Below, piece after piece: positions 1 through 64,000 of a DNA stretch of 64,000 nt. The stretch spans positions 16,319 to 80,318 of the forward strand of contig DATLKM010000222.1 in NCBI GenBank assembly GCA_035538435.1, given 5' to 3'. Positions within the stretch are counted from its first letter, which is position 1. Each line of letters begins with the position of its first letter. The position numbers and the translations under genes were made by a program. This DNA comes from Candidatus Binatia bacterium. GTDB taxonomy: Bacteria > Acidobacteriota > Terriglobia > Terriglobales > Acidobacteriaceae. The notes under the pieces were generated by a model. That model ran no database searches. It saw only the letters and a program-made list of their open reading frames with translations, and had not been told where the DNA came from.

Positions 1-451
1 AGTGGTGTTTTCCTGCCGCCGTCCCTTCGTGCGCGTGAACTTCCGGTAGCGCCGAAGGTGGCGCGTTTGAAACCGGAGAATCCATCGCAGCCGGAACCGA
101 AGGCCGTGAATTCTCTGCGCCCACTTCGGCGCCAGACGGCAAGCCGCACATGCCGCAAAACTTGTTGCCTATGCGGTTTAAATGCCCGCACACCCGGCAC
201 GCGACTTGAGTGCCGGAACCTTCCTCCATCAATTCTTCTTCCGTGACTAATTCCGAATCGCTTTCAATGGTCAGGCGCTGCATGGCCTGCAGCGCGGCGG
301 CAATCGCTTCCTGGCTTGGTTTGGGGCGGCGAATCTCCGGATAGAGCCGCTGATAAATTTCGCTCAGCGCAGGATCGTGCGGATCCACCGACAGCTTTTT
401 TCCGGGAGGTGCGGCAGGCTTCGAAGGCTTGTCTTTTTCTTTATCCGCCAT
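1..451 (-). CDS. zinc-ribbon domain protein, N-terminal part (gene continues past the left edge)
   Basis: Absent from the ORF track because there is no stop in the window. Manual reverse translation from ATG 451-449 gives MADKEKDKPSKPAAPPGKKLSVDPHDPALSEIYQRLYPE...VACRVCGHLNRIGNKFCGMCGLPSG..., open to base 1. Contains a CxxC-N10-CxxC zinc-ribbon motif. Confidence 0.6.
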   Translation of the reverse strand, partial: MADKEKDKPSKPAAPPGKKLSVDPHDPALSEIYQRLYPEIRRPKPSQEAIAAALQAMQRLTIESDSELVTEEELMEEGSGTQVACRVCGHLNRIGNKFCGMCGLPSGAEVGAENSRPSVPAAMDSPVSNAPPSALPEVHAHEGTAAGKHH

Positions 452-493
452 GAAAGGCCACAACGATCAGTTCATTCTATCCGATGCGGCCAC

Positions 494-961
494 TCATCTC
501 CGGGAAAACTCGATCTTGCCCTCGGCTTCGGTGGGAACGCCGTTGCAGGTCGCGGGACGATAGCGCCAGTTGCGCACCGTGCGCAACACGTTGCGATCGC
601 CGACCGTGCCGCCGCTTTCGAGAATAAGAGGACTGTGCACGTGCCCGTCGGCCCCGACAATAAAACTGACTTTCACTTTTTGTCCGCGGCTGCCCGCGAC
701 CGCCAGCGGATTGGGCGTGGCAATGGCTTGAGGCGGCTGGCTGTCTTCGCAGCGCGAGCGCGCGCTCACATGGGGAACTTCGACAAATTCCGTCGCCCGC
801 GCCGGCGCTTTCCACAAGCGCCACTCCCGCGCAGCGAGCGTGGCATGCTGCAATTGCAGAGACGCGGGAACCGACGCCCAGCCCCACAGCGGGAGCAGAA
901 TCAACAACCAGCACGGCCAGATGCGGCGAAGCATTGCGACGAAGTTCCTCCGGTAAAGCAC
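494..961 (-). CDS. TonB C-terminal-domain (energy transducer TonB-like) protein
   Basis: 155-aa ORF with a hydrophobic N-terminus (WPCWLLILLPLWGWA). The C-terminal segment VKVSFIVGADGHVHSPLILESGGTVGDRNVLRTVRNWRYRP is typical of the TonB_C fold. The start may be an internal Met. Confidence 0.6.
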   Translation of the reverse strand: MLYRRNFVAMLRRIWPCWLLILLPLWGWASVPASLQLQHATLAAREWRLWKAPARATEFVEVPHVSARSRCEDSQPPQAIATPNPLAVAGSRGQKVKVSFIVGADGHVHSPLILESGGTVGDRNVLRTVRNWRYRPATCNGVPTEAEGKIEFSRR

Positions 962-1108
962 GATGAAACTAAATCATCGGCAAATGCCGTACCAGCCCAA
1001 CCCGTCGGCTAACAGCCGTGTTTTCAGATGATTACAGCTCCAAGAAGCAACCCTCGCTGCACCTGATGTGCAGGCACTTGCACATTTCCGCCGCCCGCGT
1101 GCGGTTCG

Positions 1109-2005
1109 TTAGATCGACTGGCGCAACGTCAGCAGGGTGATTTCGGGCGGACAGTTCAAGCGCATGGGAATGCCGATGGTCCCGATTCCGCAAGTCGTAT
1201 AGAGGGGGATGTTCCCTACCAGATAAGCCCCGCGAATATATTTCTTGGCGAGGTGAGGCAGATACAGCGGAGGCAGCAGAGGGAACCGGATCTGCCCGCC
1301 GTGCGAATGTCCCGACAGTTGCAGATCAATGGAGAAGCGCGAAGATTCGTCGGCGAAATCCGGTTCATGGGCAAGCAGAACCACCGCTTCGTTCGCAGGA
1401 ATTCCTTTTAAAGTCTGCGCAAGATCGGCGGTGTGGGTGAGAACATCGTGCACTCCTGCAATCCAGAAACGCGTCCCGTCCCGCTCGATGGCCGCAGACT
1501 CATTGCCCAAAACGCGAATCCCTTGTGCCTGCAAGACGGCCGTGACATGTCCAGGATCAGTATCGGCATCGTGATTGCCCAACACCGCCCAGCGGCCATG
1601 CGGCGCGATCAACTGGCTCAACAACAGGGCGCAAGGATCGGCCGCCCGGGCCGCGATTTTGTCGTTGCCCATTAGCGGCGTAGTCACGAAATCGCCCGCC
1701 AGCGCGATTAGGTCGGGCTTCAATGCATTCACCACGGGAATCGCCGCTCGTAGAGGATGCACGGAAAATGTCGGATCGTAATGAAAGTCGCTGAGCAGCG
1801 CGATGGTAAACCCGTTCAGCCGCTCCGGCCAGCGGGGCAGAAAAAAGTCGTGCCGAACGAGCCTGGGATCGTTGGCTTCGATCAGAACTCCGTCGCCTGC
1901 CACGGCAAGTGCTCCCGCGGCGGCAGTCCCAAGCAGAAAATTCCGCCGGGTAATTGAAGTGGATCGGCGATGGCGGCTGGCTGGTGGGGACGCGAGAACT
2001 TCCAT
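1109..2005 (-). CDS. metallophosphoesterase (Tat-type signal, YaeI-like)
   Basis: Twin-arginine leader RRNFLLGTAAAGALAV. Calcineurin-like motifs LSDFH, GDFV, GNHD and GHSHGGQ. Confidence 0.85.
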   Translation of the reverse strand: MEVLASPPASRHRRSTSITRRNFLLGTAAAGALAVAGDGVLIEANDPRLVRHDFFLPRWPERLNGFTIALLSDFHYDPTFSVHPLRAAIPVVNALKPDLIALAGDFVTTPLMGNDKIAARAADPCALLLSQLIAPHGRWAVLGNHDADTDPGHVTAVLQAQGIRVLGNESAAIERDGTRFWIAGVHDVLTHTADLAQTLKGIPANEAVVLLAHEPDFADESSRFSIDLQLSGHSHGGQIRFPLLPPLYLPHLAKKYIRGAYLVGNIPLYTTCGIGTIGIPMRLNCPPEITLLTLRQSI

Positions 2006-2095
2006 GCTTATTTCAGAATAACGTTTCTTCTAGCATAACCCAGGAGCAGGCATAAGAACGGCCCGGCTGGGCCTACGTGTCGCAACGTTCGCAGT

Positions 2096-5065
2096 TCAGA
2101 AACTGAACGTGGCCTGCAAGTCGATCCGGCGATTTGCCGCTCCGTTCGAGAACGGCCCCTGCTGCAACTGATTGGAGAGGTCGAAAAAGTGCGAGCCCAA
2201 AACTCCGCTCGGGCTCGCAAGGTTCACCTTGTTAAACACATTGCGCGCCGAGACTCCAAAGGTGAGGTTGTAACGCCGATCGGTGTTGCCCCCTCCCATT
2301 CCGCCCGGGCCGCCTCCGAATAAGGGCCCGCGCACGCCGCTTCCACCGCCGTGTCCGCCCACCGGCCCGCCCCGCGGGCCGTTGTCGCCCTGATTCCCGC
2401 TCGTCTTGCCGGCTTTAGGGCCGAAGCCAATCGTCTTGGTGAGGCGCAGATTCACCGTTGCGTGCGCCGGCCCCGTCCCGTAGTTGATGGGAACAAGCTT
2501 TTCACCGGCGGCCGGAGCCGCGTCGAAGGTTCCCAGCGGAGTGCAGTAGGCGTTTCCTGTTGGTGGACCGTTAGGGCACGTCGCTGTGGAAACGAAGCCG
2601 GGGCGATCGTTGAATATGGAATCGTTGTTCAAATCGTTCGCCGTCGTGATGTTGAACGGAGTGCCCGAGCTGACGACCATGAACGGACTGATCCGGAAAT
2701 TCCGCGGCAATGCCAGCGATCCTCCGAAGAACAAGCGGTTGCGTGTATCGAACGAGGCGCGGCCGTAATCCTGGCTGATGTCATGCGAATTCGAAGGGAA
2801 AGTAGAAACGCCGCCGGTATCGCTGTTGGCGTAGTTCAGCACGTAGTAGCCGAAAAGCTGAATCTTGGAGCTGGCGCGAATGTTCGTATTGGCGATCAAC
2901 TGATTCTGGCGGAAGACCGCTCCGGAAACGTACTGGTACAGATTCCCCCCGGTGGGAGTGGAGCATGGAGGACACGGCGTCCCCGGATAAGGTGCATTGG
3001 CATTGATCGTAAGCAACTGATCGAAGCCGCGCGAGTTCAGATAAGTGACGTTCAGCGTCGCCGATTTCGTCAGTTGCCGCTCTACACTGATGGCCGACTG
3101 CATCGTGTAAGGCGCGTGCAGGCGCGGGCTGATCTGGTAGATCGCAGTCTTGGCCGGAGCGGCATACCCGGTACAACTGAAAATATCCGTGCTCGGGCAA
3201 ACCGGATTATTGATCACGAACTGCTCCTGGGTTGCGCCGTTCAGCAGTTGTGCTTCGAGAATCTGTGCGACCTGAAAACGGTCATAGAAAATTCCGAAAC
3301 CCCCGCGGATCACGACTTTCGGCGGGGCAGATTTTCCTCCCACGCCCCAGGCCAGTCCGATGCGCGGCGCCCAATCGGCGTGATCGGAAATTCCAGTCTG
3401 CATTTCATAGCGCAGGCCGTAGCTGAAGGTTATGTTGGAGCGGACTTTCCAATCGTCCTGGTAGTACAGCCCGGCGTCGAAATTATTGACCACGATGGCT
3501 GGCGTGCCCGGCGCGCATCCCGACGACCCTACCTTGCACGTGTAGGAAAGCTGCGTAGCAATCGGAGTTGTGCCCACACCACCCGCCGAAGCGTACGTAC
3601 TGTAAGGAATCGGGCACGGCGGCGCGCCCGCGGATGGGGTGCAGGGCGATTGCTGGGAATTGGGAAGCAGCGACGAGAACGTAAACGTCCCGTTGAACCC
3701 CGATGTTGTCGTGTTCGCATCCCTCACTCCGCGCAGCCGCGCGCCGAACTTGATCGTGTGGCTGCCGTGGACGATCGAAGTGTAGTTCTGTAGTTCGTAA
3801 TGGTCCTGGTGATCGAAGACGTCGCCCTGGCTGTTTCCTCCTGCGCCCAGCGCCCCGGGAACGTTAATCGTGGGCGAGCTGTTCAGCGCGAATTGATTGT
3901 TTAGCTCGCGAAGGTACTGAAAGCGGGTCTCGTTGACAATTTTTCCGCCGAAGATCTGCGTGTCGCTGATCTGAAGCGTGTGCTCGGTTTCGTCGGTGTT
4001 ATAGGCTTGCGATGCCAGGTTGAACTGGCCCACACCATCCGCCCCTTCAGTGTTGTGGTAATACTGGTAGCGTACTGTGAGCGTGTTGTTCTTGCTCAAT
4101 TGATAATCGATGCGCGGCGTAATGTTGGTGCGATGGCGCGGATTGGGCACAGATTCCAGCAGATTGAATTGGGCGCCATTCACCAGTTCAAATGCATCCA
4201 CCGCCGAAAGATCGGCAATATTGCGGCGCTGCGAGTCGATGAAAAAAGACGCCTTCCTATTGATGGGCCCGCCAAAGTTCAGGCTGTACTGCGTGGTGTC
4301 GTAACCCGGCTGGTTGGCTCCGCCGAACGGATTCGGCGAATTGAAAGCTGAGTCATTGCCGATAACATAAGCCTGCCCGTGATATTGATCGGTGCCGGGC
4401 TTGGTGAAAATTTCTATGCGGCCGTAACCCAGCTTGTCGTACTCGGCCGAGAACGGATTCTGATTGATACGAATCTCGCGGATCGAAGACTTGGGCGGAA
4501 GCTGCCCGGCCGTGAATCCATCGATATAGATCTGCCCGCCATTGGGCCCTGCGGAAGGCCCGGCCAGCGCCTGCAAATCGGTCAGCAGCTCGTCGGGATC
4601 GTCCGGCAGCGCCTCAAGTTCTTTGCCGGAAATGACAATTGCGCCCGCGTTGTTTTCTGGATTCACATCGACCGTAGGCGCAGTATCGGAAACCTGAACT
4701 TTTTCTTCTTCGACCTGAATCGCCATCTCCACATTCAGCCGCATGGCCTGGGGGCCGACCACGACGTTATTGTTCAAATAAGTGGCGAACCCCGGAGCAG
4801 CGACGGTCAGCGAATATTTTCCGGGAGCCACTCCGCGGAACTCATACGCTCCCTGCCCGTCACTCTGAGCTTTCAGCGCCGCGCCGCCGGACGCCGGGGC
4901 CATGGATAGATTCGCGTTAGGAATGGCTGCGCCCGACGGGTCATTCACCTGCCCGCGCAACGCGCCCGAATTCGACACCGCGTTCGTGGCAGGCGCGGTT
5001 TGCGCTGCCGCCAGATTTGACAGCAGAAATACGAATGCCAGCAATAGGTCTTTCCAAGACTTCAT
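2096..5065 (-). CDS. TonB-dependent receptor-like outer-membrane protein with N-terminal carboxypeptidase-regulatory-like domain
   Basis: 989 aa with a signal peptide. N-terminal GALRGQVNDPSGAAIPNANLSM...GAYEFRGVAPGKYSLTV is CarboxypepD_reg-like. Long beta-rich body and a C-terminal aromatic residue (ATFSF). Confidence 0.85.
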   Translation of the reverse strand: MKSWKDLLLAFVFLLSNLAAAQTAPATNAVSNSGALRGQVNDPSGAAIPNANLSMAPASGGAALKAQSDGQGAYEFRGVAPGKYSLTVAAPGFATYLNNNVVVGPQAMRLNVEMAIQVEEEKVQVSDTAPTVDVNPENNAGAIVISGKELEALPDDPDELLTDLQALAGPSAGPNGGQIYIDGFTAGQLPPKSSIREIRINQNPFSAEYDKLGYGRIEIFTKPGTDQYHGQAYVIGNDSAFNSPNPFGGANQPGYDTTQYSLNFGGPINRKASFFIDSQRRNIADLSAVDAFELVNGAQFNLLESVPNPRHRTNITPRIDYQLSKNNTLTVRYQYYHNTEGADGVGQFNLASQAYNTDETEHTLQISDTQIFGGKIVNETRFQYLRELNNQFALNSSPTINVPGALGAGGNSQGDVFDHQDHYELQNYTSIVHGSHTIKFGARLRGVRDANTTTSGFNGTFTFSSLLPNSQQSPCTPSAGAPPCPIPYSTYASAGGVGTTPIATQLSYTCKVGSSGCAPGTPAIVVNNFDAGLYYQDDWKVRSNITFSYGLRYEMQTGISDHADWAPRIGLAWGVGGKSAPPKVVIRGGFGIFYDRFQVAQILEAQLLNGATQEQFVINNPVCPSTDIFSCTGYAAPAKTAIYQISPRLHAPYTMQSAISVERQLTKSATLNVTYLNSRGFDQLLTINANAPYPGTPCPPCSTPTGGNLYQYVSGAVFRQNQLIANTNIRASSKIQLFGYYVLNYANSDTGGVSTFPSNSHDISQDYGRASFDTRNRLFFGGSLALPRNFRISPFMVVSSGTPFNITTANDLNNDSIFNDRPGFVSTATCPNGPPTGNAYCTPLGTFDAAPAAGEKLVPINYGTGPAHATVNLRLTKTIGFGPKAGKTSGNQGDNGPRGGPVGGHGGGSGVRGPLFGGGPGGMGGGNTDRRYNLTFGVSARNVFNKVNLASPSGVLGSHFFDLSNQLQQGPFSNGAANRRIDLQATFSF

Positions 5066-5165
5066 TCTTTAATTCCGATTACGAAACGCACATTTCGTTG
5101 GACTTGTCGATCTGGGTTTTGGTGAGAACGAAAATCAATCCGCCGCTTGCGCGCGGCGAACAACA

Positions 5166-6407
5166 TTATGGGCCGCCCGCATCGCCCGCTGGCGCGCCCA
5201 AACTCCAGGGGGTAAGAATCGAGGCTCCGCTGGCCCCCGGAGCTGCCTGCAAAATCGGCTCGACACCGGTGAGCAGGGTCACGACTGAGCCTGGCCCTCC
5301 ACCATCTTCTGTCGAGAGAACCACCACCGCGTCGCCTTTATGCAAATCATTAAGCGAACCCGCGGGCAGACGGCTCAGCATACGCTGCAGGTCCGGCGGG
5401 CCACCGCCGCGTCCGCCCATACCGCCGCTGCTACCTGGTGGGCCGCCGCCTGGGCCGCCCGGCGGGCTCTGCGCCTTCCCTTCCCCACCCGAATTCCCTT
5501 CCGCCGATGCCCCGCCCAGCATGGCAGCCTTGAGCCTCGCTGCGATTCTCTGCGCCATCTCCGGCGGAAGGCCCCGCAATTGCGAATCGGGGGTGACTTT
5601 TACCGTAATCGATTTTTTCGAAATCAGATCGTGAACATCCACGGTGGAAGCGCTCGCATCGACCGAATTGATCGTGCCCGCGATGTTGCGGAACGATCCG
5701 AAGACGATTTCTTCCGCCGCAATCTCACTTCCGTCGGTGTTGCGCTCACCCCGGGCGCGTACCTGGTCACCGGAATGCAATTCCTGAAGCGAACTGGCCT
5801 TGGCATCGTCGAACTTGACGGAATTGGCCGAGTAGCGGCGAATCACTGTCGCCGGCGAGGTGTGAATCACCACATTTTTCTTCGCTGCCAGAGCACCGAC
5901 CGTAATTGTCACCGTTCCGGCCGCCGTGTTGACGTCGGCGGCCGGCCCGTCGACGCCACGCTTCTGCCAGTCCTGAAGTTCCTGCTGATGGCGCGCATCA
6001 AGATCGGAGCGTTTCATCACGACAACGGTCGAGACGACCGCCGGGCCCCCATCGGACGCCGGCTTGCTGCCAATCATGATGCGGTCGCCAATCTGAAGGT
6101 CCCGCAACTGCATCGGCGTCGCATTCTTCAGATTCTTTTCCCCGGGAGCGATGCGCAGAAAGCGTGTCGCATCCTGAACCGTGATCGTCACCTGCGGCCC
6201 GGAATCCGGAGTGAACGTGATCTGGTTTCCCTCAATCGCTTTAACCAACCCGATGCGCGGCGCGGCGGCAGCGGCGGGTTGTGTCTGCGCGCCGGCCAGT
6301 GTGCCCACGAGCCCGGTAACACTTGAGCAGAGCACGGCCCATAATGCTGCGCGAAGGAATAGCTTCGCCCGCGCCCGCATGGATCTGGCTAAAGCCATAT
6401 ATTCCAA
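5166..6407 (-). CDS. secreted protein with repeated GDxV/I beta modules and a Gly/Pro-rich segment (DUF5666-like)
   Basis: Signal peptide. Repeated motifs such as GDRIMIG, GDQVRARGERNTDGSEIAAEEIV and GDAVVVLS. Low-complexity stretch GGPGGGPPGSSGGMGGRGGGPP. Confidence 0.55.
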   Translation of the reverse strand: MEYMALARSMRARAKLFLRAALWAVLCSSVTGLVGTLAGAQTQPAAAAAPRIGLVKAIEGNQITFTPDSGPQVTITVQDATRFLRIAPGEKNLKNATPMQLRDLQIGDRIMIGSKPASDGGPAVVSTVVVMKRSDLDARHQQELQDWQKRGVDGPAADVNTAAGTVTITVGALAAKKNVVIHTSPATVIRRYSANSVKFDDAKASSLQELHSGDQVRARGERNTDGSEIAAEEIVFGSFRNIAGTINSVDASASTVDVHDLISKKSITVKVTPDSQLRGLPPEMAQRIAARLKAAMLGGASAEGNSGGEGKAQSPPGGPGGGPPGSSGGMGGRGGGPPDLQRMLSRLPAGSLNDLHKGDAVVVLSTEDGGGPGSVVTLLTGVEPILQAAPGASGASILTPWSLGAPAGDAGGP

Positions 6408-6598
6408 TGTACAACGCGGCTTAGGCGAAAGGATGGGGTTTACAAAGTTTTACTTCAACATCAACACAGTGTTAAGCAATGTGACGTAGGGACGGTGCCT
6501 GCGCCGTCCCGCCGAGCGAAGAGGATGCGTAAGCCCGCGAACATTCGGGTACTTTTTTTCAGGCGACGCAGACCGGGTTCTTCTGCGAGGCACTCACG

Positions 6599-7567
6599 TC
6601 ACGCTGCGACCAGCAGGCTCTCCGCAAAAGGCCACCGGTCATCGATCCACTGCGCCTCGCACCGAAACCCCGTGCTGTGCGCCATCAAGTCCACTTCTTG
6701 CCGCGTGTACTTGTGGCTGCTTTCGGTCCAGATGGTTTCGCCCTCGGCGAATTCGACAGTCAGATCGGCAGCGTCAATCCTCACTTGTTGACGCACTTTC
6801 GAGCGCAGATGCATCTCCACGCTTCGAACTTCGCGATTGATCATGGCAGCGTGCTCGAACTGCGATAGATCGAAGTTCCCCTCCAGCTCTCTGTTAATTC
6901 GCGCCAGCAGATTCAGATTGAAGGCCGAAGTCACACCCAACTCGTCGTCATAAGCGGCCAGGAGCTGCGACGTGGATTTCTCCAGATCGGTGCCCAGCAG
7001 CAGAAAATCGCCGGGTTCAAGAATGCGTCGCACCTCGGAAAGGAACTTCATTCCCGCAGGGCGGTCGAAATTTCCAATCGTGCTGCCCAGGAACAAAACC
7101 AGCAGATGATGCCCCTGCTGACGCCGCGCCGCCGCAGCCAGCAGGCCATCGAGATATTCGCGCTCGAAACCCACAATGCTGATCGATTCAATATCGCTCA
7201 GTTCGCGCTCGCACATCACCAGCGCGGAGTGGGAAATTTCAATGGGATAGTAAATCGTGCGCTGGCGCCGGCCCAGCGCTTCCAGAATGTGGCGCGTCTT
7301 GCGCCCGCTGCCACTGCCCAGTTCGGCCACCGATACGGGCGTGGCAAGGCGGTCCACAATGTCCCCCGCGTGCCGCCGCAGCAGGCGTTCATCAGCGCGG
7401 GTCAACCCATATTCCGGTAGATGGCTGATGACTTCGAAGAGGGCAGAACCCACATCGTCGTACAAATATTTCGAGAGCAGTTCTTTTTGCCCCGGCTTGG
7501 TCAAGCCGGCGCGGACATCGGCGGCAAACTCGTACGTCGTGTTCGGTGTGATGGCGTGGACCAGCAT
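6599..7567 (-). CDS. egtD: L-histidine N(alpha)-methyltransferase (ergothioneine biosynthesis)
   Basis: N-terminal FAADVRAGLTKPGQKELLSKYLYDDVGSALFEVISHLPEYGLTRADERLL and the SAM-binding ELGSGSGRKT match the EgtD family pattern. 322 aa. Confidence 0.9.
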   Translation of the reverse strand: MLVHAITPNTTYEFAADVRAGLTKPGQKELLSKYLYDDVGSALFEVISHLPEYGLTRADERLLRRHAGDIVDRLATPVSVAELGSGSGRKTRHILEALGRRQRTIYYPIEISHSALVMCERELSDIESISIVGFEREYLDGLLAAAARRQQGHHLLVLFLGSTIGNFDRPAGMKFLSEVRRILEPGDFLLLGTDLEKSTSQLLAAYDDELGVTSAFNLNLLARINRELEGNFDLSQFEHAAMINREVRSVEMHLRSKVRQQVRIDAADLTVEFAEGETIWTESSHKYTRQEVDLMAHSTGFRCEAQWIDDRWPFAESLLVAA

Positions 7568-7612
7568 GAGAAAAGCTCCTTGGACGAATGGGCGCGACGA
7601 AGCGATTGCAAA

Positions 7613-8947
7613 TTAGCGCTGCACGCAGCGAAATCCCGCGTACATGTATGGGTAGTGCGATTGAAACCAGTTGCGAAAACTGCGGCGCAACATGCTTGCC
7701 GCCGTGCGGGCCGAACCGCCTTTCATGACGAAATGTTTGCCGTCGAAAAAGTCGGCCGAGTATCCCGGATAAAAAGGAAAACGCGCGAAGCCGGCGAAAG
7801 GCCCGAATTCAGTGGAAGTCCACTCCCATCCGTTGCCCATCATGTCGTGAACTCCGAAACCGCTCTGGGCTTGGGGAAACGCATCGACCGATGTCGGGCT
7901 CCAGCGCTCAAAATCGAAATTTCCCAATTCCGGCGCGGGCGCGGAATCGCCCCAGGGGTAGCTTCGCTCGCCGCCGTCGGCCGTACCGTATGCGGCGCGA
8001 TGCCACTCGGCCTCTGTCGGCAGCGCTTTTCCCTTCCAGCGCGCGTACGCTTTGGCTTCGGCCTGGCTCACATACGCCGGCCAGTCCGTCGGCAGCGGAA
8101 GTTCCTCGAACATCGTTCGATAAAGCCACTGATCTCCCGACTGCTTCCAAAACGCGGGGTGAGAAATTGATTGCTGCGATTTCCACGCCCAGTCTGCGTC
8201 TTGCCAGAGTTCACGCGCCTGATAGCCCCCCGCCTCCAAGAATTCCAGGTACTGCCCGTTCGTCACTTTGTATTTGTCGATGGCCAAGGCGGGGACATGC
8301 ACGCTGTGAGATTCGAATTCGTTGTCCCATCCGAAAGCGCCGCTGGAACGGGCCAGCCCGAGCGTAGCGTCACCGGCGGGGATTTGAATCGGTTGATGAA
8401 ACAGACGGCCGGAAGTGGTTTGCAGATTTTCGTTGCGATGAATCTTTTGAGCAAGCGGCAGTTGATGGAACATGTAGGCCAGCGTTTCCGCGTGCATAAG
8501 GCGGTGCTCAATAGCCACATTCAGCAGAGTAGTCAGGGCGAAGCCATCGGTCCGCGGCGGATTTTCCTCGGCCAGGGCAGATTCAACGCTCTCATCAAGC
8601 GCGTCTCGAACGCCCTGCACATAGCCGCGTACATGGTGGAGGGAAGGCCAATCCGCAGGCTGGTCGGATGGCAGGCCGCCGCCCACCGGGTCTATGCCAA
8701 AGGCGAATAATCGATCGAACTCGGGATGAAAACTCTTCCGCCCCAGGACGCGCCCGTTCAGCAGGTTCCAGTCGAATGCCTCAAGATGCCCGATATAAAA
8801 GACGATGCGATGCCGTTCCGCGATTGGCCGCTCGTAGAGAAACTGCGGCTTGACCAGGGCGAAAATCTCATCGGTCTGTTTGCGCGCATCGGCGAGCTGT
8901 GTCCATAGTCCGCTGCGCGCGTGGGAAAGGCTTTCGATGGCTGGCAT
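7613..8947 (-). CDS. egtB: hercynine oxygenase / sulfoxide synthase (DinB + FGE-sulfatase domains)
   Basis: DinB-like His motifs (FYIGHLEAF, IEHRLMHAET) and a C-terminal FGE-like domain (GNGWEWTS, MKGGSARTA). Lies 45 bp upstream of egtD on the same strand. Confidence 0.9.
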   Translation of the reverse strand: MPAIESLSHARSGLWTQLADARKQTDEIFALVKPQFLYERPIAERHRIVFYIGHLEAFDWNLLNGRVLGRKSFHPEFDRLFAFGIDPVGGGLPSDQPADWPSLHHVRGYVQGVRDALDESVESALAEENPPRTDGFALTTLLNVAIEHRLMHAETLAYMFHQLPLAQKIHRNENLQTTSGRLFHQPIQIPAGDATLGLARSSGAFGWDNEFESHSVHVPALAIDKYKVTNGQYLEFLEAGGYQARELWQDADWAWKSQQSISHPAFWKQSGDQWLYRTMFEELPLPTDWPAYVSQAEAKAYARWKGKALPTEAEWHRAAYGTADGGERSYPWGDSAPAPELGNFDFERWSPTSVDAFPQAQSGFGVHDMMGNGWEWTSTEFGPFAGFARFPFYPGYSADFFDGKHFVMKGGSARTAASMLRRSFRNWFQSHYPYMYAGFRCVQR

Positions 8948-9135
8948 GGCTGGTCCCCCACAATCGTTCTGTCAAGTCCCCGGCGGCAGTCAGCCGGCAC
9001 AATTCGTTGGATTGTACGCTTCTGCCGAATCCGCGCAAAATACTGGAAAATACCGATTGGCGGGCACATTCCAGCAGGCAGAACGGTTAGATGTTCAAGC
9101 GGCCCGGTAGTTTCAACGAAAAATCGGCCGGTTTT

Positions 9136-10032
9136 CTAGGGGACCAGATGTTTGTTGTGCAGAAACTCGCGCGCTACTACGGTTGCATCGCGATGCTCTC
9201 CGTCGAGCGCGTAGTTTAATCTACGCATTTCAGCATCCGAAATCTGTCCCGCCAACGCCGCAACGGCATTGGCTATTTCCGGGTGCTCTTGCAGCACAGC
9301 CCCGCGCATGACCGCTACCGCCTCATACGGAGGAAAGTAGTGGCGATCGTCTGCCAGCACGAACAGATCGAGCGCGGGAATGAGGCCATCGGTCGCGTTT
9401 CCCGCAGCTATGTCGATCTGGTGCGCCTTGAGCGCCGGCGCGAGCAGGCCAAGATCCATGATGCGTGGAGCGCTCGCAAAACGCAGGCCGTAAGCGGCGG
9501 CCAGGCCTTTGTAGCCGTCAGGCCGCTCCATGAACTCGTAGCCGAATCCGGCGCGCCAGTGTGGAGCGAAAGGAGCGGCCTGAGAGAGCGTAGTCAGATG
9601 AAGCCGTCTTGCGTCTTCCCCGCGAATTTCCATGGCAAACGTATTGTTGAAGCCGAAGGGCGTCGACAGCGTAAACGCAAAACGCGATTCGTATTCCTTT
9701 TTTAATCGCTCGTATAGCTGCTCTTTATCGCCCTGTGCTTTCTCCTTAAGAATCGCAGTGACCGCCGTGCCTGTGTATTCCGGGTAAATATCGATTCGTC
9801 CGGCCAGCATGGCCTGCTGGCAAATGTAGGTTCCCGCCAGATAAAAACGCCGCTCCACTTTTAAATCCGTGTGGGCTTCGATCTGCTGCGCCATAATTTC
9901 GCCGAGCATCAGAGATTCGGTGAAGTTTTTGGATCCGATCACGACGCGGCTGGAGCGCGAGGGCGCGCAGGAGAGAGAAAAAATAACGAGCAGCACACAG
10001 GCGCTTCCCAACTTCTTTTGCGCGCATCTCAT
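9136..10032 (-). CDS. ABC transporter substrate-binding protein, glycine-betaine/quaternary-amine (OpuAC/OpuCC) type
   Basis: Lipoprotein-like leader (VIFSLSCAPS). Motifs VVIGSKNFTESLMLGEIMAQ and IDIYPEYTGTA are typical of the OpuC/OsmF binding-protein family. ATGA overlap with the permease gene. Confidence 0.85.
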   Translation of the reverse strand: MRCAQKKLGSACVLLVIFSLSCAPSRSSRVVIGSKNFTESLMLGEIMAQQIEAHTDLKVERRFYLAGTYICQQAMLAGRIDIYPEYTGTAVTAILKEKAQGDKEQLYERLKKEYESRFAFTLSTPFGFNNTFAMEIRGEDARRLHLTTLSQAAPFAPHWRAGFGYEFMERPDGYKGLAAAYGLRFASAPRIMDLGLLAPALKAHQIDIAAGNATDGLIPALDLFVLADDRHYFPPYEAVAVMRGAVLQEHPEIANAVAALAGQISDAEMRRLNYALDGEHRDATVVAREFLHNKHLVP

Positions 10033-10661
10033 CGCGGCCGCAAGCGCCTTTCCACCCAGCCCAGGCCGAAATCGGCGCTCAAAGCCAGAATCGCCGCGGG
10101 CACGGCGCCGGCCAGAATCAACTGATTGTTCACCATGGCCAGTCCGCGAAAAATAAATTCGCCCAGCCCTCCCGCCCCGATCGCCGCAGCGATGGTGGCG
10201 AGTCCAACTGAAACTACAACGGCAATCCGCACGCCCGACAAGATCACGCTGGAGGCCAACGGCAGTTGCACTTGAAAAAGCAACTGACGGTCGGTGAGTC
10301 CGATTCCGCGGCCGGCTTCGACCACCGCCGCATCGACGCCGCGAATTCCCGTAAACGTGTTACGAATCACCGGCAGCAGCGCGTACAGGGTCAAGGCCAG
10401 AATCGCCAGGCGGTCGGCCCGCTCTCCGATCCACGGAACCGGCAGCAAAAATCCAAACAATGCCAGGCTCGGGATCGTCTGAATTACGTTGGCGCTGCCG
10501 AGAACCGGGCGGTTCCACAGGGGCCAGCGCGCGCTGACAATTCCCAGCGGTATACCCACGATAACCGCAAGCACAGTGGAAATTCCCACCAGCCACAAAT
10601 GCTCCAGCGTGAGTTCTACAATTTGATCGCGATTTTGCGCCAGAAAGTGAAAAAAGTTCAT
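10029..10661 (-). CDS. ABC transporter permease (Opu/Pro type)
   Basis: Polytopic BPD_transp_1-like sequence. Start placed at ATG 10661-10659, which forms an ATGA overlap with the ATPase stop; the ORF track extends to 10682. Confidence 0.85.
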   Translation of the reverse strand: MNFFHFLAQNRDQIVELTLEHLWLVGISTVLAVIVGIPLGIVSARWPLWNRPVLGSANVIQTIPSLALFGFLLPVPWIGERADRLAILALTLYALLPVIRNTFTGIRGVDAAVVEAGRGIGLTDRQLLFQVQLPLASSVILSGVRIAVVVSVGLATIAAAIGAGGLGEFIFRGLAMVNNQLILAGAVPAAILALSADFGLGWVERRLRPR

Positions 10662-11440
10662 CCATCGCCCTCTGCCCGGCATGAGTTTCGGCCATCCGAA
10701 AATGCTCTTACATAAGCGGCCGCCAGCGGATCGCTCGAGCGCACAAAATCCGCCGGCGAAAGCACGGTTCTCAGCTGGCCGCCCTCCATCAAGGCGATAC
10801 GCGAGGCCACCCGCATCGCCTCGTGCAAGTCATGGGTCACGAACACAACGGTTTTTTTCAGCCGCTGGTGCAATGCCAGAAATTCACGCTGCAACTGGTC
10901 GCGGGTAAGCGCGTCCAGCGCGCCGAACGGCTCGTCCATGAGCAGGATGGCTGGATCGGCGGCCAATGCCCTTGCCACTCCCACTCGTTGCCGCTGTCCC
11001 CCGGAAAGCTGATGGGGATAACGGGACGCTAGCTCATGATCGAGTCCAACCAACTGCATCAATTCGCGGACCCGCTCCCTGATCCGACCGGCGCTCCAGC
11101 CTTCGATTTTCGGCACGACAGCGATATTTCGCTCGACGGTGTAATGAGGAAACAACCCTGCGTCCTGAATCACATAACCGATGCTTCTTCTCAACTGGAT
11201 CACATCGCTCGCCGCGATGTTTATCCCGTTTACGAAAATCTCGCCCGCGCTTGGCGTCAGCAGCCGGTTGATCAACTTGAGCGAGGTAGTCTTGCCGGAA
11301 CCGCTGCGACCGAGAAGGACCAAAGATTCGCCACGCCGCACCTGGAGGCTCAGTTGCGAAAGTAGAAGCTGATGATTGGGAAGCGTGTACCCGACGTTCC
11401 GGAATTCAATTACGACATCGTTCTCGGGGGCCGCTTCCAT
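10658..11440 (-). CDS. ABC transporter ATP-binding protein
   Basis: Walker A GRSGSGKTT, signature LSGGQRQR and Walker B ILLMDEPFGALD. Start trimmed to MEAAPENDVVIEF (ATG 11440) because the 350-aa track ORF has an Arg-rich, implausible extension that overlaps the divergent gene. Confidence 0.85.
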   Translation of the reverse strand: MEAAPENDVVIEFRNVGYTLPNHQLLLSQLSLQVRRGESLVLLGRSGSGKTTSLKLINRLLTPSAGEIFVNGINIAASDVIQLRRSIGYVIQDAGLFPHYTVERNIAVVPKIEGWSAGRIRERVRELMQLVGLDHELASRYPHQLSGGQRQRVGVARALAADPAILLMDEPFGALDALTRDQLQREFLALHQRLKKTVVFVTHDLHEAMRVASRIALMEGGQLRTVLSPADFVRSSDPLAAAYVRAFSDGRNSCRAEGDG

Positions 11441-11608
11441 ATTCGGAAGTGAATAGCGCAATGCTGCGCCCAGCATACCGGACTTGTGGAAGCAGTACAA
11501 AAATTGCTTTCTGCGCGTGATAGGCGCAGCGGCATCCAGAACGTCAATAGACGACACGCTTCCCTGCCCGTAGGCTTTTGATAAGCCCTGTGAAAACGGG
11601 TCGTAGCT

Positions 11609-12295
11609 ATGCGTGTCTCTGTCCTGCAAACGATCTTCGCGTCGGCCCTGTTTGCCTTCTTCTCCGCCGCGCCGCTCCACGCGGCCGATGCGGGCGCGGC
11701 GCTGCTGCACAGTAACGGCGGTGTGTCTGTAAACGGCAGTGAAGTCGGAACATCGCAGCCGATTTTCGCCGGAGATGTCATCGAAACGCGGCCGGGATTC
11801 GTCGCCAATCTCGACGTCGAAGGCTCCTCGGTGTTAATCCAGTCAGAGTCAGTTGTAAGGTTTCAGGGCAGTTTTCTCGATCTCGAACACGGCAGCGTTT
11901 CCGTGGGAACATCGACGGCCATGCAGGTTCATGTAAAGTGCCTCAAGGTCGAACCCGTTAATAGCGACCGGACGCAATACGACGTAACCGACCGCACCGG
12001 AACGGTCCAGGTTTCTGCGCTGAAGAAAGACGTGAATATTACTCACGGCGGCGCAGCCCGAAAAACGTCGACTGCCTCGGCGGCGACCCAATCCGCCACT
12101 GTCCATGAGGGCGAGCAGGCTTCGCGCGAAGAAGCGAAGGCTTGCGGTGCTGCGGCGCCACCCGAGAGTCCGCAACATCCGCTAAACGCCAAATGGATTG
12201 AAATTGGTGCGGGAGCAGGCGGAGGGGTTCTGGTGCTCTGCCTTATTCTCTGCCGCGGAACCAGTTCCAGCAGCGTCAGCCCCTCACAGCCGTAG
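11609..12295 (+). CDS. secreted protein with C-terminal membrane anchor (function unknown)
   Basis: Signal peptide MRVSVLQTIFASALFAFFSAAPLHA, a beta-rich middle and a C-terminal hydrophobic GAGAGGGVLVLCLILC. Confidence 0.5.
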   Translation: MRVSVLQTIFASALFAFFSAAPLHAADAGAALLHSNGGVSVNGSEVGTSQPIFAGDVIETRPGFVANLDVEGSSVLIQSESVVRFQGSFLDLEHGSVSVGTSTAMQVHVKCLKVEPVNSDRTQYDVTDRTGTVQVSALKKDVNITHGGAARKTSTASAATQSATVHEGEQASREEAKACGAAAPPESPQHPLNAKWIEIGAGAGGGVLVLCLILCRGTSSSSVSPSQP

Positions 12296-12301
12296 GCATG
12301 A

Positions 12302-14029
12302 TCATTTTGCAGAAGACCCGGCAGCCGAAGACTTGACCGGCGAAGGTTCCACCGGTTCATCCACCTGCAAAATCTGGTCGCCACGAACGTCTTTCAAAGT
12401 CTGAAGAATTCCGCTCGGCCATCGGACTTCAACGTTCTCCGCCGAAGCATTTGTTCCCAGCCCGAAGTGGACCCGCTTGTCGCTCGAGGAAAGATAACTT
12501 GAAGCTGTCGTGGCCGTGACCCATTGCGCTCCACTTTTGGTAGTTAATTTCACAACCGCCCCAATGCCATCGCGATTGCTGCGGTGCCCAATGAGTTTCA
12601 GCGTAAGCCAGTGGTTCGAAGTCGAAGTTTCGTTGTGGAGAACGTGCAGCGCACCCCCATTGGTAGCAACGACGGCGTCAATCCTCCCATCGTTATCGAT
12701 ATCGCCAATCGCCATGCCGCGCGCCGCCCATGCTTGCTGAAATGCGCTTCCCGAGGCAGCCGAAACGTCTGCGAATCCGTTTCCCGTATTGCGCAGCAGC
12801 ATCATTGGCTCGCGATAATGAAGTTGTGGGTTGGTTTTCTCCACGTTGTCGAGATCGTGTCCTTGGGCAATCAAAATGTCTTTCCAGCCATCGTTGTCGT
12901 AGTCGAGAAAGCGCGCGCCCCACCCGGAATGCATCAGGCTGATGCGCGACAGCCCCGTGGCATAGGTGGTGTAGTTGAACGTGCCGTCGCGGTTGTTCAG
13001 ATAAAGCGCATACATCTGGTTGGCCAGATTATCGACCAGAATATCGGGCCAGCCATCGTTGTTATAGTCGGCGAAATCCACGCCCATCCCGGCGTAAGTA
13101 CGGCCATCGCCGTCCAGCGCCGCTCCGGCCGCCAGGCCGACTTCCTCGAACGTTCCATCGCCCTTGTTGTGAAAAAGAAATTCCGGCCAGGAATCGTTGG
13201 CCACGAAGATATCGATGTGCCCGTTGCGGTCATAGTCGGCCAGCGCAATGCCCAGTGCCTTTGCCGGCTTGGAGAGTCCGATCTTCTGCGCGACCTCCGT
13301 GAAATGTCCGTTGCCGTCATTGTGGTAGGCAAGCATAGAAATCGGCGCGAACGAATCGGGGTGGCAGAAAACTCGAATCGCCGGCTGCCCGCACCAGACG
13401 TCATCAAAATCCCACGTGATATATCGCGCCACCACAAGATCAAGCAGACCGTCATTATCCAGATCGACCCATGCCGCGCTCGTGGACCAGCCGCTGCCAG
13501 CCACGCCGGCTGAATTGGTCACATCGGTAAAAGTGCCGTTGCCGTTGTTGTGATAGAGGCGGTTGCCGCCATAGCCAGTCACAAACAAATCTTCGAATCC
13601 GTCGTTGTCATAATCGCCCACGGCCACTCCCATGCCGTAACCAACCCCCTGCAGTCCCGCCTTCTCGGTGACATCTTCGAAGCTGCCGTCGGGTTTCTGG
13701 TGATAAAGCCGGTTCCAATATTCCGGCCCGGTCTTCTGTGGAATCGTTCCCTTCGCCGTGGGATCGGCGATGGGCGCGCCGTTGGTGACGAAGATGTCAA
13801 GCCGGCCGTCGTTGTCGAAATCGAACAGCGCCACCCCCGGCGCCATGGTTTCGATCAGATATTTTCTGGAGGTGTGCGGCGCGGCGTGCTGGAAACGAAT
13901 GCCCGCAGCTTCGGCAATATCGGTGAATTGGCCGGGCCGATTCGCGCCCGGCGCCGGTGCCTTATATTGCGCCTGTGCACAGGCCGTGCACACGACAACC
14001 ACCGCCCACCATTTCGCGGCAAACATCAC
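12302..14029 (-). CDS. CRTAC1 / ASPIC-UnbV family protein with FG-GAP (VCBS) repeats
   Basis: Repeated FDFDNDGRLDIFV, DYDNDGFEDLFV, DLDNDGLLDLVV, DYNNDGWPDILV and DYDNDGWKDILI motifs. C-terminal UnbV-like RDGIGAVVKL...VEVRWPSG. Confidence 0.85.
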   Translation of the reverse strand: MMFAAKWWAVVVVCTACAQAQYKAPAPGANRPGQFTDIAEAAGIRFQHAAPHTSRKYLIETMAPGVALFDFDNDGRLDIFVTNGAPIADPTAKGTIPQKTGPEYWNRLYHQKPDGSFEDVTEKAGLQGVGYGMGVAVGDYDNDGFEDLFVTGYGGNRLYHNNGNGTFTDVTNSAGVAGSGWSTSAAWVDLDNDGLLDLVVARYITWDFDDVWCGQPAIRVFCHPDSFAPISMLAYHNDGNGHFTEVAQKIGLSKPAKALGIALADYDRNGHIDIFVANDSWPEFLFHNKGDGTFEEVGLAAGAALDGDGRTYAGMGVDFADYNNDGWPDILVDNLANQMYALYLNNRDGTFNYTTYATGLSRISLMHSGWGARFLDYDNDGWKDILIAQGHDLDNVEKTNPQLHYREPMMLLRNTGNGFADVSAASGSAFQQAWAARGMAIGDIDNDGRIDAVVATNGGALHVLHNETSTSNHWLTLKLIGHRSNRDGIGAVVKLTTKSGAQWVTATTASSYLSSSDKRVHFGLGTNASAENVEVRWPSGILQTLKDVRGDQILQVDEPVEPSPVKSSAAGSSAK

Positions 14030-14092
14030 TCAAACTCTACTACAGCACCTCACAAATTCGCGCGTCCCAACGCGCCAGGTCGGGAGTTCAGA

Positions 14093-15529
14093 TCACGCTG
14101 GAATGTAATGAATTAAAGTTCCGCTGGCAAGGTCCACGGTGGCAAAATCATCCGGAGTCTTGGTGGTCGAACCGTCCGATGCCGGGTGATATTCAATGCG
14201 CAGCTGTTTCGGATCAACGATCACCCGCAGGTAGCCGTAATTCTTGTCGTCATAGCTCTCAAACGTGACCGAGTCTTTCCTCTCAGGCTGGGCGAACATT
14301 TTCATGTCCTGCGGCGTGCGAATGGTTTGCGTCTTCGAAAGACTTTGCAAACCGTGCCCGCCGTTGCCGCACACAATAAACGGTATCTGGCGGTTGTTAA
14401 GCGTGCGGGTGAATCGCTGGTAATTGTGCGCATGTCCCGACAGCACGGCATGCGGCCAAACCCCGACGTCGGCGCAAATACCGTCAATTTCCTTCAGCAT
14501 CACCATGCTTCCCGAATGTTTGCCATATCCATATGGAGGATGGTGCACCGCCAATATCACTGCTCCAGCGAACTTTTCGGACCTAATCCGTGCCAGTGCC
14601 GCTTGCAGATACTCGAGTTGAACGTCGCTTAAGTTGTCGAACTTCGGCATCCCGGATTTCGGATCTTTCGTGGAAGAAATCACTCCAGGATTTTCCAGCA
14701 TGTTGCTGTAGATTCCCAAAATGCGCACATACGGCGCTTCCAGCGTGAAGTAAACGCCCGGCTGGATCATCGTCGTCCGCGAAATGCCCACCGCATCCGC
14801 CGAGTGCGCGAAGCCGGGAGCGCAGAAATTCGCCAGAAATGCGCTCAAGGAATCGCTCGGCGATCCCGTCCCGGCCGGCGGCGGCAGAACAATGCCATCG
14901 TGGTTGCCCGGAATGGCAAAGATCGGCCGCGGATAATTCCGGTAAGCGTCATAGAACTGATCGTAGTAATACTTGTGCTCGCCAAAGCTGTAAACGATAT
15001 CGCCCAGGTTATAAAAAAATTGCGGTACCGCATCCGGCGTTTCGTCCTGGAAATCGGCGAGCATCTTGTCAACGGTTTGGTTCTCCGTCTTGGGCCCGCG
15101 CGTGGCCCCCGTGTCGCCGGCGGTCTGAAAAACGATCTGCCCGTTCTGCTGTATCTTTTCCAAAGTCGCCGGACCGCTGGAACCCAAGGCAGTAGCCAGC
15201 GTAAGCACCGGTTCCACCACGCCGTTCACCGCAGGAAATGGAAGCGGCAAGAACTTGCTGGCTTTAATGAGCGCGTCCATTTCCGCGTAGGCTTGCGAAT
15301 CCGACGCGTGGGGCACCTTGAATTTTGTCGGATCCGGCTCAAAGTTGGGCTCGGCGAATATCGGGCCGTTCGCCGGTTTGCCCGCTGCGGGCTGCTGCGA
15401 AGGCGTGCTGGCTGCGGGCGGCGCCGGCTTCTTTGTGGCTCTTGTAGCGGTGGAGCGAGACGATTTCCTGCGTGCCGTGGGCATAGTGCTTCTCCTCGTG
15501 ATAATTCGGTGAGTAAGCATCTTAGCCAC
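14093..15529 (-). CDS. metallophosphoesterase (calcineurin-like)
   Basis: Motifs GDTG, GDIVY, GNHD, HHPPY and GHAHNYQRF. Basic/Pro-rich N-terminus, so the exact start is uncertain. Confidence 0.8.
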   Translation of the reverse strand: MAKMLTHRIITRRSTMPTARRKSSRSTATRATKKPAPPAASTPSQQPAAGKPANGPIFAEPNFEPDPTKFKVPHASDSQAYAEMDALIKASKFLPLPFPAVNGVVEPVLTLATALGSSGPATLEKIQQNGQIVFQTAGDTGATRGPKTENQTVDKMLADFQDETPDAVPQFFYNLGDIVYSFGEHKYYYDQFYDAYRNYPRPIFAIPGNHDGIVLPPPAGTGSPSDSLSAFLANFCAPGFAHSADAVGISRTTMIQPGVYFTLEAPYVRILGIYSNMLENPGVISSTKDPKSGMPKFDNLSDVQLEYLQAALARIRSEKFAGAVILAVHHPPYGYGKHSGSMVMLKEIDGICADVGVWPHAVLSGHAHNYQRFTRTLNNRQIPFIVCGNGGHGLQSLSKTQTIRTPQDMKMFAQPERKDSVTFESYDDKNYGYLRVIVDPKQLRIEYHPASDGSTTKTPDDFATVDLASGTLIHYIPA

Positions 15530-16467
15530 TTCTTTGTGAAAGCATGGTTAAAAGGTGATGTAGTTCGCCGGCGCAGAAACAAATCCTCAGCCATCCATGG
15601 ATCTATCAAGCGGCAATACCGCTTCCGATCGCGCCCGAGTTCGGCGAAGTTCGTGACGCTGTACAAGCCACGGCGGTCGTGAGAAGAAAAAAAGTACGGG
15701 CAATGCGTGCTTTCGCGGCAAACTCCACCGGCTTCATCGGCTTGGGTGTGATGAAGAAAGTTCCTGGAAGTCGGCTGTCGGCGTCACAAGAGCCAAGGAT
15801 ATTGCGACCCTTTAACGGTATGAATCATCAACTCCTGTCAGACGTTAACCTCCGCTGTGGTCTGGGTGAACACCGCATGAGCACCGACACTGTTTTTGGA
15901 GAAAACATCAACGAACGTCCTGACGCTGTGATGCGAATCAGTGAACCGCTTCGCACCCCCCGCACTCCTGGCCTGTTGGCGAAGAGCTTTGCGAGCGACG
16001 TCGACCAATTCGTGGACTTCGGCCATCGGCCGCGAACAGCCGCATTCCGTGTTCGCGGCGACATGCACCGTGGCACGGTGGCGTTTCGATCCTTCAGGCT
16101 TCGTCGCAGACAACGAAGTTCTACGTCCTGTATTTCCCCGGTGGCGAGGGTTTCCTCCGGGAAGATGAATTCATCACAGTCGGCAGTAAGGCCAAAGAAA
16201 ATGATTGCTCGAGCCATTCATAACTACGGTCGCCGCCAGGACCGAACCTTTGTGAACATGAACAACGCGGTTCCCTGTCTGGCATGTCATTTGCGCCTGC
16301 CGCAATGCACCGTTTCATATTGACCAAGACAGTCACGCGACTGATGCGCCTGAATCGACAACGGAGCCTGACGCCATAGTTTTTTCCCAAACGGGGCAAC
16401 ATCAGGGTCCAGGCGCGGCAGTGACGCGATTGACGGGAAAGTTCAGTAACTCGAGGGTGAAAAACTT

Positions 16468-17610
16468 ATGAGGCAAATTTCTACAGCATTATTTGGCGCG
16501 GCCCTTCTGCTGAGCACGCTTGGCTGCAACAGCAAGGTGCGGGCGGCGGCTCCGCCGCCGCTCCCGGTGGTCGAAGTAGCTCCAGCCATTCAGAGAGATA
16601 TCCCGGTTCAGGGCGAATGGGTGGGAACACTCCAGGGCTACGTCAATGCGCAGATTTCGCCCCAGGTCAGCGGTTATCTGATTCGCCAGAATTATCGCGA
16701 AGGCAGCGTGGTCAAAAAGAACCAGGTGCTCTTTGAGATCGATCCGCGCCCATTCCAGGCCGTGCTGGATCAGGCGAAGGGGCAACTGGCACAAGCCGAA
16801 GCGCAGAAGGCGAATGCAGATCTGAACGTAAAGCGCGATATTCCCGAAGCCGAAGCTCACGCCATTCCTCAAAGCCAGTTGGAAACCGATACGCAAGCGC
16901 TGCTGGCGGCGAAGGCCACCGTCGAAGCTGATCGGGCTGCGGTCGAGCAAGCCAGCATCAATCTCGGATACACCAAGGTTCTGTCCCTGGTGGATGGCAT
17001 CGCCGGTATCAACACAGTGCAGGTCGGCAATCTCGTTGGCCCATCGACGGTGCTTACCGCGGTTTCTCAGGTAAGCCCGATCAAGGTTTATTTCCCCATC
17101 AGTGAACAGGAATACCTGAGAATGGCCGATGGCGGCGGGTCTGAGAGCGTCGATTTTATGTCCCGCGCCTCCCGGCTTCCGTTGCACTTGACCTTGGCCG
17201 ATGGAAGCACATACCCGCATGCCGGCAGAATCATCTTCGCCGACCGCCAGGTGGATACGCAGACTGGCACCATCCAGATCGTGGGGGAGTTTCCCAATTC
17301 CAAAAATCTGCTGCGGCCCGGCCAGTACGCGCGCATTCAGGCCCCCGTTGGAAAGATTGAGAAGGCGTTGCTGGTGCCGCAGGCGGCGGTGAACCAGCAA
17401 CAAGGCACCTACCAGGTGACCGTCATCGGCTCCGATAACCGCGCGCAGCTCCGCACCGTAAAGGTCGGGCCGACCGTTGGCCCGCTCTGGGCCATCACTT
17501 CGGGCGTAAATCCCGGAGAGCTTGTTGCGATTGTTGGCGGAGACAAAGTGAAGGACGGCCAGGCAGTAAATCCCGCTCCCTATAAAGGAAAGGAAACGGA
17601 GGTCCGCTAA
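16468..17610 (+). CDS. RND efflux periplasmic adaptor (membrane fusion protein)
   Basis: Lipobox LSTLGC. Biotinyl-lipoyl/hairpin motifs (VKKNQVLFEIDPRPFQA, LGYTKVLSLVDGIAG). First gene of the adaptor-pump-OMF operon. Confidence 0.9.
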   Translation: MRQISTALFGAALLLSTLGCNSKVRAAAPPPLPVVEVAPAIQRDIPVQGEWVGTLQGYVNAQISPQVSGYLIRQNYREGSVVKKNQVLFEIDPRPFQAVLDQAKGQLAQAEAQKANADLNVKRDIPEAEAHAIPQSQLETDTQALLAAKATVEADRAAVEQASINLGYTKVLSLVDGIAGINTVQVGNLVGPSTVLTAVSQVSPIKVYFPISEQEYLRMADGGGSESVDFMSRASRLPLHLTLADGSTYPHAGRIIFADRQVDTQTGTIQIVGEFPNSKNLLRPGQYARIQAPVGKIEKALLVPQAAVNQQQGTYQVTVIGSDNRAQLRTVKVGPTVGPLWAITSGVNPGELVAIVGGDKVKDGQAVNPAPYKGKETEVR

Positions 17611-17613
17611 GTT

Positions 17614-20600
17614 ATGGCGCAATTCTTTATTCGACGGCCTATCGTCGCGATTGTGATCGCACTCCTTACCGTCATAGTCGGAGCGATCTCAATCGCAACT
17701 TTGCCGATAGCCCAGTTCCCGCAAATTGCTCCGCCTGAAATCCGGTTGCAAGCCAACTACCCGGGCGCGGACGCGCTGACTTTGGAACAAGCCGTTGCCA
17801 CGCCGATCGAACAGCAAGTCAACGGCGTGGACAACATGTCCTACATGTACTCGCTGAATGTCACTGCCAACCAGCAGACGACTCTGTTCGCAGATTTCGA
17901 TGTCAAAACCGATCCCAACATGGATCTGTTGCTCACCCAGTCGCGCCAGCAGTTGGCCAACGGCCAGTTGCCGCCGGTAGTGAACAATTACGGAATCAAC
18001 CTGAAGAAATCGACCACCGCTCCGCTGATGCTGATCGCCCTCTATTCGCCGCATGGGTCCCGGGATGCCACCTATCTGGCCAACTACGCCTACATCAACC
18101 TCAACGATCCGATCGCCCGCTTGTATGGCGTCGGCCAGACTCAGGTCTTTGGCGCGGGACAGTATGCCATACGGTTATGGGTGAAGCCGGACCAGATGGC
18201 CAAACTCGGCATTACCGTAACCGACATCTATAACGCACTTCAGGCCCAGAACACGGTGAATCCGGCCGGCCAGGTCGGCGGCGAACCGGCTCAGAGCGAC
18301 CAGAAGTTCACCTATGCCGTGCTGGCCCAGGGACGGCTGAAGACGCCCGATCAATTCGGCGACGTTATTGTGCGCGAAGCGCCCAATGGTGGAACCGTTC
18401 GCGTCAAAGACGTCGCCCGGGTCGAGTTGGGCACGCAGGATTACAGCCTGAGCGGGCGCCTGAACGGCCAGCCCAGCGCCGTCATCGCGGTTTATCAGTT
18501 GCCCGGAACCAACGCGGTTGAAACCGTTGCGGGCATCCGGAAGCTCTTGGCGCAGATGAAGCAACGCTTCCCGCAGGATATCGATTATGCGGTTTCCCTC
18601 GATCAGACGGCCCCGGTTACGGCGGGCATGAAAGAGATCTTCTGGACTCTCGTAATTGCCATCATCCTGGTAATTTTTGTCGTTTATCTTTTTCTCCAGG
18701 ACTGGCGGGCCACTCTGATCCCAATGCTCGCCGTGCCCGTCTCTCTGATCGGCACCTTCGTCGTGTTCCCCTTGTTCGGCTTTTCCATCAACACGCTGTC
18801 GATGTTCGGGTTGGTGCTCGCGATTGGGCTCGTGGTAGATGACGCCATCGTGGTCGTCGAAGGTGTGCAACACCACATTGAAGAAGGCATGGCCCCCAAG
18901 GCAGCGGCCCAGAAAGCCATGGACGAGCTTTCCGGCCCGGTTGTCGGTATCGCCCTTGTCCTGGCATCGGTGTTTGTCCCTACAGCTTTCATTCCCGGCA
19001 TCACCGGCAGGCTGTATCAGCAATTTGCCGTCACCATCGCGATTTCCGTGATCCTTTCCGCGTTCAACGCTCTTAGCCTTAGTCCGGCTCTGGCCTCGCT
19101 TCTGCTTAAGCCAAAGAAACAGACCCGTGGCCCGCTGGGAAAATTCTTCGGCTGGTTCAACAAGTATTGGGACCGCTCGACTGACAGTTTCGTTCGCTGG
19201 TCGGGAGACCTGATTCGCAAGGCTGCCGTCGTAATGGTGCTGCTGGTCGCTGCCGGAGTTGCGGCATGGTTCTTCAGCAGGCATCTGCCGTCAAGCTTCA
19301 TGCCGGATGAAGATCAGGGCTACCTCTACATCAACATGCAGCTGCCCAATGCGGCCTCCATGGAGCGCACCGGCGAAGCCGCCAGACAGGTAGAAACCAT
19401 GCTGGCCAAGACTCCGGGTGTCGAGTACACGACCAGCGTCATTGGTTTCAGTTTGCTCAGCTTCACCCGGACCTCGTATAACGCCTTCTTCTTTGTGACT
19501 CTCAAACCCTGGGATACCCGCAAGACCCAGGCCCAGCAATATCAGGCCATCAAGGCGCACTTGAATCAGGAGCTTCACGGCCTGCCGGAAGGGACGGTCT
19601 TCAGTTTCTCGCCACCGGCGATTCCCGGCGTGGGCACCGCCGGAGGCGTCACATTTGTTCTGGAGGACCGCGCTGGAAAGGATGTCCAGTTTCTCGCCGA
19701 CAACCTGAACAAATTCCTGGCAGCCGCTCGCAAGCGCCCGGAACTCGCCTCAGTCTTCACCACGTTTATCCCGAGCGTGCCGAAGCAATTCATCAATGTC
19801 GATAAGGACATAGTGTTGAAGCAAGGCGTGAGTCTGGCGGACGTCTACAACACCATTCAGGCATACATGGGCGGGTTGTTCGTCAATTATTACAACGACT
19901 TCGGCCGTACTTGGCAGGTATACGTAGAGGCAGAAGCCCCCTATCGCTCGACGACCAACGATCTGGGACAGTTCTATGTGCGCAACAGCCAGGGGCAAAA
20001 CGTGCCTCTGACCGCGCTGGCAAGCTTTGAGACTCGTCACGGGCCCGAGTTCACGATGCGCTACAACGAGTACCGTTCCGCGCAGATCAATGCCAGCGCC
20101 GCACCCGGTTATAGCTCCGATCAGGCAACGGCTGCGCTGGAAGATGTTTTCAAGCAGACCATGCCCGCCGAAATGGGCTTCGACTACATCGGCATGTCTT
20201 ACCAGGAACAAAAAGCGCGCCAGGGAGTTCCTTCTTCGGTCATCTTCGGATTCTCGCTCTTGTTCGTCTTTCTTATCCTGGCGGCTCTTTATGAAAGCTG
20301 GACGGTACCTTTCAGCGTGCTGCTCAGCACGCCCGTCGCGGTCTTTGGCGCTCTCGCCACACTCTGGCTGCGTCGAGAGGTGCTGGGCTGGTTTTCGCCC
20401 GCGTACATGGTCTAAATCGAAAACGATGTCTACGCGCAGATTGGGCTCGTGATGCTCATCGGCCTGGCGGCGAAAAATTCGATTCTGATCGTTGCCTTCG
20501 CCAAGGAGGATTTCGAGAAAGGCATGTCTCTTGTTGACGCGGCACTTTCCGCGGCAAGGCTTCGCTTCCGGCCGCTCATGATGACCGCCCTCGCCTTCAT

Positions 20601-20814
20601 TCTAGGCTGCGTGCCGCTCTGGACCGCTTCCGGAGCAGGCTCGGTGGCACGCCAGATTATGGGGACAGCGGTGATTGGGGGGATGCTCGCCGAAACCTTC
20701 ATCGGCAGATTCTTTGTTCCCGCAATCTTCTATGTGGTCGAGAAGCTATCAGGCGCTGAAAGGCCGGGGCCACTACCCCTCGCCCCCGCTCCCGCGCCGA
20801 GTCATGGAGATTGA
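17614..20814 (+). pseudogene. RND (HAE1, AcrB/MexB-like) inner-membrane pump interrupted by an in-frame TAA at 20413-20415
   Basis: Track ORFs 17614-20415 and 20449-20814 are in the same frame. Reading through gives ...[48 protein letters not shown]..., which is the conserved region of RND pumps. Confidence 0.8.
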
Positions 20815-20816
20815 TT

Positions 20817-22214
20817 ATGGAGAGGACTGCACTATTAGGAATTGCCGTTTTGCTTGCCCTGGAGGCCGGCTGCACCATGGGGCCGAAGTATAAACGGCCG
20901 GCTGTAGATGTTCCGCAGTCATATCGCGCACCGGCCCCCGAACAGTCTGCCCAGGCCTCATCGCTGGGCAACGAGCAGTGGTGGCAGGTCTATCAGGATC
21001 CCGTGCTCACACAACTGATCCACACCGCCATCGCGCAAAATTACGACGTGCGCATCGCCGCCGCCCGCGTGCTCGAAGCCCAGGCACAGGTCGGCATCAC
21101 GCGGGCCAACCAACTGCCCTCGGCAAGCGTGGGCGCGAACGTATTCAGTGAGCAGAATGCCAAGGTCACACATCTGTTCCCTGCTTACCAGGTCAATGGT
21201 GGAGAGCTGAGCCTCTCGGTGATCTGGAACCTGGATTTCTGGGGGAAATACCGCCGGCAAACCGAATCGGCACGCGCGCAATTGCTGGCCACGGAGTGGG
21301 GACAACGCGCTGTAATTTCGTCGCTGGTTGCCAACGTCGCGACCGCTTACTTCCAGCTTCGGGCTCTCGACAGCGAGCGGGAAATCTCGCAGCGCACGCT
21401 GGCGTCGCGGCAACAATCGCTGCGTTTGACTCAAACCCTCGAGAGCCATGGCGGAGCCTCCGGCCTCGACGTAAGCCAGGCGGAGCAACTCGTTTACACC
21501 GCCTCCGAAACGATTCCCGATCTCGAGCGGCAGATTCAGCAGCAGGAAAACGTGCTGAGTGTTCTGCTCGGCGAAAACCCGCAAGCGATTCCCCGCGGCC
21601 GCCCGCTTATCGAACAGCCTACGCCGCAGAACGTTCCCGCCGGCCTTCCCTCGGAACTCCTCGAGCGTCGGCCCGACGTGCGTCAAGCGGAAGAGATCAT
21701 CGTCGCAGCTAACGCGCAAATCGGAGTAGCGAAGGCCTCATTTTTTCCCAGCTTGTCGCTCACGGGACTCGGCGGCCTGGAGAGCAATGCCCTGCATAAT
21801 TTCATCAGCCAGCCCTCGGAAACCTGGGACGGAGTGTTCAGCGTAAGTCAGCCAGTTTTTCAGGGAGGAGCACTGCGCTCTAATCTCCGGCTCGCTCGCG
21901 CCGACTGGCAGGAATCCGTGCTGTCCTACCAGCAAACCGTTCAGAACGCTCTTGAACAGGTATCAAATTCCCTGGTCGCTTCTCAAAAGGACCGCGAATT
22001 CCGCGAACAACAGGAACTGCTCACCGGCGCGGCGCAACGCACCGATCAACTTTCTGAAGTGCTTTACAAAAATGGCGGGGCCAGCTATCTCCAGGTGTTA
22101 ACTGCCGAAACCAATTATTTTTCAGCGGAACTGAACCTGGTGCAAGCGCAGTACAACGAGCGCCTGGCTCTGGTGCAGGTTTACCAGGCCCTTGGCGGCG
22201 GCTGGCAGCAGTAG
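20817..22214 (+). CDS. RND efflux outer-membrane factor lipoprotein (NodT/OprM family)
   Basis: Lipobox LEAGCTMGPKY. C-terminal ...NLVQAQYNERLALVQVYQALGGGWQQ is typical of OMFs. ATG 20817 preferred over the TTG 20811 used by the track. Confidence 0.9.
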   Translation: MERTALLGIAVLLALEAGCTMGPKYKRPAVDVPQSYRAPAPEQSAQASSLGNEQWWQVYQDPVLTQLIHTAIAQNYDVRIAAARVLEAQAQVGITRANQLPSASVGANVFSEQNAKVTHLFPAYQVNGGELSLSVIWNLDFWGKYRRQTESARAQLLATEWGQRAVISSLVANVATAYFQLRALDSEREISQRTLASRQQSLRLTQTLESHGGASGLDVSQAEQLVYTASETIPDLERQIQQQENVLSVLLGENPQAIPRGRPLIEQPTPQNVPAGLPSELLERRPDVRQAEEIIVAANAQIGVAKASFFPSLSLTGLGGLESNALHNFISQPSETWDGVFSVSQPVFQGGALRSNLRLARADWQESVLSYQQTVQNALEQVSNSLVASQKDREFREQQELLTGAAQRTDQLSEVLYKNGGASYLQVLTAETNYFSAELNLVQAQYNERLALVQVYQALGGGWQQ

Positions 22215-22278
22215 CACGCACCGGGGAACTCTCGCGGCAATTCCGACATACGCCTGGAATCCTAAGCGGTGGCGACTT

Positions 22279-22614
22279 TTATCGCTGCAATTTGATGGGG
22301 AAGATGTGGAACACTCCCAACATCTCCCATCCCAACAGAAACACCGAGATCACCACCACCAGCACCGCCATGAACTCGCCGAACGTCAACCCACGCCGGT
22401 TCGGCTCAAAGCGGCGGGTCGCCAGCGCAAGTATGTTCAGCGTGGCGAAGCCAAAAACCACGGCCCATAGAATGTTGTAGATGTCGTCGCGATGACGCGA
22501 AAGACGCTGGAAAAACAAAAAGCCGGCCGGCGGTAGTAATTCTCCCATACGCAAATGCCCGCTACAGGCGCTGCGCCACAACCGCATAAATTCCCAAAAT
22601 AACGCAGGTTCCAA
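22279..22614 (-). CDS. small membrane protein (unknown function)
   Basis: Two hydrophobic helices (ILWAVVFGFATLNILALA, FMAVLVVVISVFLLGW). The likely start is internal (MGELLPP, 22548). Confidence 0.4.
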   Translation of the reverse strand: MEPALFWEFMRLWRSACSGHLRMGELLPPAGFLFFQRLSRHRDDIYNILWAVVFGFATLNILALATRRFEPNRRGLTFGEFMAVLVVVISVFLLGWEMLGVFHIFPIKLQR

Positions 22615-22761
22615 TCGTTTCCCCGAAGAATGCCACAGAGTGCCCGTGCGCTCTTAGCTTTTTGTTGCATATTACATGCTTTCGCGCGCGAGTTTCACCC
22701 CTGACTTTGGTGCTCACGCATTGCGGGCCCGGAGAACCAAAGCATTCGTTAAGATAAACCT

Positions 22762-23424
22762 ATGTCCGGCTGCCGTTACATTTTTTTCGACGTTGGAAAC
22801 ACACTGCTGTTTCCGAATCGCGCCAAAATGCTGGCGCCACTTGCCGTGGAAAAACACCCAACTCTTGCCGAGTGGCAGGCGCGGGAACGAGAAACAAAAA
22901 AAGAGTTTGACCAGAGCATGCTGCGCGGCCGCGTGGACCATGGCTTCTGGCGCGTCTTTTACACGCGCCTTCTCGATCAACTCGAAGAGCACGATGGCAT
23001 GTGCGACGCTCTCGTGCGAAATACGCAGAATTCTGCCAACTGGGAAACCATTCTCCCGGGTACGCGGGAAGCCCTGTGCCGTATCGGCCAGAACTACCGC
23101 CTCGCGGTCATTTCAAATTCCGATGGTGGCATTGCTAGGATTCTCGACCGTTCGGGCATCGCCGACTGTTTCGAAAGCATTACCGACTCGGGAAACTTAG
23201 GGATCGAAAAGCCGCGGCCGGAAATTTTTCAGGCCGCCTTGCAAGCCATGAAGGCCGCTCCTGAAGAGAGTCTTTACGTGGGCGATGTCTATGCAGTGGA
23301 TTACGTCGGCGCAACGAACGCCGGAATGCAGGCTGTCCTGTTCGATGTCTGTGGAGCCTACGCCGAACTCGATGTACCGCGGGTCGAATCGCTTGCCCAA
23401 CTGGAGATCTGGCTGAAGCAATAG
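22762..23424 (+). CDS. HAD-superfamily hydrolase
   Basis: Motif I IFFDVGNTLL, motif II ISNSDG, motif IV YVGDV. Confidence 0.85.
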   Translation: MSGCRYIFFDVGNTLLFPNRAKMLAPLAVEKHPTLAEWQARERETKKEFDQSMLRGRVDHGFWRVFYTRLLDQLEEHDGMCDALVRNTQNSANWETILPGTREALCRIGQNYRLAVISNSDGGIARILDRSGIADCFESITDSGNLGIEKPRPEIFQAALQAMKAAPEESLYVGDVYAVDYVGATNAGMQAVLFDVCGAYAELDVPRVESLAQLEIWLKQ

Positions 23425-23437
23425 GCCGATTTAAAAT

Positions 23438-24088
23438 ATGGTCATGTTCGATGCAAGCAGACTTTTTCTGTTTCTCGCCGCAGCCGCGCTGCTCGCCATC
23501 GCGCCCGGCCCAGGCATGTTGTATGTGCTGGCGCGCAGCCTTGCCGGCGGGAGGCGGGAAGGCGTCTTTTCCGCGCTGGGCACGTTTCTCGGGGGCATGG
23601 TCCATGTACTCGCCGCCGCGCTGGGCCTATCGGTCGTGCTGGCACGCTCGTCCATGGCTTTTGCCACGGTCAAGTATGCGGGCGCCGCTTATCTGTGTTT
23701 CCTTGGCGTGCGGATGATTCTCGATGCGCGCAAGGAACGTTCGCCTGCTCCGGTCGATTTCGTGCCGCCACCAGCGCAAAGTGTCTGGAGCACTTTCCGC
23801 CAGGGCATTGCGACAGAAGTCTTGAACCCGAAGACCGCTTTGTTCTTTCTCTCGTTTATTCCACAATTCGTCCATCGCGAAGCCGGGCATGTGTTCTTTC
23901 AATTCTTCGCGCTGGGAACGGTCTCGGTCTTCCTCAATACTTCCGCCGATCTGACCGTGGTTCTCCTCGCCGGCCCGCTCGAGAGGCTGGTTCGTTCTTC
24001 GCCGCTGTTCCGCCGCAGGCAGCGCCAGGTCACCGGCGCAATCATGATTGGATTGGGAGTGTATTCAGCGGCCGGCGACAGCCGTTAG
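23438..24088 (+). CDS. LysE/RhtB family amino-acid exporter
   Basis: 216 aa, six hydrophobic segments. N-terminal LAIAPGPGMLYVLARSLAGGRREG is typical of the LysE family. Confidence 0.85.
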   Translation: MVMFDASRLFLFLAAAALLAIAPGPGMLYVLARSLAGGRREGVFSALGTFLGGMVHVLAAALGLSVVLARSSMAFATVKYAGAAYLCFLGVRMILDARKERSPAPVDFVPPPAQSVWSTFRQGIATEVLNPKTALFFLSFIPQFVHREAGHVFFQFFALGTVSVFLNTSADLTVVLLAGPLERLVRSSPLFRRRQRQVTGAIMIGLGVYSAAGDSR

Positions 24089-24098
24089 CACTGTCAGC

Positions 24099-25742
24099 CT
24101 AGACGTCGATGACCTGATGATCGTGGCAGTCGCTGCGCATGAAACCATAAATGTCGCGCAGCAATTCCATCCCCTGCCGCGCCATAAAGTAAATTCCGGC
24201 CACGCTTCGTTCCTGCAAAGCGCCCTCAGGATAAAGCGCGGCGCTCAGTCCCGCCGCATGGCGGTTCACCACTTCGCTCCGGCGAAGCTCCGCCGCCGTG
24301 GCCAGTTGCTGTAGGCGCTCCAGTTGATAGTTCATTTTCGATTCTGCCGTCTCGCCGGCAGCAGCCAGAGTCGGGTCCAATTTTTCCAGCGACCCGCGCA
24401 AGTGCGCGAGGGAATTTTGCACCGACCGCTGCGCGGCCTCGAACGCCTGATGCACCCCTTCCGGCAGCGCCTTCGATCCAAGCAGTCGCTTCAAAGCGTC
24501 CCCACCCTGAAACACATCGCGCACCGAAATACCGTACTGGGCCAGCCAGCGCTGCACCTTCGGCTCAACCAGGGTGGCGGAAAAACGCGGCACAATCGGC
24601 GTCACCCGCCCCAGCAATAGTTCGTAGACTGCGCCGGCTTGCGCAAAATATGCTGCTTCCGCCGCCCCACCAGCGTAGGCAAGCGTGGGCAGAACATAAT
24701 CCTGGACCACCGGCCGCAGCAACACGTTGGGGCTGAAATTTTCCGGAGCCGCCTCGATCCGAGCCAGCAACGCTGCGGACAAAAGTTTTTCAGCGCCCGC
24801 GTCGGCACCGATTACAAATTCAGTCGCGGAATTCGCTCCCGCACTCTTCTTATGGATCGCCGTCCGCGCGCCATCCCGCAGCGTGAAGAGCAGCACCGAA
24901 GAATTGGTCACCTTCACCTGCTGGTAATAACCGGCAGTCTCAAGCGCCTGCCCACGGGAAATCAATCCCGAAGTCAACTCCTCCGCCCGCTCAACCGCAG
25001 CTCGGTAAACCGGCGCAGCCAGTCGATGTAGTTCCGCATCCGAGGCATCGAGCAGAATCACTCCCCACTCGGCAAACAGCCGCGCATACAACCGCGCAAA
25101 AGCCGACCCCAAGGTCTCTCCCGGACGATAAGTTTCCCGCAGCAGTGCCGTCGCTTCAGATTCTCCCAACAACGCCGCGGCCTCATCAACCAGCGGAACA
25201 ATCTCATCCCCCAGGCGCACATCGCTTACCGGAGCGCCGGAGACGCCATGGCTCGAAGTCGCGAGCATTCGCAAAATAAAGTCGCTGCCGGGGATGGCCG
25301 CATGGTTCACTTCGGCCAGATCGTGATCGTACGTGGCCAGCCAGAAAACCGGCACCGCGTCGATACCGGCTGCCGCCGCCTCCTCAGCCAGTTTCACAGC
25401 GCTCAGAGCCTTGTAGATGGCGAACATTGGTCCGCCAAAAAGCCCCACCTGCTGGCCGGTAACAATCGCCGCCGCGCCCTTGCGCAGGCGCTCGATATTG
25501 GCCAGAGTTTGCGGCGAGGCGTCCCAGATTTTGTTTTGCCGCTCCAGAATGCCGCCCATGCGCTCACGCCGCCCGGAATCGTAGCGAAGGTTGGCGGCTT
25601 CCGTTTTTATCCATTCCTGAATATAGGGAGAATGTGGGTAGAAGGGACGGACCTTTGGCGCATACGCCAGGAAATCGGTGAACAGCTCTGTGGTATGGGG
25701 GATTTGCGAGAACGGCAAACACTGCGCCTTCACCGGCAACAC
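24099..25742 (-). CDS. bshC: bacillithiol biosynthesis cysteine-adding enzyme
   Basis: 547 aa. Motifs LPFSQIPHTTELFTDFL and VTGQQVGLFGGPMFAIYKALSAVKLAEE match the BshC family pattern as I recall it. Confidence 0.8.
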   Translation of the reverse strand: MLPVKAQCLPFSQIPHTTELFTDFLAYAPKVRPFYPHSPYIQEWIKTEAANLRYDSGRRERMGGILERQNKIWDASPQTLANIERLRKGAAAIVTGQQVGLFGGPMFAIYKALSAVKLAEEAAAAGIDAVPVFWLATYDHDLAEVNHAAIPGSDFILRMLATSSHGVSGAPVSDVRLGDEIVPLVDEAAALLGESEATALLRETYRPGETLGSAFARLYARLFAEWGVILLDASDAELHRLAAPVYRAAVERAEELTSGLISRGQALETAGYYQQVKVTNSSVLLFTLRDGARTAIHKKSAGANSATEFVIGADAGAEKLLSAALLARIEAAPENFSPNVLLRPVVQDYVLPTLAYAGGAAEAAYFAQAGAVYELLLGRVTPIVPRFSATLVEPKVQRWLAQYGISVRDVFQGGDALKRLLGSKALPEGVHQAFEAAQRSVQNSLAHLRGSLEKLDPTLAAAGETAESKMNYQLERLQQLATAAELRRSEVVNRHAAGLSAALYPEGALQERSVAGIYFMARQGMELLRDIYGFMRSDCHDHQVIDV

Positions 25743-25965
25743 TCCAGCCGACGAAGGTCGGCATCACATTGGACGCGCTGGTTCATGGCAGGTCAACGCC
25801 ATTCTACACTTCAAAATCGGCGTTCTATGTCAGATGCGGCAATCCATGCCGAGATGCAGGATAATCGGCATCTCACATTGCATCCGGGGCCTGGCCGTGG
25901 CCGCCCCAAAAATCGTGCTCAAACACCCTTCCCGTTTGCCGCATCCAAGTCTATTCCGGTGTCCC

Positions 25966-27114
25966 ATGGTGATGAATCACTACCTCGCCGATTGGCGCAA
26001 TATCCTCTGGTCGCTGGCCATGGCTGCAATCGCCGTTCTGCTGGCTCTCGCTTTGCATGGCGTGGTGGCGGCTGTCCTCAAGCGCATGGCTCGCTTGCGG
26101 AACGGAATGTTCTACGGACTGCTGGTGCAATATCAGCAGCGTCCGACCCGCCTACTCTTTCCGTTGCTTGCGTTGCTGGCCGTGATTCCCGCCATGCCTT
26201 TAGCGCCGCTGGCCATCTCACGCCTGAATCATGTAAACGTCCTGGCCCTGATCGGCTGTGCTGCGTGGATGGCAGTCGCCATGCTCAACGTCCTGCGCGA
26301 TTACATTGCGCAGCGTCACGCGCACGACGCCAACGACAATCTGGCCGTCCGCCGCTTGCGCACCCAGGTACAGGTCTTACGCCACATCATGGTTGTGCTG
26401 ATTGTGGTGATCACCATCGCCATCATGGTGATGACTTTCCCCAGCGCCCGCCACGTGGGCGAAAGCCTTTTCGCCTCCGCTGGCGTGGCCGCCGTGGTCG
26501 CCGGCCTGGCGGCTCGCACTACTCTCTCCAATTTGCTCGCGGGCGTGCAGATCGCTCTCAGCCAGCCCATTCGCCTGGACGACGTCGTCATTGTCGAAGG
26601 TGAATGGGGATGGATCGAAGAAATCACCATGACTTACGTCGTGGTGCGAATCTGGGATCTGCGTCGGCTGGTGCTTCCGATCTCTTACTTCATTGAAAAG
26701 CCTTTTCAGAACTGGACGCGCAATGCCTCCGATCTGCTCGGCACCGTCTTTGTCTACACCGATTACACCGTTCCGGTGGATGAAGTTCGAAAACAGCTTC
26801 TTCACATCCTTCAAGGGTCGGGAATGTGGGATGGAAAGGTCTGGGGGCTTCAGGTCTCGAACGCATCGGAACGCACCGTTGAATTGCGCGCGCTGATGAG
26901 CTCGCCCAACAGCTCGGCCGCCTGGGACCTGCGTTGCTACGTTCGCGAACAACTGATCGCGTTCCTGCAAGAACGATATCCGCAATCGCTGCCACGCACG
27001 CGGGCTGAGATTGCCGAGCTACCCTCGACTGTCCGCAGCCGCGATGGGAACGGTAATCGGTCAGAAACGCATCGCGAGCCATACGGCCCAAAAAATTCGC
27101 GATCGGTGGCTTGA
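25966..27114 (+). CDS. mechanosensitive ion channel (MscS family)
   Basis: TM helices followed by LSNLLAGVQIALSQPIRLDDVVIVEGEWGWIEEITMTYVVVRIWD. Start trimmed to ATG 25966 because the track ORF start at 25678 would overlap bshC. Confidence 0.85.
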   Translation: MVMNHYLADWRNILWSLAMAAIAVLLALALHGVVAAVLKRMARLRNGMFYGLLVQYQQRPTRLLFPLLALLAVIPAMPLAPLAISRLNHVNVLALIGCAAWMAVAMLNVLRDYIAQRHAHDANDNLAVRRLRTQVQVLRHIMVVLIVVITIAIMVMTFPSARHVGESLFASAGVAAVVAGLAARTTLSNLLAGVQIALSQPIRLDDVVIVEGEWGWIEEITMTYVVVRIWDLRRLVLPISYFIEKPFQNWTRNASDLLGTVFVYTDYTVPVDEVRKQLLHILQGSGMWDGKVWGLQVSNASERTVELRALMSSPNSSAAWDLRCYVREQLIAFLQERYPQSLPRTRAEIAELPSTVRSRDGNGNRSETHREPYGPKNSRSVA

Positions 27115-27139
27115 CACGAACGGATCATCAGCTCTCGAC

Positions 27140-29047
27140 TTACTGCACCACAAGCTTGCTCACAATTTTCGCTTCGCCGAAAGTGTTCTTGAGTTCCATC
27201 GGAATCTCCGCCGCCGCGTCCGACTGAAATTCGAAATCGTAAACTTCGCCGGAATCGAAGTGCAGCGTGGCGTCTCCCGCCTTGGCCAGGCGCAGGGGCA
27301 CAGTCGCTCCGTCTTTGGCCAAAGCGCGCCAGGTGGCAGGATGCTCTTTGCTCCCCAGCCTGAAATCGGCGGCAAGATCAGGGGCAATATTAATCAGACG
27401 GAGCCGGTATTTTTCGCCATGCTTTAAGAGCATCGGATCGGGTTGCTCGGCGCCATTCAGCGTGAGCCGCTTGGGAAAGAATCCCGATTCCCGTGCGCCC
27501 ACAACCAGCAGCCTGTCATGCTCGGGATCGTACTTCTCTCCCGGCTCCAGCACAATCAGCGCGCCATAGATTCCGCCCGAAAGCTGGTCGGCATCGGCCG
27601 CGTGAGTGTGATAGATAAACGTTCCCGCGCGGTTCGGGGTAAAGCGGGCGGCGAAAGTCGTTCCCGGAGCCACCGCGGGCGTGACCCGCGATGCCGTGCC
27701 GCCGCCGACCACGCCGTCGTAGTAAGAGTCCAGTTCCAATCCGTGCCAGTGAATGCTCGTCGGGATGCTGAGGTGATTCACGACCGTGATTTCCGTCGGC
27801 TCGCCCCGCGTGACAACAATTGGCGGACCCATCGCCTTATCCTGCGAAGCCACGAGCTTCTTGCCCTCCCGCACCGCGCACGAAAACGTCGGCGTCTTGC
27901 CGCTTTCGGCGCTGGGTTCCACCACCAAATCGATCTTGCGGACAGGCGTGGCTTCCGCGCGCACCTCACTCCGCCTGGGCTTTACGTTTGTCACCAGCAC
28001 CAGACCGAACATGTCGTTCATGGCCATTCCGTGCATTCCCGAATCGTTCGCCCGCATCCCGCCATGGTCGCCACTGGAGTCGTGGGTCACAGGCATCTCC
28101 GGATGTGGCCCTTCCGCGCGCATGTAAATCGGCACGCGTTCGTTCTCCGAAATATGCGCATGAAAATGACAATGAAAGAGCCAGCGACCTTCGTGTTCCG
28201 GTGTCCACTCCATCATCATCGTGTGGCCATCGCGCAAGTCCTGCGTTACCACAGATTGCCGGTCTTCGCCGGAATACCCCGTGTCAGATTCGAAGTCGCC
28301 CATGCTCAAAATCTTGTAAAACGCCCCGTGCATGTGCATGGGATGCTCGCTGAATGAAGTATTGATGATGCGCCAGCGAACCGTTTCGCCCTCGGTATAC
28401 TCCAGCATTTCGGTGTAGGGATATGATTTGCCGTTGAGGGTCGCCGTTTCGAAAAAAGGGTGCAGCGCGTCGGAAAGCGTAGCCATCACGTTCAAGACGA
28501 AAATGCGATCGGGAGCCACTTCGCCCGCAGGGTCGACGATGAACGCGCCGTTCAGTTGCGCGTCGGCGAGATATGGTTCGTCATCTTTTTCCGGGCTTAC
28601 CGTTCGCGCCCAATAGTAATAGGTGCCGGCGGCCCCCGCCAGAAAACTCGTTTCGCGGCTCTCGCCGGGAGGAATAGCGATTCCTGCTTTCGGGTCGCCG
28701 GGCCGGGTGTTCAAGCCAAAGACCGTAGCCGGTTTTTTGTACTTGTTATCGACGGTGACCTTCAACGTGGTGCCCACCGGCACCCGGAGCAGCGGGCCGG
28801 GAATCGATAAAGGCTTTCCGGCCTCGGCGAAAGCGTGCACGTAAAGCGGAGGGCCGTCGGCAGCCTCGGCGTGCCAGGTGCCGCTGCGAATCTCGAGATG
28901 CACGGTGAGAACGCCGTTCTCCAGTTTGCCCGCCGGAGTTCGGTTCTGGTTGGCGAGAATTTCGTCTGAAGTCTGCGATTGCGCCATAGCAACCGCGGCC
29001 AGAAAGCTAAATACGACCAGGCACCACAGGGAGCGCGAAGTGGTCAT
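27140..29047 (-). CDS. multicopper oxidase with permuted copper-motif order and a Met/His-rich segment
   Basis: Signal peptide. HPMHMHG (aa 235-241), HCHFHAH (292-298), Met/His-rich 315-346, HWHG (433-436), YHTH (479-482). Confidence 0.85.
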   Translation of the reverse strand: MTTSRSLWCLVVFSFLAAVAMAQSQTSDEILANQNRTPAGKLENGVLTVHLEIRSGTWHAEAADGPPLYVHAFAEAGKPLSIPGPLLRVPVGTTLKVTVDNKYKKPATVFGLNTRPGDPKAGIAIPPGESRETSFLAGAAGTYYYWARTVSPEKDDEPYLADAQLNGAFIVDPAGEVAPDRIFVLNVMATLSDALHPFFETATLNGKSYPYTEMLEYTEGETVRWRIINTSFSEHPMHMHGAFYKILSMGDFESDTGYSGEDRQSVVTQDLRDGHTMMMEWTPEHEGRWLFHCHFHAHISENERVPIYMRAEGPHPEMPVTHDSSGDHGGMRANDSGMHGMAMNDMFGLVLVTNVKPRRSEVRAEATPVRKIDLVVEPSAESGKTPTFSCAVREGKKLVASQDKAMGPPIVVTRGEPTEITVVNHLSIPTSIHWHGLELDSYYDGVVGGGTASRVTPAVAPGTTFAARFTPNRAGTFIYHTHAADADQLSGGIYGALIVLEPGEKYDPEHDRLLVVGARESGFFPKRLTLNGAEQPDPMLLKHGEKYRLRLINIAPDLAADFRLGSKEHPATWRALAKDGATVPLRLAKAGDATLHFDSGEVYDFEFQSDAAAEIPMELKNTFGEAKIVSKLVVQ

Positions 29048-29292
29048 TAGGTTTTTTCCGCACTAAAATTGCCGCAATTATGCCATAGAAAAGTCACACC
29101 GGAAGCGCTTTTTTGGGTTAGCCGAAGCGAAAAGCATCGCCGGTGGCGGAAACTGGCCTGCGTGATTCCGGGAAATCGAGGATTCTCATTCCTTAAACAA
29201 ATACTTCGCATGATCGGCCACACAATCCCGCATTGCTGCGGCGAGGGAGAAAAGTCCTCAGCTGCGGTCGCGCACATTGATAGGAATGGGGC

Positions 29293-29718
29293 CTAAAGAA
29301 TATTCGAATCCAGCCCGCCAATAAACTGAATGCCTGGAACGATCTGCCCAATCAGGTCGCTGTCATTGGTGAGGAATAGATCGATGCCTGCCTTTGCGGC
29401 GCAGGCCAGATGGATGGCATCAGCCGAAGAGACCTTAAGCCGCGCGCGAATTTCCGCGTAGGAATCCGCCAGATCGACTGTGTAGGGAAGGATTTCGATC
29501 GAGCTGCTAAGAAAAAAACTCCGCACCCGCGCCGCAATTTCCAGGTCATGCCGCTTGTGAAAACCGACCAGAGTCTCTCCCACCGTAAAGGCGCTCGTGC
29601 ACAGTCGATCCTGCCGCGCTTTCATTTTCTCCCGAATGCTCTGCACCCGCGGAGCGTAGTGCGGGTTGTTCTCCAGCCAGTAGATGAACAGCATGGTGTC
29701 CCAGTAGATTCGGCTCAT
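29293..29718 (-). CDS. vapC: PIN-domain ribonuclease toxin
   Basis: MSRIYWDTMLFIYW..., VGETL, SSADAIHLACA and LTNDSDL give the conserved PIN acidic residues. Start ATG 29718 overlaps the upstream stop (ATGA). Confidence 0.8.
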   Translation of the reverse strand: MSRIYWDTMLFIYWLENNPHYAPRVQSIREKMKARQDRLCTSAFTVGETLVGFHKRHDLEIAARVRSFFLSSSIEILPYTVDLADSYAEIRARLKVSSADAIHLACAAKAGIDLFLTNDSDLIGQIVPGIQFIGGLDSNIL

Positions 29719-30158
29719 GATTTTCGGGTCAGGGGGTCTTTGCCCGGAGCGTAGAAGTTGGCTCGCTCTTGGCGCAGATATGCTTCTCCTCCGCCATAAG
29801 AGGCGTAAACTTCCTTTCCGATTCCCCGAAGCGACTCCCACATGTCATCAACAATTTGCTTTTCCGGGTCGGAACGCACCATTTCATAGAGGAATGTGAC
29901 AGTAGTACTTTGGCCGGACGGCGGTCCGGTTTTTGAAACGATGCGCAGGCCGTGCTCGGTCAGGAACTTCTTCGATCCCAGCGCCGCGCAGACGAGCGGC
30001 ACCCGATTGCTCAGCCCCATGTCGCGATGTACATCGCCCACGTTAATCGAGATGAGCTTTTCTCGGAGGCGTTGGGCCTGCAATACGTATTTCTCGTAAG
30101 CATGGCGGCGGATCGCGTCCGAGCCGGAAATCGAAGTTTCGATATGAAGCTTGCTCAT
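29715..30158 (-). CDS. putative cognate antitoxin, atypical (147 aa)
   Basis: Translationally coupled immediately upstream of vapC. The sequence is not a recognisable AbrB/RHH/Phd VapB. The C-terminal GGGEAYLRQERANF resembles antitoxin tails. Confidence 0.45.
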   Translation of the reverse strand: MSKLHIETSISGSDAIRRHAYEKYVLQAQRLREKLISINVGDVHRDMGLSNRVPLVCAALGSKKFLTEHGLRIVSKTGPPSGQSTTVTFLYEMVRSDPEKQIVDDMWESLRGIGKEVYASYGGGEAYLRQERANFYAPGKDPLTRKS

Positions 30159-30196
30159 GCATGCTATTATTGCATATTCAATGCATGAAATGCAAT
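30156..30196. promoter_or_regulatory. cluster of ATGCAT-type inverted repeats at the start / 5' region of the vapB-like gene (candidate operator)
   Basis: tcATGCATGCtattATTGCATattcAATGCATgaaATGCAATtc. ATTGCAT (30169-30175) and ATGCAAT (30190-30196) are exact reverse complements. Confidence 0.3.
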
Positions 30197-30314
30197 TCTT
30201 GTTGTTGCTTGAGTCCGAACAAGTCTGGTCAGCATCTTTACGCCAGTGGTTTGACTTCCAGTCACTCCAAACCCTAGTCTAGAGTCAGTTCTTGACTGGC
30301 CAAATCCCACCAGT

Positions 30315-30701
30315 GGGGGCGTCACGGCTTCGACGGAGATGCTTGCGGCCAGGAGGCATGCCGGGGCGCACACACCCGTAATCGCGTGCAAAATGATAAT
30401 TGCCAATCAAACAATGGCATACGCAGCCTAATTAGTTAGGCAGCCGTCCCAGGAGGCTTTGCCCGCGGGCCTCCGAAGGACGTCGCACAGTGGGCCGCTC
30501 TTCGCTGCTACGTCTGGGCAGCGAGGCTAAGATCACAGGCTAGCGGCTGGCGTTTCTTGTCCGTTCTGAGCGCGCAGCCGCGAACGTCCTGGGGGAAGCG
30601 CCGCAAGGCGCCAAACGCCCGGGGCATGAACCGGAATAAGCATGTAGTCTCCTGACCAGTAACGTTTTCGGACGCGGGTTCGACTCCCGCCGCCTCCACC
30701 A
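30315..30701 (+). ncRNA. ssrA: tmRNA (transfer-messenger RNA)
   Basis: 5' GGGGGCG pairs with 3' CGCCTCC-ACCA, including the G3:U identity pair. T-arm GCGGGTTCGACTCCCGC. Tag reading frame GCC AAT CAA ACA ATG GCA TAC GCA GCC TAA (30402-30431) encodes ANQTMAYAA. Confidence 0.9.
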
Positions 30702-30790
30702 CTATATCTAGTTGATTATAAACAGTTTATAAAAACATAGGGAAAATCGTACAATAAACGTACAATGGATTCGGCAAAGGGGCCGAATTC

Positions 30791-32005
30791 ATGCTCTCTG
30801 TTTACTCCCGCCACTACCCTCCCTGCACGTCCGACGACATCAACTACAGGCGTTGTCGCTGCCCGAAATGGGTCAATGGGGTCTTGGGGGCAGACGGTCC
30901 GTTCATTCGTCGTAGTGCGAAAACTCGAAGCTGGGAGAAGGCAGAGGAATTTAGGCGGCAACTGGAAGCTGGCTATGAGTCAAGGCAAAACGTCGAAGCT
31001 GACGCAATTGTCGCAACGTCTGAGCCGGTAAGTGCGAAAGATGCTGTTGATCGCTTCATCAAAACCAAACGCAATGAGAATCTTGCGGAGTCAACGATCG
31101 ACAAGCTCAAAACGATTTTTGAGAAGCAATTTCTTTCTTGGGCTAACGCAGCAAGACTCAAAAATCTTAACGACATCACAACTGTAGACCTGGAAGAATT
31201 TCGCGACACCTGGGAAGACGGGCCTCTCGCAAAGAAGAAAAAGCAGGAGCGAGTGATTGGATTCTTCTACTACTGCTTGCGACTGGGTTGGATAAAGTCC
31301 AATCCGGCTGTTTCGTTGGGGCGGATCAGAGCCGATGGACCTCCTACCGATTACTTTCCGAAGCATGAATTCGAACAGATTGTGGATGCCACATACGTTT
31401 ACCAGCCCAAAGGCTGGGTTGAGTGCAGAAATCAAGCGACGCGGCTCCGGATTCTCATTTGGTTGATGCGGTGGAGCGGACTCGCCATTCGAGATGCTGT
31501 CACGCTCGAGCGCCGGCGCCTGAATGACAAAGACGAGCTTTTCTTGTATCGCGCGAAAACCGGCAATCCCGTTTACGTTCCGCTTCCTCCGGACGTCGCG
31601 GAAGCGTTGCGGAATATCCCTCCTGGTCCCTGCCCGAATCCCCGCTATTTTTTCTGGTCTGGTAACGGATCGCCTAAATCCGTGGTTGGTAATTGGCAGC
31701 GGAGTTTCCGTCGGCTTTTCAAGATTGCGAACCTGCAGCGAGAGGACGGAACTCCAAAACGTTGCCATCCTCACATGCTCCGGGACACATTTGCAGTCGA
31801 AATGCTCCTCGCTGGCGTGCCTCTCGAACAGGTCTCCATTCTCCTTGGTCACAAGAGTGTGAAGATCACTGAAAAGCATTACGCACCTTGGGTGAAAGCT
31901 CGACAGGAAATGTTGGCTGCTAATGTTCGGAAGGCTTGGACAGTGCTTCGGGGTAGTGCTAAAAAGTCACGCCGCAAACAACCCGGGCGCGTGAAAACAG
32001 CGTGA
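30791..32005 (+). CDS. tyrosine recombinase / phage-type integrase
   Basis: Catalytic box HPHMLRDTFAVEMLLAGVPLEQVSILLGHKSVKITEKHY. Lies 90 bp downstream of the tmRNA 3' end. Confidence 0.9.
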   Translation: MLSVYSRHYPPCTSDDINYRRCRCPKWVNGVLGADGPFIRRSAKTRSWEKAEEFRRQLEAGYESRQNVEADAIVATSEPVSAKDAVDRFIKTKRNENLAESTIDKLKTIFEKQFLSWANAARLKNLNDITTVDLEEFRDTWEDGPLAKKKKQERVIGFFYYCLRLGWIKSNPAVSLGRIRADGPPTDYFPKHEFEQIVDATYVYQPKGWVECRNQATRLRILIWLMRWSGLAIRDAVTLERRRLNDKDELFLYRAKTGNPVYVPLPPDVAEALRNIPPGPCPNPRYFFWSGNGSPKSVVGNWQRSFRRLFKIANLQREDGTPKRCHPHMLRDTFAVEMLLAGVPLEQVSILLGHKSVKITEKHYAPWVKARQEMLAANVRKAWTVLRGSAKKSRRKQPGRVKTA

Positions 32006-32616
32006 AGCGATTAGCTGGCACGGCGGAGCTTTCGAATGTACGCGGAGCAAGACCGTCTCTGGCACTCTCAACGTGCGATAGCCTCGCTTATGGCGAGTTT
32101 CTGTGGAACCCCATTGAATCACTCCTGGTTCTCTTTCAAAGATCCTGCGGCGCGGAGGATTGCCTCAACTTCGCGCTTGGCAGCGGCCGCTGGGAGGGGG
32201 GCCGAAGGGGTACGCTTCCTGGCCGTGCATTAAAGAGGGAAATGGCAAATGAAAATGGCAAATGGACGCAGAAACTTGACCGCAACGTGCACAGTATTTT
32301 CGTTTATGGCTTCTAGCGTTTCGAGCGAAAACACCTGGGCGAAGTGCTAACGTAACGGTGACGGGCTATGGAATGCGTACCCGCAGCGTAAACCATTCGG
32401 TCGTCGGCGAATTTGATTGTGTCTGGCCCCCCAATTGTCTGCTGCGCTCGCCCCCGGAAAAACAATAGATATAGTCCCGATCGACGATCAGCAGTAAGTC
32501 TCAATTTCGACTCGCCGTGCTAAGCTCTAGGTACCGGAGTACGGAAGTTTACCGGGGTCTGTAAGCACCCGACACGTTGGGAGACTCCGAGAGGGGGCTT
32601 CCCACTCCGGCTACAT

Positions 32617-32781
32617 ATGGTGAAAAACGACACACCAAATCCAGCTCCCGCCCGACCATGGCCTGAGATTGCCCAAGAACTCGCCAAGGAAACGAACTCG
32701 GAGCGTGTTCTAGAATTGTCGGAAGAACTGGCTCGTGCCCTGAATGAGCAGGTGGCAGCAACTGGCCGCCTCAAGCAATAA
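32617..32781 (+). CDS. small helical protein (54 aa, below ORF-track cutoff)
   Basis: Manual translation gives MVKNDTPNPAPARPWPEIAQELAKETNSERVLELSEELARALNEQVAATGRLKQ. It is more protein-like than the Arg/Ser-rich antisense ORFs listed here. Confidence 0.3.
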   Translation: MVKNDTPNPAPARPWPEIAQELAKETNSERVLELSEELARALNEQVAATGRLKQ

Positions 32782-34117
32782 GTGCTCCCGCGAAGAATTC
32801 CTTTTTAGCGGAAGTGCGCGTGCCGTTTCCATCTTCAAAGCGGCAAGTAGACTGTCATGCTTACGAAGATTCCGCGAACTTTGGTCTCAGCCACGCCGCC
32901 GGCATGATTTCTTCCGCCGAAACCAGCGTCCCGGTCGCCGACCTTGTGGTTCACTCGCAATATAGGAGCTGGGGATCTTCGGCTCTCGGCATCCCCGGCT
33001 GAGAACAACGAGTTGGTGGAGGATCTCCCTTCGTCGTCTTCGACGTGCCAAAAACGCGTCGGTTTCAAACCTCTCTATTCTTGCTTTCCGGAGATATGTA
33101 CAATCCCAGTATTCGATTGCTCGTAATTCGGCGCACAACTTCTCCAAGGCAGTTACTCGGTCAGTGTCCATGTCCCTCCAAATCTTTGGCCAAGCTCAAT
33201 ATTGCGTTCTGAGCGACGAATATTCCTGTCGCGGTGGAAACCTAGGATGCTTCGAGCGGTCTTCCTTATCGCCACTAATTCGCACGGTTCCTGTCGAAGC
33301 CTCGGCGAGGAGGCACGCCCTTACTTGAGCAATACCCACACTTTACCATCACTCTTCTAACGGATGAAAGACCTTGAAGACAGATGAGCGCACCTTGCGG
33401 GCCAAACTATTTGATTGAAGAAAAAGCACTTCAGCAGAGGAAAAGTGCCGGGTTTCAGAATCCGTGCCGATATTTCGGCACCTTCTCGGGTTGAAAAGGG
33501 GGCTAGAGCAAGCCCTGTGATACCAGCCTCGACACGATGAGACATTCCTAAATCCGAACGCTGCAGCATAAACTGGCCCGCCCCTGAAGTAGGTCGTCGA
33601 CGGCCAAAGATGAATCACCAGATGTCCGCCTCGACTCCCTCAGCACACAATATTCACATGGAGGACTAGTGCCGGCAGCATTCATTGGCAAATCAGAAGC
33701 CCAAGGGGCGGCTCTCAGCCAGCGGTATCCAGTTTCACAACCTCGCGGACCTTCAGCTCAAGGTCACAAGCCGGGGCGCTCATCGAGGGTGTTTCCGTGG
33801 GGAACCGAGCAACTGAACTTGCACCAGCGAAGTTCCGCTCTGCTCGCTTCTCCACCAGCGGCCCGCATCTCAAGTAAATCGCGTATCGACAGATCGCATT
33901 CGTCACGCCGCGTGGCATCGCGGCATCGAAAACATCTCAATAGGGGACCGAAGTTGCAAAGCGCATCAAAATCATCGTGACCTGAGCTGCCTATCTGAAA
34001 AGAGGCTCTCCCAAGCGCACCCCAGATATTAAGTTGAGACCGCCGGATCATATCAGCCCAGATCTAGGGGCGAGAGACCAGCCGAAATTTGCCTGACGCT
34101 TAGTTATCCTCCATTTT

Positions 34118-35686
34118 TCAGGAAACCGAGGCCTCCCGATTTCCGTCAGCCCTGGTGTCGGCCCGCAGGTGTCGCAAGACTGCGAGCAAATCCGAGATCC
34201 TGGTCAGTGGGCGAGCGGATTTCCAACGCTCATCGTTCTGTCCTGGACGAATCGTCAAGCGGGAATACCGGAGTCTGTCGAATACCTGAAGCGCTTCGAC
34301 GGCATCGTTCGTTCGATTGAGGAAGGCCACAACGGCTGCCCGCTTCCGCTCAGCTTTAGGCACGTCTATACGCCAGCAATTGACGTTGGCGTCTGGGTCG
34401 TGGCGCGCGAGTACAACGGCAACTAGGAGCCCCGACCTCCGGTACCGGAGAAGTGACCTGAACCGCCCGCCCTTCCGCGCCACCTCAAGCTGAGTCGGAA
34501 AAACGTCAGTCAAATCCTTTATCAGAGCACTACGGATCAGAATCCCTCGCAACCGGTTGCTGGCCTGCGTTAACACTTCGGGCGTAAGGCAACCAAGCTG
34601 CCGATAGACGTTCAAAAGCCCACCAAATCGGGTGCAGTAGGTAGTCAAACTCGGACAACTTCGAGAGGCGTCGATGATCTTACCTGAAAGCTTGCCGTTA
34701 TGACGCAGCAGCAACGGCTTCAAACGTTCAAGCAGCTGCCCGTTACTGAGATTGTGCGTGAAGTTCTCAAATCTGGCTTGCGCTCGTTTGAAGAGTTCGG
34801 GTGAAACAATCGGATCAAGAGCGTGTCCACAAACTACCCACTGTTCCTCCGGCAATTTCCTGACTGGTCCCGAGAGGTATTCCGTTGTACGACCCCAGAC
34901 TTGAGTGCCGATGTATTTCGGGTTTTTCAGGAGGTTGGTAATTGTACAAACAGTCCACGCGTGCCCGGTTGTAAAAGCTACGTTTTCAGCATTCAGACTT
35001 CTTGCAATCGCCGTCAGTCCTTTTCCTTCGTCCGCGAATTCTCTAAAAATACGCTGTACGATTGCCACTTCTTCGGCCGGCCCCGGTACCAGAATCACTC
35101 GGTCATGCGAGATGCTCTTTCGCTCGCGGTAGGCCAGCAACTGCTTTGGCGTGCCATTGGCATCCAGCAGTTGCCGGCGCAGGCCGAAAGGAGCATAGCC
35201 ACCCGTCTTGAATCCCAGCTTTGCCAACCGGAGTAACCCGGCTCTGACCTTAACCGAGAGTTCCCTGCTGTATTCACCGGCCATTGTGCGCTTTAGTGCT
35301 TTCAGAATCAGTCCCGCCGGGCTGTTATCGTTCGTGAATTGCTCGGCGCAGTAATACACGGGAATTCCTGACGATTTGCACAGATATTCGTAATGCGCCG
35401 CTTCATCCGCGTCCTGAAATCGTCCCCATCGGCTGACGTCGTAGACCAGAATCGCTTGGAAGGAAACCTTCCCTTCAACGACTTCTTTCAACAGCTGTTT
35501 CAATCCCGCGCGGTTTCGGAGCCGTAAACCGCTCTTGGCGGGATCGGAATACGTTTTAACCACGCAGTAGCCTTGATCGGAGGCGTAACGCCCAATTGCA
35601 TCCGCTTGATTTTGCATTGAATACTGTTGGTGGTCTGTAGACATGCGAAGATACTGAGCAGCAGGAATCGTGAGCTTTGCGGTCAT
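34118..35686 (-). CDS. large serine recombinase
   Basis: Resolvase-type catalytic domain AAQYLRMSTDHQQYSMQNQ...ILVYDVSRWGRF plus a long recombinase C-terminal region. 522 aa. Confidence 0.9.
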   Translation of the reverse strand: MTAKLTIPAAQYLRMSTDHQQYSMQNQADAIGRYASDQGYCVVKTYSDPAKSGLRLRNRAGLKQLLKEVVEGKVSFQAILVYDVSRWGRFQDADEAAHYEYLCKSSGIPVYYCAEQFTNDNSPAGLILKALKRTMAGEYSRELSVKVRAGLLRLAKLGFKTGGYAPFGLRRQLLDANGTPKQLLAYRERKSISHDRVILVPGPAEEVAIVQRIFREFADEGKGLTAIARSLNAENVAFTTGHAWTVCTITNLLKNPKYIGTQVWGRTTEYLSGPVRKLPEEQWVVCGHALDPIVSPELFKRAQARFENFTHNLSNGQLLERLKPLLLRHNGKLSGKIIDASRSCPSLTTYCTRFGGLLNVYRQLGCLTPEVLTQASNRLRGILIRSALIKDLTDVFPTQLEVARKGGRFRSLLRYRRSGLLVAVVLARHDPDANVNCWRIDVPKAERKRAAVVAFLNRTNDAVEALQVFDRLRYSRLTIRPGQNDERWKSARPLTRISDLLAVLRHLRADTRADGNREASVS

Positions 35687-35801
35687 TGTGCCCTCCTGCG
35701 TTCGCCTATCGGCCCGAATTCTGGAAACTTTAGAAGGTCATCTTCACAAGACGCCGTGCTATCCGTCTTCGGAACGAAAGCCGCTATTGGGAGCTAACCA
35801 T

Positions 35802-37448
35802 ATGGCAAACAAAATCGCGTCTTCGCATGCGTCCGAGCGCGTTGGAAAAAGCCAGACTCCGTCGGTTCAGGAAGTTATTCCAGCTGCTCAATACGTTCGG
35901 ATGTCGGATGAAAGCCAGCGCTATTCGCTCGAGAATCAAAAAGCCGCAATTCAGGAATATGCTTCCCGCCACGGCTTTGCGGTAATCAAGACTTACGCTG
36001 ATCGGGGAAAGAGCGGGGTGGTTGCGAAACGGAGAAAAGGGCTGGCCCAATTGTTGCAGGACGTTGTGGCGGGAAAACCTGCGTACAAGGCGATCTTGGT
36101 TTATGACGTGAGCAGGTGGGGTCGGTTTCCAAACAACGATGAAGCCGCGCACTATGAGTTCCTGTGCTTTAATTCAGGGATACCGCTGCACTATTGCGCC
36201 GAGCCATTCAATAATGATGGTACGGCGATGAGCGCTTTGCTCAAGGCGCTCAAAAGAAGCATGGCAGCCGAGTTCAGCCGAGAACTCAGCGAGAAGGAGT
36301 TTCGCGGCAAGAGCCTGCTGGCAGAACTCGGGTTTTGGGTAGGAGGGTTGCCTCCTTACGGTTACCGGCGACTGATGATATCGGCCGGCGGTAGTCCAAA
36401 ACGAGCTCTAGACCGCGGCGAGCAGAAGAGCTTGAAGACAGACAGGGTCGTCCTAACCCCGGGACCTCCTGACCAGGTCGAATGCGTCCGCTTGATTTTT
36501 TCCATGGCACTTGAAGGAGAAAGTTGCCGTTCGATCGCCTGCAAGCTCAACGAACGCGGCATCACCCACTTTGGGAGACCGTGGTTGCATGGCGCCGTCT
36601 ATCAGATTTTGAAGAATCCACTTTTTGCCGGATGCAATGTCTGGAACCGCACATCAACCCGGATGAGGACCACCCTGAGAAAGATTCCGAGTCAAGAATG
36701 GATCACCAAACCGCATGCATTCCAGCCGCTCATTGACCAAACGACTTTTGACCGGGTTCAGATGATTTTGCCTTTAAGTCCTCAGCGTATCTCAAATGGG
36801 GTAATCCTGAAGAAAGTTAGACGCTTACTGCAAATCAAAGGGTACCTCAGCGGCGAACTTCTCAATAACGCCGGCGGTTTGCCGTCGTTGAGATCGCTCA
36901 AAGACCGGTTCGGGACTTGCAGAGAACTCTATCGGAAAGTAGGCTACAAGATCTCTGCGTTCCAAGAGTTGCGGAGCGAGCGCCTGACACGCTCGATTCG
37001 CCTGAGACGCGCACTCATGGAGCAAATCACGAATCTGTTTCCTTCCCATGTGACGGTCTCCCGCCTTCCAAACCAAAAGCGGTCAGTCTTGGTTGTTGAC
37101 GCTCAATTCGTGGTTTCAGTTCTTTTTTGCAGTCCGATAAAACGTCGCGGCAAATACGTCTGGTTTGTCGAACCGAACCCCGCCGAGAAAAACAGCATCA
37201 CTCTGCTCTGTCCGGTGAAACGCTCGCACGACCGCGTGTTGGCCTATTTCGTTTTTCCGCGATTGAATGGATTCAGCACCCATTGCATGTTTAGGAATGA
37301 TCCATTTCTTAAAGAGGCCGTTCGCCTTCGCGAACTCTCGCAGTTCTATTCGATAGTGAAGGCAATTCGCACGGAGAACTTGGGCGACCTTTGTCTGCAA
37401 ACCCCTTCCAACCTGTGCCTGCAGCCAGCCAAGCCGTCTTCGCCATGA
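35802..37448 (+). CDS. large serine recombinase (paralog of 34118-35686)
   Basis: AAQYVRMSDESQRYSLENQ...ILVYDVSRWGRFPNNDEAAHYEFLC. Start trimmed to ATG 35802 (MANKIASS) because the track start at 35670 would overlap the divergent paralog. Confidence 0.9.
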   Translation: MANKIASSHASERVGKSQTPSVQEVIPAAQYVRMSDESQRYSLENQKAAIQEYASRHGFAVIKTYADRGKSGVVAKRRKGLAQLLQDVVAGKPAYKAILVYDVSRWGRFPNNDEAAHYEFLCFNSGIPLHYCAEPFNNDGTAMSALLKALKRSMAAEFSRELSEKEFRGKSLLAELGFWVGGLPPYGYRRLMISAGGSPKRALDRGEQKSLKTDRVVLTPGPPDQVECVRLIFSMALEGESCRSIACKLNERGITHFGRPWLHGAVYQILKNPLFAGCNVWNRTSTRMRTTLRKIPSQEWITKPHAFQPLIDQTTFDRVQMILPLSPQRISNGVILKKVRRLLQIKGYLSGELLNNAGGLPSLRSLKDRFGTCRELYRKVGYKISAFQELRSERLTRSIRLRRALMEQITNLFPSHVTVSRLPNQKRSVLVVDAQFVVSVLFCSPIKRRGKYVWFVEPNPAEKNSITLLCPVKRSHDRVLAYFVFPRLNGFSTHCMFRNDPFLKEAVRLRELSQFYSIVKAIRTENLGDLCLQTPSNLCLQPAKPSSP

Positions 37449-38400
37449 TGCCGTCGAGGGCTCACGACAGTCATTTTTCCTGAACCGAAGCGGCTGCAGG
37501 ATATAGCGACGATCGCTTACAACCAGCCTACTACTCGATTCCTGGGGGTTCAGCTTTCCATTGGCGGAGAAACACACTATGGGTGAGTCCACTTGCGAAC
37601 TGAATGCTATGACGGCAGAGGCTTTGTCACTGGAACCGTGACCGACTACGCCTTCAATACCAGGACGAATGAGCAAATTCGAGCCGGCCAGTTGTAGATC
37701 AAGGAGCATATAGGCCAGCCGAAGCCTCTCAAGGTACGTTAGGTAGATTGGGTGCCGGTTGCATGGCACTGCAGCTCTGGCGGCGATAAGGGAACCGAAC
37801 GGCGCGTTGCCTAAGAGCTTTTTGGAAATTCCCCTGCGAGTACGCTTCGCAAACATTCGCAACTCTCGGCTAACTCGAGTCATTTGGATGACGCCCCGCT
37901 GCAGGTATGCACCACGGAGCCTTTACGAGGAGATCGCTGAGTTTCGTTTTTCGTATCCAAAGCCGTTGGTGGAGGAACCGAATAGACTGAGCCTCGGGCC
38001 CGTCGGGCCCCGCTGCCGGTGACTTTGCTTGCGTCGACGCGTGGATATCCAGCTCTCGAAAGCAGTCGGTGTCTAAGAACTGCTATCCGATGCCGAACCG
38101 GGTTTTGGAGCAGCACGAAGGGCCGGTTTTACGAATCACGAACAGCTTAAATCGGACAGGCCCTTTAGAAACAGAGATCCTAGTGACGATTCAAAGCTCG
38201 GAGCCGTTGCTGACATTGAGATTTGTTCGGATTTCGTAACAAATGAGATTTTATCCTTGACAGCGATCAGCCCGAAAAGCATAATGCGTCCGTTTCCCGA
38301 GCAGCCTGCCTTTATTCCGCTTCCCCTGGCGCTAACAGGCAGGCTTGCAGAGATCTCTTCGACGCTAAATCCGCCCGTGTCAGAGATGTAATCGCAAAGC

Positions 38401-39024
38401 ATGAGCAATGCATCCCCCCAAGGCCTGTCTGACAAGTTCGCCCACTGGATGGCCTTGTACGCGGCGTATTTGTTTTTAGCAGGTTGGGGGTATCTGAGAA
38501 ACTTCTTTTGGGTGTTCGGTGTAGATGCAGGCTGGCTGGATCTCGGTGTGAACGATACGATTGCGCAAGGGTTTTCCGTATTGTTCGGCACGGGATGGCT
38601 CCTATCCGCCGTGTATTTGCTTGTTTTTTTCCTTTCGCTGGCAACAGAAGTGTGGTGGAGCACTCACGGCAAGAAGCTGGATACGTTCGTGGCCGTAGTA
38701 TTGGTTCTTCTCTTTCCCGTCACATTTTGGGTTGCCAGATGTGCCGGAATCGCCCAAGCCAATAAAGACCGGAGTGATAAGACTTCTCTGCCCACGATCA
38801 CTTTCACGTCGAGTAAGTGCAGCTATCGCGGCAAAGTCGTATACATCAAGAGCGAGGCGCTCTATGTTTTTGATTTGGCGTATTTGGAAGTACCGCAAAA
38901 ACCAGACGAGTGCCGGTTCGATCTCAGCGGGGTTTCAGCCGCGGTCCCGCAGCTTTGGTTGATGAGAGCGCCCGACATGAGCGATGTACGAGTCGTTCAT
39001 TACGCAAAGGAGGCCATACCATGA
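38401..39024 (+). CDS. integral membrane protein (three hydrophobic segments), first gene of the secretin-like module
   Basis: Hydrophobic segments HWMALYAAYLFLAGWGYL, FGTGWLLSAVYLLVFFLSL and FVAVVLVLLFPVTFWV, followed by a soluble C-terminal approx 80 aa. Confidence 0.6.
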   Translation: MSNASPQGLSDKFAHWMALYAAYLFLAGWGYLRNFFWVFGVDAGWLDLGVNDTIAQGFSVLFGTGWLLSAVYLLVFFLSLATEVWWSTHGKKLDTFVAVVLVLLFPVTFWVARCAGIAQANKDRSDKTSLPTITFTSSKCSYRGKVVYIKSEALYVFDLAYLEVPQKPDECRFDLSGVSAAVPQLWLMRAPDMSDVRVVHYAKEAIP

Positions 39025-39425
39025 CGGCCAGGTTGAACGCATCAGCCGTAGTTTTTCTGTCGGTCTTGTTACCACTCATTTTCCCCTGTCATGCGTTTTC
39101 CGACATTCTGTTCCGGGCGAAGCAGCCAGTCAAAATCGGACACGGCACTCAGGACGGTGCGAAAATCCATTGGACCGACTGTTCGGGGCAGAACCCCGAA
39201 GATTTTGAAGCACCTCCCTACTCTCTCGACTTGACGGAAAATTGCTCCGTAGGTCCCCCCGCGTTCGGATTGGATTGCAAGGGCGAGTATTGCACCGTGG
39301 TCGACAGCAGCAGACTGCAGAGATACATGCCAGGCGTGGGCAATGGCGAGAAAGTGTATCTCAATATTCAAGCGCACGGGGTGGACATCCGATCCACGGC
39401 GGGAACCATTCATCTGGAAAAGTAG
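39021..39425 (+). CDS. small secreted protein (134 aa)
   Basis: ATG 39021 overlaps the upstream stop (ATGA) and is preceded by AAGGAGG. Signal peptide MTARLNASAVVFLSVLLPLIFPCHAF. Four Cys. Confidence 0.6.
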   Translation: MTARLNASAVVFLSVLLPLIFPCHAFSDILFRAKQPVKIGHGTQDGAKIHWTDCSGQNPEDFEAPPYSLDLTENCSVGPPAFGLDCKGEYCTVVDSSRLQRYMPGVGNGEKVYLNIQAHGVDIRSTAGTIHLEK

Positions 39426-39669
39426 GTTACATCCTTTTGCTGGCACTTCGACGTTCCCGTAAGTCTGCGCTGTGAATTGAGGTCTCGATGAGACCTGGTT
39501 CGGCTGTCATGACGGGGCGGCAAGCTTGAAACGGCAGCAGCGGGCAGCAGGCAACAAAGACGACTACGTCTCTCCGGTGCGGAGAAAAATTGCGATGTTT
39601 GAAGAAGCTCGTAGTCTGTCTCGGCAATTAAGAAACAGCCGACCTGAATGGATTGGTTTCGGAGATGCT

Positions 39670-42600
39670 ATGTTTTTTCGTCTTGCTACTCTCGCGATCT
39701 GGACTCTTTTATCTGGTTTCAGTGTGGCGCAGCAAGCCTTACCCAATCAGAGTACAACAACTCTGCAGACCAGCATTAATAGTTCGAGCACCAGCGCTCC
39801 GCCGCCCAGATATTTGATTGATGTGAAGGACACAGCAGCGCTCACCCCCCTCAAGTGCCTGCCAGCACCGAAGCACTCGGAAATCAAGGTCAACGTAAAG
39901 AAAGAATACTTCATGGGCGACGCGCCCTTTCACTTGGATGCAACGGCGACAGATGGATTTCCGGTCACGGTGAAGATTACGACAGGGGCGCAATTCGTAG
40001 ATTTTGATCCCGAAAATTTGACGATCACTCCATCGAGTACGTCTGCCGGGACCGTGGAGTTGTCAGTCGAGGAAGGACAAGACTCTCTGACGCATTCAAG
40101 CTGTTCCAATCGAGCCACTCCCGTAAGCAAGTCTTTCAAAATCGTCGAGCAGCAAAGACAATGCATTCCAGGACTTTTTTCTCCCGATTCGGCGGCGGCG
40201 CTGGCTGCACCGAAGTCCGATCTTTCGACTCTGTTGCCCTACATGGGCAATCCTGCTCCGTTTTCATTTCTGTCCATCGGCGGAACGCTTCTGATCTATT
40301 CAGCGCGTTGGCCTCTGCTGGCCGGTGATACGGCCCGGTTGAACACAATTGAAGCGAAACTGATGGATTTGATCCCGCTGAGCAAGAACCTTCCTCCCAC
40401 CTCGTCGACAGGGACCACGGCACCACCAACGGGCCCACCAACTCCTCCTGCGAAGCCGGTTTATACGCTCGAGGTGCCGGTGCCACATTCCGCCGCACTC
40501 GGAGATCTAGCTGCCAAACTTTCGACCGCGAACTATAGCGACTTCTTCATCCAGGACGTGGGGAATCAACGAGTCCGTATCAGCACCGCGACCATGCCGG
40601 ATTGCACCAAGTTGACGGCATTTCTGAGAACCATCAGAGACATCGCTTGGCAACCATCGCCGGTGAACGGAGTGGCCAAACTGTTCTTTCTTAATAGTTC
40701 GGATGTGAGCGCCGCATTGGGTGCAAACTCCGGATCCAGTTCCTCTGCCTCGAGCCCCGGATCGGGAGGTATCTCTCCAGCCAGCGGTGGGGTTGCGGCC
40801 GGGTCGAGTGGAGGGGGAACCCCGCCATCGGGACAGTCAGGCACAAGCGGCACACCCGCTTCGGGAAGCGCGGGATCCAGTGGGGGAGGCGGGCCCAGCG
40901 GAGGTCCATCCACGGCAACGCCGAGCAGCTCCACCACTACGACCGCTACTACAGTGGGGCCCGGTGGCGGCGCCGGCACAACGACATCTCCCAATGCCCC
41001 AAATACTGGGAGTTCGTCCAGTGGATCCGGTTCGGGCGGTACGACGCTGGGCGGCGGGTCTGGATCTTCGGGATCGACTATTCCCAGCGCCGCGGCGACC
41101 GCTGCCGCCGTAGGAACAGATCAAATGTTATTTGCCGCGCCGGTGATTGGAGAAGACAGCCTGGTGAGCGAGAAGAAGCGCCTTCTCGCCCTGCTGGATC
41201 TGCCGCGGCCACAGATGATTTTGAACGCCTGGACACTGCAAACCTCCTCCAGCGATCCCGATATCGCGAATAAGGCCGCCGAATATGCGCGCCATTTGAT
41301 CCTGCAGTACAACGACGTCTTGCAGAACACGATTGACGTGGGCTGGGAGTATTTGCGGGATCAAGTCGCGCACCCGAACGATTATTTCAATCTGGATTTC
41401 TACACCTATGTGACCGGCAAATTTGTCGCGGATCCTCCATTGGATTCGTGCTCTGCTTCGCAGCCAGAGGCCTTAGTCTCACAGTGCATTGCGGGCCGCT
41501 TGATGAAACGACAAATGGGTACGCCTCTCCCCAAAGAGAACCGGCAAAAATTCGGGGTTTGTCCGGCCGATAAGTATTGTCTCGGTTATGCGAACATATT
41601 TCAGCCATTACACCCGCGCCTTACCGACCTGCTCCTGGCGGTAATTGCAGGCAACGACCCCTACACGACCACCATGGCGGCTATCAACAGAATGGAAGAT
41701 CTTGCCAGCGGCTACCCTCAGGATTTTGCCGCATTTCAGGGTGATTGCTTCGAAAAAGACCGGCATTTCGACCCGAACGATGAGCCGGCGTCACTTGGAC
41801 ACGAACACTTTTTCCTGGAATGCTTTCGAGGTGCCGCGGCGGCTGCGTTTCTTTCGTCGGGGGAGGAACCGGGAGGTCTCGGCCTGTTACGAGCATCGCT
41901 GGCAGATTTCTTATTCAACTACAAGCAGGCGCAGTTTTATCCGCATGAATTCAGCCCTTACGAATTGAGCCATAGTGCGCAACAACTGGATACTGCACTG
42001 GCTCCGCTGGTAGACGCATTCAATCGCGACCTCGCCGCCTACCAGCTTTCCGTGTCGGAACGGATCATTGCGCATAAGGCAAAAGAAGCTCCATGGGCAG
42101 GGGCGGAAAAAGCAACTTTTATCAACAATGGCCTAATCACGGTTCGCACCCTCAGCGGCTTTGAAACTGTGGTCAACACCACCTCCCAGAGCTTCCTTGA
42201 TGCCACCCAACAGCCGACTGTTTCAGCCCTACTGAGCTCCATCGAAGGCGCACACGGAACGGGCGTGTCAACCAGCTCAGCCACCGGGATGACCGACGTG
42301 TTGCAGAACATCAGCCCGATTCAGGCGCAGGTGATTATGGGAACATTGGCTGCGGTGCAGACTTCAAAAGTGCAAATTGGAAGATCATTGAACATCGACA
42401 TCACCCCCCGAAGCCTCGCGGGAGCTTCCTCCGCCGAATTGACGGTAAAGCTCAATGCTGATGAATCGGCGAGCCCGACGTACTACAACCCGTCCCAGAG
42501 TACTGCAGCCGACCTGTCTCGAGTGGCGAATCATGACACCACGACAAAAGTTCGGGTCGACTCCATCAAGCTTTTCGACGTTTCCACTCTTACCGCGGAA

Positions 42601-43062
42601 TTGCAGAAGTCACGCACGCGTTTCCCGCTCCTTCCGCCTTTCGTGGAGATTCCGTATATCGGAACTCTGATCGGAGTTCCACTGCCGAGTGCAAAGGAGT
42701 TCCACAACAGCACTGTCATGATCAGCGCGATCATTGTGCCCACTGCTGCAGACATCGCTTTGGATCTGGAGTTCTTTCCCGACCGGTTGGTGGATTCCAA
42801 TGGAGCTTCACGCTGCACCTGGCCGGACGCGAACGGAAACCCACCGGCTCCCGACTCTGCAGTTCCCCGGTGCAACCTGCGTTTGGCAAGGTCCTTCTCG
42901 GACATCGACTCGACCGGAATAACGCACTTCCACCGCGAAATGGTTTCCTGCATTGCGAACCGGATGCATACCGGCCATGCAATTTTTGACACGGGCGGGC
43001 ATCCTGCACTCAGTAACTGCTGGTCTTTGTCACTTCAGAAAGAAGAGTGGGATAGTAAATAA
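39670..43062 (+). CDS. giant secreted secretin-like outer-membrane protein (1130 aa)
   Basis: Signal peptide MFFRLATLAIWTLLSGFSVAQQ with GGAG 5 nt upstream. Secretin-N-like modules. Junction KKRLLALLDLPRPQMILNAWTLQTSS. C-terminal RFPLLPPFVEIPYIGTLIGVPLPSAKEFHNSTVMISAIIVPTAADI resembles the secretin C-terminal motif. The CDS itself is well supported; the family call is motif-level only. Confidence 0.6.
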   Translation: MFFRLATLAIWTLLSGFSVAQQALPNQSTTTLQTSINSSSTSAPPPRYLIDVKDTAALTPLKCLPAPKHSEIKVNVKKEYFMGDAPFHLDATATDGFPVTVKITTGAQFVDFDPENLTITPSSTSAGTVELSVEEGQDSLTHSSCSNRATPVSKSFKIVEQQRQCIPGLFSPDSAAALAAPKSDLSTLLPYMGNPAPFSFLSIGGTLLIYSARWPLLAGDTARLNTIEAKLMDLIPLSKNLPPTSSTGTTAPPTGPPTPPAKPVYTLEVPVPHSAALGDLAAKLSTANYSDFFIQDVGNQRVRISTATMPDCTKLTAFLRTIRDIAWQPSPVNGVAKLFFLNSSDVSAALGANSGSSSSASSPGSGGISPASGGVAAGSSGGGTPPSGQSGTSGTPASGSAGSSGGGGPSGGPSTATPSSSTTTTATTVGPGGGAGTTTSPNAPNTGSSSSGSGSGGTTLGGGSGSSGSTIPSAAATAAAVGTDQMLFAAPVIGEDSLVSEKKRLLALLDLPRPQMILNAWTLQTSSSDPDIANKAAEYARHLILQYNDVLQNTIDVGWEYLRDQVAHPNDYFNLDFYTYVTGKFVADPPLDSCSASQPEALVSQCIAGRLMKRQMGTPLPKENRQKFGVCPADKYCLGYANIFQPLHPRLTDLLLAVIAGNDPYTTTMAAINRMEDLASGYPQDFAAFQGDCFEKDRHFDPNDEPASLGHEHFFLECFRGAAAAAFLSSGEEPGGLGLLRASLADFLFNYKQAQFYPHEFSPYELSHSAQQLDTALAPLVDAFNRDLAAYQLSVSERIIAHKAKEAPWAGAEKATFINNGLITVRTLSGFETVVNTTSQSFLDATQQPTVSALLSSIEGAHGTGVSTSSATGMTDVLQNISPIQAQVIMGTLAAVQTSKVQIGRSLNIDITPRSLAGASSAELTVKLNADESASPTYYNPSQSTAADLSRVANHDTTTKVRVDSIKLFDVSTLTAELQKSRTRFPLLPPFVEIPYIGTLIGVPLPSAKEFHNSTVMISAIIVPTAADIALDLEFFPDRLVDSNGASRCTWPDANGNPPAPDSAVPRCNLRLARSFSDIDSTGITHFHREMVSCIANRMHTGHAIFDTGGHPALSNCWSLSLQKEEWDSK
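40720..41110 (+). repeat. Ser/Gly/Thr low-complexity linker coding region inside the secretin-like gene
   Basis: Encodes ANSGSSSSASSPGSGGISPASGG...SSSTTTTATTVGPGGGAGTTTSP...GGGSGSSGSTIPSAAATAAAVG. It spawns several spurious overlapping ORFs in the track. Confidence 0.7.
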
Positions 43063-43154
43063 GCGCGTTCGTTTCTCGACCGGCGCATCTTCTTAGTACG
43101 TCGTTTCCTGGCCTCAACGCCACCGGGTAAATAGCTTCCTCCACCCTGTTGGCC

Positions 43155-43257
43155 ATTGTTGAGCCACCACCGAGGGTCGGAAAACCTGGACCAAGACCAA
43201 ACGCTCGTTGTACTGCCCTTGCGTCAGGTTGAGTGGTGCCGAGACATAATTCATCTC
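43155..43257 (-). pseudogene. 3'-terminal fragment of an outer-membrane-factor (OMF) gene
   Basis: The translation EMNYVSAPLNLTQGQYNERLVLVQVF, then a frameshifted LGGG, parallels ETNYFSAELNLVQAQYNERLALVQVYQALGGGW of the intact OMF at 22.1 kb. No upstream body is present. Confidence 0.5.
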
Positions 43258-43352
43258 GCCTGGCGCCACGTGATCTTCTTCGCCATTGCCTGCAACATCA
43301 CGTCCCGTACCTTCATCGCCCGCTCCATCGCGGCCTTCGGATAATCTTCCAT
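43251..43352 (-). pseudogene. possible 5' fragment of an IS transposase (HTH leader)
   Basis: 33-codon ORF MEDYPKAAMERAMKVRDVMLQAMAKKITWRQAR*. It resembles, from memory, the N-termini of IS481/ISNCY-type transposases (…KITW.QAAEI.G.S…). Abuts the OMF fragment. Confidence 0.3.
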
Positions 43353-43845
43353 GCTCCGCATGGTCTCTCATCCTCGCCGCCCGCCAAGCGGACATTTCAC
43401 GTGCTATTTCAACCGGACATATCATGTGCTATCGACAGACACTGACTGTAGGTTTGACCAATCAGTGAAACTCGGCTACTATTGCGGCATTTCGTGGGGA
43501 TCGCAATTCCCGGCATACGGGAATGTGCCGGGTTCGCGGGGCCTAATAGATCAACCTTCCCCCAAAGGCAGGCCCCGCGTGAGATGTCGCACCTTCATCA
43601 CTCGCCTGCTCGGGGGGGAAAGCGAGAAAGGAGGGCCTTGACCAATCAAGGAAATCCACCCGAGCTTGACGTGACGACCTGAGCCAAATGACGTAATAAC
43701 AATTGGCTACTGTGTCCCGTCGTGAACTGAGGAACGATTCCCGACGATGACTCATCCAGAAGGCGGAACATGGCGTGTAAGCAGATCGGCGCTTCATCCA
43801 GGCCTGTGAGTGTGATCCGGATTTAACGCCAACTTTGTCCGGCGT

Positions 43846-45591
43846 TTAGTTCTTCACCTTTTCCTTCTCTGCCGCATTGACAAGCGGATTCGTCTCCAAC
43901 GGCTTTCCGCGGTCAACCAGGCCCACGTAATCCGTCGCGTGGAAGGGATAGAAACGATCCGACTCTCGCCCTGTCGAGCTCAACTTGATATCCACGCGCC
44001 GATTGTTGGCCAGAACCAGGGTCTGAATTCTCGTGAGTGCTTTCTGCCGCTCCTCCTCCGTTAGGTTCGGATTCCGCTGAATCAAATCCTTAACCTGCTC
44101 CTCGCTGAGATTTTGTTCTTTGCCGTAGGCCTGGGTCTCGAGGTTCGCTTCCGGAACTCCCTGTTCGACCAGAAAGCGTTTGGCCAAGTCGGCTCTTCTC
44201 TCCGAGAGCGCTTGGTTGTAGCTGACGGGTCCGCGCCTGTCGGCATGACCGCCAAGCACAAGATGTGCATTCGGCTCCGCAGTCAGAAATGCCTTGAATG
44301 ATTCAGCCAAGGCCTTCAACGCGTCGCGTTCGCTGGCCAGCAGGGCGTCATCCGTTTTCAGAGAGTGCGGCCGATTTGTGGGGAAATACACACTTCGCGA
44401 AAGAGTCAGTTCCGGCTGTTCGATGGTACCTACGATGTGGAGTTCAGCGGTGCGAGTTTCGCTCGCGCCGCACGGGTTTGATGCCGTCAGGGTGTATCGG
44501 ACGGTTTCATCGACCGAGCCCGGAGTGGTTTTCTTGGGAGCAATCTCGAGCGACCGGTTCCCGCTGGCGCTAACGGTTCCGAGTTGGTCAATGGAGACGG
44601 TCGAGGCGTTGGACGCCGACCAACTCAAGGCGGAGTTGTCATTTTGCACGACCTTATCGCCGATGCGCCGGTAATGAACTTCCCCGGGCGCGAGCTGGAG
44701 CTGCGCCTGAATCCCGGTGTTGACATTCACCGTAGTGCTTGAAGTCGCCGTGCCACCTGGACCAGCGGCGGTCAGCTTGTATGTCGTGGTCTGCTTGGGT
44801 TGAATACTCTGGTCACCACTCGACGCCACCTGCCCTACGTTGGCGATCTGGACGCCAGGCGCATCCGTGGTTGTCCACTTGAGCTGCGATGAATCGCCGC
44901 AGTTCAGTTGTGCCGTGCTGGCGGAAAGTTGGGCTGTAGGTTTGGCGACGGCGATAGTGGCGCTGGCTGTACCCGCGGTAAATCGCGGGATCGAGGACAG
45001 CTTCAATCCGCGTGGCCAGTCAACCGTCTTTCGGATGCCCTTCGGAACGTCAATCACGGCACGCTTGTTCGCGAGCACCTCCACTTGCCCGGACCAGACA
45101 TCTCCGTCCTTATTTTGAACGGTGATTTGGTGGGTTCCCGGAGGGACGGCGAGTTCCTGCTTCCATACCCAACTGTTGTTGAACTCGTCGCCGTGGCCAA
45201 CAAAATAGGCGGGAGTTTTTCCATTCAGCAGCACTGCATCGCGGTCAGCGCCTTCGATGGTTATCGCTCCGAACGGACCTGGTACAGCACCGGCAATCGG
45301 CTGCAGGCTCACTTCGAGATCGGCAGTTTTGCCCGCCGTGATCGTGACGGTGCGGGTCTCGGGCTTATAACCGTAATTCGCCAGTTCGATGTTGTGGTCG
45401 CCTGCGCTTAAACTCAAACTGCGATGCTTGCTGGCTTCGCTGATAGCGCGGCCATCCACCCACACATAAGCCTGTTTTGGAGTCACGTGGATGGCGACCT
45501 TGCCGTCGCCACCCTGTGCCATGCACGGCCCAATCAGCCCCAACGCAAAGGCACAACCGGCAAATGGAATCAACGGGAGATGCGTTTTCAT
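43846..45591 (-). CDS. OmpA-family peptidoglycan-binding protein with PEGA-like and Ig-like modules
   Basis: Signal peptide. PEGA-like AIHVTPKQAYVWVDGRAI...GYKPETRTVTITAGK. C-terminal LVLGGHADRRGPVSYNQALSERRADLAKRFL. Confidence 0.85.
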   Translation of the reverse strand: MKTHLPLIPFAGCAFALGLIGPCMAQGGDGKVAIHVTPKQAYVWVDGRAISEASKHRSLSLSAGDHNIELANYGYKPETRTVTITAGKTADLEVSLQPIAGAVPGPFGAITIEGADRDAVLLNGKTPAYFVGHGDEFNNSWVWKQELAVPPGTHQITVQNKDGDVWSGQVEVLANKRAVIDVPKGIRKTVDWPRGLKLSSIPRFTAGTASATIAVAKPTAQLSASTAQLNCGDSSQLKWTTTDAPGVQIANVGQVASSGDQSIQPKQTTTYKLTAAGPGGTATSSTTVNVNTGIQAQLQLAPGEVHYRRIGDKVVQNDNSALSWSASNASTVSIDQLGTVSASGNRSLEIAPKKTTPGSVDETVRYTLTASNPCGASETRTAELHIVGTIEQPELTLSRSVYFPTNRPHSLKTDDALLASERDALKALAESFKAFLTAEPNAHLVLGGHADRRGPVSYNQALSERRADLAKRFLVEQGVPEANLETQAYGKEQNLSEEQVKDLIQRNPNLTEEERQKALTRIQTLVLANNRRVDIKLSSTGRESDRFYPFHATDYVGLVDRGKPLETNPLVNAAEKEKVKN

Positions 45592-45831
45592 GATGCGCTC
45601 CTTAGTTAAAAGACTCGGCGCAAAGCACTCGGGTAAACCGCATACGGATTCCGGGCACTCTAGGTCGGAAGAATTGTACGCCGAAAGGCGTAGCGAGATA
45701 CCAAGCGGATTCTGGTCTTCGTGAAAACAGTCTGCAATTCAAAAAGAAAAACTAAGGTGCACTTATCGACGCAGGGGCGACTGCTGAACGGCTATTCTCT
45801 GGCAGGCGGCGGACAAACTCGCCCTCAAGCA

Positions 45832-47307
45832 TTACTGCATAGGCAATTTCGCAGTAACTGCCTGCCGGGCCTCTAAAGCAGCGTGCAGTTTCTTCGCACG
45901 TTGAAAGGCAGAATCATGCTCTGCCCAAGGCAAGAGCACATCAGGGGTGATTCCGTTCACTTCGTTTGACCCATCGGCACGAAAGCGAACACAATCCGGC
46001 ATCTCAAGCTGCGCACCAGAATTCTTAAGCTTGGAAGGAATGCCCCCGTTTGTGTAGCCGCAGCCTGCTCCTCCCGTCACTTCTCCGACGATGGTAGCGG
46101 CGTGATTGTCCTGTAATAGTGCCGCGAAATACTCGGCTGCTGACCAGGTTTCACGATCCACGACGACATAGAGAGGCAGCGCCTTCGGGCTCTCGCTGTA
46201 GGCATAACGACTTGGATAAAAGAGGACAGTTCTGGATTGAAGTGAAGCGAGACTCCCAGGCTTCGCATAATCGAGTATTCCTGATGCGAACAAGAGTTCC
46301 TTGACCAACGGAGAGCAGTTGAGTTTTCCTGTATTCCATACTCCTGTTGCATTGCATGGCTGCTTGCTTGCGTCGATTGCCTTTTCGAGCTTGCTGACTG
46401 CCGCGTCCAAAAGCTGCGCTGAACCGGCGCGGTTCTGGATGTCGGTTTGAACATCTCCGAGGCGGTCTTGAAGCTCCTTGGTCCAGTGTTCATGTTTGAT
46501 GAAGGCCATCTTCGAGTCACGCAGGGGAACAGAACTCAAGGCGCGTGGAGGTGCGTCGACCCAGTCCGAACCCCCTCCATTGTGCGTGATGTCGATTAAC
46601 AGCGCTGTTGCCCCAACTGCGCCGAGTGCTGCTGCCCTTTTCACCAGAGCGGAGGTCAGGAGGTTCGCCGTTGCAAGCTGGACCTGGTCTTCACATTTTT
46701 CGTCGCACTCTGCAGTTTCCGATACGCGCAAATCACGCACGGCCTGTGCACAAACCTCGGGATAGGAGTGTTCGCTGAAGAGACCAATCCGAATGACACC
46801 AAACACAGTGCCGCTTCGCAATCGCAGCAGGCCGCCAGGGAAAAACTTTGCTTCTGGAGTATCCAGCGGAAAAAACTCAGACAGTTCAGAGAAGTCCAAT
46901 CCAGGATGAAGGCGGGTTTTGTAGCCGAGGCGATCACATAGACTCTGCGGCGGGCTGGCCGGAGGCTTGGGCTGTGCGCTGCTCTTGGGCCATTCGATCT
47001 CCAAATGGCCGTCTCCGAAGCTGGCGATAAATTGTTCGAGAACCCGACGAGCATTGTTTTCGTCGCTCGCTACGCGAAGTTTCGCTTCCGTGTCTATCCG
47101 TAGGCGCTGCAGGTCCATTTTGCGATCTTCGACCGCCCATACCAGATTTGCGTAATGCGAAGACATCTCCGACAAGGCTTGATGGAAGTCATCAAGCCAC
47201 GGTTGAGGATCAAAACTCATTGGCTGTCGGTGGTTTCTATTCTGAGGGGAAGCCGCCGCGCAATTAAATAACAATAGAGAAAGAAGAACAAGCAATCCTC
47301 GCCTCAT
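45832..47307 (-). CDS. S41-family peptidase
   Basis: Signal peptide. Motifs GDGHLEIEW, ALLIDITHNGGGSDW, VVDRETWSAAEYFAALL and NGITPDV. Confidence 0.8.
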   Translation of the reverse strand: MRRGLLVLLSLLLFNCAAASPQNRNHRQPMSFDPQPWLDDFHQALSEMSSHYANLVWAVEDRKMDLQRLRIDTEAKLRVASDENNARRVLEQFIASFGDGHLEIEWPKSSAQPKPPASPPQSLCDRLGYKTRLHPGLDFSELSEFFPLDTPEAKFFPGGLLRLRSGTVFGVIRIGLFSEHSYPEVCAQAVRDLRVSETAECDEKCEDQVQLATANLLTSALVKRAAALGAVGATALLIDITHNGGGSDWVDAPPRALSSVPLRDSKMAFIKHEHWTKELQDRLGDVQTDIQNRAGSAQLLDAAVSKLEKAIDASKQPCNATGVWNTGKLNCSPLVKELLFASGILDYAKPGSLASLQSRTVLFYPSRYAYSESPKALPLYVVVDRETWSAAEYFAALLQDNHAATIVGEVTGGAGCGYTNGGIPSKLKNSGAQLEMPDCVRFRADGSNEVNGITPDVLLPWAEHDSAFQRAKKLHAALEARQAVTAKLPMQ

Positions 47308-47414
47308 CTCGCCCCCCAGGTGGATTCGCCGCGGCTAATTCTACCGTGCGGCGGAGGGCAAGGCGAGACGGGCAATATTCGAAGGACCTGCAAACGCTTG
47401 GGTCGTGAAAAGGT

Positions 47415-47740
47415 ATGCGGGGAAAAGATGAGCCTCAGTTGGATATGTTCAGCTAGGTCAGCCCCGAGAAGCGAGTTCCGCAAGACCGCCTGTTGGGCCC
47501 GCTGCGCGTCATGATGGATGGGGGTGTTGAGGGAGTCTGTGCCGCCACGGTTCAACAAGCTGCACGCCAGACTGAGCGGCCCTCGATTACAAGAGAAACG
47601 TTATTGCGAGCCCTCCTCCTGCAAGCTGCAATACTCGGTGCGCAGCGAACGGATGTTGATGGAACGGGTCGACTACAACCAGCTGTTCCGCGGTTCGTAG
47701 GCTTGAATATGGATGATCCTATTTGGGAAGTGACGTTTAT
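47415..47740 (+). pseudogene. IS5-family transposase N-terminal (DUF772-type) fragment, degraded
   Basis: MRGKDEPQLDMFS*VSPEKRVPQD..., then (shifted frame) ...LQYSVRSERMLMERVDYNQLFR, then (shifted) FVGLNMDDPIWEVT. Has an in-frame TAG and at least two frameshifts. The DDE domain is absent. Confidence 0.6.
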
Positions 47741-47770
47741 GCCACGTGGGCCCCTGGTGAAAGACCCACC

Positions 47771-47885
47771 TTACGGCGTGAACTCGAAAACCGTGCCATC
47801 GGCAAATGTGCCGGCCACTGAGGGCAGTGCCCATAACGATTTCCCGCCGCGTCGAATGTCAGCGCTCCATATGGCCCGTTGGCCT
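47771..47885 (-). pseudogene. C-terminal fragment of a GloVer-type tandem-repeat protein
   Basis: GPYGALTFDAAGNRYG / (frameshift) AGTFADGTVFEFTP*, matching the DxxGNLYGTT...GTVF.L.P repeat pattern. Confidence 0.35.
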
Positions 47886-48431
47886 GTTCATCGTTCCGCC
47901 CGAGCGCTTACGCTAATAGATGTTCTCGACGCGGACCGGCAAGTTCTGGTCGCCCGTGACCGGGCGGGAAGCGAGCGGATTCCGCCTCGCCCAGCTGGAG
48001 GAACGTTTCGCGCTCTGCCTGTTCGCACGCGGACCGGCAACGCGCCCGATACGATAGTCTTCCGCAGGGTTTGCCCGGTCAAGAAATTCGCTGACCAGAA
48101 ACAGCGCAGCGTCGGTTCACGCAGCCGAAACAGTAGCTGGCCTAGGTCACTAAAGCAAGTGGCGAACCTGGTTAAGAGAGGACCGAAAATGCTCCCTTTT
48201 TCTACGCCGCTGAATTTCTATACGAGCTGCGCTTTTCCAGTTTTGGGTAGGTTGTTTCTGCCATTTTCAGCAATAGTATCGCTTGGAGCTTTTCGACTCG
48301 TTTCGACTCCGCATGTCTTTCCATGATTCGCTCTCGCAAGGTGGATTCGCACTTCGGCACGTAAAATTTGCGGCGTTTCATAAAGGCCGGTCCTCCGGCG
48401 TGCGGGCGAACAATTCTCAAAGTTCAGGGAA

Positions 48432-48635
48432 TTACTTGCTGTCGCTCGCTTCGCGGTCGATGCGCAAGGCGTTTTGACTGCTGCTAATCGGCTTGCAGAC
48501 ATGGAAATGAAACTGTTCACGTATGTCGTCCAGCGGTTCGGGTCGATTCGACTTGAACTGCGAGTTGCAGCGTCCACAGATGCCAAGCATCAGCGGAGGC
48601 GATTGTTTCACAATTTGCAAGCGACGCTTACCCAT
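48432..48635 (-). CDS. small Cys/His-motif protein (67 aa)
   Basis: ICGRCNSQFKSNRPEPLDDIREQFHFHVC. Shares the pattern CxxC...F...(I/E)...F..H.C with 49007-49195. Confidence 0.35.
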   Translation of the reverse strand: MGKRRLQIVKQSPPLMLGICGRCNSQFKSNRPEPLDDIREQFHFHVCKPISSSQNALRIDREASDSK

Positions 48636-49006
48636 GCCGACAGTCTACCGCCGAACGACCGTGAAAATGAAACGGCCCATTCCGCTCGATGTGACGCGCC
48701 GTCGTATGCTGGGGGGCGTCATAGAAAACAATCACGCTTTTTGGGAAAGAACCCAAAACAATCCCGGCCTGTCCGAGAGAGCCGAGACTATGCAACACTC
48801 GTACACCTACCCATAAATGCCCCAATAGTATGTCACCCCGAAGAATTTCATCAATGAATTGATCGGCAGGGGGTGTCCTCACAGCAACTTAGGACACTAC
48901 CTTCGGCAGTAATATACTCCACAAAATAATAGCGAGTTTAGAATCGCCTCACCTGATCAACGGGAAGTACGGGGGTCTGTACTGCTCCCGCAAAGCTTCT
49001 GACGGG

Positions 49007-49195
49007 CTACCGCGTATCATCCCCAGCATCACAGTCATGTGCGTCGAACTCATTTCTTATGGCTATGATCTGATCCTCCATCCGTTTTCCTTCAGGACGG
49101 CACTCGAATCGCTTACCGCACACGCTACAGAAAGCTGTTACAAGTTCGCCCTTGGTGAGATTTGAGAAACTAATGAAAGCATCGGGGTCTGGCAT
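49007..49195 (-). CDS. small Cys/His-motif protein (62 aa)
   Basis: FCSVCGKRFECRPEGKRMEDQIIAIRNEFDAHDC. Putative paralog of 48432-48635. Confidence 0.4.
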   Translation of the reverse strand: MPDPDAFISFSNLTKGELVTAFCSVCGKRFECRPEGKRMEDQIIAIRNEFDAHDCDAGDDTR

Positions 49196-49781
49196 CTCCC
49201 CCCAATTATATCGCGAAGTCCCGTCTCTGCTAATCAGGGCAGTAATTCACTTCTTCGAGCGCTTCGCTTCCGACTTATTCTTCCTCTCGTTCTTCCCGCT
49301 CTTCGAGAGCAGTTGCTGTATTTGCGCCTCGAAACCAAGGGAGTGCGACCGTTGCCGTTGGCCACGCGCCGTTCCATTGCGAAAAGGATTGAAAAATCGC
49401 CCGAGATCGAAGCCGTTCGCCTGGCTGAAGGATCAGTACTCGTTATTCAGGTGAAGGCGGAACGACAGGAACTCGCCCAGGATTTGAAAAGGCTCCGGCG
49501 TGCAGAGGAGATCACCGCTTCCGACCCTGACTTTATGCGCCGATCGCCTGCCTACCGCGATGCGAATCCTTGCCCAATGTAACCCCGCCCTTCGGCGGGA
49601 ACTCTTCCAAGCCACGCTTGACCACGTCGGCGCCGGGATTTGAGCGACACGGTGGTTTAGTGAAATATGCTGAAAAGCAAGTCGTATGTTCAGAGTATGC
49701 CCTTCCAGAATTAAACGAATGAAGCCAGCAACTTTGGCTCCCTGAGCGTTGTGACGACTTGTTCGGATAGGTCCTATGGCG

Positions 49782-50219
49782 TTACTTGTATAAATCTAGA
49801 GGGCCGGGCGTCATCGTCGTTTGCCCGACCTCAAGGAGATACCCATCCGGATCCCGCATGTAGCAGCGCAATTCCGTGGCATGCACTTTAGGCTCGGTGA
49901 TGAATTTCGCGCCGCGTGAAGACCAAAGGTCGTAATAACGCCTGATGTCGGTCACCCGAAGGTTAAGAAAGATGCTCAGAATATTTTCATCGCGTGGGGG
50001 CGAGGCCGTGACTACGGGCTTGTCGTCAGTTGGGCCGCCGCCCCCGTTGATCGTTAGCCAGATGTTGCCCAGCCGGAGAAATGTGGGCTCACCCTCGCGC
50101 AGCACCGTGGCCCCCAGGACTTCGCGATAGAATGCAACGGACCGCTTTATGTCCGCGACGATGAGAGTATTCGTAACCACAAACCTGAGTTCAGTACTCT
50201 GGCCGGGTCGGTTCGACAT
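49782..50219 (-). CDS. VOC (glyoxalase/bleomycin-resistance/dioxygenase) family protein
   Basis: Motifs VADIKRSVAFYREVLGA and RCYMRDPDGYLLEVGQ. Confidence 0.8.
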   Translation of the reverse strand: MSNRPGQSTELRFVVTNTLIVADIKRSVAFYREVLGATVLREGEPTFLRLGNIWLTINGGGGPTDDKPVVTASPPRDENILSIFLNLRVTDIRRYYDLWSSRGAKFITEPKVHATELRCYMRDPDGYLLEVGQTTMTPGPLDLYK

Positions 50220-50282
50220 GGCAGGTTCCTTTCTGAGTCAGATTCTGCGGGGTCTCCCGACTGAAACTTCATCAAGAGATGT

Positions 50283-51386
50283 TCATTTCTCTAAACCGGG
50301 GCAAGCGTCGACGAGTTTGCCACGGATATCTAGGCAGGTCTTGGGCGAGAGGCGCGAGCAGATGTTGTAATCCGTCATGCAGGGCTGCGGGCATTCACCG
50401 CAGCTTCGAGCCCAAGTGTCACCTCCACCCATTATGCCAACCTTGCAGTCGTCGGGGTCTAGTGAACACGCATTGCTCGCCTTCTTGCAACACACCTGTG
50501 AGGTGGTCCGTGCCATGACCTGTATGTCCGAGTGCTCTTTTATGATCGCGTTCGTGAGTTTTTCGAAAGCGCGTCGTACGTCGTCGCTCGACTGGAGACG
50601 CGTTCGCACATCTGGCGATTCATAGCTCGCCATGTAGACGAACCATCGCTCGCCCTTCGCGGCCGGGGGACCGTTCTTGTTGTATGCGACCGTGTACGGA
50701 CCGTAGAGCCCGCTTGGGTTCGGATAGATGTCAAATCGGTATGTCTCGACACTGTTCTTCTTCAGCGTGTCAAGGTAGGTTTCAGCGGCCGCAGCGTCGT
50801 TCGCGCCGGCAGCAGGAAAGACCAGCAAGCCCATTTCGAGCACCTGCGCGCCGGACTGAGCCAGCGTGTGAAGGTCGAAACGGTTGTCGAGCGGCTTGAC
50901 GAAAATTAGTGTCATGTTGATCGTTCGAAGCCACTTATCGGCAACTGGGCTCGTAAAGAGAATATTGGCCATGTCCTGCCACTTCTGCTGACTCTCCCAC
51001 CAAGTCATACCGGTCCAGGTGCCTTCGCCCGAATTATCAGGAAGGCCCCAGATGGAATGCCACTCGCGTTCAACCAGCGGGCCCGGCTGCGCACTCAACA
51101 TTGCAATGAATTCTGAGCGCCATTTGAACATTTCAAGTTTGTCTGAGTAGGTACGACGCAGCGCGATCTCGAGCATGGGGCCCGCGGGATAGCCATCCAC
51201 TCCGTCCTTGACGTCACGCCAGTTCGCAGGCAGCTGGGTCGATCCGCTGGCTGGCGCTGGCGACTGGGCAAGTGCAGCCGACGCCGCAAAAAGAGGGATA
51301 AGAAGGAAAAGTCCAACGGCAGATGCAGCGGCAAATCGCGGGGCATCCCCTATGGAGTGGCCGCTCGATACTGATTTTTCGCGCAT
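50283..51386 (-). CDS. secreted protein with Cys-rich C-terminal tail (unknown function)
   Basis: Signal peptide LFLLIPLFAASAALAQ. Trp-rich body. About 12 Cys in the last approx 80 aa (QVCCKKASNACSLDPDDCK...CGECPQPCMTDYNIC...CLD...ACPG). Confidence 0.65.
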   Translation of the reverse strand: MREKSVSSGHSIGDAPRFAAASAVGLFLLIPLFAASAALAQSPAPASGSTQLPANWRDVKDGVDGYPAGPMLEIALRRTYSDKLEMFKWRSEFIAMLSAQPGPLVEREWHSIWGLPDNSGEGTWTGMTWWESQQKWQDMANILFTSPVADKWLRTINMTLIFVKPLDNRFDLHTLAQSGAQVLEMGLLVFPAAGANDAAAAETYLDTLKKNSVETYRFDIYPNPSGLYGPYTVAYNKNGPPAAKGERWFVYMASYESPDVRTRLQSSDDVRRAFEKLTNAIIKEHSDIQVMARTTSQVCCKKASNACSLDPDDCKVGIMGGGDTWARSCGECPQPCMTDYNICSRLSPKTCLDIRGKLVDACPGLEK

Positions 51387-51484
51387 ACGATTATTCCTTG
51401 GAATGGTTTATTTTCACTTCGCCCTCAACTGCAAGGCCGCGACGACTCCCTCGGAGCAACGCCCCATCGAGCTTAGCTGCGGCA

Positions 51485-51964
51485 CTAGATTTCCACTTCA
51501 CCCCCATTGGGATCGCTCTGGAACTTCCACGTTCCTCCCGACCGAAAACTGGAGGCAGTACAAAACGTGTCTTCCATAAACTGCATGTAGCTAACCTTAC
51601 CGGCCTTCAGCTTGCTTAGAATGGCGAATGGAGACGTCACCGTCTTGTGCAATTTGGTAGACGTGTACGTAAACCGTCCGAAAACCGCAACATTGTCGCC
51701 TTCTCCGAAAATATCCTCGGGAGTAAAAGACTCGACAGTCCAGAACTTCGCGACATCATGAAATGTCTTGCTGATGGCTTCTATCCCGTGCCCAGTACCG
51801 CACCAGGGCATGATTTTATGCAGGTCCGGATTACTGTAGTTGAGGGATACGTAAGTGACATCAGTTGCGCATAATTGCTGTACTGCTTTTGGTTCGTGGA
51901 TCCCCGCGAGAAGGGCTTTTACGATCTCTTTGGATTCTCCGGTCATCTGATTGTCCTTGCGCAT
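51485..51964 (-). CDS. SnoaL-like / NTF2-fold protein
   Basis: Approx 150 aa. EDIFGEGDNVAVFGRFTYTS...GKVSYMQFMEDT is typical of SnoaL-like polyketide-cyclase-fold proteins. Probable start MTGESKE (51946). Confidence 0.75.
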   Translation of the reverse strand: MRKDNQMTGESKEIVKALLAGIHEPKAVQQLCATDVTYVSLNYSNPDLHKIMPWCGTGHGIEAISKTFHDVAKFWTVESFTPEDIFGEGDNVAVFGRFTYTSTKLHKTVTSPFAILSKLKAGKVSYMQFMEDTFCTASSFRSGGTWKFQSDPNGGEVEI

Positions 51965-52006
51965 CGAAATGAATCCATCCGCGATTCGCGATTTACTCTG
52001 AGCTGT

Positions 52007-52750
52007 TCAGGCGGCAACCGCGAGCTGCTTCAGAACCGCATCGGCCGTTACACCGGCCGAATAATTCTGCTGACCGGTGATGAGGTTGCCGTCGACAACG
52101 GTATGCGGTGTCCATGGCGCCTTTGAGATATAGCGAGCCCCCGAGATGCGCAGGCGGTCTTCGAGGAGCCACGGCGCGTTACCAGCAAACCCCGCTTGCG
52201 TCTCTTCTTCATTACTGAAGCCGGTGAGCTGGCGATTCTTAAACGCCCAGGTACCGTCTGCGCGGGATGCGGTTAAGAGCCCAGCGGGGCCATGGCACAC
52301 TGCTGCAACAACCTTCTTTGGGTTGTCGAGGATTGCGACCAGCACTGGCCCGATCGTCGCGTGCACAGCCATGTCCTGCATCGGGCCATGGCCCCCCACG
52401 AGAAAGATGACGTCGCACCGATCCGGATCGATGTCTTCGACACGCATCGGAGACGTGAGCGCAGAGCCCAGGCCTTTCATGTACTCCTGCTGCTCTTTAA
52501 CTTTGTTGGCGTCATTGTTGTTGTAAGCCAAATTGAAGCTCAACGGGTCAACTGCAGGTGTTACGCCAGCTGGACTTGCGACCGTGACCTTGAGCCCGGC
52601 TTCTGTGAATTTGCGATGAGGCGTCACAAATTCTTCTGACCAGAAGCCGGTCGGATGCCGTGTAGCATTCTTCATAGTCCAAACTTTCACGCCCGAAACA
52701 ACCAGTACGACAGAGGCCATCGACATTTCTCCTTCGCTGAAAAACAACAC
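52007..52750 (-). CDS. DJ-1/PfpI (class I glutamine amidotransferase-like) family protein
   Basis: Nucleophile elbow VAAVCHGPAGLL. Also DVIFLVGGHGPM. Confidence 0.8.
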   Translation of the reverse strand: MLFFSEGEMSMASVVLVVSGVKVWTMKNATRHPTGFWSEEFVTPHRKFTEAGLKVTVASPAGVTPAVDPLSFNLAYNNNDANKVKEQQEYMKGLGSALTSPMRVEDIDPDRCDVIFLVGGHGPMQDMAVHATIGPVLVAILDNPKKVVAAVCHGPAGLLTASRADGTWAFKNRQLTGFSNEEETQAGFAGNAPWLLEDRLRISGARYISKAPWTPHTVVDGNLITGQQNYSAGVTADAVLKQLAVAA

Positions 52751-52777
52751 ATCCGTCTGTGGAGGACAATATTGCCG

Positions 52778-54034
52778 TTAAGCGCCATGGAAGCTGACTC
52801 CGCGAATATGCAGACTCCGGACGCTTCCTAAAATCTCCGTCGGCAAAGTCTCATGACCATGGGTTTCGATATTGCCATCGACAGAGATCAAATCGGCAGA
52901 ACCGCCCGGCTTAATGCTTAAGGCCGTCGCTGACAGGTTTTGAACTATGCCCTTCACCAGCGATGGACCTGCGCCTCCGAATGTCTCGATACCACGCCGT
53001 ACAAGCAGTATTCCGAGTGGTTGGCTGATTTGAACGCCCACTGCTCCGTCCCCGTGGGTTACGATTCGGTCAAATTCAGCGTTGCCGATTGTGCCAGCAT
53101 AGATATTGAAACCCCGGGCTCCCTGTCCGAACGTCTCGATCGGTTCCAGCAGGCAGAGATCGCGAATACTTCCAAAGTTGACAAATCCAATCCCACTCGC
53201 ACCGTAGGTAACGACCTTGGCCTTCGCAACCCATCGATCAACGCTACCCCAGTTGTCCAAAGCCATATCGTTGGCGCCATGGGTCGTGGTGGTTCCCATA
53301 TTTCTGACACTATCGACATGGGCTCCGGTGACCACAAAAACGCCGCCCGCAATCTGGTCGGCCGTTCCCGGCGTGATTCGTCCGTCAATGTACACGGCAT
53401 TTGTTTCCAATCTCTCTACGTTCAATCGCCCCCCCCTCGCGCCGGCTCCGGCAACAAATATGCCGCTACCAAGCACAGGAGCCCCGAACCGCCCCGCCGA
53501 CAAATTGACGAGGTCGGCAGAAATCGCCACCTGCTCATCAGGCTGGAGATTCCAGAGAGTAAAAGCCCCCTGAAGAACAGATACGCCGTAGTCGCGTGGG
53601 CGCTCACGCTCAGCTCGTGTGTCGGCGGAGAGAATATCCAGACCATCGACTTCGACCCGTCCGCTCCGGACTTTATCGCTCACTATGATCTGAACGGACC
53701 CAATCGTCCGAACGGATTGAATCGCCAGCGTCCCCAAACCCTTTACGGTACGATCGTTCCAAATCGCGCGATTTGTCGGCGTAACACGTACGTCGAGACC
53801 GAAGACAGAATTGTCAGTTGTCACCTGAAGACCATCTGCCCCAGAACGAAAGCTCAGGACAGCATGCCTGTCAGAAGCTGAACGCAGTGTCTGCCCCGGC
53901 ATGAGCCTTAGCGGAGGCAAGTCGTCGAGATCAGCCGAAACACTGATCTCGGACACCTTTTTATTTTGAGTTGCAGCAATCAGTTCTTCGGCAGTGAAAA
54001 CAGCCACCTTGCCGGTATACGAGCGTTGTGCCAT
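52778..54034 (-). CDS. cytoplasmic repeat protein, probable beta-solenoid (unknown function)
   Basis: 418 aa with no signal peptide. Recurring units such as VVTYGASGIGFV, IETFGQGARGFNIY, VTHGDGAVGVQI, IETFGGAGPS and IETHGHE. First gene of the operon divergent from LysR. Confidence 0.6.
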   Translation of the reverse strand: MAQRSYTGKVAVFTAEELIAATQNKKVSEISVSADLDDLPPLRLMPGQTLRSASDRHAVLSFRSGADGLQVTTDNSVFGLDVRVTPTNRAIWNDRTVKGLGTLAIQSVRTIGSVQIIVSDKVRSGRVEVDGLDILSADTRAERERPRDYGVSVLQGAFTLWNLQPDEQVAISADLVNLSAGRFGAPVLGSGIFVAGAGARGGRLNVERLETNAVYIDGRITPGTADQIAGGVFVVTGAHVDSVRNMGTTTTHGANDMALDNWGSVDRWVAKAKVVTYGASGIGFVNFGSIRDLCLLEPIETFGQGARGFNIYAGTIGNAEFDRIVTHGDGAVGVQISQPLGILLVRRGIETFGGAGPSLVKGIVQNLSATALSIKPGGSADLISVDGNIETHGHETLPTEILGSVRSLHIRGVSFHGA

Positions 54035-54339
54035 TAGAATTCCGTGCGCGACATCGGCATATAGCAGTCACCGCCTATGCCGTGCTGGATCGCGGAGGTC
54101 ATGTTTATTAGCCCTGAACCTGAGGAACGATTCGCTGTTAAACATCGTCACTATACTTCTGGTCGTTCTCGTCAACCAGAGTTGAAATCGGAAAACTCTT
54201 TCCCGCCTTTGGCATAATGCTTTTCTTTGCCACAGTGTTATTTTCGGTAAGCTCATATCGCTGACCGGGGAGTAGGGATCACGAGCGAGCGCGAAGAGCG
54301 CTCATTGACTCGGGCAGGACCAGGAAGCGAAAAGGGGCT

Positions 54340-55254
54340 ATGCCAGACCTAAATGCATTAATGATTTTCGCTCAGGTGGCGGCGTCGAGCAGTTTTTCAA
54401 AGGCGGCGCGCTTGTTGAAGATGCCAACATCGACAGTCAGTCGGCGGATTGCCGATTTGGAACACGAACTCGGTGTACGCCTCCTGGAACGGTCAACGCG
54501 AAGTTTACGTCTGACGGACCTTGGTTCCGAGGTTTTGGAGCATGCGCGCCGCAGCTCCGAGATCAATGATGCGATCGCAAATATCGCGTCGAACCATTTG
54601 TCTCATGTCTCCGGCGCGCTGCGGATCTCCGCTCCTCCAAGCATCTCAGATTCTCTATTGGCACCCGTGGTTGTGGCTTTCCAGGCAGTTTATCCAGACG
54701 TCCGGATTCAAGTTTTCATCACCGAACGCATCGTGGACCAGATCGCCGAAGGAATTGATCTCGCGTTTCGGGTCGATGAAAAGCTGCATGACTCTTCGCT
54801 TGTTGCCATAAGGCTGTTGACCTATCGGCATTTGCTCGTGGCGAGCCCCGAGTACTTGAAAACCCACAAACGTCCCAAAAAGCCCCAGGAACTGCTCAGC
54901 CATCGTCTCTTAGCATTCTCGTTTTGGAAACCTGAGAATAGCTGGAAATTCAGTCATGTAAATCGAAAGGACAAGTCGTCGATTACCTTTAAGCCGTTTT
55001 TATCGATCAATGAGTATTCTGGCTTGGCCACCGCACTCCTCGCTGGGACGGGAATTGGAGACTTTCCACCCATCGTGCAGCCCAACCTGCTGCGTTCGCG
55101 GCGGCTCGTGGAAGTTATGCCAAAGTGGCATTTTCCCATCTTCCATCTTTCGCTGGTGCACTTAGGGAACCGTTACACCCCGCGCCCCGTTCGTGTTTTC
55201 AAGGAATTTGCCGCCGAGAAAGTCCGCTCGATGTTTCCCCATCTTCCTGCGTAG
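54340..55254 (+). CDS. LysR-family transcriptional regulator
   Basis: N-terminal HTH LNALMIFAQVAASSSFSKAARLLKMPTSTVSRRIADLEHELGVRLLERSTR. 304 aa. Confidence 0.9.
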   Translation: MPDLNALMIFAQVAASSSFSKAARLLKMPTSTVSRRIADLEHELGVRLLERSTRSLRLTDLGSEVLEHARRSSEINDAIANIASNHLSHVSGALRISAPPSISDSLLAPVVVAFQAVYPDVRIQVFITERIVDQIAEGIDLAFRVDEKLHDSSLVAIRLLTYRHLLVASPEYLKTHKRPKKPQELLSHRLLAFSFWKPENSWKFSHVNRKDKSSITFKPFLSINEYSGLATALLAGTGIGDFPPIVQPNLLRSRRLVEVMPKWHFPIFHLSLVHLGNRYTPRPVRVFKEFAAEKVRSMFPHLPA

Positions 55255-56023
55255 CGTTACCCATCCGGAAATGGAGCGGGTTGAAGTCTGTATGAATGTC
55301 GAAGTAATCCACGTTTTCTGTCCGCTTTAACGCTTTGACTAGAGGAACAGTCAGTGGAAGCGCACCGATTTCCCATACAACCATAATTGCCCAGCCGGTA
55401 AACGAGACTTGAAATATCTCGCGCAACGGGAGTGTGCCCGTAAAACCCAGTGCGACGAATGTCCAACTGTCGATCAATTGCCCGAGGGCCGTCGAAACCA
55501 CAAACCGCAAGGACATCCACTTGCCGACAGTTCGCACCTTGTATTTGGCCAGCACGTAGGAATTCGAGAATTCACCCACGAAGTATGCAATCAGGGACGC
55601 TGCAGCTACCCGGGGAACAGTCCCAAGAATTGCCATATAAGCGGCCTGATTGCGCCACGCGGGGTCAGCCGGCAGCGCGCCGCAAACTGCGACCATCGCG
55701 ACGAGAAGAATCAACGACGTGAGGCCCGTCCAAATCACTTTACGGGATTCCGCGTAGCCATATACTTCCGTGAGTACATCTCCAAATAGAGCGACCAGGG
55801 GAAACAGGATCAAGCCGCCGGTGAACGGAAGGCCGCCAACACGGATGATTTTGCAATTCAGGATGTTCGATATGAGAAGAGTGGCTGTGAAGAAGCCGGT
55901 CAGGACCGGCAGATATGTGAAAGGGGGCTGTCTCGGGTACTCACTGGGCATACACTTGTCGACCTTCTCGTCTGAATGTAAATGTGGAGCGGGTTGAATT
56001 GGAGCCGTTACCTTCGTGGCCAT
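55199..56023 (-). CDS. queuosine-precursor transporter family (YhhQ/DUF165) membrane protein
   Basis: LILFPLVALFGDVLTEVYGYAESRKVIWTG and FVVSTALGQLIDS. Start uncertain (Met at 56023 or 55951; the track ORF begins at 56098). Confidence 0.75.
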   Translation of the reverse strand: MATKVTAPIQPAPHLHSDEKVDKCMPSEYPRQPPFTYLPVLTGFFTATLLISNILNCKIIRVGGLPFTGGLILFPLVALFGDVLTEVYGYAESRKVIWTGLTSLILLVAMVAVCGALPADPAWRNQAAYMAILGTVPRVAAASLIAYFVGEFSNSYVLAKYKVRTVGKWMSLRFVVSTALGQLIDSWTFVALGFTGTLPLREIFQVSFTGWAIMVVWEIGALPLTVPLVKALKRTENVDYFDIHTDFNPLHFRMGNATQEDGETSSGLSRRQIP

Positions 56024-56200
56024 CAAGTCGCAATCGCAAGAAGTGTCCCGCTGCTTCCTCCTTGGCGCGCAACAGAGGCACACAACTGGCGCACTCATAC
56101 GACTTTAGCCTACGGGATATTCAGGTTGATTGGATAGGCTGAACGGCCGTGAGTCACAATGAATGGAGGAAGTCCCACATCATGTCGGCACGAGCCGATT

Positions 56201-56386
56201 TCATTCGTTGTTCCGCAACAGCTGACAGGAAAATGTTCTGAGACACGCACTTGTCCAAGCCGCAGACACATGGATGAAATCAATCCTTCCATTTCGATGA
56301 AGGGCATCGATTACGGGGTTGAGCGCACCTCCAAAGATTCCGTAACAGCGTTTCACCCCTGCGCTCGCGAGCAATTCCCACAGGAG
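56201..56386 (-). pseudogene. N-terminal fragment of a thiamine-diphosphate enzyme (PoxB/acetolactate-synthase-like)
   Basis: A frame with no start codon reads LLWELLASAGVKRCYGIFGGALNPVIDALHRNGRIDFIHV, then decays. Compare the TPP_enzyme_N pattern L...GV..IFG.PG....L.DAL......I..I.VRHE. Confidence 0.45.
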
Positions 56387-56490
56387 TCAGCTAGGTTCTG
56401 CGCCTTATTATCGCTCTCCTCGTTGTTCCAATCGCTGGATGTGTTTGGACACGAAAGTGAAGCTTCCTTGCTAAGATTTCAGAGATCCAG

Positions 56491-56691
56491 TCACGGCGAG
56501 ACGGCTCCAATTTGCTTGAGGAATGTGAGATTGTCCTCCAGGTGCCAGTTGTCGGTAATCTGTCCGCGCTGGTCTATGCGGAGAATATCGGTTGCCACAA
56601 AAACTTCCCCGAGCGCTCCGGCGTAGACTAGGGTATCCGATTCGGCAAATATGCAGCCAAGCGGAATTGGATCATCGAACGCTCCGGGCAT
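56491..56691 (-). pseudogene. C-terminal half of a SnoaL-like ester cyclase (truncated)
   Basis: ...ATDILRIDQRGQITDNWHLEDNLTFLKQIG is a typical C-terminus. Only 66 codons, and just 62 bp to the neighbouring gene, so the N-terminal half is missing. Confidence 0.4.
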
Positions 56692-56753
56692 TTGTGCCAG
56701 TGCGCCAGACTTTCAGCCGTCACTTGCGTACAGGTCGTCCTACGGAAAGGATC

Positions 56754-58136
56754 TTAAGGTGCGGGCGGGGGAACATTAGCGGAGGATTGGTCTAGAATCT
56801 CGAGTTGAGCCAGTTCTTCACGCAGGCGCGCCGCCTGCTCGCGACGGTTTGCGGCATCGAGACGGGGGTTTACGCTAAGCGCTGTTCCAACCCCATCCAT
56901 AACCTTAGTGATGCTTTTAGTAATGCCATTCTTTTTGCCTTTACTGTTCTTGCCCATGTTGGCGAGATCTTCGGCGCTGATGTCGTCCTGCAGAGCGTCG
57001 GTCTCCAGTCCGATAATTTGAGCGCGGAGGTTCCGCATTTGCGCGCGGCGCTGGATTATCTCGATAGCCGGGTCGCTCACAGTAGCGTTGCCCGAGTCAC
57101 ACAGCTTACTACCGCTCCGGTACAGGTCGACGCAGAGATCTCGAAGATTGTCGTCACCGCTGGTGTTGCCTTGATCGGCAGAAAGGCGGTACAGCGTAAC
57201 GGCGATAGCATTGTCGGCTGGCACGCCTTGCCCATACTGATACATCCAACCGAGCTGATTCTCCGCGGTGGGGCTTCCTGACGCCGCGGATTTAAAAAGC
57301 CAGGACCAGGCCTTGTCATAATCGATCGTCACACCAATGCCATTCTGAAAGTTATAGCCGATGTTTTCCATGGCCTCAGAGTTGCCATGTTCTGCAGCTT
57401 TGTAATACCAGGAGAAAGCCTGCCCGTAACTTTGAGGTTGACCCCATCCTTTCTCCGCCATGAAGCCGAGATTGGTTTCGGCGTTAGAGCTGCCGTGGCT
57501 GGCGGCGCGGCGGTACCAGTCCAGAGCCTGAGCATAGTCGCGCTTGACCCCCCATCCGCATCGATAAAAATAGCCCACTTCGTTCTCAGCATCCGCGAGA
57601 TTCTGGTCCGCTGCCTTGCTGTACCACTTAAATGCTTGCTTATAGTCACGCCGGACCTGGAGCCCACTCTGGTACATGGCCCCCAGATGGTACTCCGCCA
57701 GCGCATTGCCCTTATTCGCGGCCAAACGGTAGTAATACAGGGCCCGCTTGTAATCTCGCGGCAAACCAATTTTGTTTTCCTGCATGTAGCCCAGTTGATT
57801 CAGCGCGGGAGCATAACCTTGGGCGGCGGACTTGCGATACCAGATCACCGCCTGACCGTAGTCCTGGGCAACTCCCCGGCCATCGATGTAGTCGTTCCCG
57901 AGAGCGAATTGCGCCTGCGCGTCGCCCGCGGCGGCAGGCCCGTGAAGGGCGTTGAAATCGTTGTCCCCCGATGGTACTTGCGCCTGAGTCGACACGTGCA
58001 CCGGGGCTTGCACCTGCCCCTGCGTCACGGAAAGCACAGCGAATACGAATGCCGCTGCGGTGACCTGGATCGGAATGGACATGAATTGACTCGATCCACT
58101 TGCCATCTTCCAGCAGTCTAGCTGACACGGGATCAA
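56754..58136 (-). CDS. Sel1-like (SLR/TPR) repeat protein, secreted, with coiled-coil C-terminus
   Basis: About nine repeats of the form AxxWYRKAAxQGxxxAxxxLGxMYxxGxGVxxDYxxA. Signal-like MSIPIQVTAAAFVFAVLSV. The likely start is internal. Confidence 0.85.
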   Translation of the reverse strand: MIPCQLDCWKMASGSSQFMSIPIQVTAAAFVFAVLSVTQGQVQAPVHVSTQAQVPSGDNDFNALHGPAAAGDAQAQFALGNDYIDGRGVAQDYGQAVIWYRKSAAQGYAPALNQLGYMQENKIGLPRDYKRALYYYRLAANKGNALAEYHLGAMYQSGLQVRRDYKQAFKWYSKAADQNLADAENEVGYFYRCGWGVKRDYAQALDWYRRAASHGSSNAETNLGFMAEKGWGQPQSYGQAFSWYYKAAEHGNSEAMENIGYNFQNGIGVTIDYDKAWSWLFKSAASGSPTAENQLGWMYQYGQGVPADNAIAVTLYRLSADQGNTSGDDNLRDLCVDLYRSGSKLCDSGNATVSDPAIEIIQRRAQMRNLRAQIIGLETDALQDDISAEDLANMGKNSKGKKNGITKSITKVMDGVGTALSVNPRLDAANRREQAARLREELAQLEILDQSSANVPPPAP

Positions 58137-58388
58137 ATGAGGACAAGGTGATGGTTACCAAAGGGTGAAATGTGGTAACGCGGCAGGTCGTCCGGCTTCA
58201 TTGCGACTGAAACCGGAAACACTTGGCATCAACGATTTATCGGGTTGGCATTTCTAGTTCCCGGGTTCTTGTCGCCTGACCTGCCGTCTCGTTCGCGCAC
58301 TCAGCGGCCTATGGAGACATCATTCCGCCTGTCCTCGCCTTGCTTGCTCCCATATTGCTGCCCAGTACGTCCGGCGTTGTGAGTCCGG

Positions 58389-58520
58389 TCAAGTCAGGGT
58401 GGCCTGGTTGGCATAATGCGGCGTTGCGCACGGATCGATAACGATGATTTCGTGGGGAATCGCGTCGGTAATCCTGCGAAACTCGCGTTCATCCTCTCGC
58501 AGTTTTTCCTCAGGGCGGTT
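58389..58520 (-). pseudogene. fragment of a PAS-domain sensor gene
   Basis: A stop-to-stop frame without a start codon reads NRPEEKLREDEREFRRITDAIPHEIIVIDPCATPHYANQATLT*. This is a typical coiled-coil/PAS entry, as in the sigma-54 activator at 62.3-63.8 kb. Confidence 0.4.
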
Positions 58521-58908
58521 TCAACCCTCGCACCCATGCAAACGAATTCCGCGATAGTATCTCGCTCCGAAGAATTTCGCAATGAATGAACCTTTCGGGG
58601 TGGTGGCTTAAATGACGTGGCATAAAACAAACGCAGTAGAATCGGCCCATGAGTAAGAAAGAGTCGGGCGACCGATTCCTCAACCAGGCGATGGAGAACC
58701 TCCGTCAGCTGCACGGGAAGCCCGACAGAGCGAGGAACAGGAAAGCCGCTATCAGCCCCTCTCGAAGGAAGAGTGGGACGCGGTAGCGGACGATCTGAAA
58801 GAGTATCTTCGGATCACCGAGAAGTATCGCCGCTACGAAAAACTGGTCAATGCGCAGACGGAGAGCGTTCCCAAGAACCCAACGATTTTCGGAGCCGTAA
58901 TGGGAAGG

Positions 58909-59355
58909 TCAGCGATTCGTATCCGAATCTTCGTATATTTTATTTGGATCGGGCCGCAGAATCGGATGACCATTCCCACAGCGAATCGCGCTCAGGTTCC
59001 AAGCGGGCAGCTCGTTTTCGGCGATTTCCAGACGACTTGTTCCAGCGGGTCGAACGGCTATCAACTCAACCAAGGCTTCGTCGCATTCTTCTTCGTGATC
59101 GTAGTGATCGCATCCGGCAATAATTGAAAGCCACGTCTGAGCTCTGGTTTGGGAGCCTTCGAGAATCGCTGCCTGCCTTACCCGCTGCTGATAGTCGTAC
59201 CGAAAGGCAGCCTTACATCTTCGGCATACAAACACTAGAAAAGGTTCCCCCGTCTGTGGGAGTCGCCGAGCTTGAACTATTTCTTTCAGGCTGGTTTCTA
59301 GTAGATCAGTGGTAAGCCCGCACGCCGGACAGTAAATGCGACACAGAAAATCCAT
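58909..59355 (-). CDS. Cys-motif (zinc-ribbon-like) hypothetical protein (148 aa)
   Basis: MDFLCRIYCPACGLTTD...FVCRRCKAAFRYDY...IRCGNGHPI. Confidence 0.45.
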   Translation of the reverse strand: MDFLCRIYCPACGLTTDLLETSLKEIVQARRLPQTGEPFLVFVCRRCKAAFRYDYQQRVRQAAILEGSQTRAQTWLSIIAGCDHYDHEEECDEALVELIAVRPAGTSRLEIAENELPAWNLSAIRCGNGHPILRPDPNKIYEDSDTNR

Positions 59356-59367
59356 GGGCCGCCAATT

Positions 59368-59613
59368 CTACGCCGCCTGAAGTAACTCAGCAATCGACCA
59401 CACGTGATCGGCCAACTCCGATTCCATCGCTGGAGTGACCCGCAGGGACGAATGAACACGGCAGAAATTCTAGTACGCGAAATGCAACGCTGGGGCGGCT
59501 TTCAGATGCGAAAGTTTCTTACTAAATCCAAGCGTGAGCCGCGTGAACCGGCGCATCTGTTGGCGCATGGTCAGGTTCTGTCTTTCGACAAAGTGGTAGA
59601 GGTGTGATCGGGG
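59368..59613 (-). pseudogene. C-terminal fragment of a DDE transposase (IS1-like as annotated in my memory), with in-frame TAG
   Basis: HLYHFVERQNLTMRQQMRRFTRLTLGFSKKLSHLKAAPALHFAY*NFCRVHSSLRVTPAMESELADHVWSIAELLQAA*. TAG at 59470-59472 replaces the expected Tyr. The catalytic core is missing. Confidence 0.55.
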
Positions 59614-59758
59614 TCAGAATCGCCGCTTCGGACAGTGGATAACGCGACAAAAAACTGGCCCAGATCGCCAGAACGGAAGATCGAACGCAGTGAGCACTAC
59701 GAAGTCCTACCACGCAGAGAACGAGGCCTCGGCCTGGTTCTTACGATGCGTCGCAGAA

Positions 59759-60001
59759 TCAATTATCAGGCGAAGGAGTTCTGTCATCGACCACGAGAGG
59801 AACGTAGCAGTCTTCGTGAACTGGCTGACCGCGACTGTTGATCTTGGCGGTTTCAAGTTCTACAGGTCTGTGGCAGATCGCGCAGACGGGCGTGGATACC
59901 AAACTGGCGGGCATTATGGCCTCCCGTAGAGTCATCAGATCGCACATGAAACCGAAGCCCCTTCTGAGCGCGGCGGAAGGATGTGAAAGGTGACCCAACA
60001 A
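59759..60001 (-). CDS. small CxxC protein
   Basis: ...PVCAICHRPVELETAKINSRGQPVHEDCYVPLVV. The likely start is an internal Met (MCDLMTL or MTLREA). Confidence 0.3.
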   Translation of the reverse strand: MLGHLSHPSAALRRGFGFMCDLMTLREAIMPASLVSTPVCAICHRPVELETAKINSRGQPVHEDCYVPLVVDDRTPSPDN

Positions 60002-60084
60002 TCCTATGCCCGGCGCGGCATCATAGCAAATGCGAGTCCGAAAGCAAGAGTCATGCCACAGTGTTTGAGACAGTAGCCATTTCG

Positions 60085-60113
60085 GGTAGTGTCCTAAGTC
60101 TTAGGACACTACC
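60085..60113. repeat. perfect 29-bp palindrome GGTAGTGTCCTAAG-T-CTTAGGACACTACC
   Basis: Read directly. The two 14-nt arms are exact reverse complements. The right-arm 14-mer CTTAGGACACTACC recurs at 48888-48901. Confidence 0.9.
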
Positions 60114-60504
60114 GCATTTCGTCGGGGGACGTGGCGTTGACACGCGGCTATGGAGCGTAGAAGATTTGGTCGTCTTTGGGAAGCCTAGGAACAGCGGAGG
60201 GCGGGAAAAAGTGGCGTCATGGATGATTCAGGCCGCAACGCAAGAGCACGATTGTGGTTCTCGCTACGTTCGGCGATAAACTCCAGAAACCAGTTCACAA
60301 AGGGTGCTTCGCCGCCTCAATTATTTCCATGTTGTCCTGCCTTGTTTACATCTTTCATTTTTCTGTGGTCTCAGACTCTCGCTGGCTGAATTTCAAAACA
60401 AGTTGAAAAGACGCCCCCCCCTTTTTTCATATACGGCGTTTACAGTATTTCAGCGTACTGTTCGATACCGTACCCTTACTTGAAAATTCCGCATCCAAGT
60501 TCCT

Positions 60505-60681
60505 GTGACAGATGAAATTAAAGCGCTGAGTGCGAAACTTGCCCAATGCAAGGATGAAGCCGAAGCCCTTGTTCTCGCCCGTCAGCTTCGGACCTTACTA
60601 CATACGCACATCGAAGAACTACGGCGAGAAGTCGCGTCCGGTCTAGGCAAACGCACCATTGACGATATGGCTGCGGACTAG
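60505..60681 (+). CDS. small helical protein (58 aa, GTG start, below ORF-track cutoff)
   Basis: VTDEIKALSAKLAQCKDEAEALVLARQLRTLLHTHIEELRREVASGLGKRTIDDMAAD. Followed by a hairpin plus T-tract. Confidence 0.3.
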   Translation: MTDEIKALSAKLAQCKDEAEALVLARQLRTLLHTHIEELRREVASGLGKRTIDDMAAD

Positions 60682-60731
60682 CATGTGTATCATTCTCCGA
60701 CATACGCTTCTTCGACTCTCTTTAAGAGCGA

Positions 60732-60760
60732 CCCCGGATCTGTGAGACCGGGGCTTTTTT
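60732..60760 (+). terminator. rho-independent terminator-like hairpin
   Basis: CCCCGG-atctgtgaga-CCGGGG followed by cTTTTTT. Confidence 0.6.
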
Positions 60761-60790
60761 CTTGCTACAATTTGCGCCATCGAGGAAGCC

Positions 60791-60982
60791 ATGGGAATGA
60801 CTTGGAGAGACTGGCCGACAGATAGTCTCAAAATCACGGAAATGGAGCAAGTGCTTGAAGGTTTGAGACGGCTCCGTGACGGTCACATTGCATTCCCGGA
60901 TTCCGTTGTTCGCGCTATCGACGAGGCAATTACAGAAACGGAAACACGGCTTGCGCTTCTGAAAAATGCAACGGTGGACTAG
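60791..60982 (+). CDS. small hypothetical protein (63 aa)
   Basis: MGMTWRDWPTDSLKITEMEQVLEGLRRLRDGHIAFPDSVVRAIDEAITETETRLALLKNATVD. Balanced, helical-looking composition. Confidence 0.3.
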   Translation: MGMTWRDWPTDSLKITEMEQVLEGLRRLRDGHIAFPDSVVRAIDEAITETETRLALLKNATVD

Positions 60983-61350
60983 GCGTTCTCACCAGGGCGG
61001 GGCAAAAAAAACGGCGAAACTTCCAGAATCGACGGCCCCGCCAGCGTCGGGATAAAAGGGGGTCAACGACCCTCTGGCGAGGATGCACGGGATCTATCGG
61101 GCCGCTCGCTTTCGGACACAACCTTTGCCACGTAGCACCGTTCGTGAACCGGCAAGCCGTTCTCATCAATCCTTGCAGTTTTCGAGGGTTACGGCTTGAC
61201 CACAAATCCAACAAGTCTTGGGATTCTTGTCCGTCGACATCTTTCACCCCGTGGGGCGAGGCGAAACTTCTTGCACTAAATCTTAGCAAAATAGCCGGCA
61301 AAAATCATCCGGCGCGCCAACTCAAAAGACGGCCCTAGACCGCGAATTCT

Positions 61351-62004
61351 CTACCGGCGAACGCCCGGTGCACCGACCGCCAACGTTCCCAGACCGCCCT
61401 CATCTCCGGCCCGTATTGCTTTACCGGGTTCAGTCTCGTAGGCGTACCCCTCGATGCGTGCTAAGCATCCGAGGCAGAAAAAATTGTTCACGCTGAGGCG
61501 CGCCCAACCGAAGTGAATTTTCCCATTGATGACGAACGCGAGGCCCAAGTAATGGTCTTGGACGCCGACCCACGGGCCGTATTTACCGCTGTATCCGTTT
61601 ATCAGGCAAGTTGAGGCACGATTCATGGGGGTGTCGGGGCCGATTGCCGCGCCAGCAGGGAGAGGGGCCGCGTTCCTCAGTCGATTTGGGAAGCACGGTT
61701 TTTTCGATGTGCCCGCGACGCGATTGCCGTTCGCAATGGGCTTTACCGATACCGACGCAAAGCCACTGATGTAAGAGCTACGGATGCGAAAGTCGAGGGT
61801 GCCGTCTTGGTTAAGGTCAAGCGCATAGTCGAAGCCGATGTTGGAGTGGACGGGCGTATAGACGATCTCGGCTTGCATTTGATGAGGCGCGCACATGGCT
61901 CCCGCACCGGCAAAGCTGGCATAGGCAAGGAGCCGCTTTGCTAGCGACGGATTGAGTGCCTTAGCTTGTCCCCCCGCATCTCTCTGTTCGCGGGTTGTTT
62001 TCAT
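61351..62004 (-). CDS. secreted hypothetical protein
   Basis: Signal-like LLAYASFAGAGAMC. DLNQDGTLDFRI and HYLGLAFVINGKIHFGWARLSV are typical of surface proteins of unknown function. Confidence 0.6.
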   Translation of the reverse strand: MKTTREQRDAGGQAKALNPSLAKRLLAYASFAGAGAMCAPHQMQAEIVYTPVHSNIGFDYALDLNQDGTLDFRIRSSYISGFASVSVKPIANGNRVAGTSKKPCFPNRLRNAAPLPAGAAIGPDTPMNRASTCLINGYSGKYGPWVGVQDHYLGLAFVINGKIHFGWARLSVNNFFCLGCLARIEGYAYETEPGKAIRAGDEGGLGTLAVGAPGVRR

Positions 62005-62322
62005 CGCTCACATGGTAGGCACGGTTGGGAAAGACGGTCAAGAGCCTTTTGCCTCTGGACGAGCCTTACGCTTCGCATTCCCGGGCGCGATGATCGTGCA
62101 ACTACAACTGCACCACAAACTATAACGAGATGGACTGCCCTAATAACTCTAGCCCCCAGGCGGAGATTTTTTACGCGCAGATTCCTTCCGCCAACTCTCC
62201 GCCGCGCTACAGTCCCCGCCGGTGTTCGTGATGTGTGTAATGGACAATCAAGTCTCTTCGCTTGAGTGTTCTTTGGCGACAGTGCTCGGGTCTTCGTCAC
62301 CCCGCAATCAGCAAACTTTCAA

Positions 62323-63834
62323 TCAAGTTCCAGTTTCTCGATTAAGTTTCAGAGCCTTGATGCGGGAGGCAAGTGTCGTGGGCTTCATGCCGAGCAATTC
62401 TGCAGCGCCATCCGATCCGAAGATCTTGCCCTTGGTTTGCTTGAGCGCGGCGGCAATGCTCTCCCGTTCCTGCCGCTTCAATTCGTCGCGTGTTATTAGC
62501 GCAGGCTTCGAAACCAGGCGGGTAGATGCGGGAGAAGTGGCAATTAGATTCGTCGCCGCCACATCGAAGAGCAAAGGGCCGCCTCGGGAAAGAATGAGTC
62601 CCCGCTCGATCGTGTTTTGAAGTTCACGCACGTTACCGGGCCAGTCGTAGGCAACGAGTCGGTCCATCGCACCCTGTGACATTGTCGGAACCGGACGATT
62701 CAACTTTCTGGCGCTTTGCGCAATGAAATGTCGCACCAAAGGAGGAATGTCTTCATGTCGTGTGCGCAAGGGTGGGACTTCAACCGGAAAAACGCTTAAG
62801 CGATAGAAAAGATCCTGGCGGAAGCGTCCGGCATCAACCTCTTTCTTCAGATCACGATTGGTTGCAGCGATAATACGCACATTCACTTTACGTGTACGTG
62901 TGTCGCCTACTCGCTCCAGTTCTTGCTCCTGCAAAACACGCAACAGCTTCGCTTGCATCGCAATGGGCACTTCGCCGATTTCGTCAAGAAACAATGTGCC
63001 GCCATCGGCCAGTTCAAAACGGCCTGGCTTGTCTTTGAGGGCTCCGGTGAATGCACCCCTTACGTGACCGAAGAATTCGCTCTCGAACAGACTTTCGGGC
63101 ACCGCACTGCAATTCAGCTTTATGAGAGCTCGATTCTTGCGCAGGCTGTGGTCGTGAACAGCGCAGGCGACAAGTTCTTTACCCGTTCCACTTTCTCCGC
63201 TAATCAGCACTGAAACATCCGTCGGCGCAGCAAGCTGAATTTGCTGCTTCACCTTTTGAAGACCGGGACTCTCCCCAATAAGGTCACCGAAGTTGTGTTG
63301 GCTGCGCATTTCTTCCACTAGGTAGGCGTTCTGATCTTGGAGCCGGATCTGTTCCTGCTCCATCAATACGCGGTCGGTGATGTCAATAAACATGGTTCGG
63401 GTGTAGTCACCGCCAGCGGCCGGCCTGGACCACCATTGCACCCACACCGGTTCGCCGTTGTCCCTGCGGCGCAGTTCGAGCACGACGCCGGCCGTGTCGG
63501 TGCCGTGACCGATTGACTCGAGCGCCTCATGCACACGGCGTCGAGCATCGGGCGTATCGGGTACCAGAGACTCGCCAAACGTCCCAGCAACCTCTTCTGG
63601 CTTAAGACCGAGAATCCTCATGGCGGCGCGATTGGCCTGGATAATGCGCGAGTCCAGACCCTCGTGAACATAGGCTATGGGGGCCTCGTCGAAAAGGTCA
63701 CGGAAACGTTCCTCACTCCGCCGGAGCGCGTCCTTTGCCTGACGCAACTCCTCTGTCAAGCTTTGTCTTGCTTGCTCGGTAAGCTTGTCTGCCTCTAATT
63801 GCTGATCTTTCTTCTTGGGCCGAATAGCGTTCAT
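62323..63834 (-). CDS. PAS-domain sigma-54-dependent transcriptional activator (bEBP, Fis-type HTH)
   Basis: PAS entry [24 protein letters not shown]+ motifs [18 protein letters not shown] and [11 protein letters not shown]-terminal [24 protein letters not shown]. Confidence 0.9.
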
Positions 63835-63855
63835 TTTGAAACCCGGGAAAGGTTA

Positions 63856-63910
63856 CTACGATTTATCGTAGAACACAACACGATAACTCGTAGCCTACGA
63901 TTACTCGTAG
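63856..63910. promoter_or_regulatory. three tandem palindromic sites (CTACGA-N4-TCGTAG) upstream of the sigma-54 activator gene
   Basis: CTACGATTTATCGTAG (63856-63871), CACGATAACTCGTAG (63879-63893) and CTACGATTACTCGTAG (63895-63910). Confidence 0.5.
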
Positions 63911-64000
63911 TTCAGCGACAGTCGAAGCAAATCCCGACTGTCCGTTTTTTATCAATAACTTGAACAACCTCTTAATTTTGGTATTAAACGTGAACCCTGA

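What the first reader, a model, noticed from the sequence alone, without database searches (positions are those of the whole stretch)
38401..43062. Orphan three-gene envelope module built around a giant, highly divergent secretin-like protein
Three co-directional genes make up the module:
- A membrane protein with three hydrophobic segments (207 aa).
- A signal-peptide protein of 134 aa, coupled by an ATGA overlap and an AAGGAGG site.
- A 1130-aa secreted protein.

The large protein shows, in order:
- An Ig-like beta segment.
- Two alpha/beta modules resembling secretin N-domains (e.g. YTLEVPVPHSAALGDLAAKL...NQRVRISTATMPDCTKLTAFLRTIRDI).
- A 130-aa Ser/Gly/Thr linker.
- The junction KKRLLALLDLPRPQMILNAWTLQTSS, which mirrors the LD-P-x-x-QV-x-IEA-x-I-x-E entry into secretin cores.
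- Barrel-like segments (VQIGRSLNIDITPRSL...AELTVKLNADES).
- A C-terminal RFPLLPPFVEIPYIGTLIGVPLPSAKEFHNSTVMISAIIVPTAADI, which mirrors the vP-x-L-x-x-IP-x-LG-x-LF...L-l-i-f-i-t-P-x-I motif.

No ATPase, platform, pilin, pilotin or needle genes of T2SS, T4P, Tad, T3SS or filamentous phage are present anywhere in the window. The module lies on the accessory island. This could be a stand-alone outer-membrane export or uptake channel with two dedicated partners, of a kind I do not recognise as described.
Basis: partly seen in the sequence, partly recalled or inferred. Interest (0 to 1): 0.75.

Follow-up and report, generated by a model that had tools for sequence, protein, structure and literature searches.

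The report
Divergent secretin-like protein, partners unrelated
The 1,130-residue secreted protein belongs to a large, unannotated acidobacterial family whose predicted fold and faint sequence motifs match secretin outer-membrane channels, but the two upstream genes are unrelated mobile-element cargo, and the membrane lipase gene that usually follows it in relatives is missing here.

Summary
The interpretation splits in two.

**Supported: the large protein (39670-43062) is secretin-like.**
- It has no Pfam or NCBIfam hit itself.
- An AlphaFold2 model has secretins as its 37 best PDB matches (GspD, InvG, PilQ, PulD), though TM-scores are low.
- Across 41 relatives, only Secretin and Secretin_N draw weak Pfam hits from more than one member.
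- A profile-profile alignment to GspD places the C-terminal motifs in the same order and beats 60 of 60 shuffles.
- The family has at least 593 clusters at 50% identity. All 46 genome hits are Acidobacteriota. None lies near T2SS, T4P or Tad-type ATPase or pilin motifs.

**Not supported: the three-gene module.**
- The 207-aa and 134-aa genes have no homologue next to any of 59 relatives of the large gene.
- They form their own conserved pair, in one locus beside a conjugative relaxase.
- The recurrent neighbour of the large gene is a membrane-embedded lipase-like gene (patatin or GxSxG type). It lies beside 20 of 46 genome relatives, usually directly downstream, and downstream in all eight metagenome contexts. 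It is absent from this window.

This is a new architectural variant of a known kind. Its function is unknown.

The parts
39670..43062 (+). g3: 1130-aa secreted, highly divergent secretin-like protein (whole CDS including stop)
   Evidence: ORF. Family of at least 593 clusters. AF2 model pLDDT 75.3, pTM 0.68. The top 37 Foldseek PDB hits are all secretins.
39670..39729 (+). Probable Sec signal peptide (MFFRLATLAIWTLLSGFSVA|QQ)
   Evidence: Read from the sequence. Homologues share an M...hydrophobic...AQ(Q) N-terminus. No dedicated predictor was run, so the cleavage site is inferred.
39811..40146 (+). Ig-like beta-sandwich domain (aa 48-159)
   Evidence: All-beta in the AF2 model with pLDDT about 90. 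Foldseek matches to SraP, cadherin and Big_2-type domains at rmsd 3.4-4.6 A over about 100 columns (ranks 38-49). Which residues aligned is not reported, so assigning these matches to aa 48-159 is inferred from it being the model's only all-beta domain of that size.
40183..40647 (+). Two alpha/beta modules (aa 172-239 and 265-326). The second has the beta-alpha-beta-beta-alpha order of secretin N-domains.
   Evidence: Secondary structure. Contains YTLEVPVPHSAALGDLAAKL...VRISTATMPDCTKLTAFLRTIRDI. Relatives give sub-threshold Secretin_N hits.
40672..41196 (+). N3-like domain (aa 335-351 plus 477-509) split by the disordered Ser/Gly/Thr insertion (aa 354-470, nt 40729-41079). It ends at the LDLPRPQ junction.
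   Evidence: One search shows beta 335-337, alpha 343-351, a stretch with pLDDT below 50 at 354-470, then beta 477-481, beta 485-489 and alpha 497-509. Pfam Secretin_N sub-threshold hits in relatives end at this junction. Canonical N3 domains also carry a variable disordered loop (PMC6155069).
41212..41250 (+). First long beta-strand of the secretin-like core (aa 515-527, QMILNAWTLQTSS)
   Evidence: D510, P512, P514, Q524 and S526 are invariant in 71 sequences.
41257..42087 (+). 277-residue helical insertion (aa 530-806). Two long helices (530-566 and 763-806) flank a globular helical part with conserved Cys (C631, C637, C693, C718).
   Evidence: pLDDT mostly 85-97. Invariant columns. No counterpart in canonical secretins (my own knowledge).
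42118..42774 (+). Beta-hairpin-rich secretin-like core (aa 817-1035). Includes IDITPRSL...AELTVKLNADES, HDTTTKVRVDS, RFPLLPPFVEIPYIGTLIG and AIIVPTAADI.
   Evidence: Long strands at 817-844, 900-938, 954-980 and 1009-1023. The model of aa 800-1130 alone has secretins as its top 16 PDB matches. hhalign to GspD C-terminal fragments aligns the motifs in the same order: score 25.1, P=0.011, and 0 of 60 column shuffles reach it.
42775..43059 (+). C-terminal Cys-rich domain (aa 1036-1130), positionally equivalent to a secretin S domain
   Evidence: helix 1081-1096. Conserved C1049, C1068, C1094 and C1117. The S-domain equivalence rests on position only.
38401..39425 (+). g1 (38401-39024, 207 aa membrane protein) and g2 (39021-39425, 134 aa secreted protein). 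They form a separate, translationally coupled two-gene cassette and are NOT a partner of g3.
   Evidence: g1 has 27 homologues. The pair is adjacent in all 7 metagenome loci that include the sequence upstream of g2, and none of them has g3. In L059 it lies next to a TrwC relaxase and a TraG/TrwB coupling protein. It is absent from all 59 g3-relative loci.
43063..43845 (.). 783-nt gene-poor gap after g3, at the position where relatives carry the lipase-like gene
   Evidence: No long ORF. No tblastn remnant of a patatin or c14-type gene.
43846..45591 (-). Convergent PEGA/OmpA-domain gene, a syntenic neighbour of g3
   Evidence: Pfam OmpA and PEGA. It is 44% identical to the gene in the same relative position in L030, where a c14-type lipase-like gene sits between it and the g3 relative.

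Best explanation
**What g3 is.** g3 encodes a Sec-exported, highly divergent member of the secretin superfamily. It most likely assembles into a multimeric gated channel in the outer membrane.

**Architecture, in order:**
- Signal peptide.
- Ig-like domain.
- Two alpha/beta N-type modules.
- An N3-like domain carrying a roughly 120-residue disordered Ser/Gly/Thr insertion.
- A secretin-type beta-hairpin core interrupted after its first strand by a 277-residue, disulfide-containing helical module.
- A Cys-rich C-terminal domain.

**Family context.** The family is large, unannotated, and in the genomes scanned found only in Acidobacteriota. It is never seen with secretion ATPases or pilins. About half the time it is followed by an inner-membrane lipase-like protein. 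This is either a patatin whose catalytic motifs are split by about 10 TM helices, a patatin-DUF3376 protein, or a 10-12-TM GxSxG hydrolase-like protein. It is often preceded by a small secreted protein and a 225-aa protein that looks like an outer-membrane beta-barrel.

**Inferred mechanism.** The channel and the membrane lipase form a two-membrane envelope system that handles a lipid-derived or membrane-associated substrate.

**This window.** The copy is intact but solo, with no lipase gene. g1-g2 upstream are a separate cassette carried by mobile elements.

**Shown versus inferred.**
- Shown: gene reality, family size, fold neighbours, motifs in the same order as GspD, neighbourhood statistics, non-co-occurrence of g1 and g2.
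- Inferred: oligomerisation, outer-membrane location, channel function, coupling to the lipase, substrate.
For: **Fold**
- The full-length AF2 model (pLDDT 75.3) has secretins from T2SS, T3SS and T4P as its 37 best PDB matches, with E from 4e-5 to 5e-3 and probability about 1.
- An independent model of aa 800-1130 has secretins as its top 16 matches.
- The best BFVD hit is an unnamed 409-aa viral protein (E=7.4e-5).

**Sequence**
- Of 41 relatives scanned against Pfam, the only families hit by more than one member are Secretin_N (5 members) and Secretin (3 members, best E=3.2e-4). The hits fall at the expected positions.
- hhalign against GspD C-terminal fragments aligns VTPxI, HDTTTxVRV, RFPLLPPFVEIPYIG (against KVPLLGDIPvlGxLF) and VVPTA (against FIRPTI) in the same order.
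- That alignment scores 25.1, against 14.1 +/- 2.9 for 60 column shuffles, none of which reaches it.

**Export**
- A signal-peptide-like N-terminus and invariant cysteines.

**Context**
- A lipase-like gene (PatA, PatB or c14 type) lies beside 20 of 46 species-level genome loci, usually directly downstream.
- It also lies downstream in all eight metagenome contexts examined. Some overlap or are separated by only tens of bases.
- The closest relative, P0017 (58% identity in the core), has a c14-type gene 31 nt downstream.
- No GspE/PilB Walker A motif or prepilin motif lies near any relative.
Against: - g3 itself has no Pfam or NCBIfam hit at E<=1.
- A profile of its C-terminal half finds no secretin among PDB sequences at E<=10. 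A 102-aa PulD fragment finds all of them.
- Foldseek TM-scores are low (0.08-0.32, rmsd 10-30 A). The match is therefore local hairpin geometry, not a global superposition.
- The HH-suite probability is only 3.8%.
- The AHL/lip, described as the most conserved secretin element (PMC6155069), is not recognisable. A helical insertion occupies its expected position.
- No oligomer could be modelled.
- About half of the relatives, and this copy, lack a lipase neighbour, so the coupling is not obligatory.
- The lipase partners lack signal peptides and are polytopic, so they are unlikely to be cargo.
Confidence: 0.68

Rival explanations
1. One reading: g1, g2 and g3 form a dedicated three-gene envelope module, a stand-alone channel with two specific partners.
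For: The genes are co-directional and adjacent. g1 and g2 are translationally coupled. Relatives of g3 often have a small secreted protein upstream (u259, c8_190 and bb225), so g2 occupies a similar position.
Against: No g1 or g2 homologue appears in any of 59 loci with a g3 relative. The g1-g2 pair recurs in all 7 metagenome loci that include the sequence upstream of g2, none with g3, and sits beside a relaxase and coupling protein in L059. A 244-nt gap separates g2 from g3. A promoter-like site lies upstream of g1 only.
Confidence: 0.04
2. g3 is not a pore. It is a periplasmic or surface-exposed structural or adhesin-like protein whose long beta-hairpins only superficially resemble secretin subunits.
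For: Low TM-scores. No profile hit for g3 itself. An N-terminal Ig-like domain and Ser/Thr-rich low-complexity stretches are typical of surface proteins.
Against: Secretins fill the top 37 fold hits with no other fold among them. Secretin and Secretin_N are the only Pfam families hit by more than one relative, and the hits fall at the right positions. Four motifs align in the same order as in GspD and beat the shuffles.
Confidence: 0.15
3. g3 is a mobile-element secretin (pIV-like or ICE-borne) that the tmRNA-integrated island uses to export itself or its products.
For: A tmRNA, a tyrosine integrase, two serine recombinases and the g1-g2 cassette, which is found beside conjugation genes elsewhere, lie 0.2-9 kb upstream. 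G+C is lower than in the left flank.
Against: No Zot/pI ATPase, relaxase or T4SS gene is in the window. g3 relatives sit in diverse chromosomal contexts across Acidobacteriota. The g3 to OmpA/PEGA synteny is shared with a relative only 37% identical. No attR repeat was found.
Confidence: 0.05
4. g3 and the lipase genes form a conflict or programmed-death system. A conserved envelope component is paired with interchangeable membrane-destroying lipase effectors, rather than acting as a transport channel in the classical sense.
For: The partner varies in fold (patatin type A, patatin type B, GxSxG hydrolase-like) while g3 stays constant. That pattern is typical of effector swapping. CHAT/NB-ARC/TPR, caspase and DUF900 hydrolase genes lie nearby in L001, L009, L041 and L066.
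Against: No PADLOC hit for g3 or any partner. Only 4 contexts carry the conflict-type neighbours. About half of the relatives have no lipase gene. This reading is compatible with g3 being a secretin, so it competes on function only.
Confidence: 0.15

Closest known systems
T2SS secretins GspD/PulD/EpsD (Pfam Secretin PF00263 plus Secretin_N PF03958)
   Same: Best structural match (5zdh_A, E=4e-5). N-type alpha/beta modules come before the core. The junction ...LD-P-x-x-Q-hydrophobic strand is present. The C-terminal motifs align in the same order as in GspD. Sec-dependent export.
   Different: No profile hit at threshold. No N0/STN domain detected. A 277-aa helical insertion follows the first core strand. 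About 120 disordered residues sit inside the N3-like domain. There is an Ig-like N-terminal domain and a Cys-rich C-terminus in place of a pilotin-binding S domain. No GspC-M, ATPase or pseudopilin genes lie nearby.
T3SS secretin InvG/MxiD
   Same: Open-gate InvG chains are the most consistent fold matches for the core, with about 210-220 aligned columns. InvG's N3 domain also has a variable or disordered loop (PMC6155069).
   Different: rmsd of 10-14 A. No injectisome genes. The lip/AHL region is not recognisable.
Filamentous-phage secretin pIV
   Same: pIV is a secretin that works without a pilus machine. The best BFVD match is a 409-aa viral protein, a pIV-like size, but the record is unnamed so its identity is not established.
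   Different: pIV needs the phage pI/pXI ATPase complex, and nothing comparable is present. g3 is almost three times longer. The family is chromosomal and widespread in Acidobacteriota.
Type Vd secretion (PlpD: patatin fused to POTRA and an Omp85-type barrel)
   Same: It couples a patatin-like lipase to an outer-membrane protein (my own knowledge; T5dSS is mentioned in PMC4793230).
   Different: In PlpD the lipase is the secreted passenger of a 16-strand barrel in a single polypeptide. Here the lipases are separate, polytopic, lack a signal peptide, and the outer-membrane partner is secretin-like.

Membership tests
Secretin superfamily | Significant match to the Pfam Secretin profile (PF00263), or to secretin sequences of solved structures | tested here: not met
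   g3 has 0 Pfam and 0 NCBIfam families at E<=1. A profile of the C-terminal half finds no secretin in PDB sequences at E<=10. A PulD fragment finds 22 secretin sequences. Among relatives, 3 of 41 hit PF00263 below threshold, best E=3.2e-4.
Secretin superfamily | Subunit fold: N3 domain followed by the long beta-hairpins of the outer and inner sheets, with secretins as closest structural neighbours | tested here: met
   The top 37 Foldseek PDB hits are all secretins, with probability about 1.0 and E from 4e-5 to 5e-3. The same holds for an independent sub-model. Caveat: TM-scores are 0.08-0.32.
Secretin superfamily | Conserved C-terminal motif series in the same order (VTPxI..., T-x-V-x-V, VPxLxxIPxLGxLF, hydrophobic strand ending in P) | tested here: met
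   hhalign score 25.1, P=0.011, in the expected register. None of 60 column-shuffled controls reaches it (mean 14.1, sd 2.9). The reversed control scores 14.0. The HH probability is only 3.8%.
Secretin superfamily | Periplasmic N-domains (Secretin_N / ring-building beta-alpha-beta-beta-alpha modules) N-terminal to the core | tested here: inconclusive
   The AF2 secondary-structure order fits for aa 265-326 and for the split 335-509 domain. 5 of 41 relatives give sub-threshold Secretin_N hits ending at the LDLP junction. No N0/STN hit.
Secretin superfamily | Amphipathic helical loop and beta-lip for outer-membrane insertion (described as the most conserved secretin element, PMC6155069) | tested here: inconclusive
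   Not recognisable. The expected position after the first core strand holds a 277-aa helical insertion. Helices 851-861 and 883-895 are candidates. Model coordinates could not be inspected.
Secretin superfamily | Assembly into a 12-15-mer double-walled gated barrel that forms heat- and SDS-resistant multimers | not testable with these tools
   Only monomer prediction was available.
T2SS, T4P, Tad, T3SS or inovirus secretion machines | Secretin encoded with, or dependent on, a cognate ATPase, platform and (pseudo)pilin, needle or phage genes | tested here: not met
   No GspE/PilB Walker A or prepilin motif in ORFs within about 7 kb of the g3 relative in any of 56 related loci, or in window 30-52 kb, nor in the six-frame window. 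Pfam of window ORFs shows none.
Proposed three-gene module (g1-g2-g3) | Partners co-occur with the large gene in relatives | tested here: not met
   0 of 59 g3 loci contain a g1 or g2 homologue. None of the 8 g2-homologue loci contains g3, and g1 lies directly upstream in all 7 that include that flank.
Known anti-phage defence systems (PADLOC) | Match to a PADLOC model | tested here: not met
   No hit for g1, g2, g3, PatA, PatB, bb225 or c14. u259 gives only a weak JAB hit at E=0.0026.

The most novel reading that the evidence does not exclude
The g3 family and its membrane-lipase neighbours may form a previously undescribed envelope system. In this reading, a secretin-type outer-membrane channel works without any ATPase, pilus or needle machinery. 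It carries a large disulfide-bonded helical crown where canonical secretins have the lip/AHL. It is coupled to interchangeable inner-membrane patatin or hydrolase proteins and moves lipid-derived material, or delivers or controls membrane-attacking activity, across the acidobacterial envelope.
Probability: 0.3. Interest if true: 0.85.

Novelty: new variant of a known kind. Interest (0 to 1): 0.66.

Why it matters
Secretins are defined by the machines they serve: T2SS, T4P, Tad, T3SS and filamentous phage. They are also defined by a well-conserved core that standard profiles detect.

This family differs on both counts.
- It has at least 593 clusters at 50% identity.
- Pfam, NCBIfam and PDB sequence searches do not detect it.
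- Its core is split by a large helical module.
- It is never next to a known machine.
- It repeatedly sits beside membrane-embedded lipases.

If the channel reading holds, three things follow.
- The structural and functional range of secretins becomes wider.
- A candidate new envelope system appears in Acidobacteriota, a dominant but poorly studied soil phylum.
- Profile-based tools for finding secretion systems miss a whole secretin clade.

For this window, the practical result is narrower: one intact solo copy, beside unrelated mobile-element cargo.

Tried and rejected
- **Direct searches of the three proteins.** Pfam, NCBIfam and PADLOC gave nothing.
- **PDB sequence search** with a profile of the C-terminal half gave only noise.
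- **First hhalign run** used a wrong flag, which forced global mode, and the result was meaningless. It was redone in local mode.
- **Sub-model of aa 800-1130.** I hoped for higher TM-scores. Secretins stayed on top but E-values were weaker (about 8e-3) and TM was about 0.2, probably because the N3-like domain and first core strand were cut off.
- **Search for an attR copy** of the tmRNA 3' end, to fix the island boundary. None was found in the window.
- **Search for a degraded lipase gene** in 43063-43845 or elsewhere in the window. None was found.
- **A canonical secretin in the window or held loci,** for direct comparison. None was found, so GspD fragments were fetched with a PulD fragment recalled from memory. 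That fragment was validated at 182 bits against 6hcg. The search returned only fragments of 178 aa or fewer, which limited the profile comparison to the C-terminal part of the core.
- **L068 carries 207-aa and 134-aa genes upstream of a g3 relative,** the same lengths as g1 and g2. They are unrelated in sequence, so this is a coincidence.
- **Literature searches** for orphan or secretin-like proteins with patatin or Acidobacteria, and for DUF3376, found no description of this family.


Full report
**1. Observation**

The three co-directional ORFs are real:
- g1 is 38401-39024 (207 aa).
- g2 is 39021-39425 (134 aa).
- g3 is 39670-43062 (1130 aa).

The ATGA overlap and the AAGGAGG site ahead of g2 can be read. 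A hydropathy scan gives two strong hydrophobic segments in g1 and an N-terminal one in g2. I read a third, weaker N-terminal segment in g1 by eye. All quoted peptides occur in g3.

The g3 ORF is open from a TTG at 39526, and a public gene call starts at 39595. Homologues align from a signal-peptide-like N-terminus that corresponds to MFFRL at 39670.

A 244-nt gap separates g2 from g3. The only strong promoter-like site (11 of 12 matches) lies upstream of g1.

**2. g3 is a member of a large unannotated family**

- The word-index search found 11 metagenomic relatives at 34-51% overall identity, none with a Pfam domain.
- An exhaustive HMM search with the C-terminal 647 residues found 593 representative clusters at E<=1e-3 and 308 at E<=1e-30.
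- A scan of one genome per species returned 46 loci. All are Acidobacteriota MAGs: Acidobacteriaceae, Bryobacterales, Korobacteraceae, Pyrinomonadaceae, Terracidiphilus and Sulfotelmatobacter.
- That scan used peptide patterns from the most conserved stretches, so it favours closer relatives.
- The window copy keeps all invariant residues of 71- and 116-sequence alignments, so it looks intact.

**3. Is g3 a secretin?**

*Direct sequence tests fail.*
- No Pfam or NCBIfam family at E<=1.
- A family profile finds no secretin among PDB sequences at E<=10.
- As a positive control, a 102-aa PulD fragment finds GspD, PilQ, RcpA, pIV, InvG and MxiD.

*The fold test is positive.*
- An AF2 model from a 71-sequence alignment has mean pLDDT 75.3 and pTM 0.68, with low confidence only in the low-complexity parts.
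- Secretins fill its 37 best Foldseek matches in the PDB. They come from T2SS, T3SS and T4P, with E from 4e-5 to 5e-3 and probability about 1.
- Ig-like domains follow, which I attribute to residues 48-159, the model's only all-beta domain of that size.
- A second model of residues 800-1130, built from 116 sequences, again has secretins as its top 16 matches.
- TM-scores are low (0.08-0.32). That is expected when an isolated monomer model is compared with subunits taken from 15-mers. It also means the match is local rather than global.

*Family-wide sequence evidence points the same way.*
- Of 41 relatives scanned one by one against Pfam, the only families hit by more than one member are Secretin_N (5 members) and Secretin (3 members, best E=3.2e-4). 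Everything else is a singleton.
- The Secretin_N hits end at the LDLPRP junction. The one Secretin hit whose position I could see (P0130, E=0.021) covers the VTP...RFPLLPPFVEIPYIG region.

*Profile-profile alignment.*
- I aligned the family's C-terminal part against 49 GspD C-terminal fragments.
- The motifs fall in the same order as in GspD: l-x-VTPRSL against klkVTPqI; HDTTTRVRVDS against R-x-I-x-x-V-x-V; RFPLLPPFVEIPYIG against KVPLLGDIPvlGxLF; VVPTA against FIRPTI.
- The score is 25.1 with P=0.011. Column-shuffled controls average 14.1 +/- 2.9 and none of 60 reaches 25.1. The reversed control scores 14.0.
- The HH-suite probability is only 3.8%.

I conclude, at about 70-75% confidence, that g3 is a very remote homologue of secretins.

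**4. Architecture**

| Residues | Feature |
|---|---|
| about 1-20 | Signal peptide (inferred) |
| 48-159 | Ig-like beta-sandwich |
| 172-239 | alpha/beta module |
| 265-326 | beta-alpha-beta-beta-alpha module |
| 335-351 and 477-509 | Second beta-alpha-beta-beta-alpha module, split by the disordered stretch |
| 354-470 | Disordered Ser/Gly/Thr stretch |
| 515-527 | First core strand |
| 530-806 | All-helical insertion, high confidence, bounded by two helices of about 40 residues, with conserved cysteines |
| 817-844, 900-938, 954-980, 1009-1023 | Long strands and hairpins |
| 1036-1130 | Cys-rich C-terminal domain |

The "linker" therefore looks like an insertion inside an N3-like domain. Canonical N3 domains also carry a variable, often disordered loop (PMC6155069).

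In InvG, the lip and AHL residues come before GATE1 in the sequence (PMC6155069). If g3 has the same topology, the helical insertion sits where the membrane-associating lip and AHL would be. I could not inspect model coordinates, so this is inference.

**5. The proposed partners are not partners**

- tblastn finds no g1 or g2 homologue in any of 59 loci that carry a g3 relative.
- g1 has 27 homologues. One is an exact match annotated in an NCBI MAG.
- g2 relatives were fetched from eight metagenome loci. In all seven that include the upstream flank, g1 lies directly upstream. None carries g3.
- In L059 the pair lies about 2 kb from a TrwC relaxase and a TraG/TrwB coupling protein.
- In the window the pair follows a tmRNA (30315-30701), a tyrosine integrase and two large serine recombinases.

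g1-g2 is therefore best read as cargo of a mobile element. Its function is unknown, and it has no Pfam, NCBIfam or PADLOC hit.

**6. What actually accompanies g3 relatives**

I clustered all neighbouring ORFs and ran Pfam on representatives.

*Lipase-like genes*
- PatA, about 1,100 aa, in 21 loci. The patatin motifs GGGxR and GxSxG lie near residues 40-80 and DGG at 782, separated by about 10 predicted TM helices.
- PatB, in 7 loci. Patatin plus DUF3376, with C-terminal TM helices.
- c14, about 960 aa, with 10-12 TM helices. It has HG-type and AHSLG motifs but no Pfam hit, so "lipase-like" rests on motifs only.

*Other recurrent neighbours*
- bb225, a 225-aa protein with a signal peptide, in 20 loci. 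It ends ...GIRW like an outer-membrane barrel (inference).
- Small secreted helical proteins: u259 in 13 loci and c8_190 in 6.

*Counts*
- A lipase-like gene lies beside 20 of the 46 species-level genome loci. It is usually directly downstream and co-directional, and upstream in three loci (L024, L028, L039).
- It also lies downstream in all eight distinct metagenome contexts.
- Some overlap g3 or follow within tens of bases. For example, the L004 gene starts 11 nt before the g3-relative stop, and the L066 gap is 31 nt.

*Relatives closest to the window copy*
- P0017 (58% identity in the core) has a c14-type gene.
- P0001 and P0002 have a 560-aa patatin gene.
- P0004, L011 and L012 have PatA.

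No GspE/PilB-type ATPase or prepilin motif occurs near any relative. PADLOC finds nothing beyond one weak JAB hit for u259.

**7. The window copy is solo**

- After g3 comes a 783-nt gap with no credible ORF. Then comes a convergent PEGA/OmpA gene at 43846-45591.
- That gene is 44% identical to the gene at the same relative position in L030. There, a c14-type gene sits between it and the g3 relative, which is 37% identical.
- No remnant of any lipase type is detectable anywhere in the window.
- Either the partner was lost or it was never there.

All mobility genes lie to the left of g3. The genes to the right are ordinary: S41 peptidase, SnoaL, DJ-1/PfpI, LysR, Vut_1, Sel1 and a sigma-54 activator. 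Whether g3 lies inside the island is therefore open.

**8. Mechanism (inferred)**

- g3 is exported by Sec and assembles into a secretin-type multimeric gated channel.
- The N-type modules form periplasmic rings.
- The helical, disulfide-bonded module forms an added crown, whose side of the membrane is unknown.
- Where present, the inner-membrane lipase-like protein is the functional partner. It lacks a signal peptide and is polytopic, so it is unlikely to be cargo.
- The pair would then span both membranes and handle a lipid-derived or membrane-associated substrate.
- Alternatively, the interchangeable lipase folds may reflect effector swapping in a conflict system. CHAT/NB-ARC, caspase and DUF900 genes lie near four contexts.
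- In this window g3 would act alone, with a partner encoded elsewhere, or not at all.

**9. Novelty**

The searchable literature holds no description of this family. I rate it a new variant of a known kind. The fold class is the secretin superfamily. The architecture and genomic partnership are unlike those of any described secretin.

Noticed in passing
window 30315-37448: A tmRNA gene (tag ANQTMAYAA) is followed at once by a tyrosine integrase (30791-32005) and two divergent large serine recombinases (34118-35686 on the minus strand, 35802-37448 on the plus strand). G+C drops from about 0.59 to about 0.53 after 29 kb. This looks like an island integrated at ssrA. No attR copy of the tmRNA 3' end was found in the window.
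   Followed up: partly
window 38401-39425; L057-L064: The g1-g2 cassette (a membrane protein plus a small Cys-containing secreted protein) is conserved as an adjacent pair at 54-75% identity in all 7 metagenome loci that include the sequence upstream of g2. In L059 it lies about 2 kb from a TrwC relaxase and a TraG/TrwB coupling protein. Its function is unknown.
   Followed up: partly
whole window (source record): g1 matches exactly a protein that NCBI annotates in a MAG labelled 'Candidatus Binatia bacterium' (VND65_11250). Yet all 46 genome loci with g3 relatives are Acidobacteriota, and a g1 relative is from Candidatus Sulfotelmatobacter. The bin's taxonomic label may be wrong. A Logan contig from SRR8500457 is 99.86% identical to window 32316-43072.
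   Followed up: partly
L004 13269-16592 (also L013, L017, L018 and others): The PatA partner proteins have their patatin catalytic motifs split. GGGxR and GxSxG lie near the N-terminus and DGG lies near residue 782, with about 10 predicted TM helices between them. This is an unusual lipase with a membrane-domain insertion. Pfam detects it only weakly (E=5.8e-4).
   Followed up: partly
L009 1-2297; L041 2621-5432; L001 14275-18033; L066 1-1609: Conflict-system-type genes lie close to several g3 relatives: a caspase (Peptidase_C14) with a DUF900-like alpha/beta hydrolase, and CHAT/NB-ARC/TPR proteins.
   Followed up: no
L002 9299-9976, L009 7278-7955 and about 18 further loci: A 225-aa signal-peptide protein ending ...GIRW lies directly upstream of g3 relatives in about 20 loci. 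It has no Pfam hit and looks like an outer-membrane beta-barrel. It is often preceded by a 259-aa secreted helical protein. The window has no counterpart.
   Followed up: partly
window 48793-48849 and 58522-58578: A 57-nt imperfect direct repeat (74% identity), with copies 9.7 kb apart.
   Followed up: no
window 16468-22214: An RND efflux operon: HlyD-type adaptor, AcrB-family pump and an OEP/TolC-like outer-membrane factor. Other ordinary genes in the window's left half are a CarboxypepD_reg/OMP barrel, FG-GAP/ASPIC, BshC, MscS, a multicopper oxidase and a PIN-domain protein.
   Followed up: no
L068 2501-3692: Genes of exactly 207 aa and 134 aa lie upstream of a g3 relative, the same lengths as g1 and g2. 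They share no sequence similarity with g1 or g2, and one is on the opposite strand. The match in length is a coincidence.
   Followed up: yes
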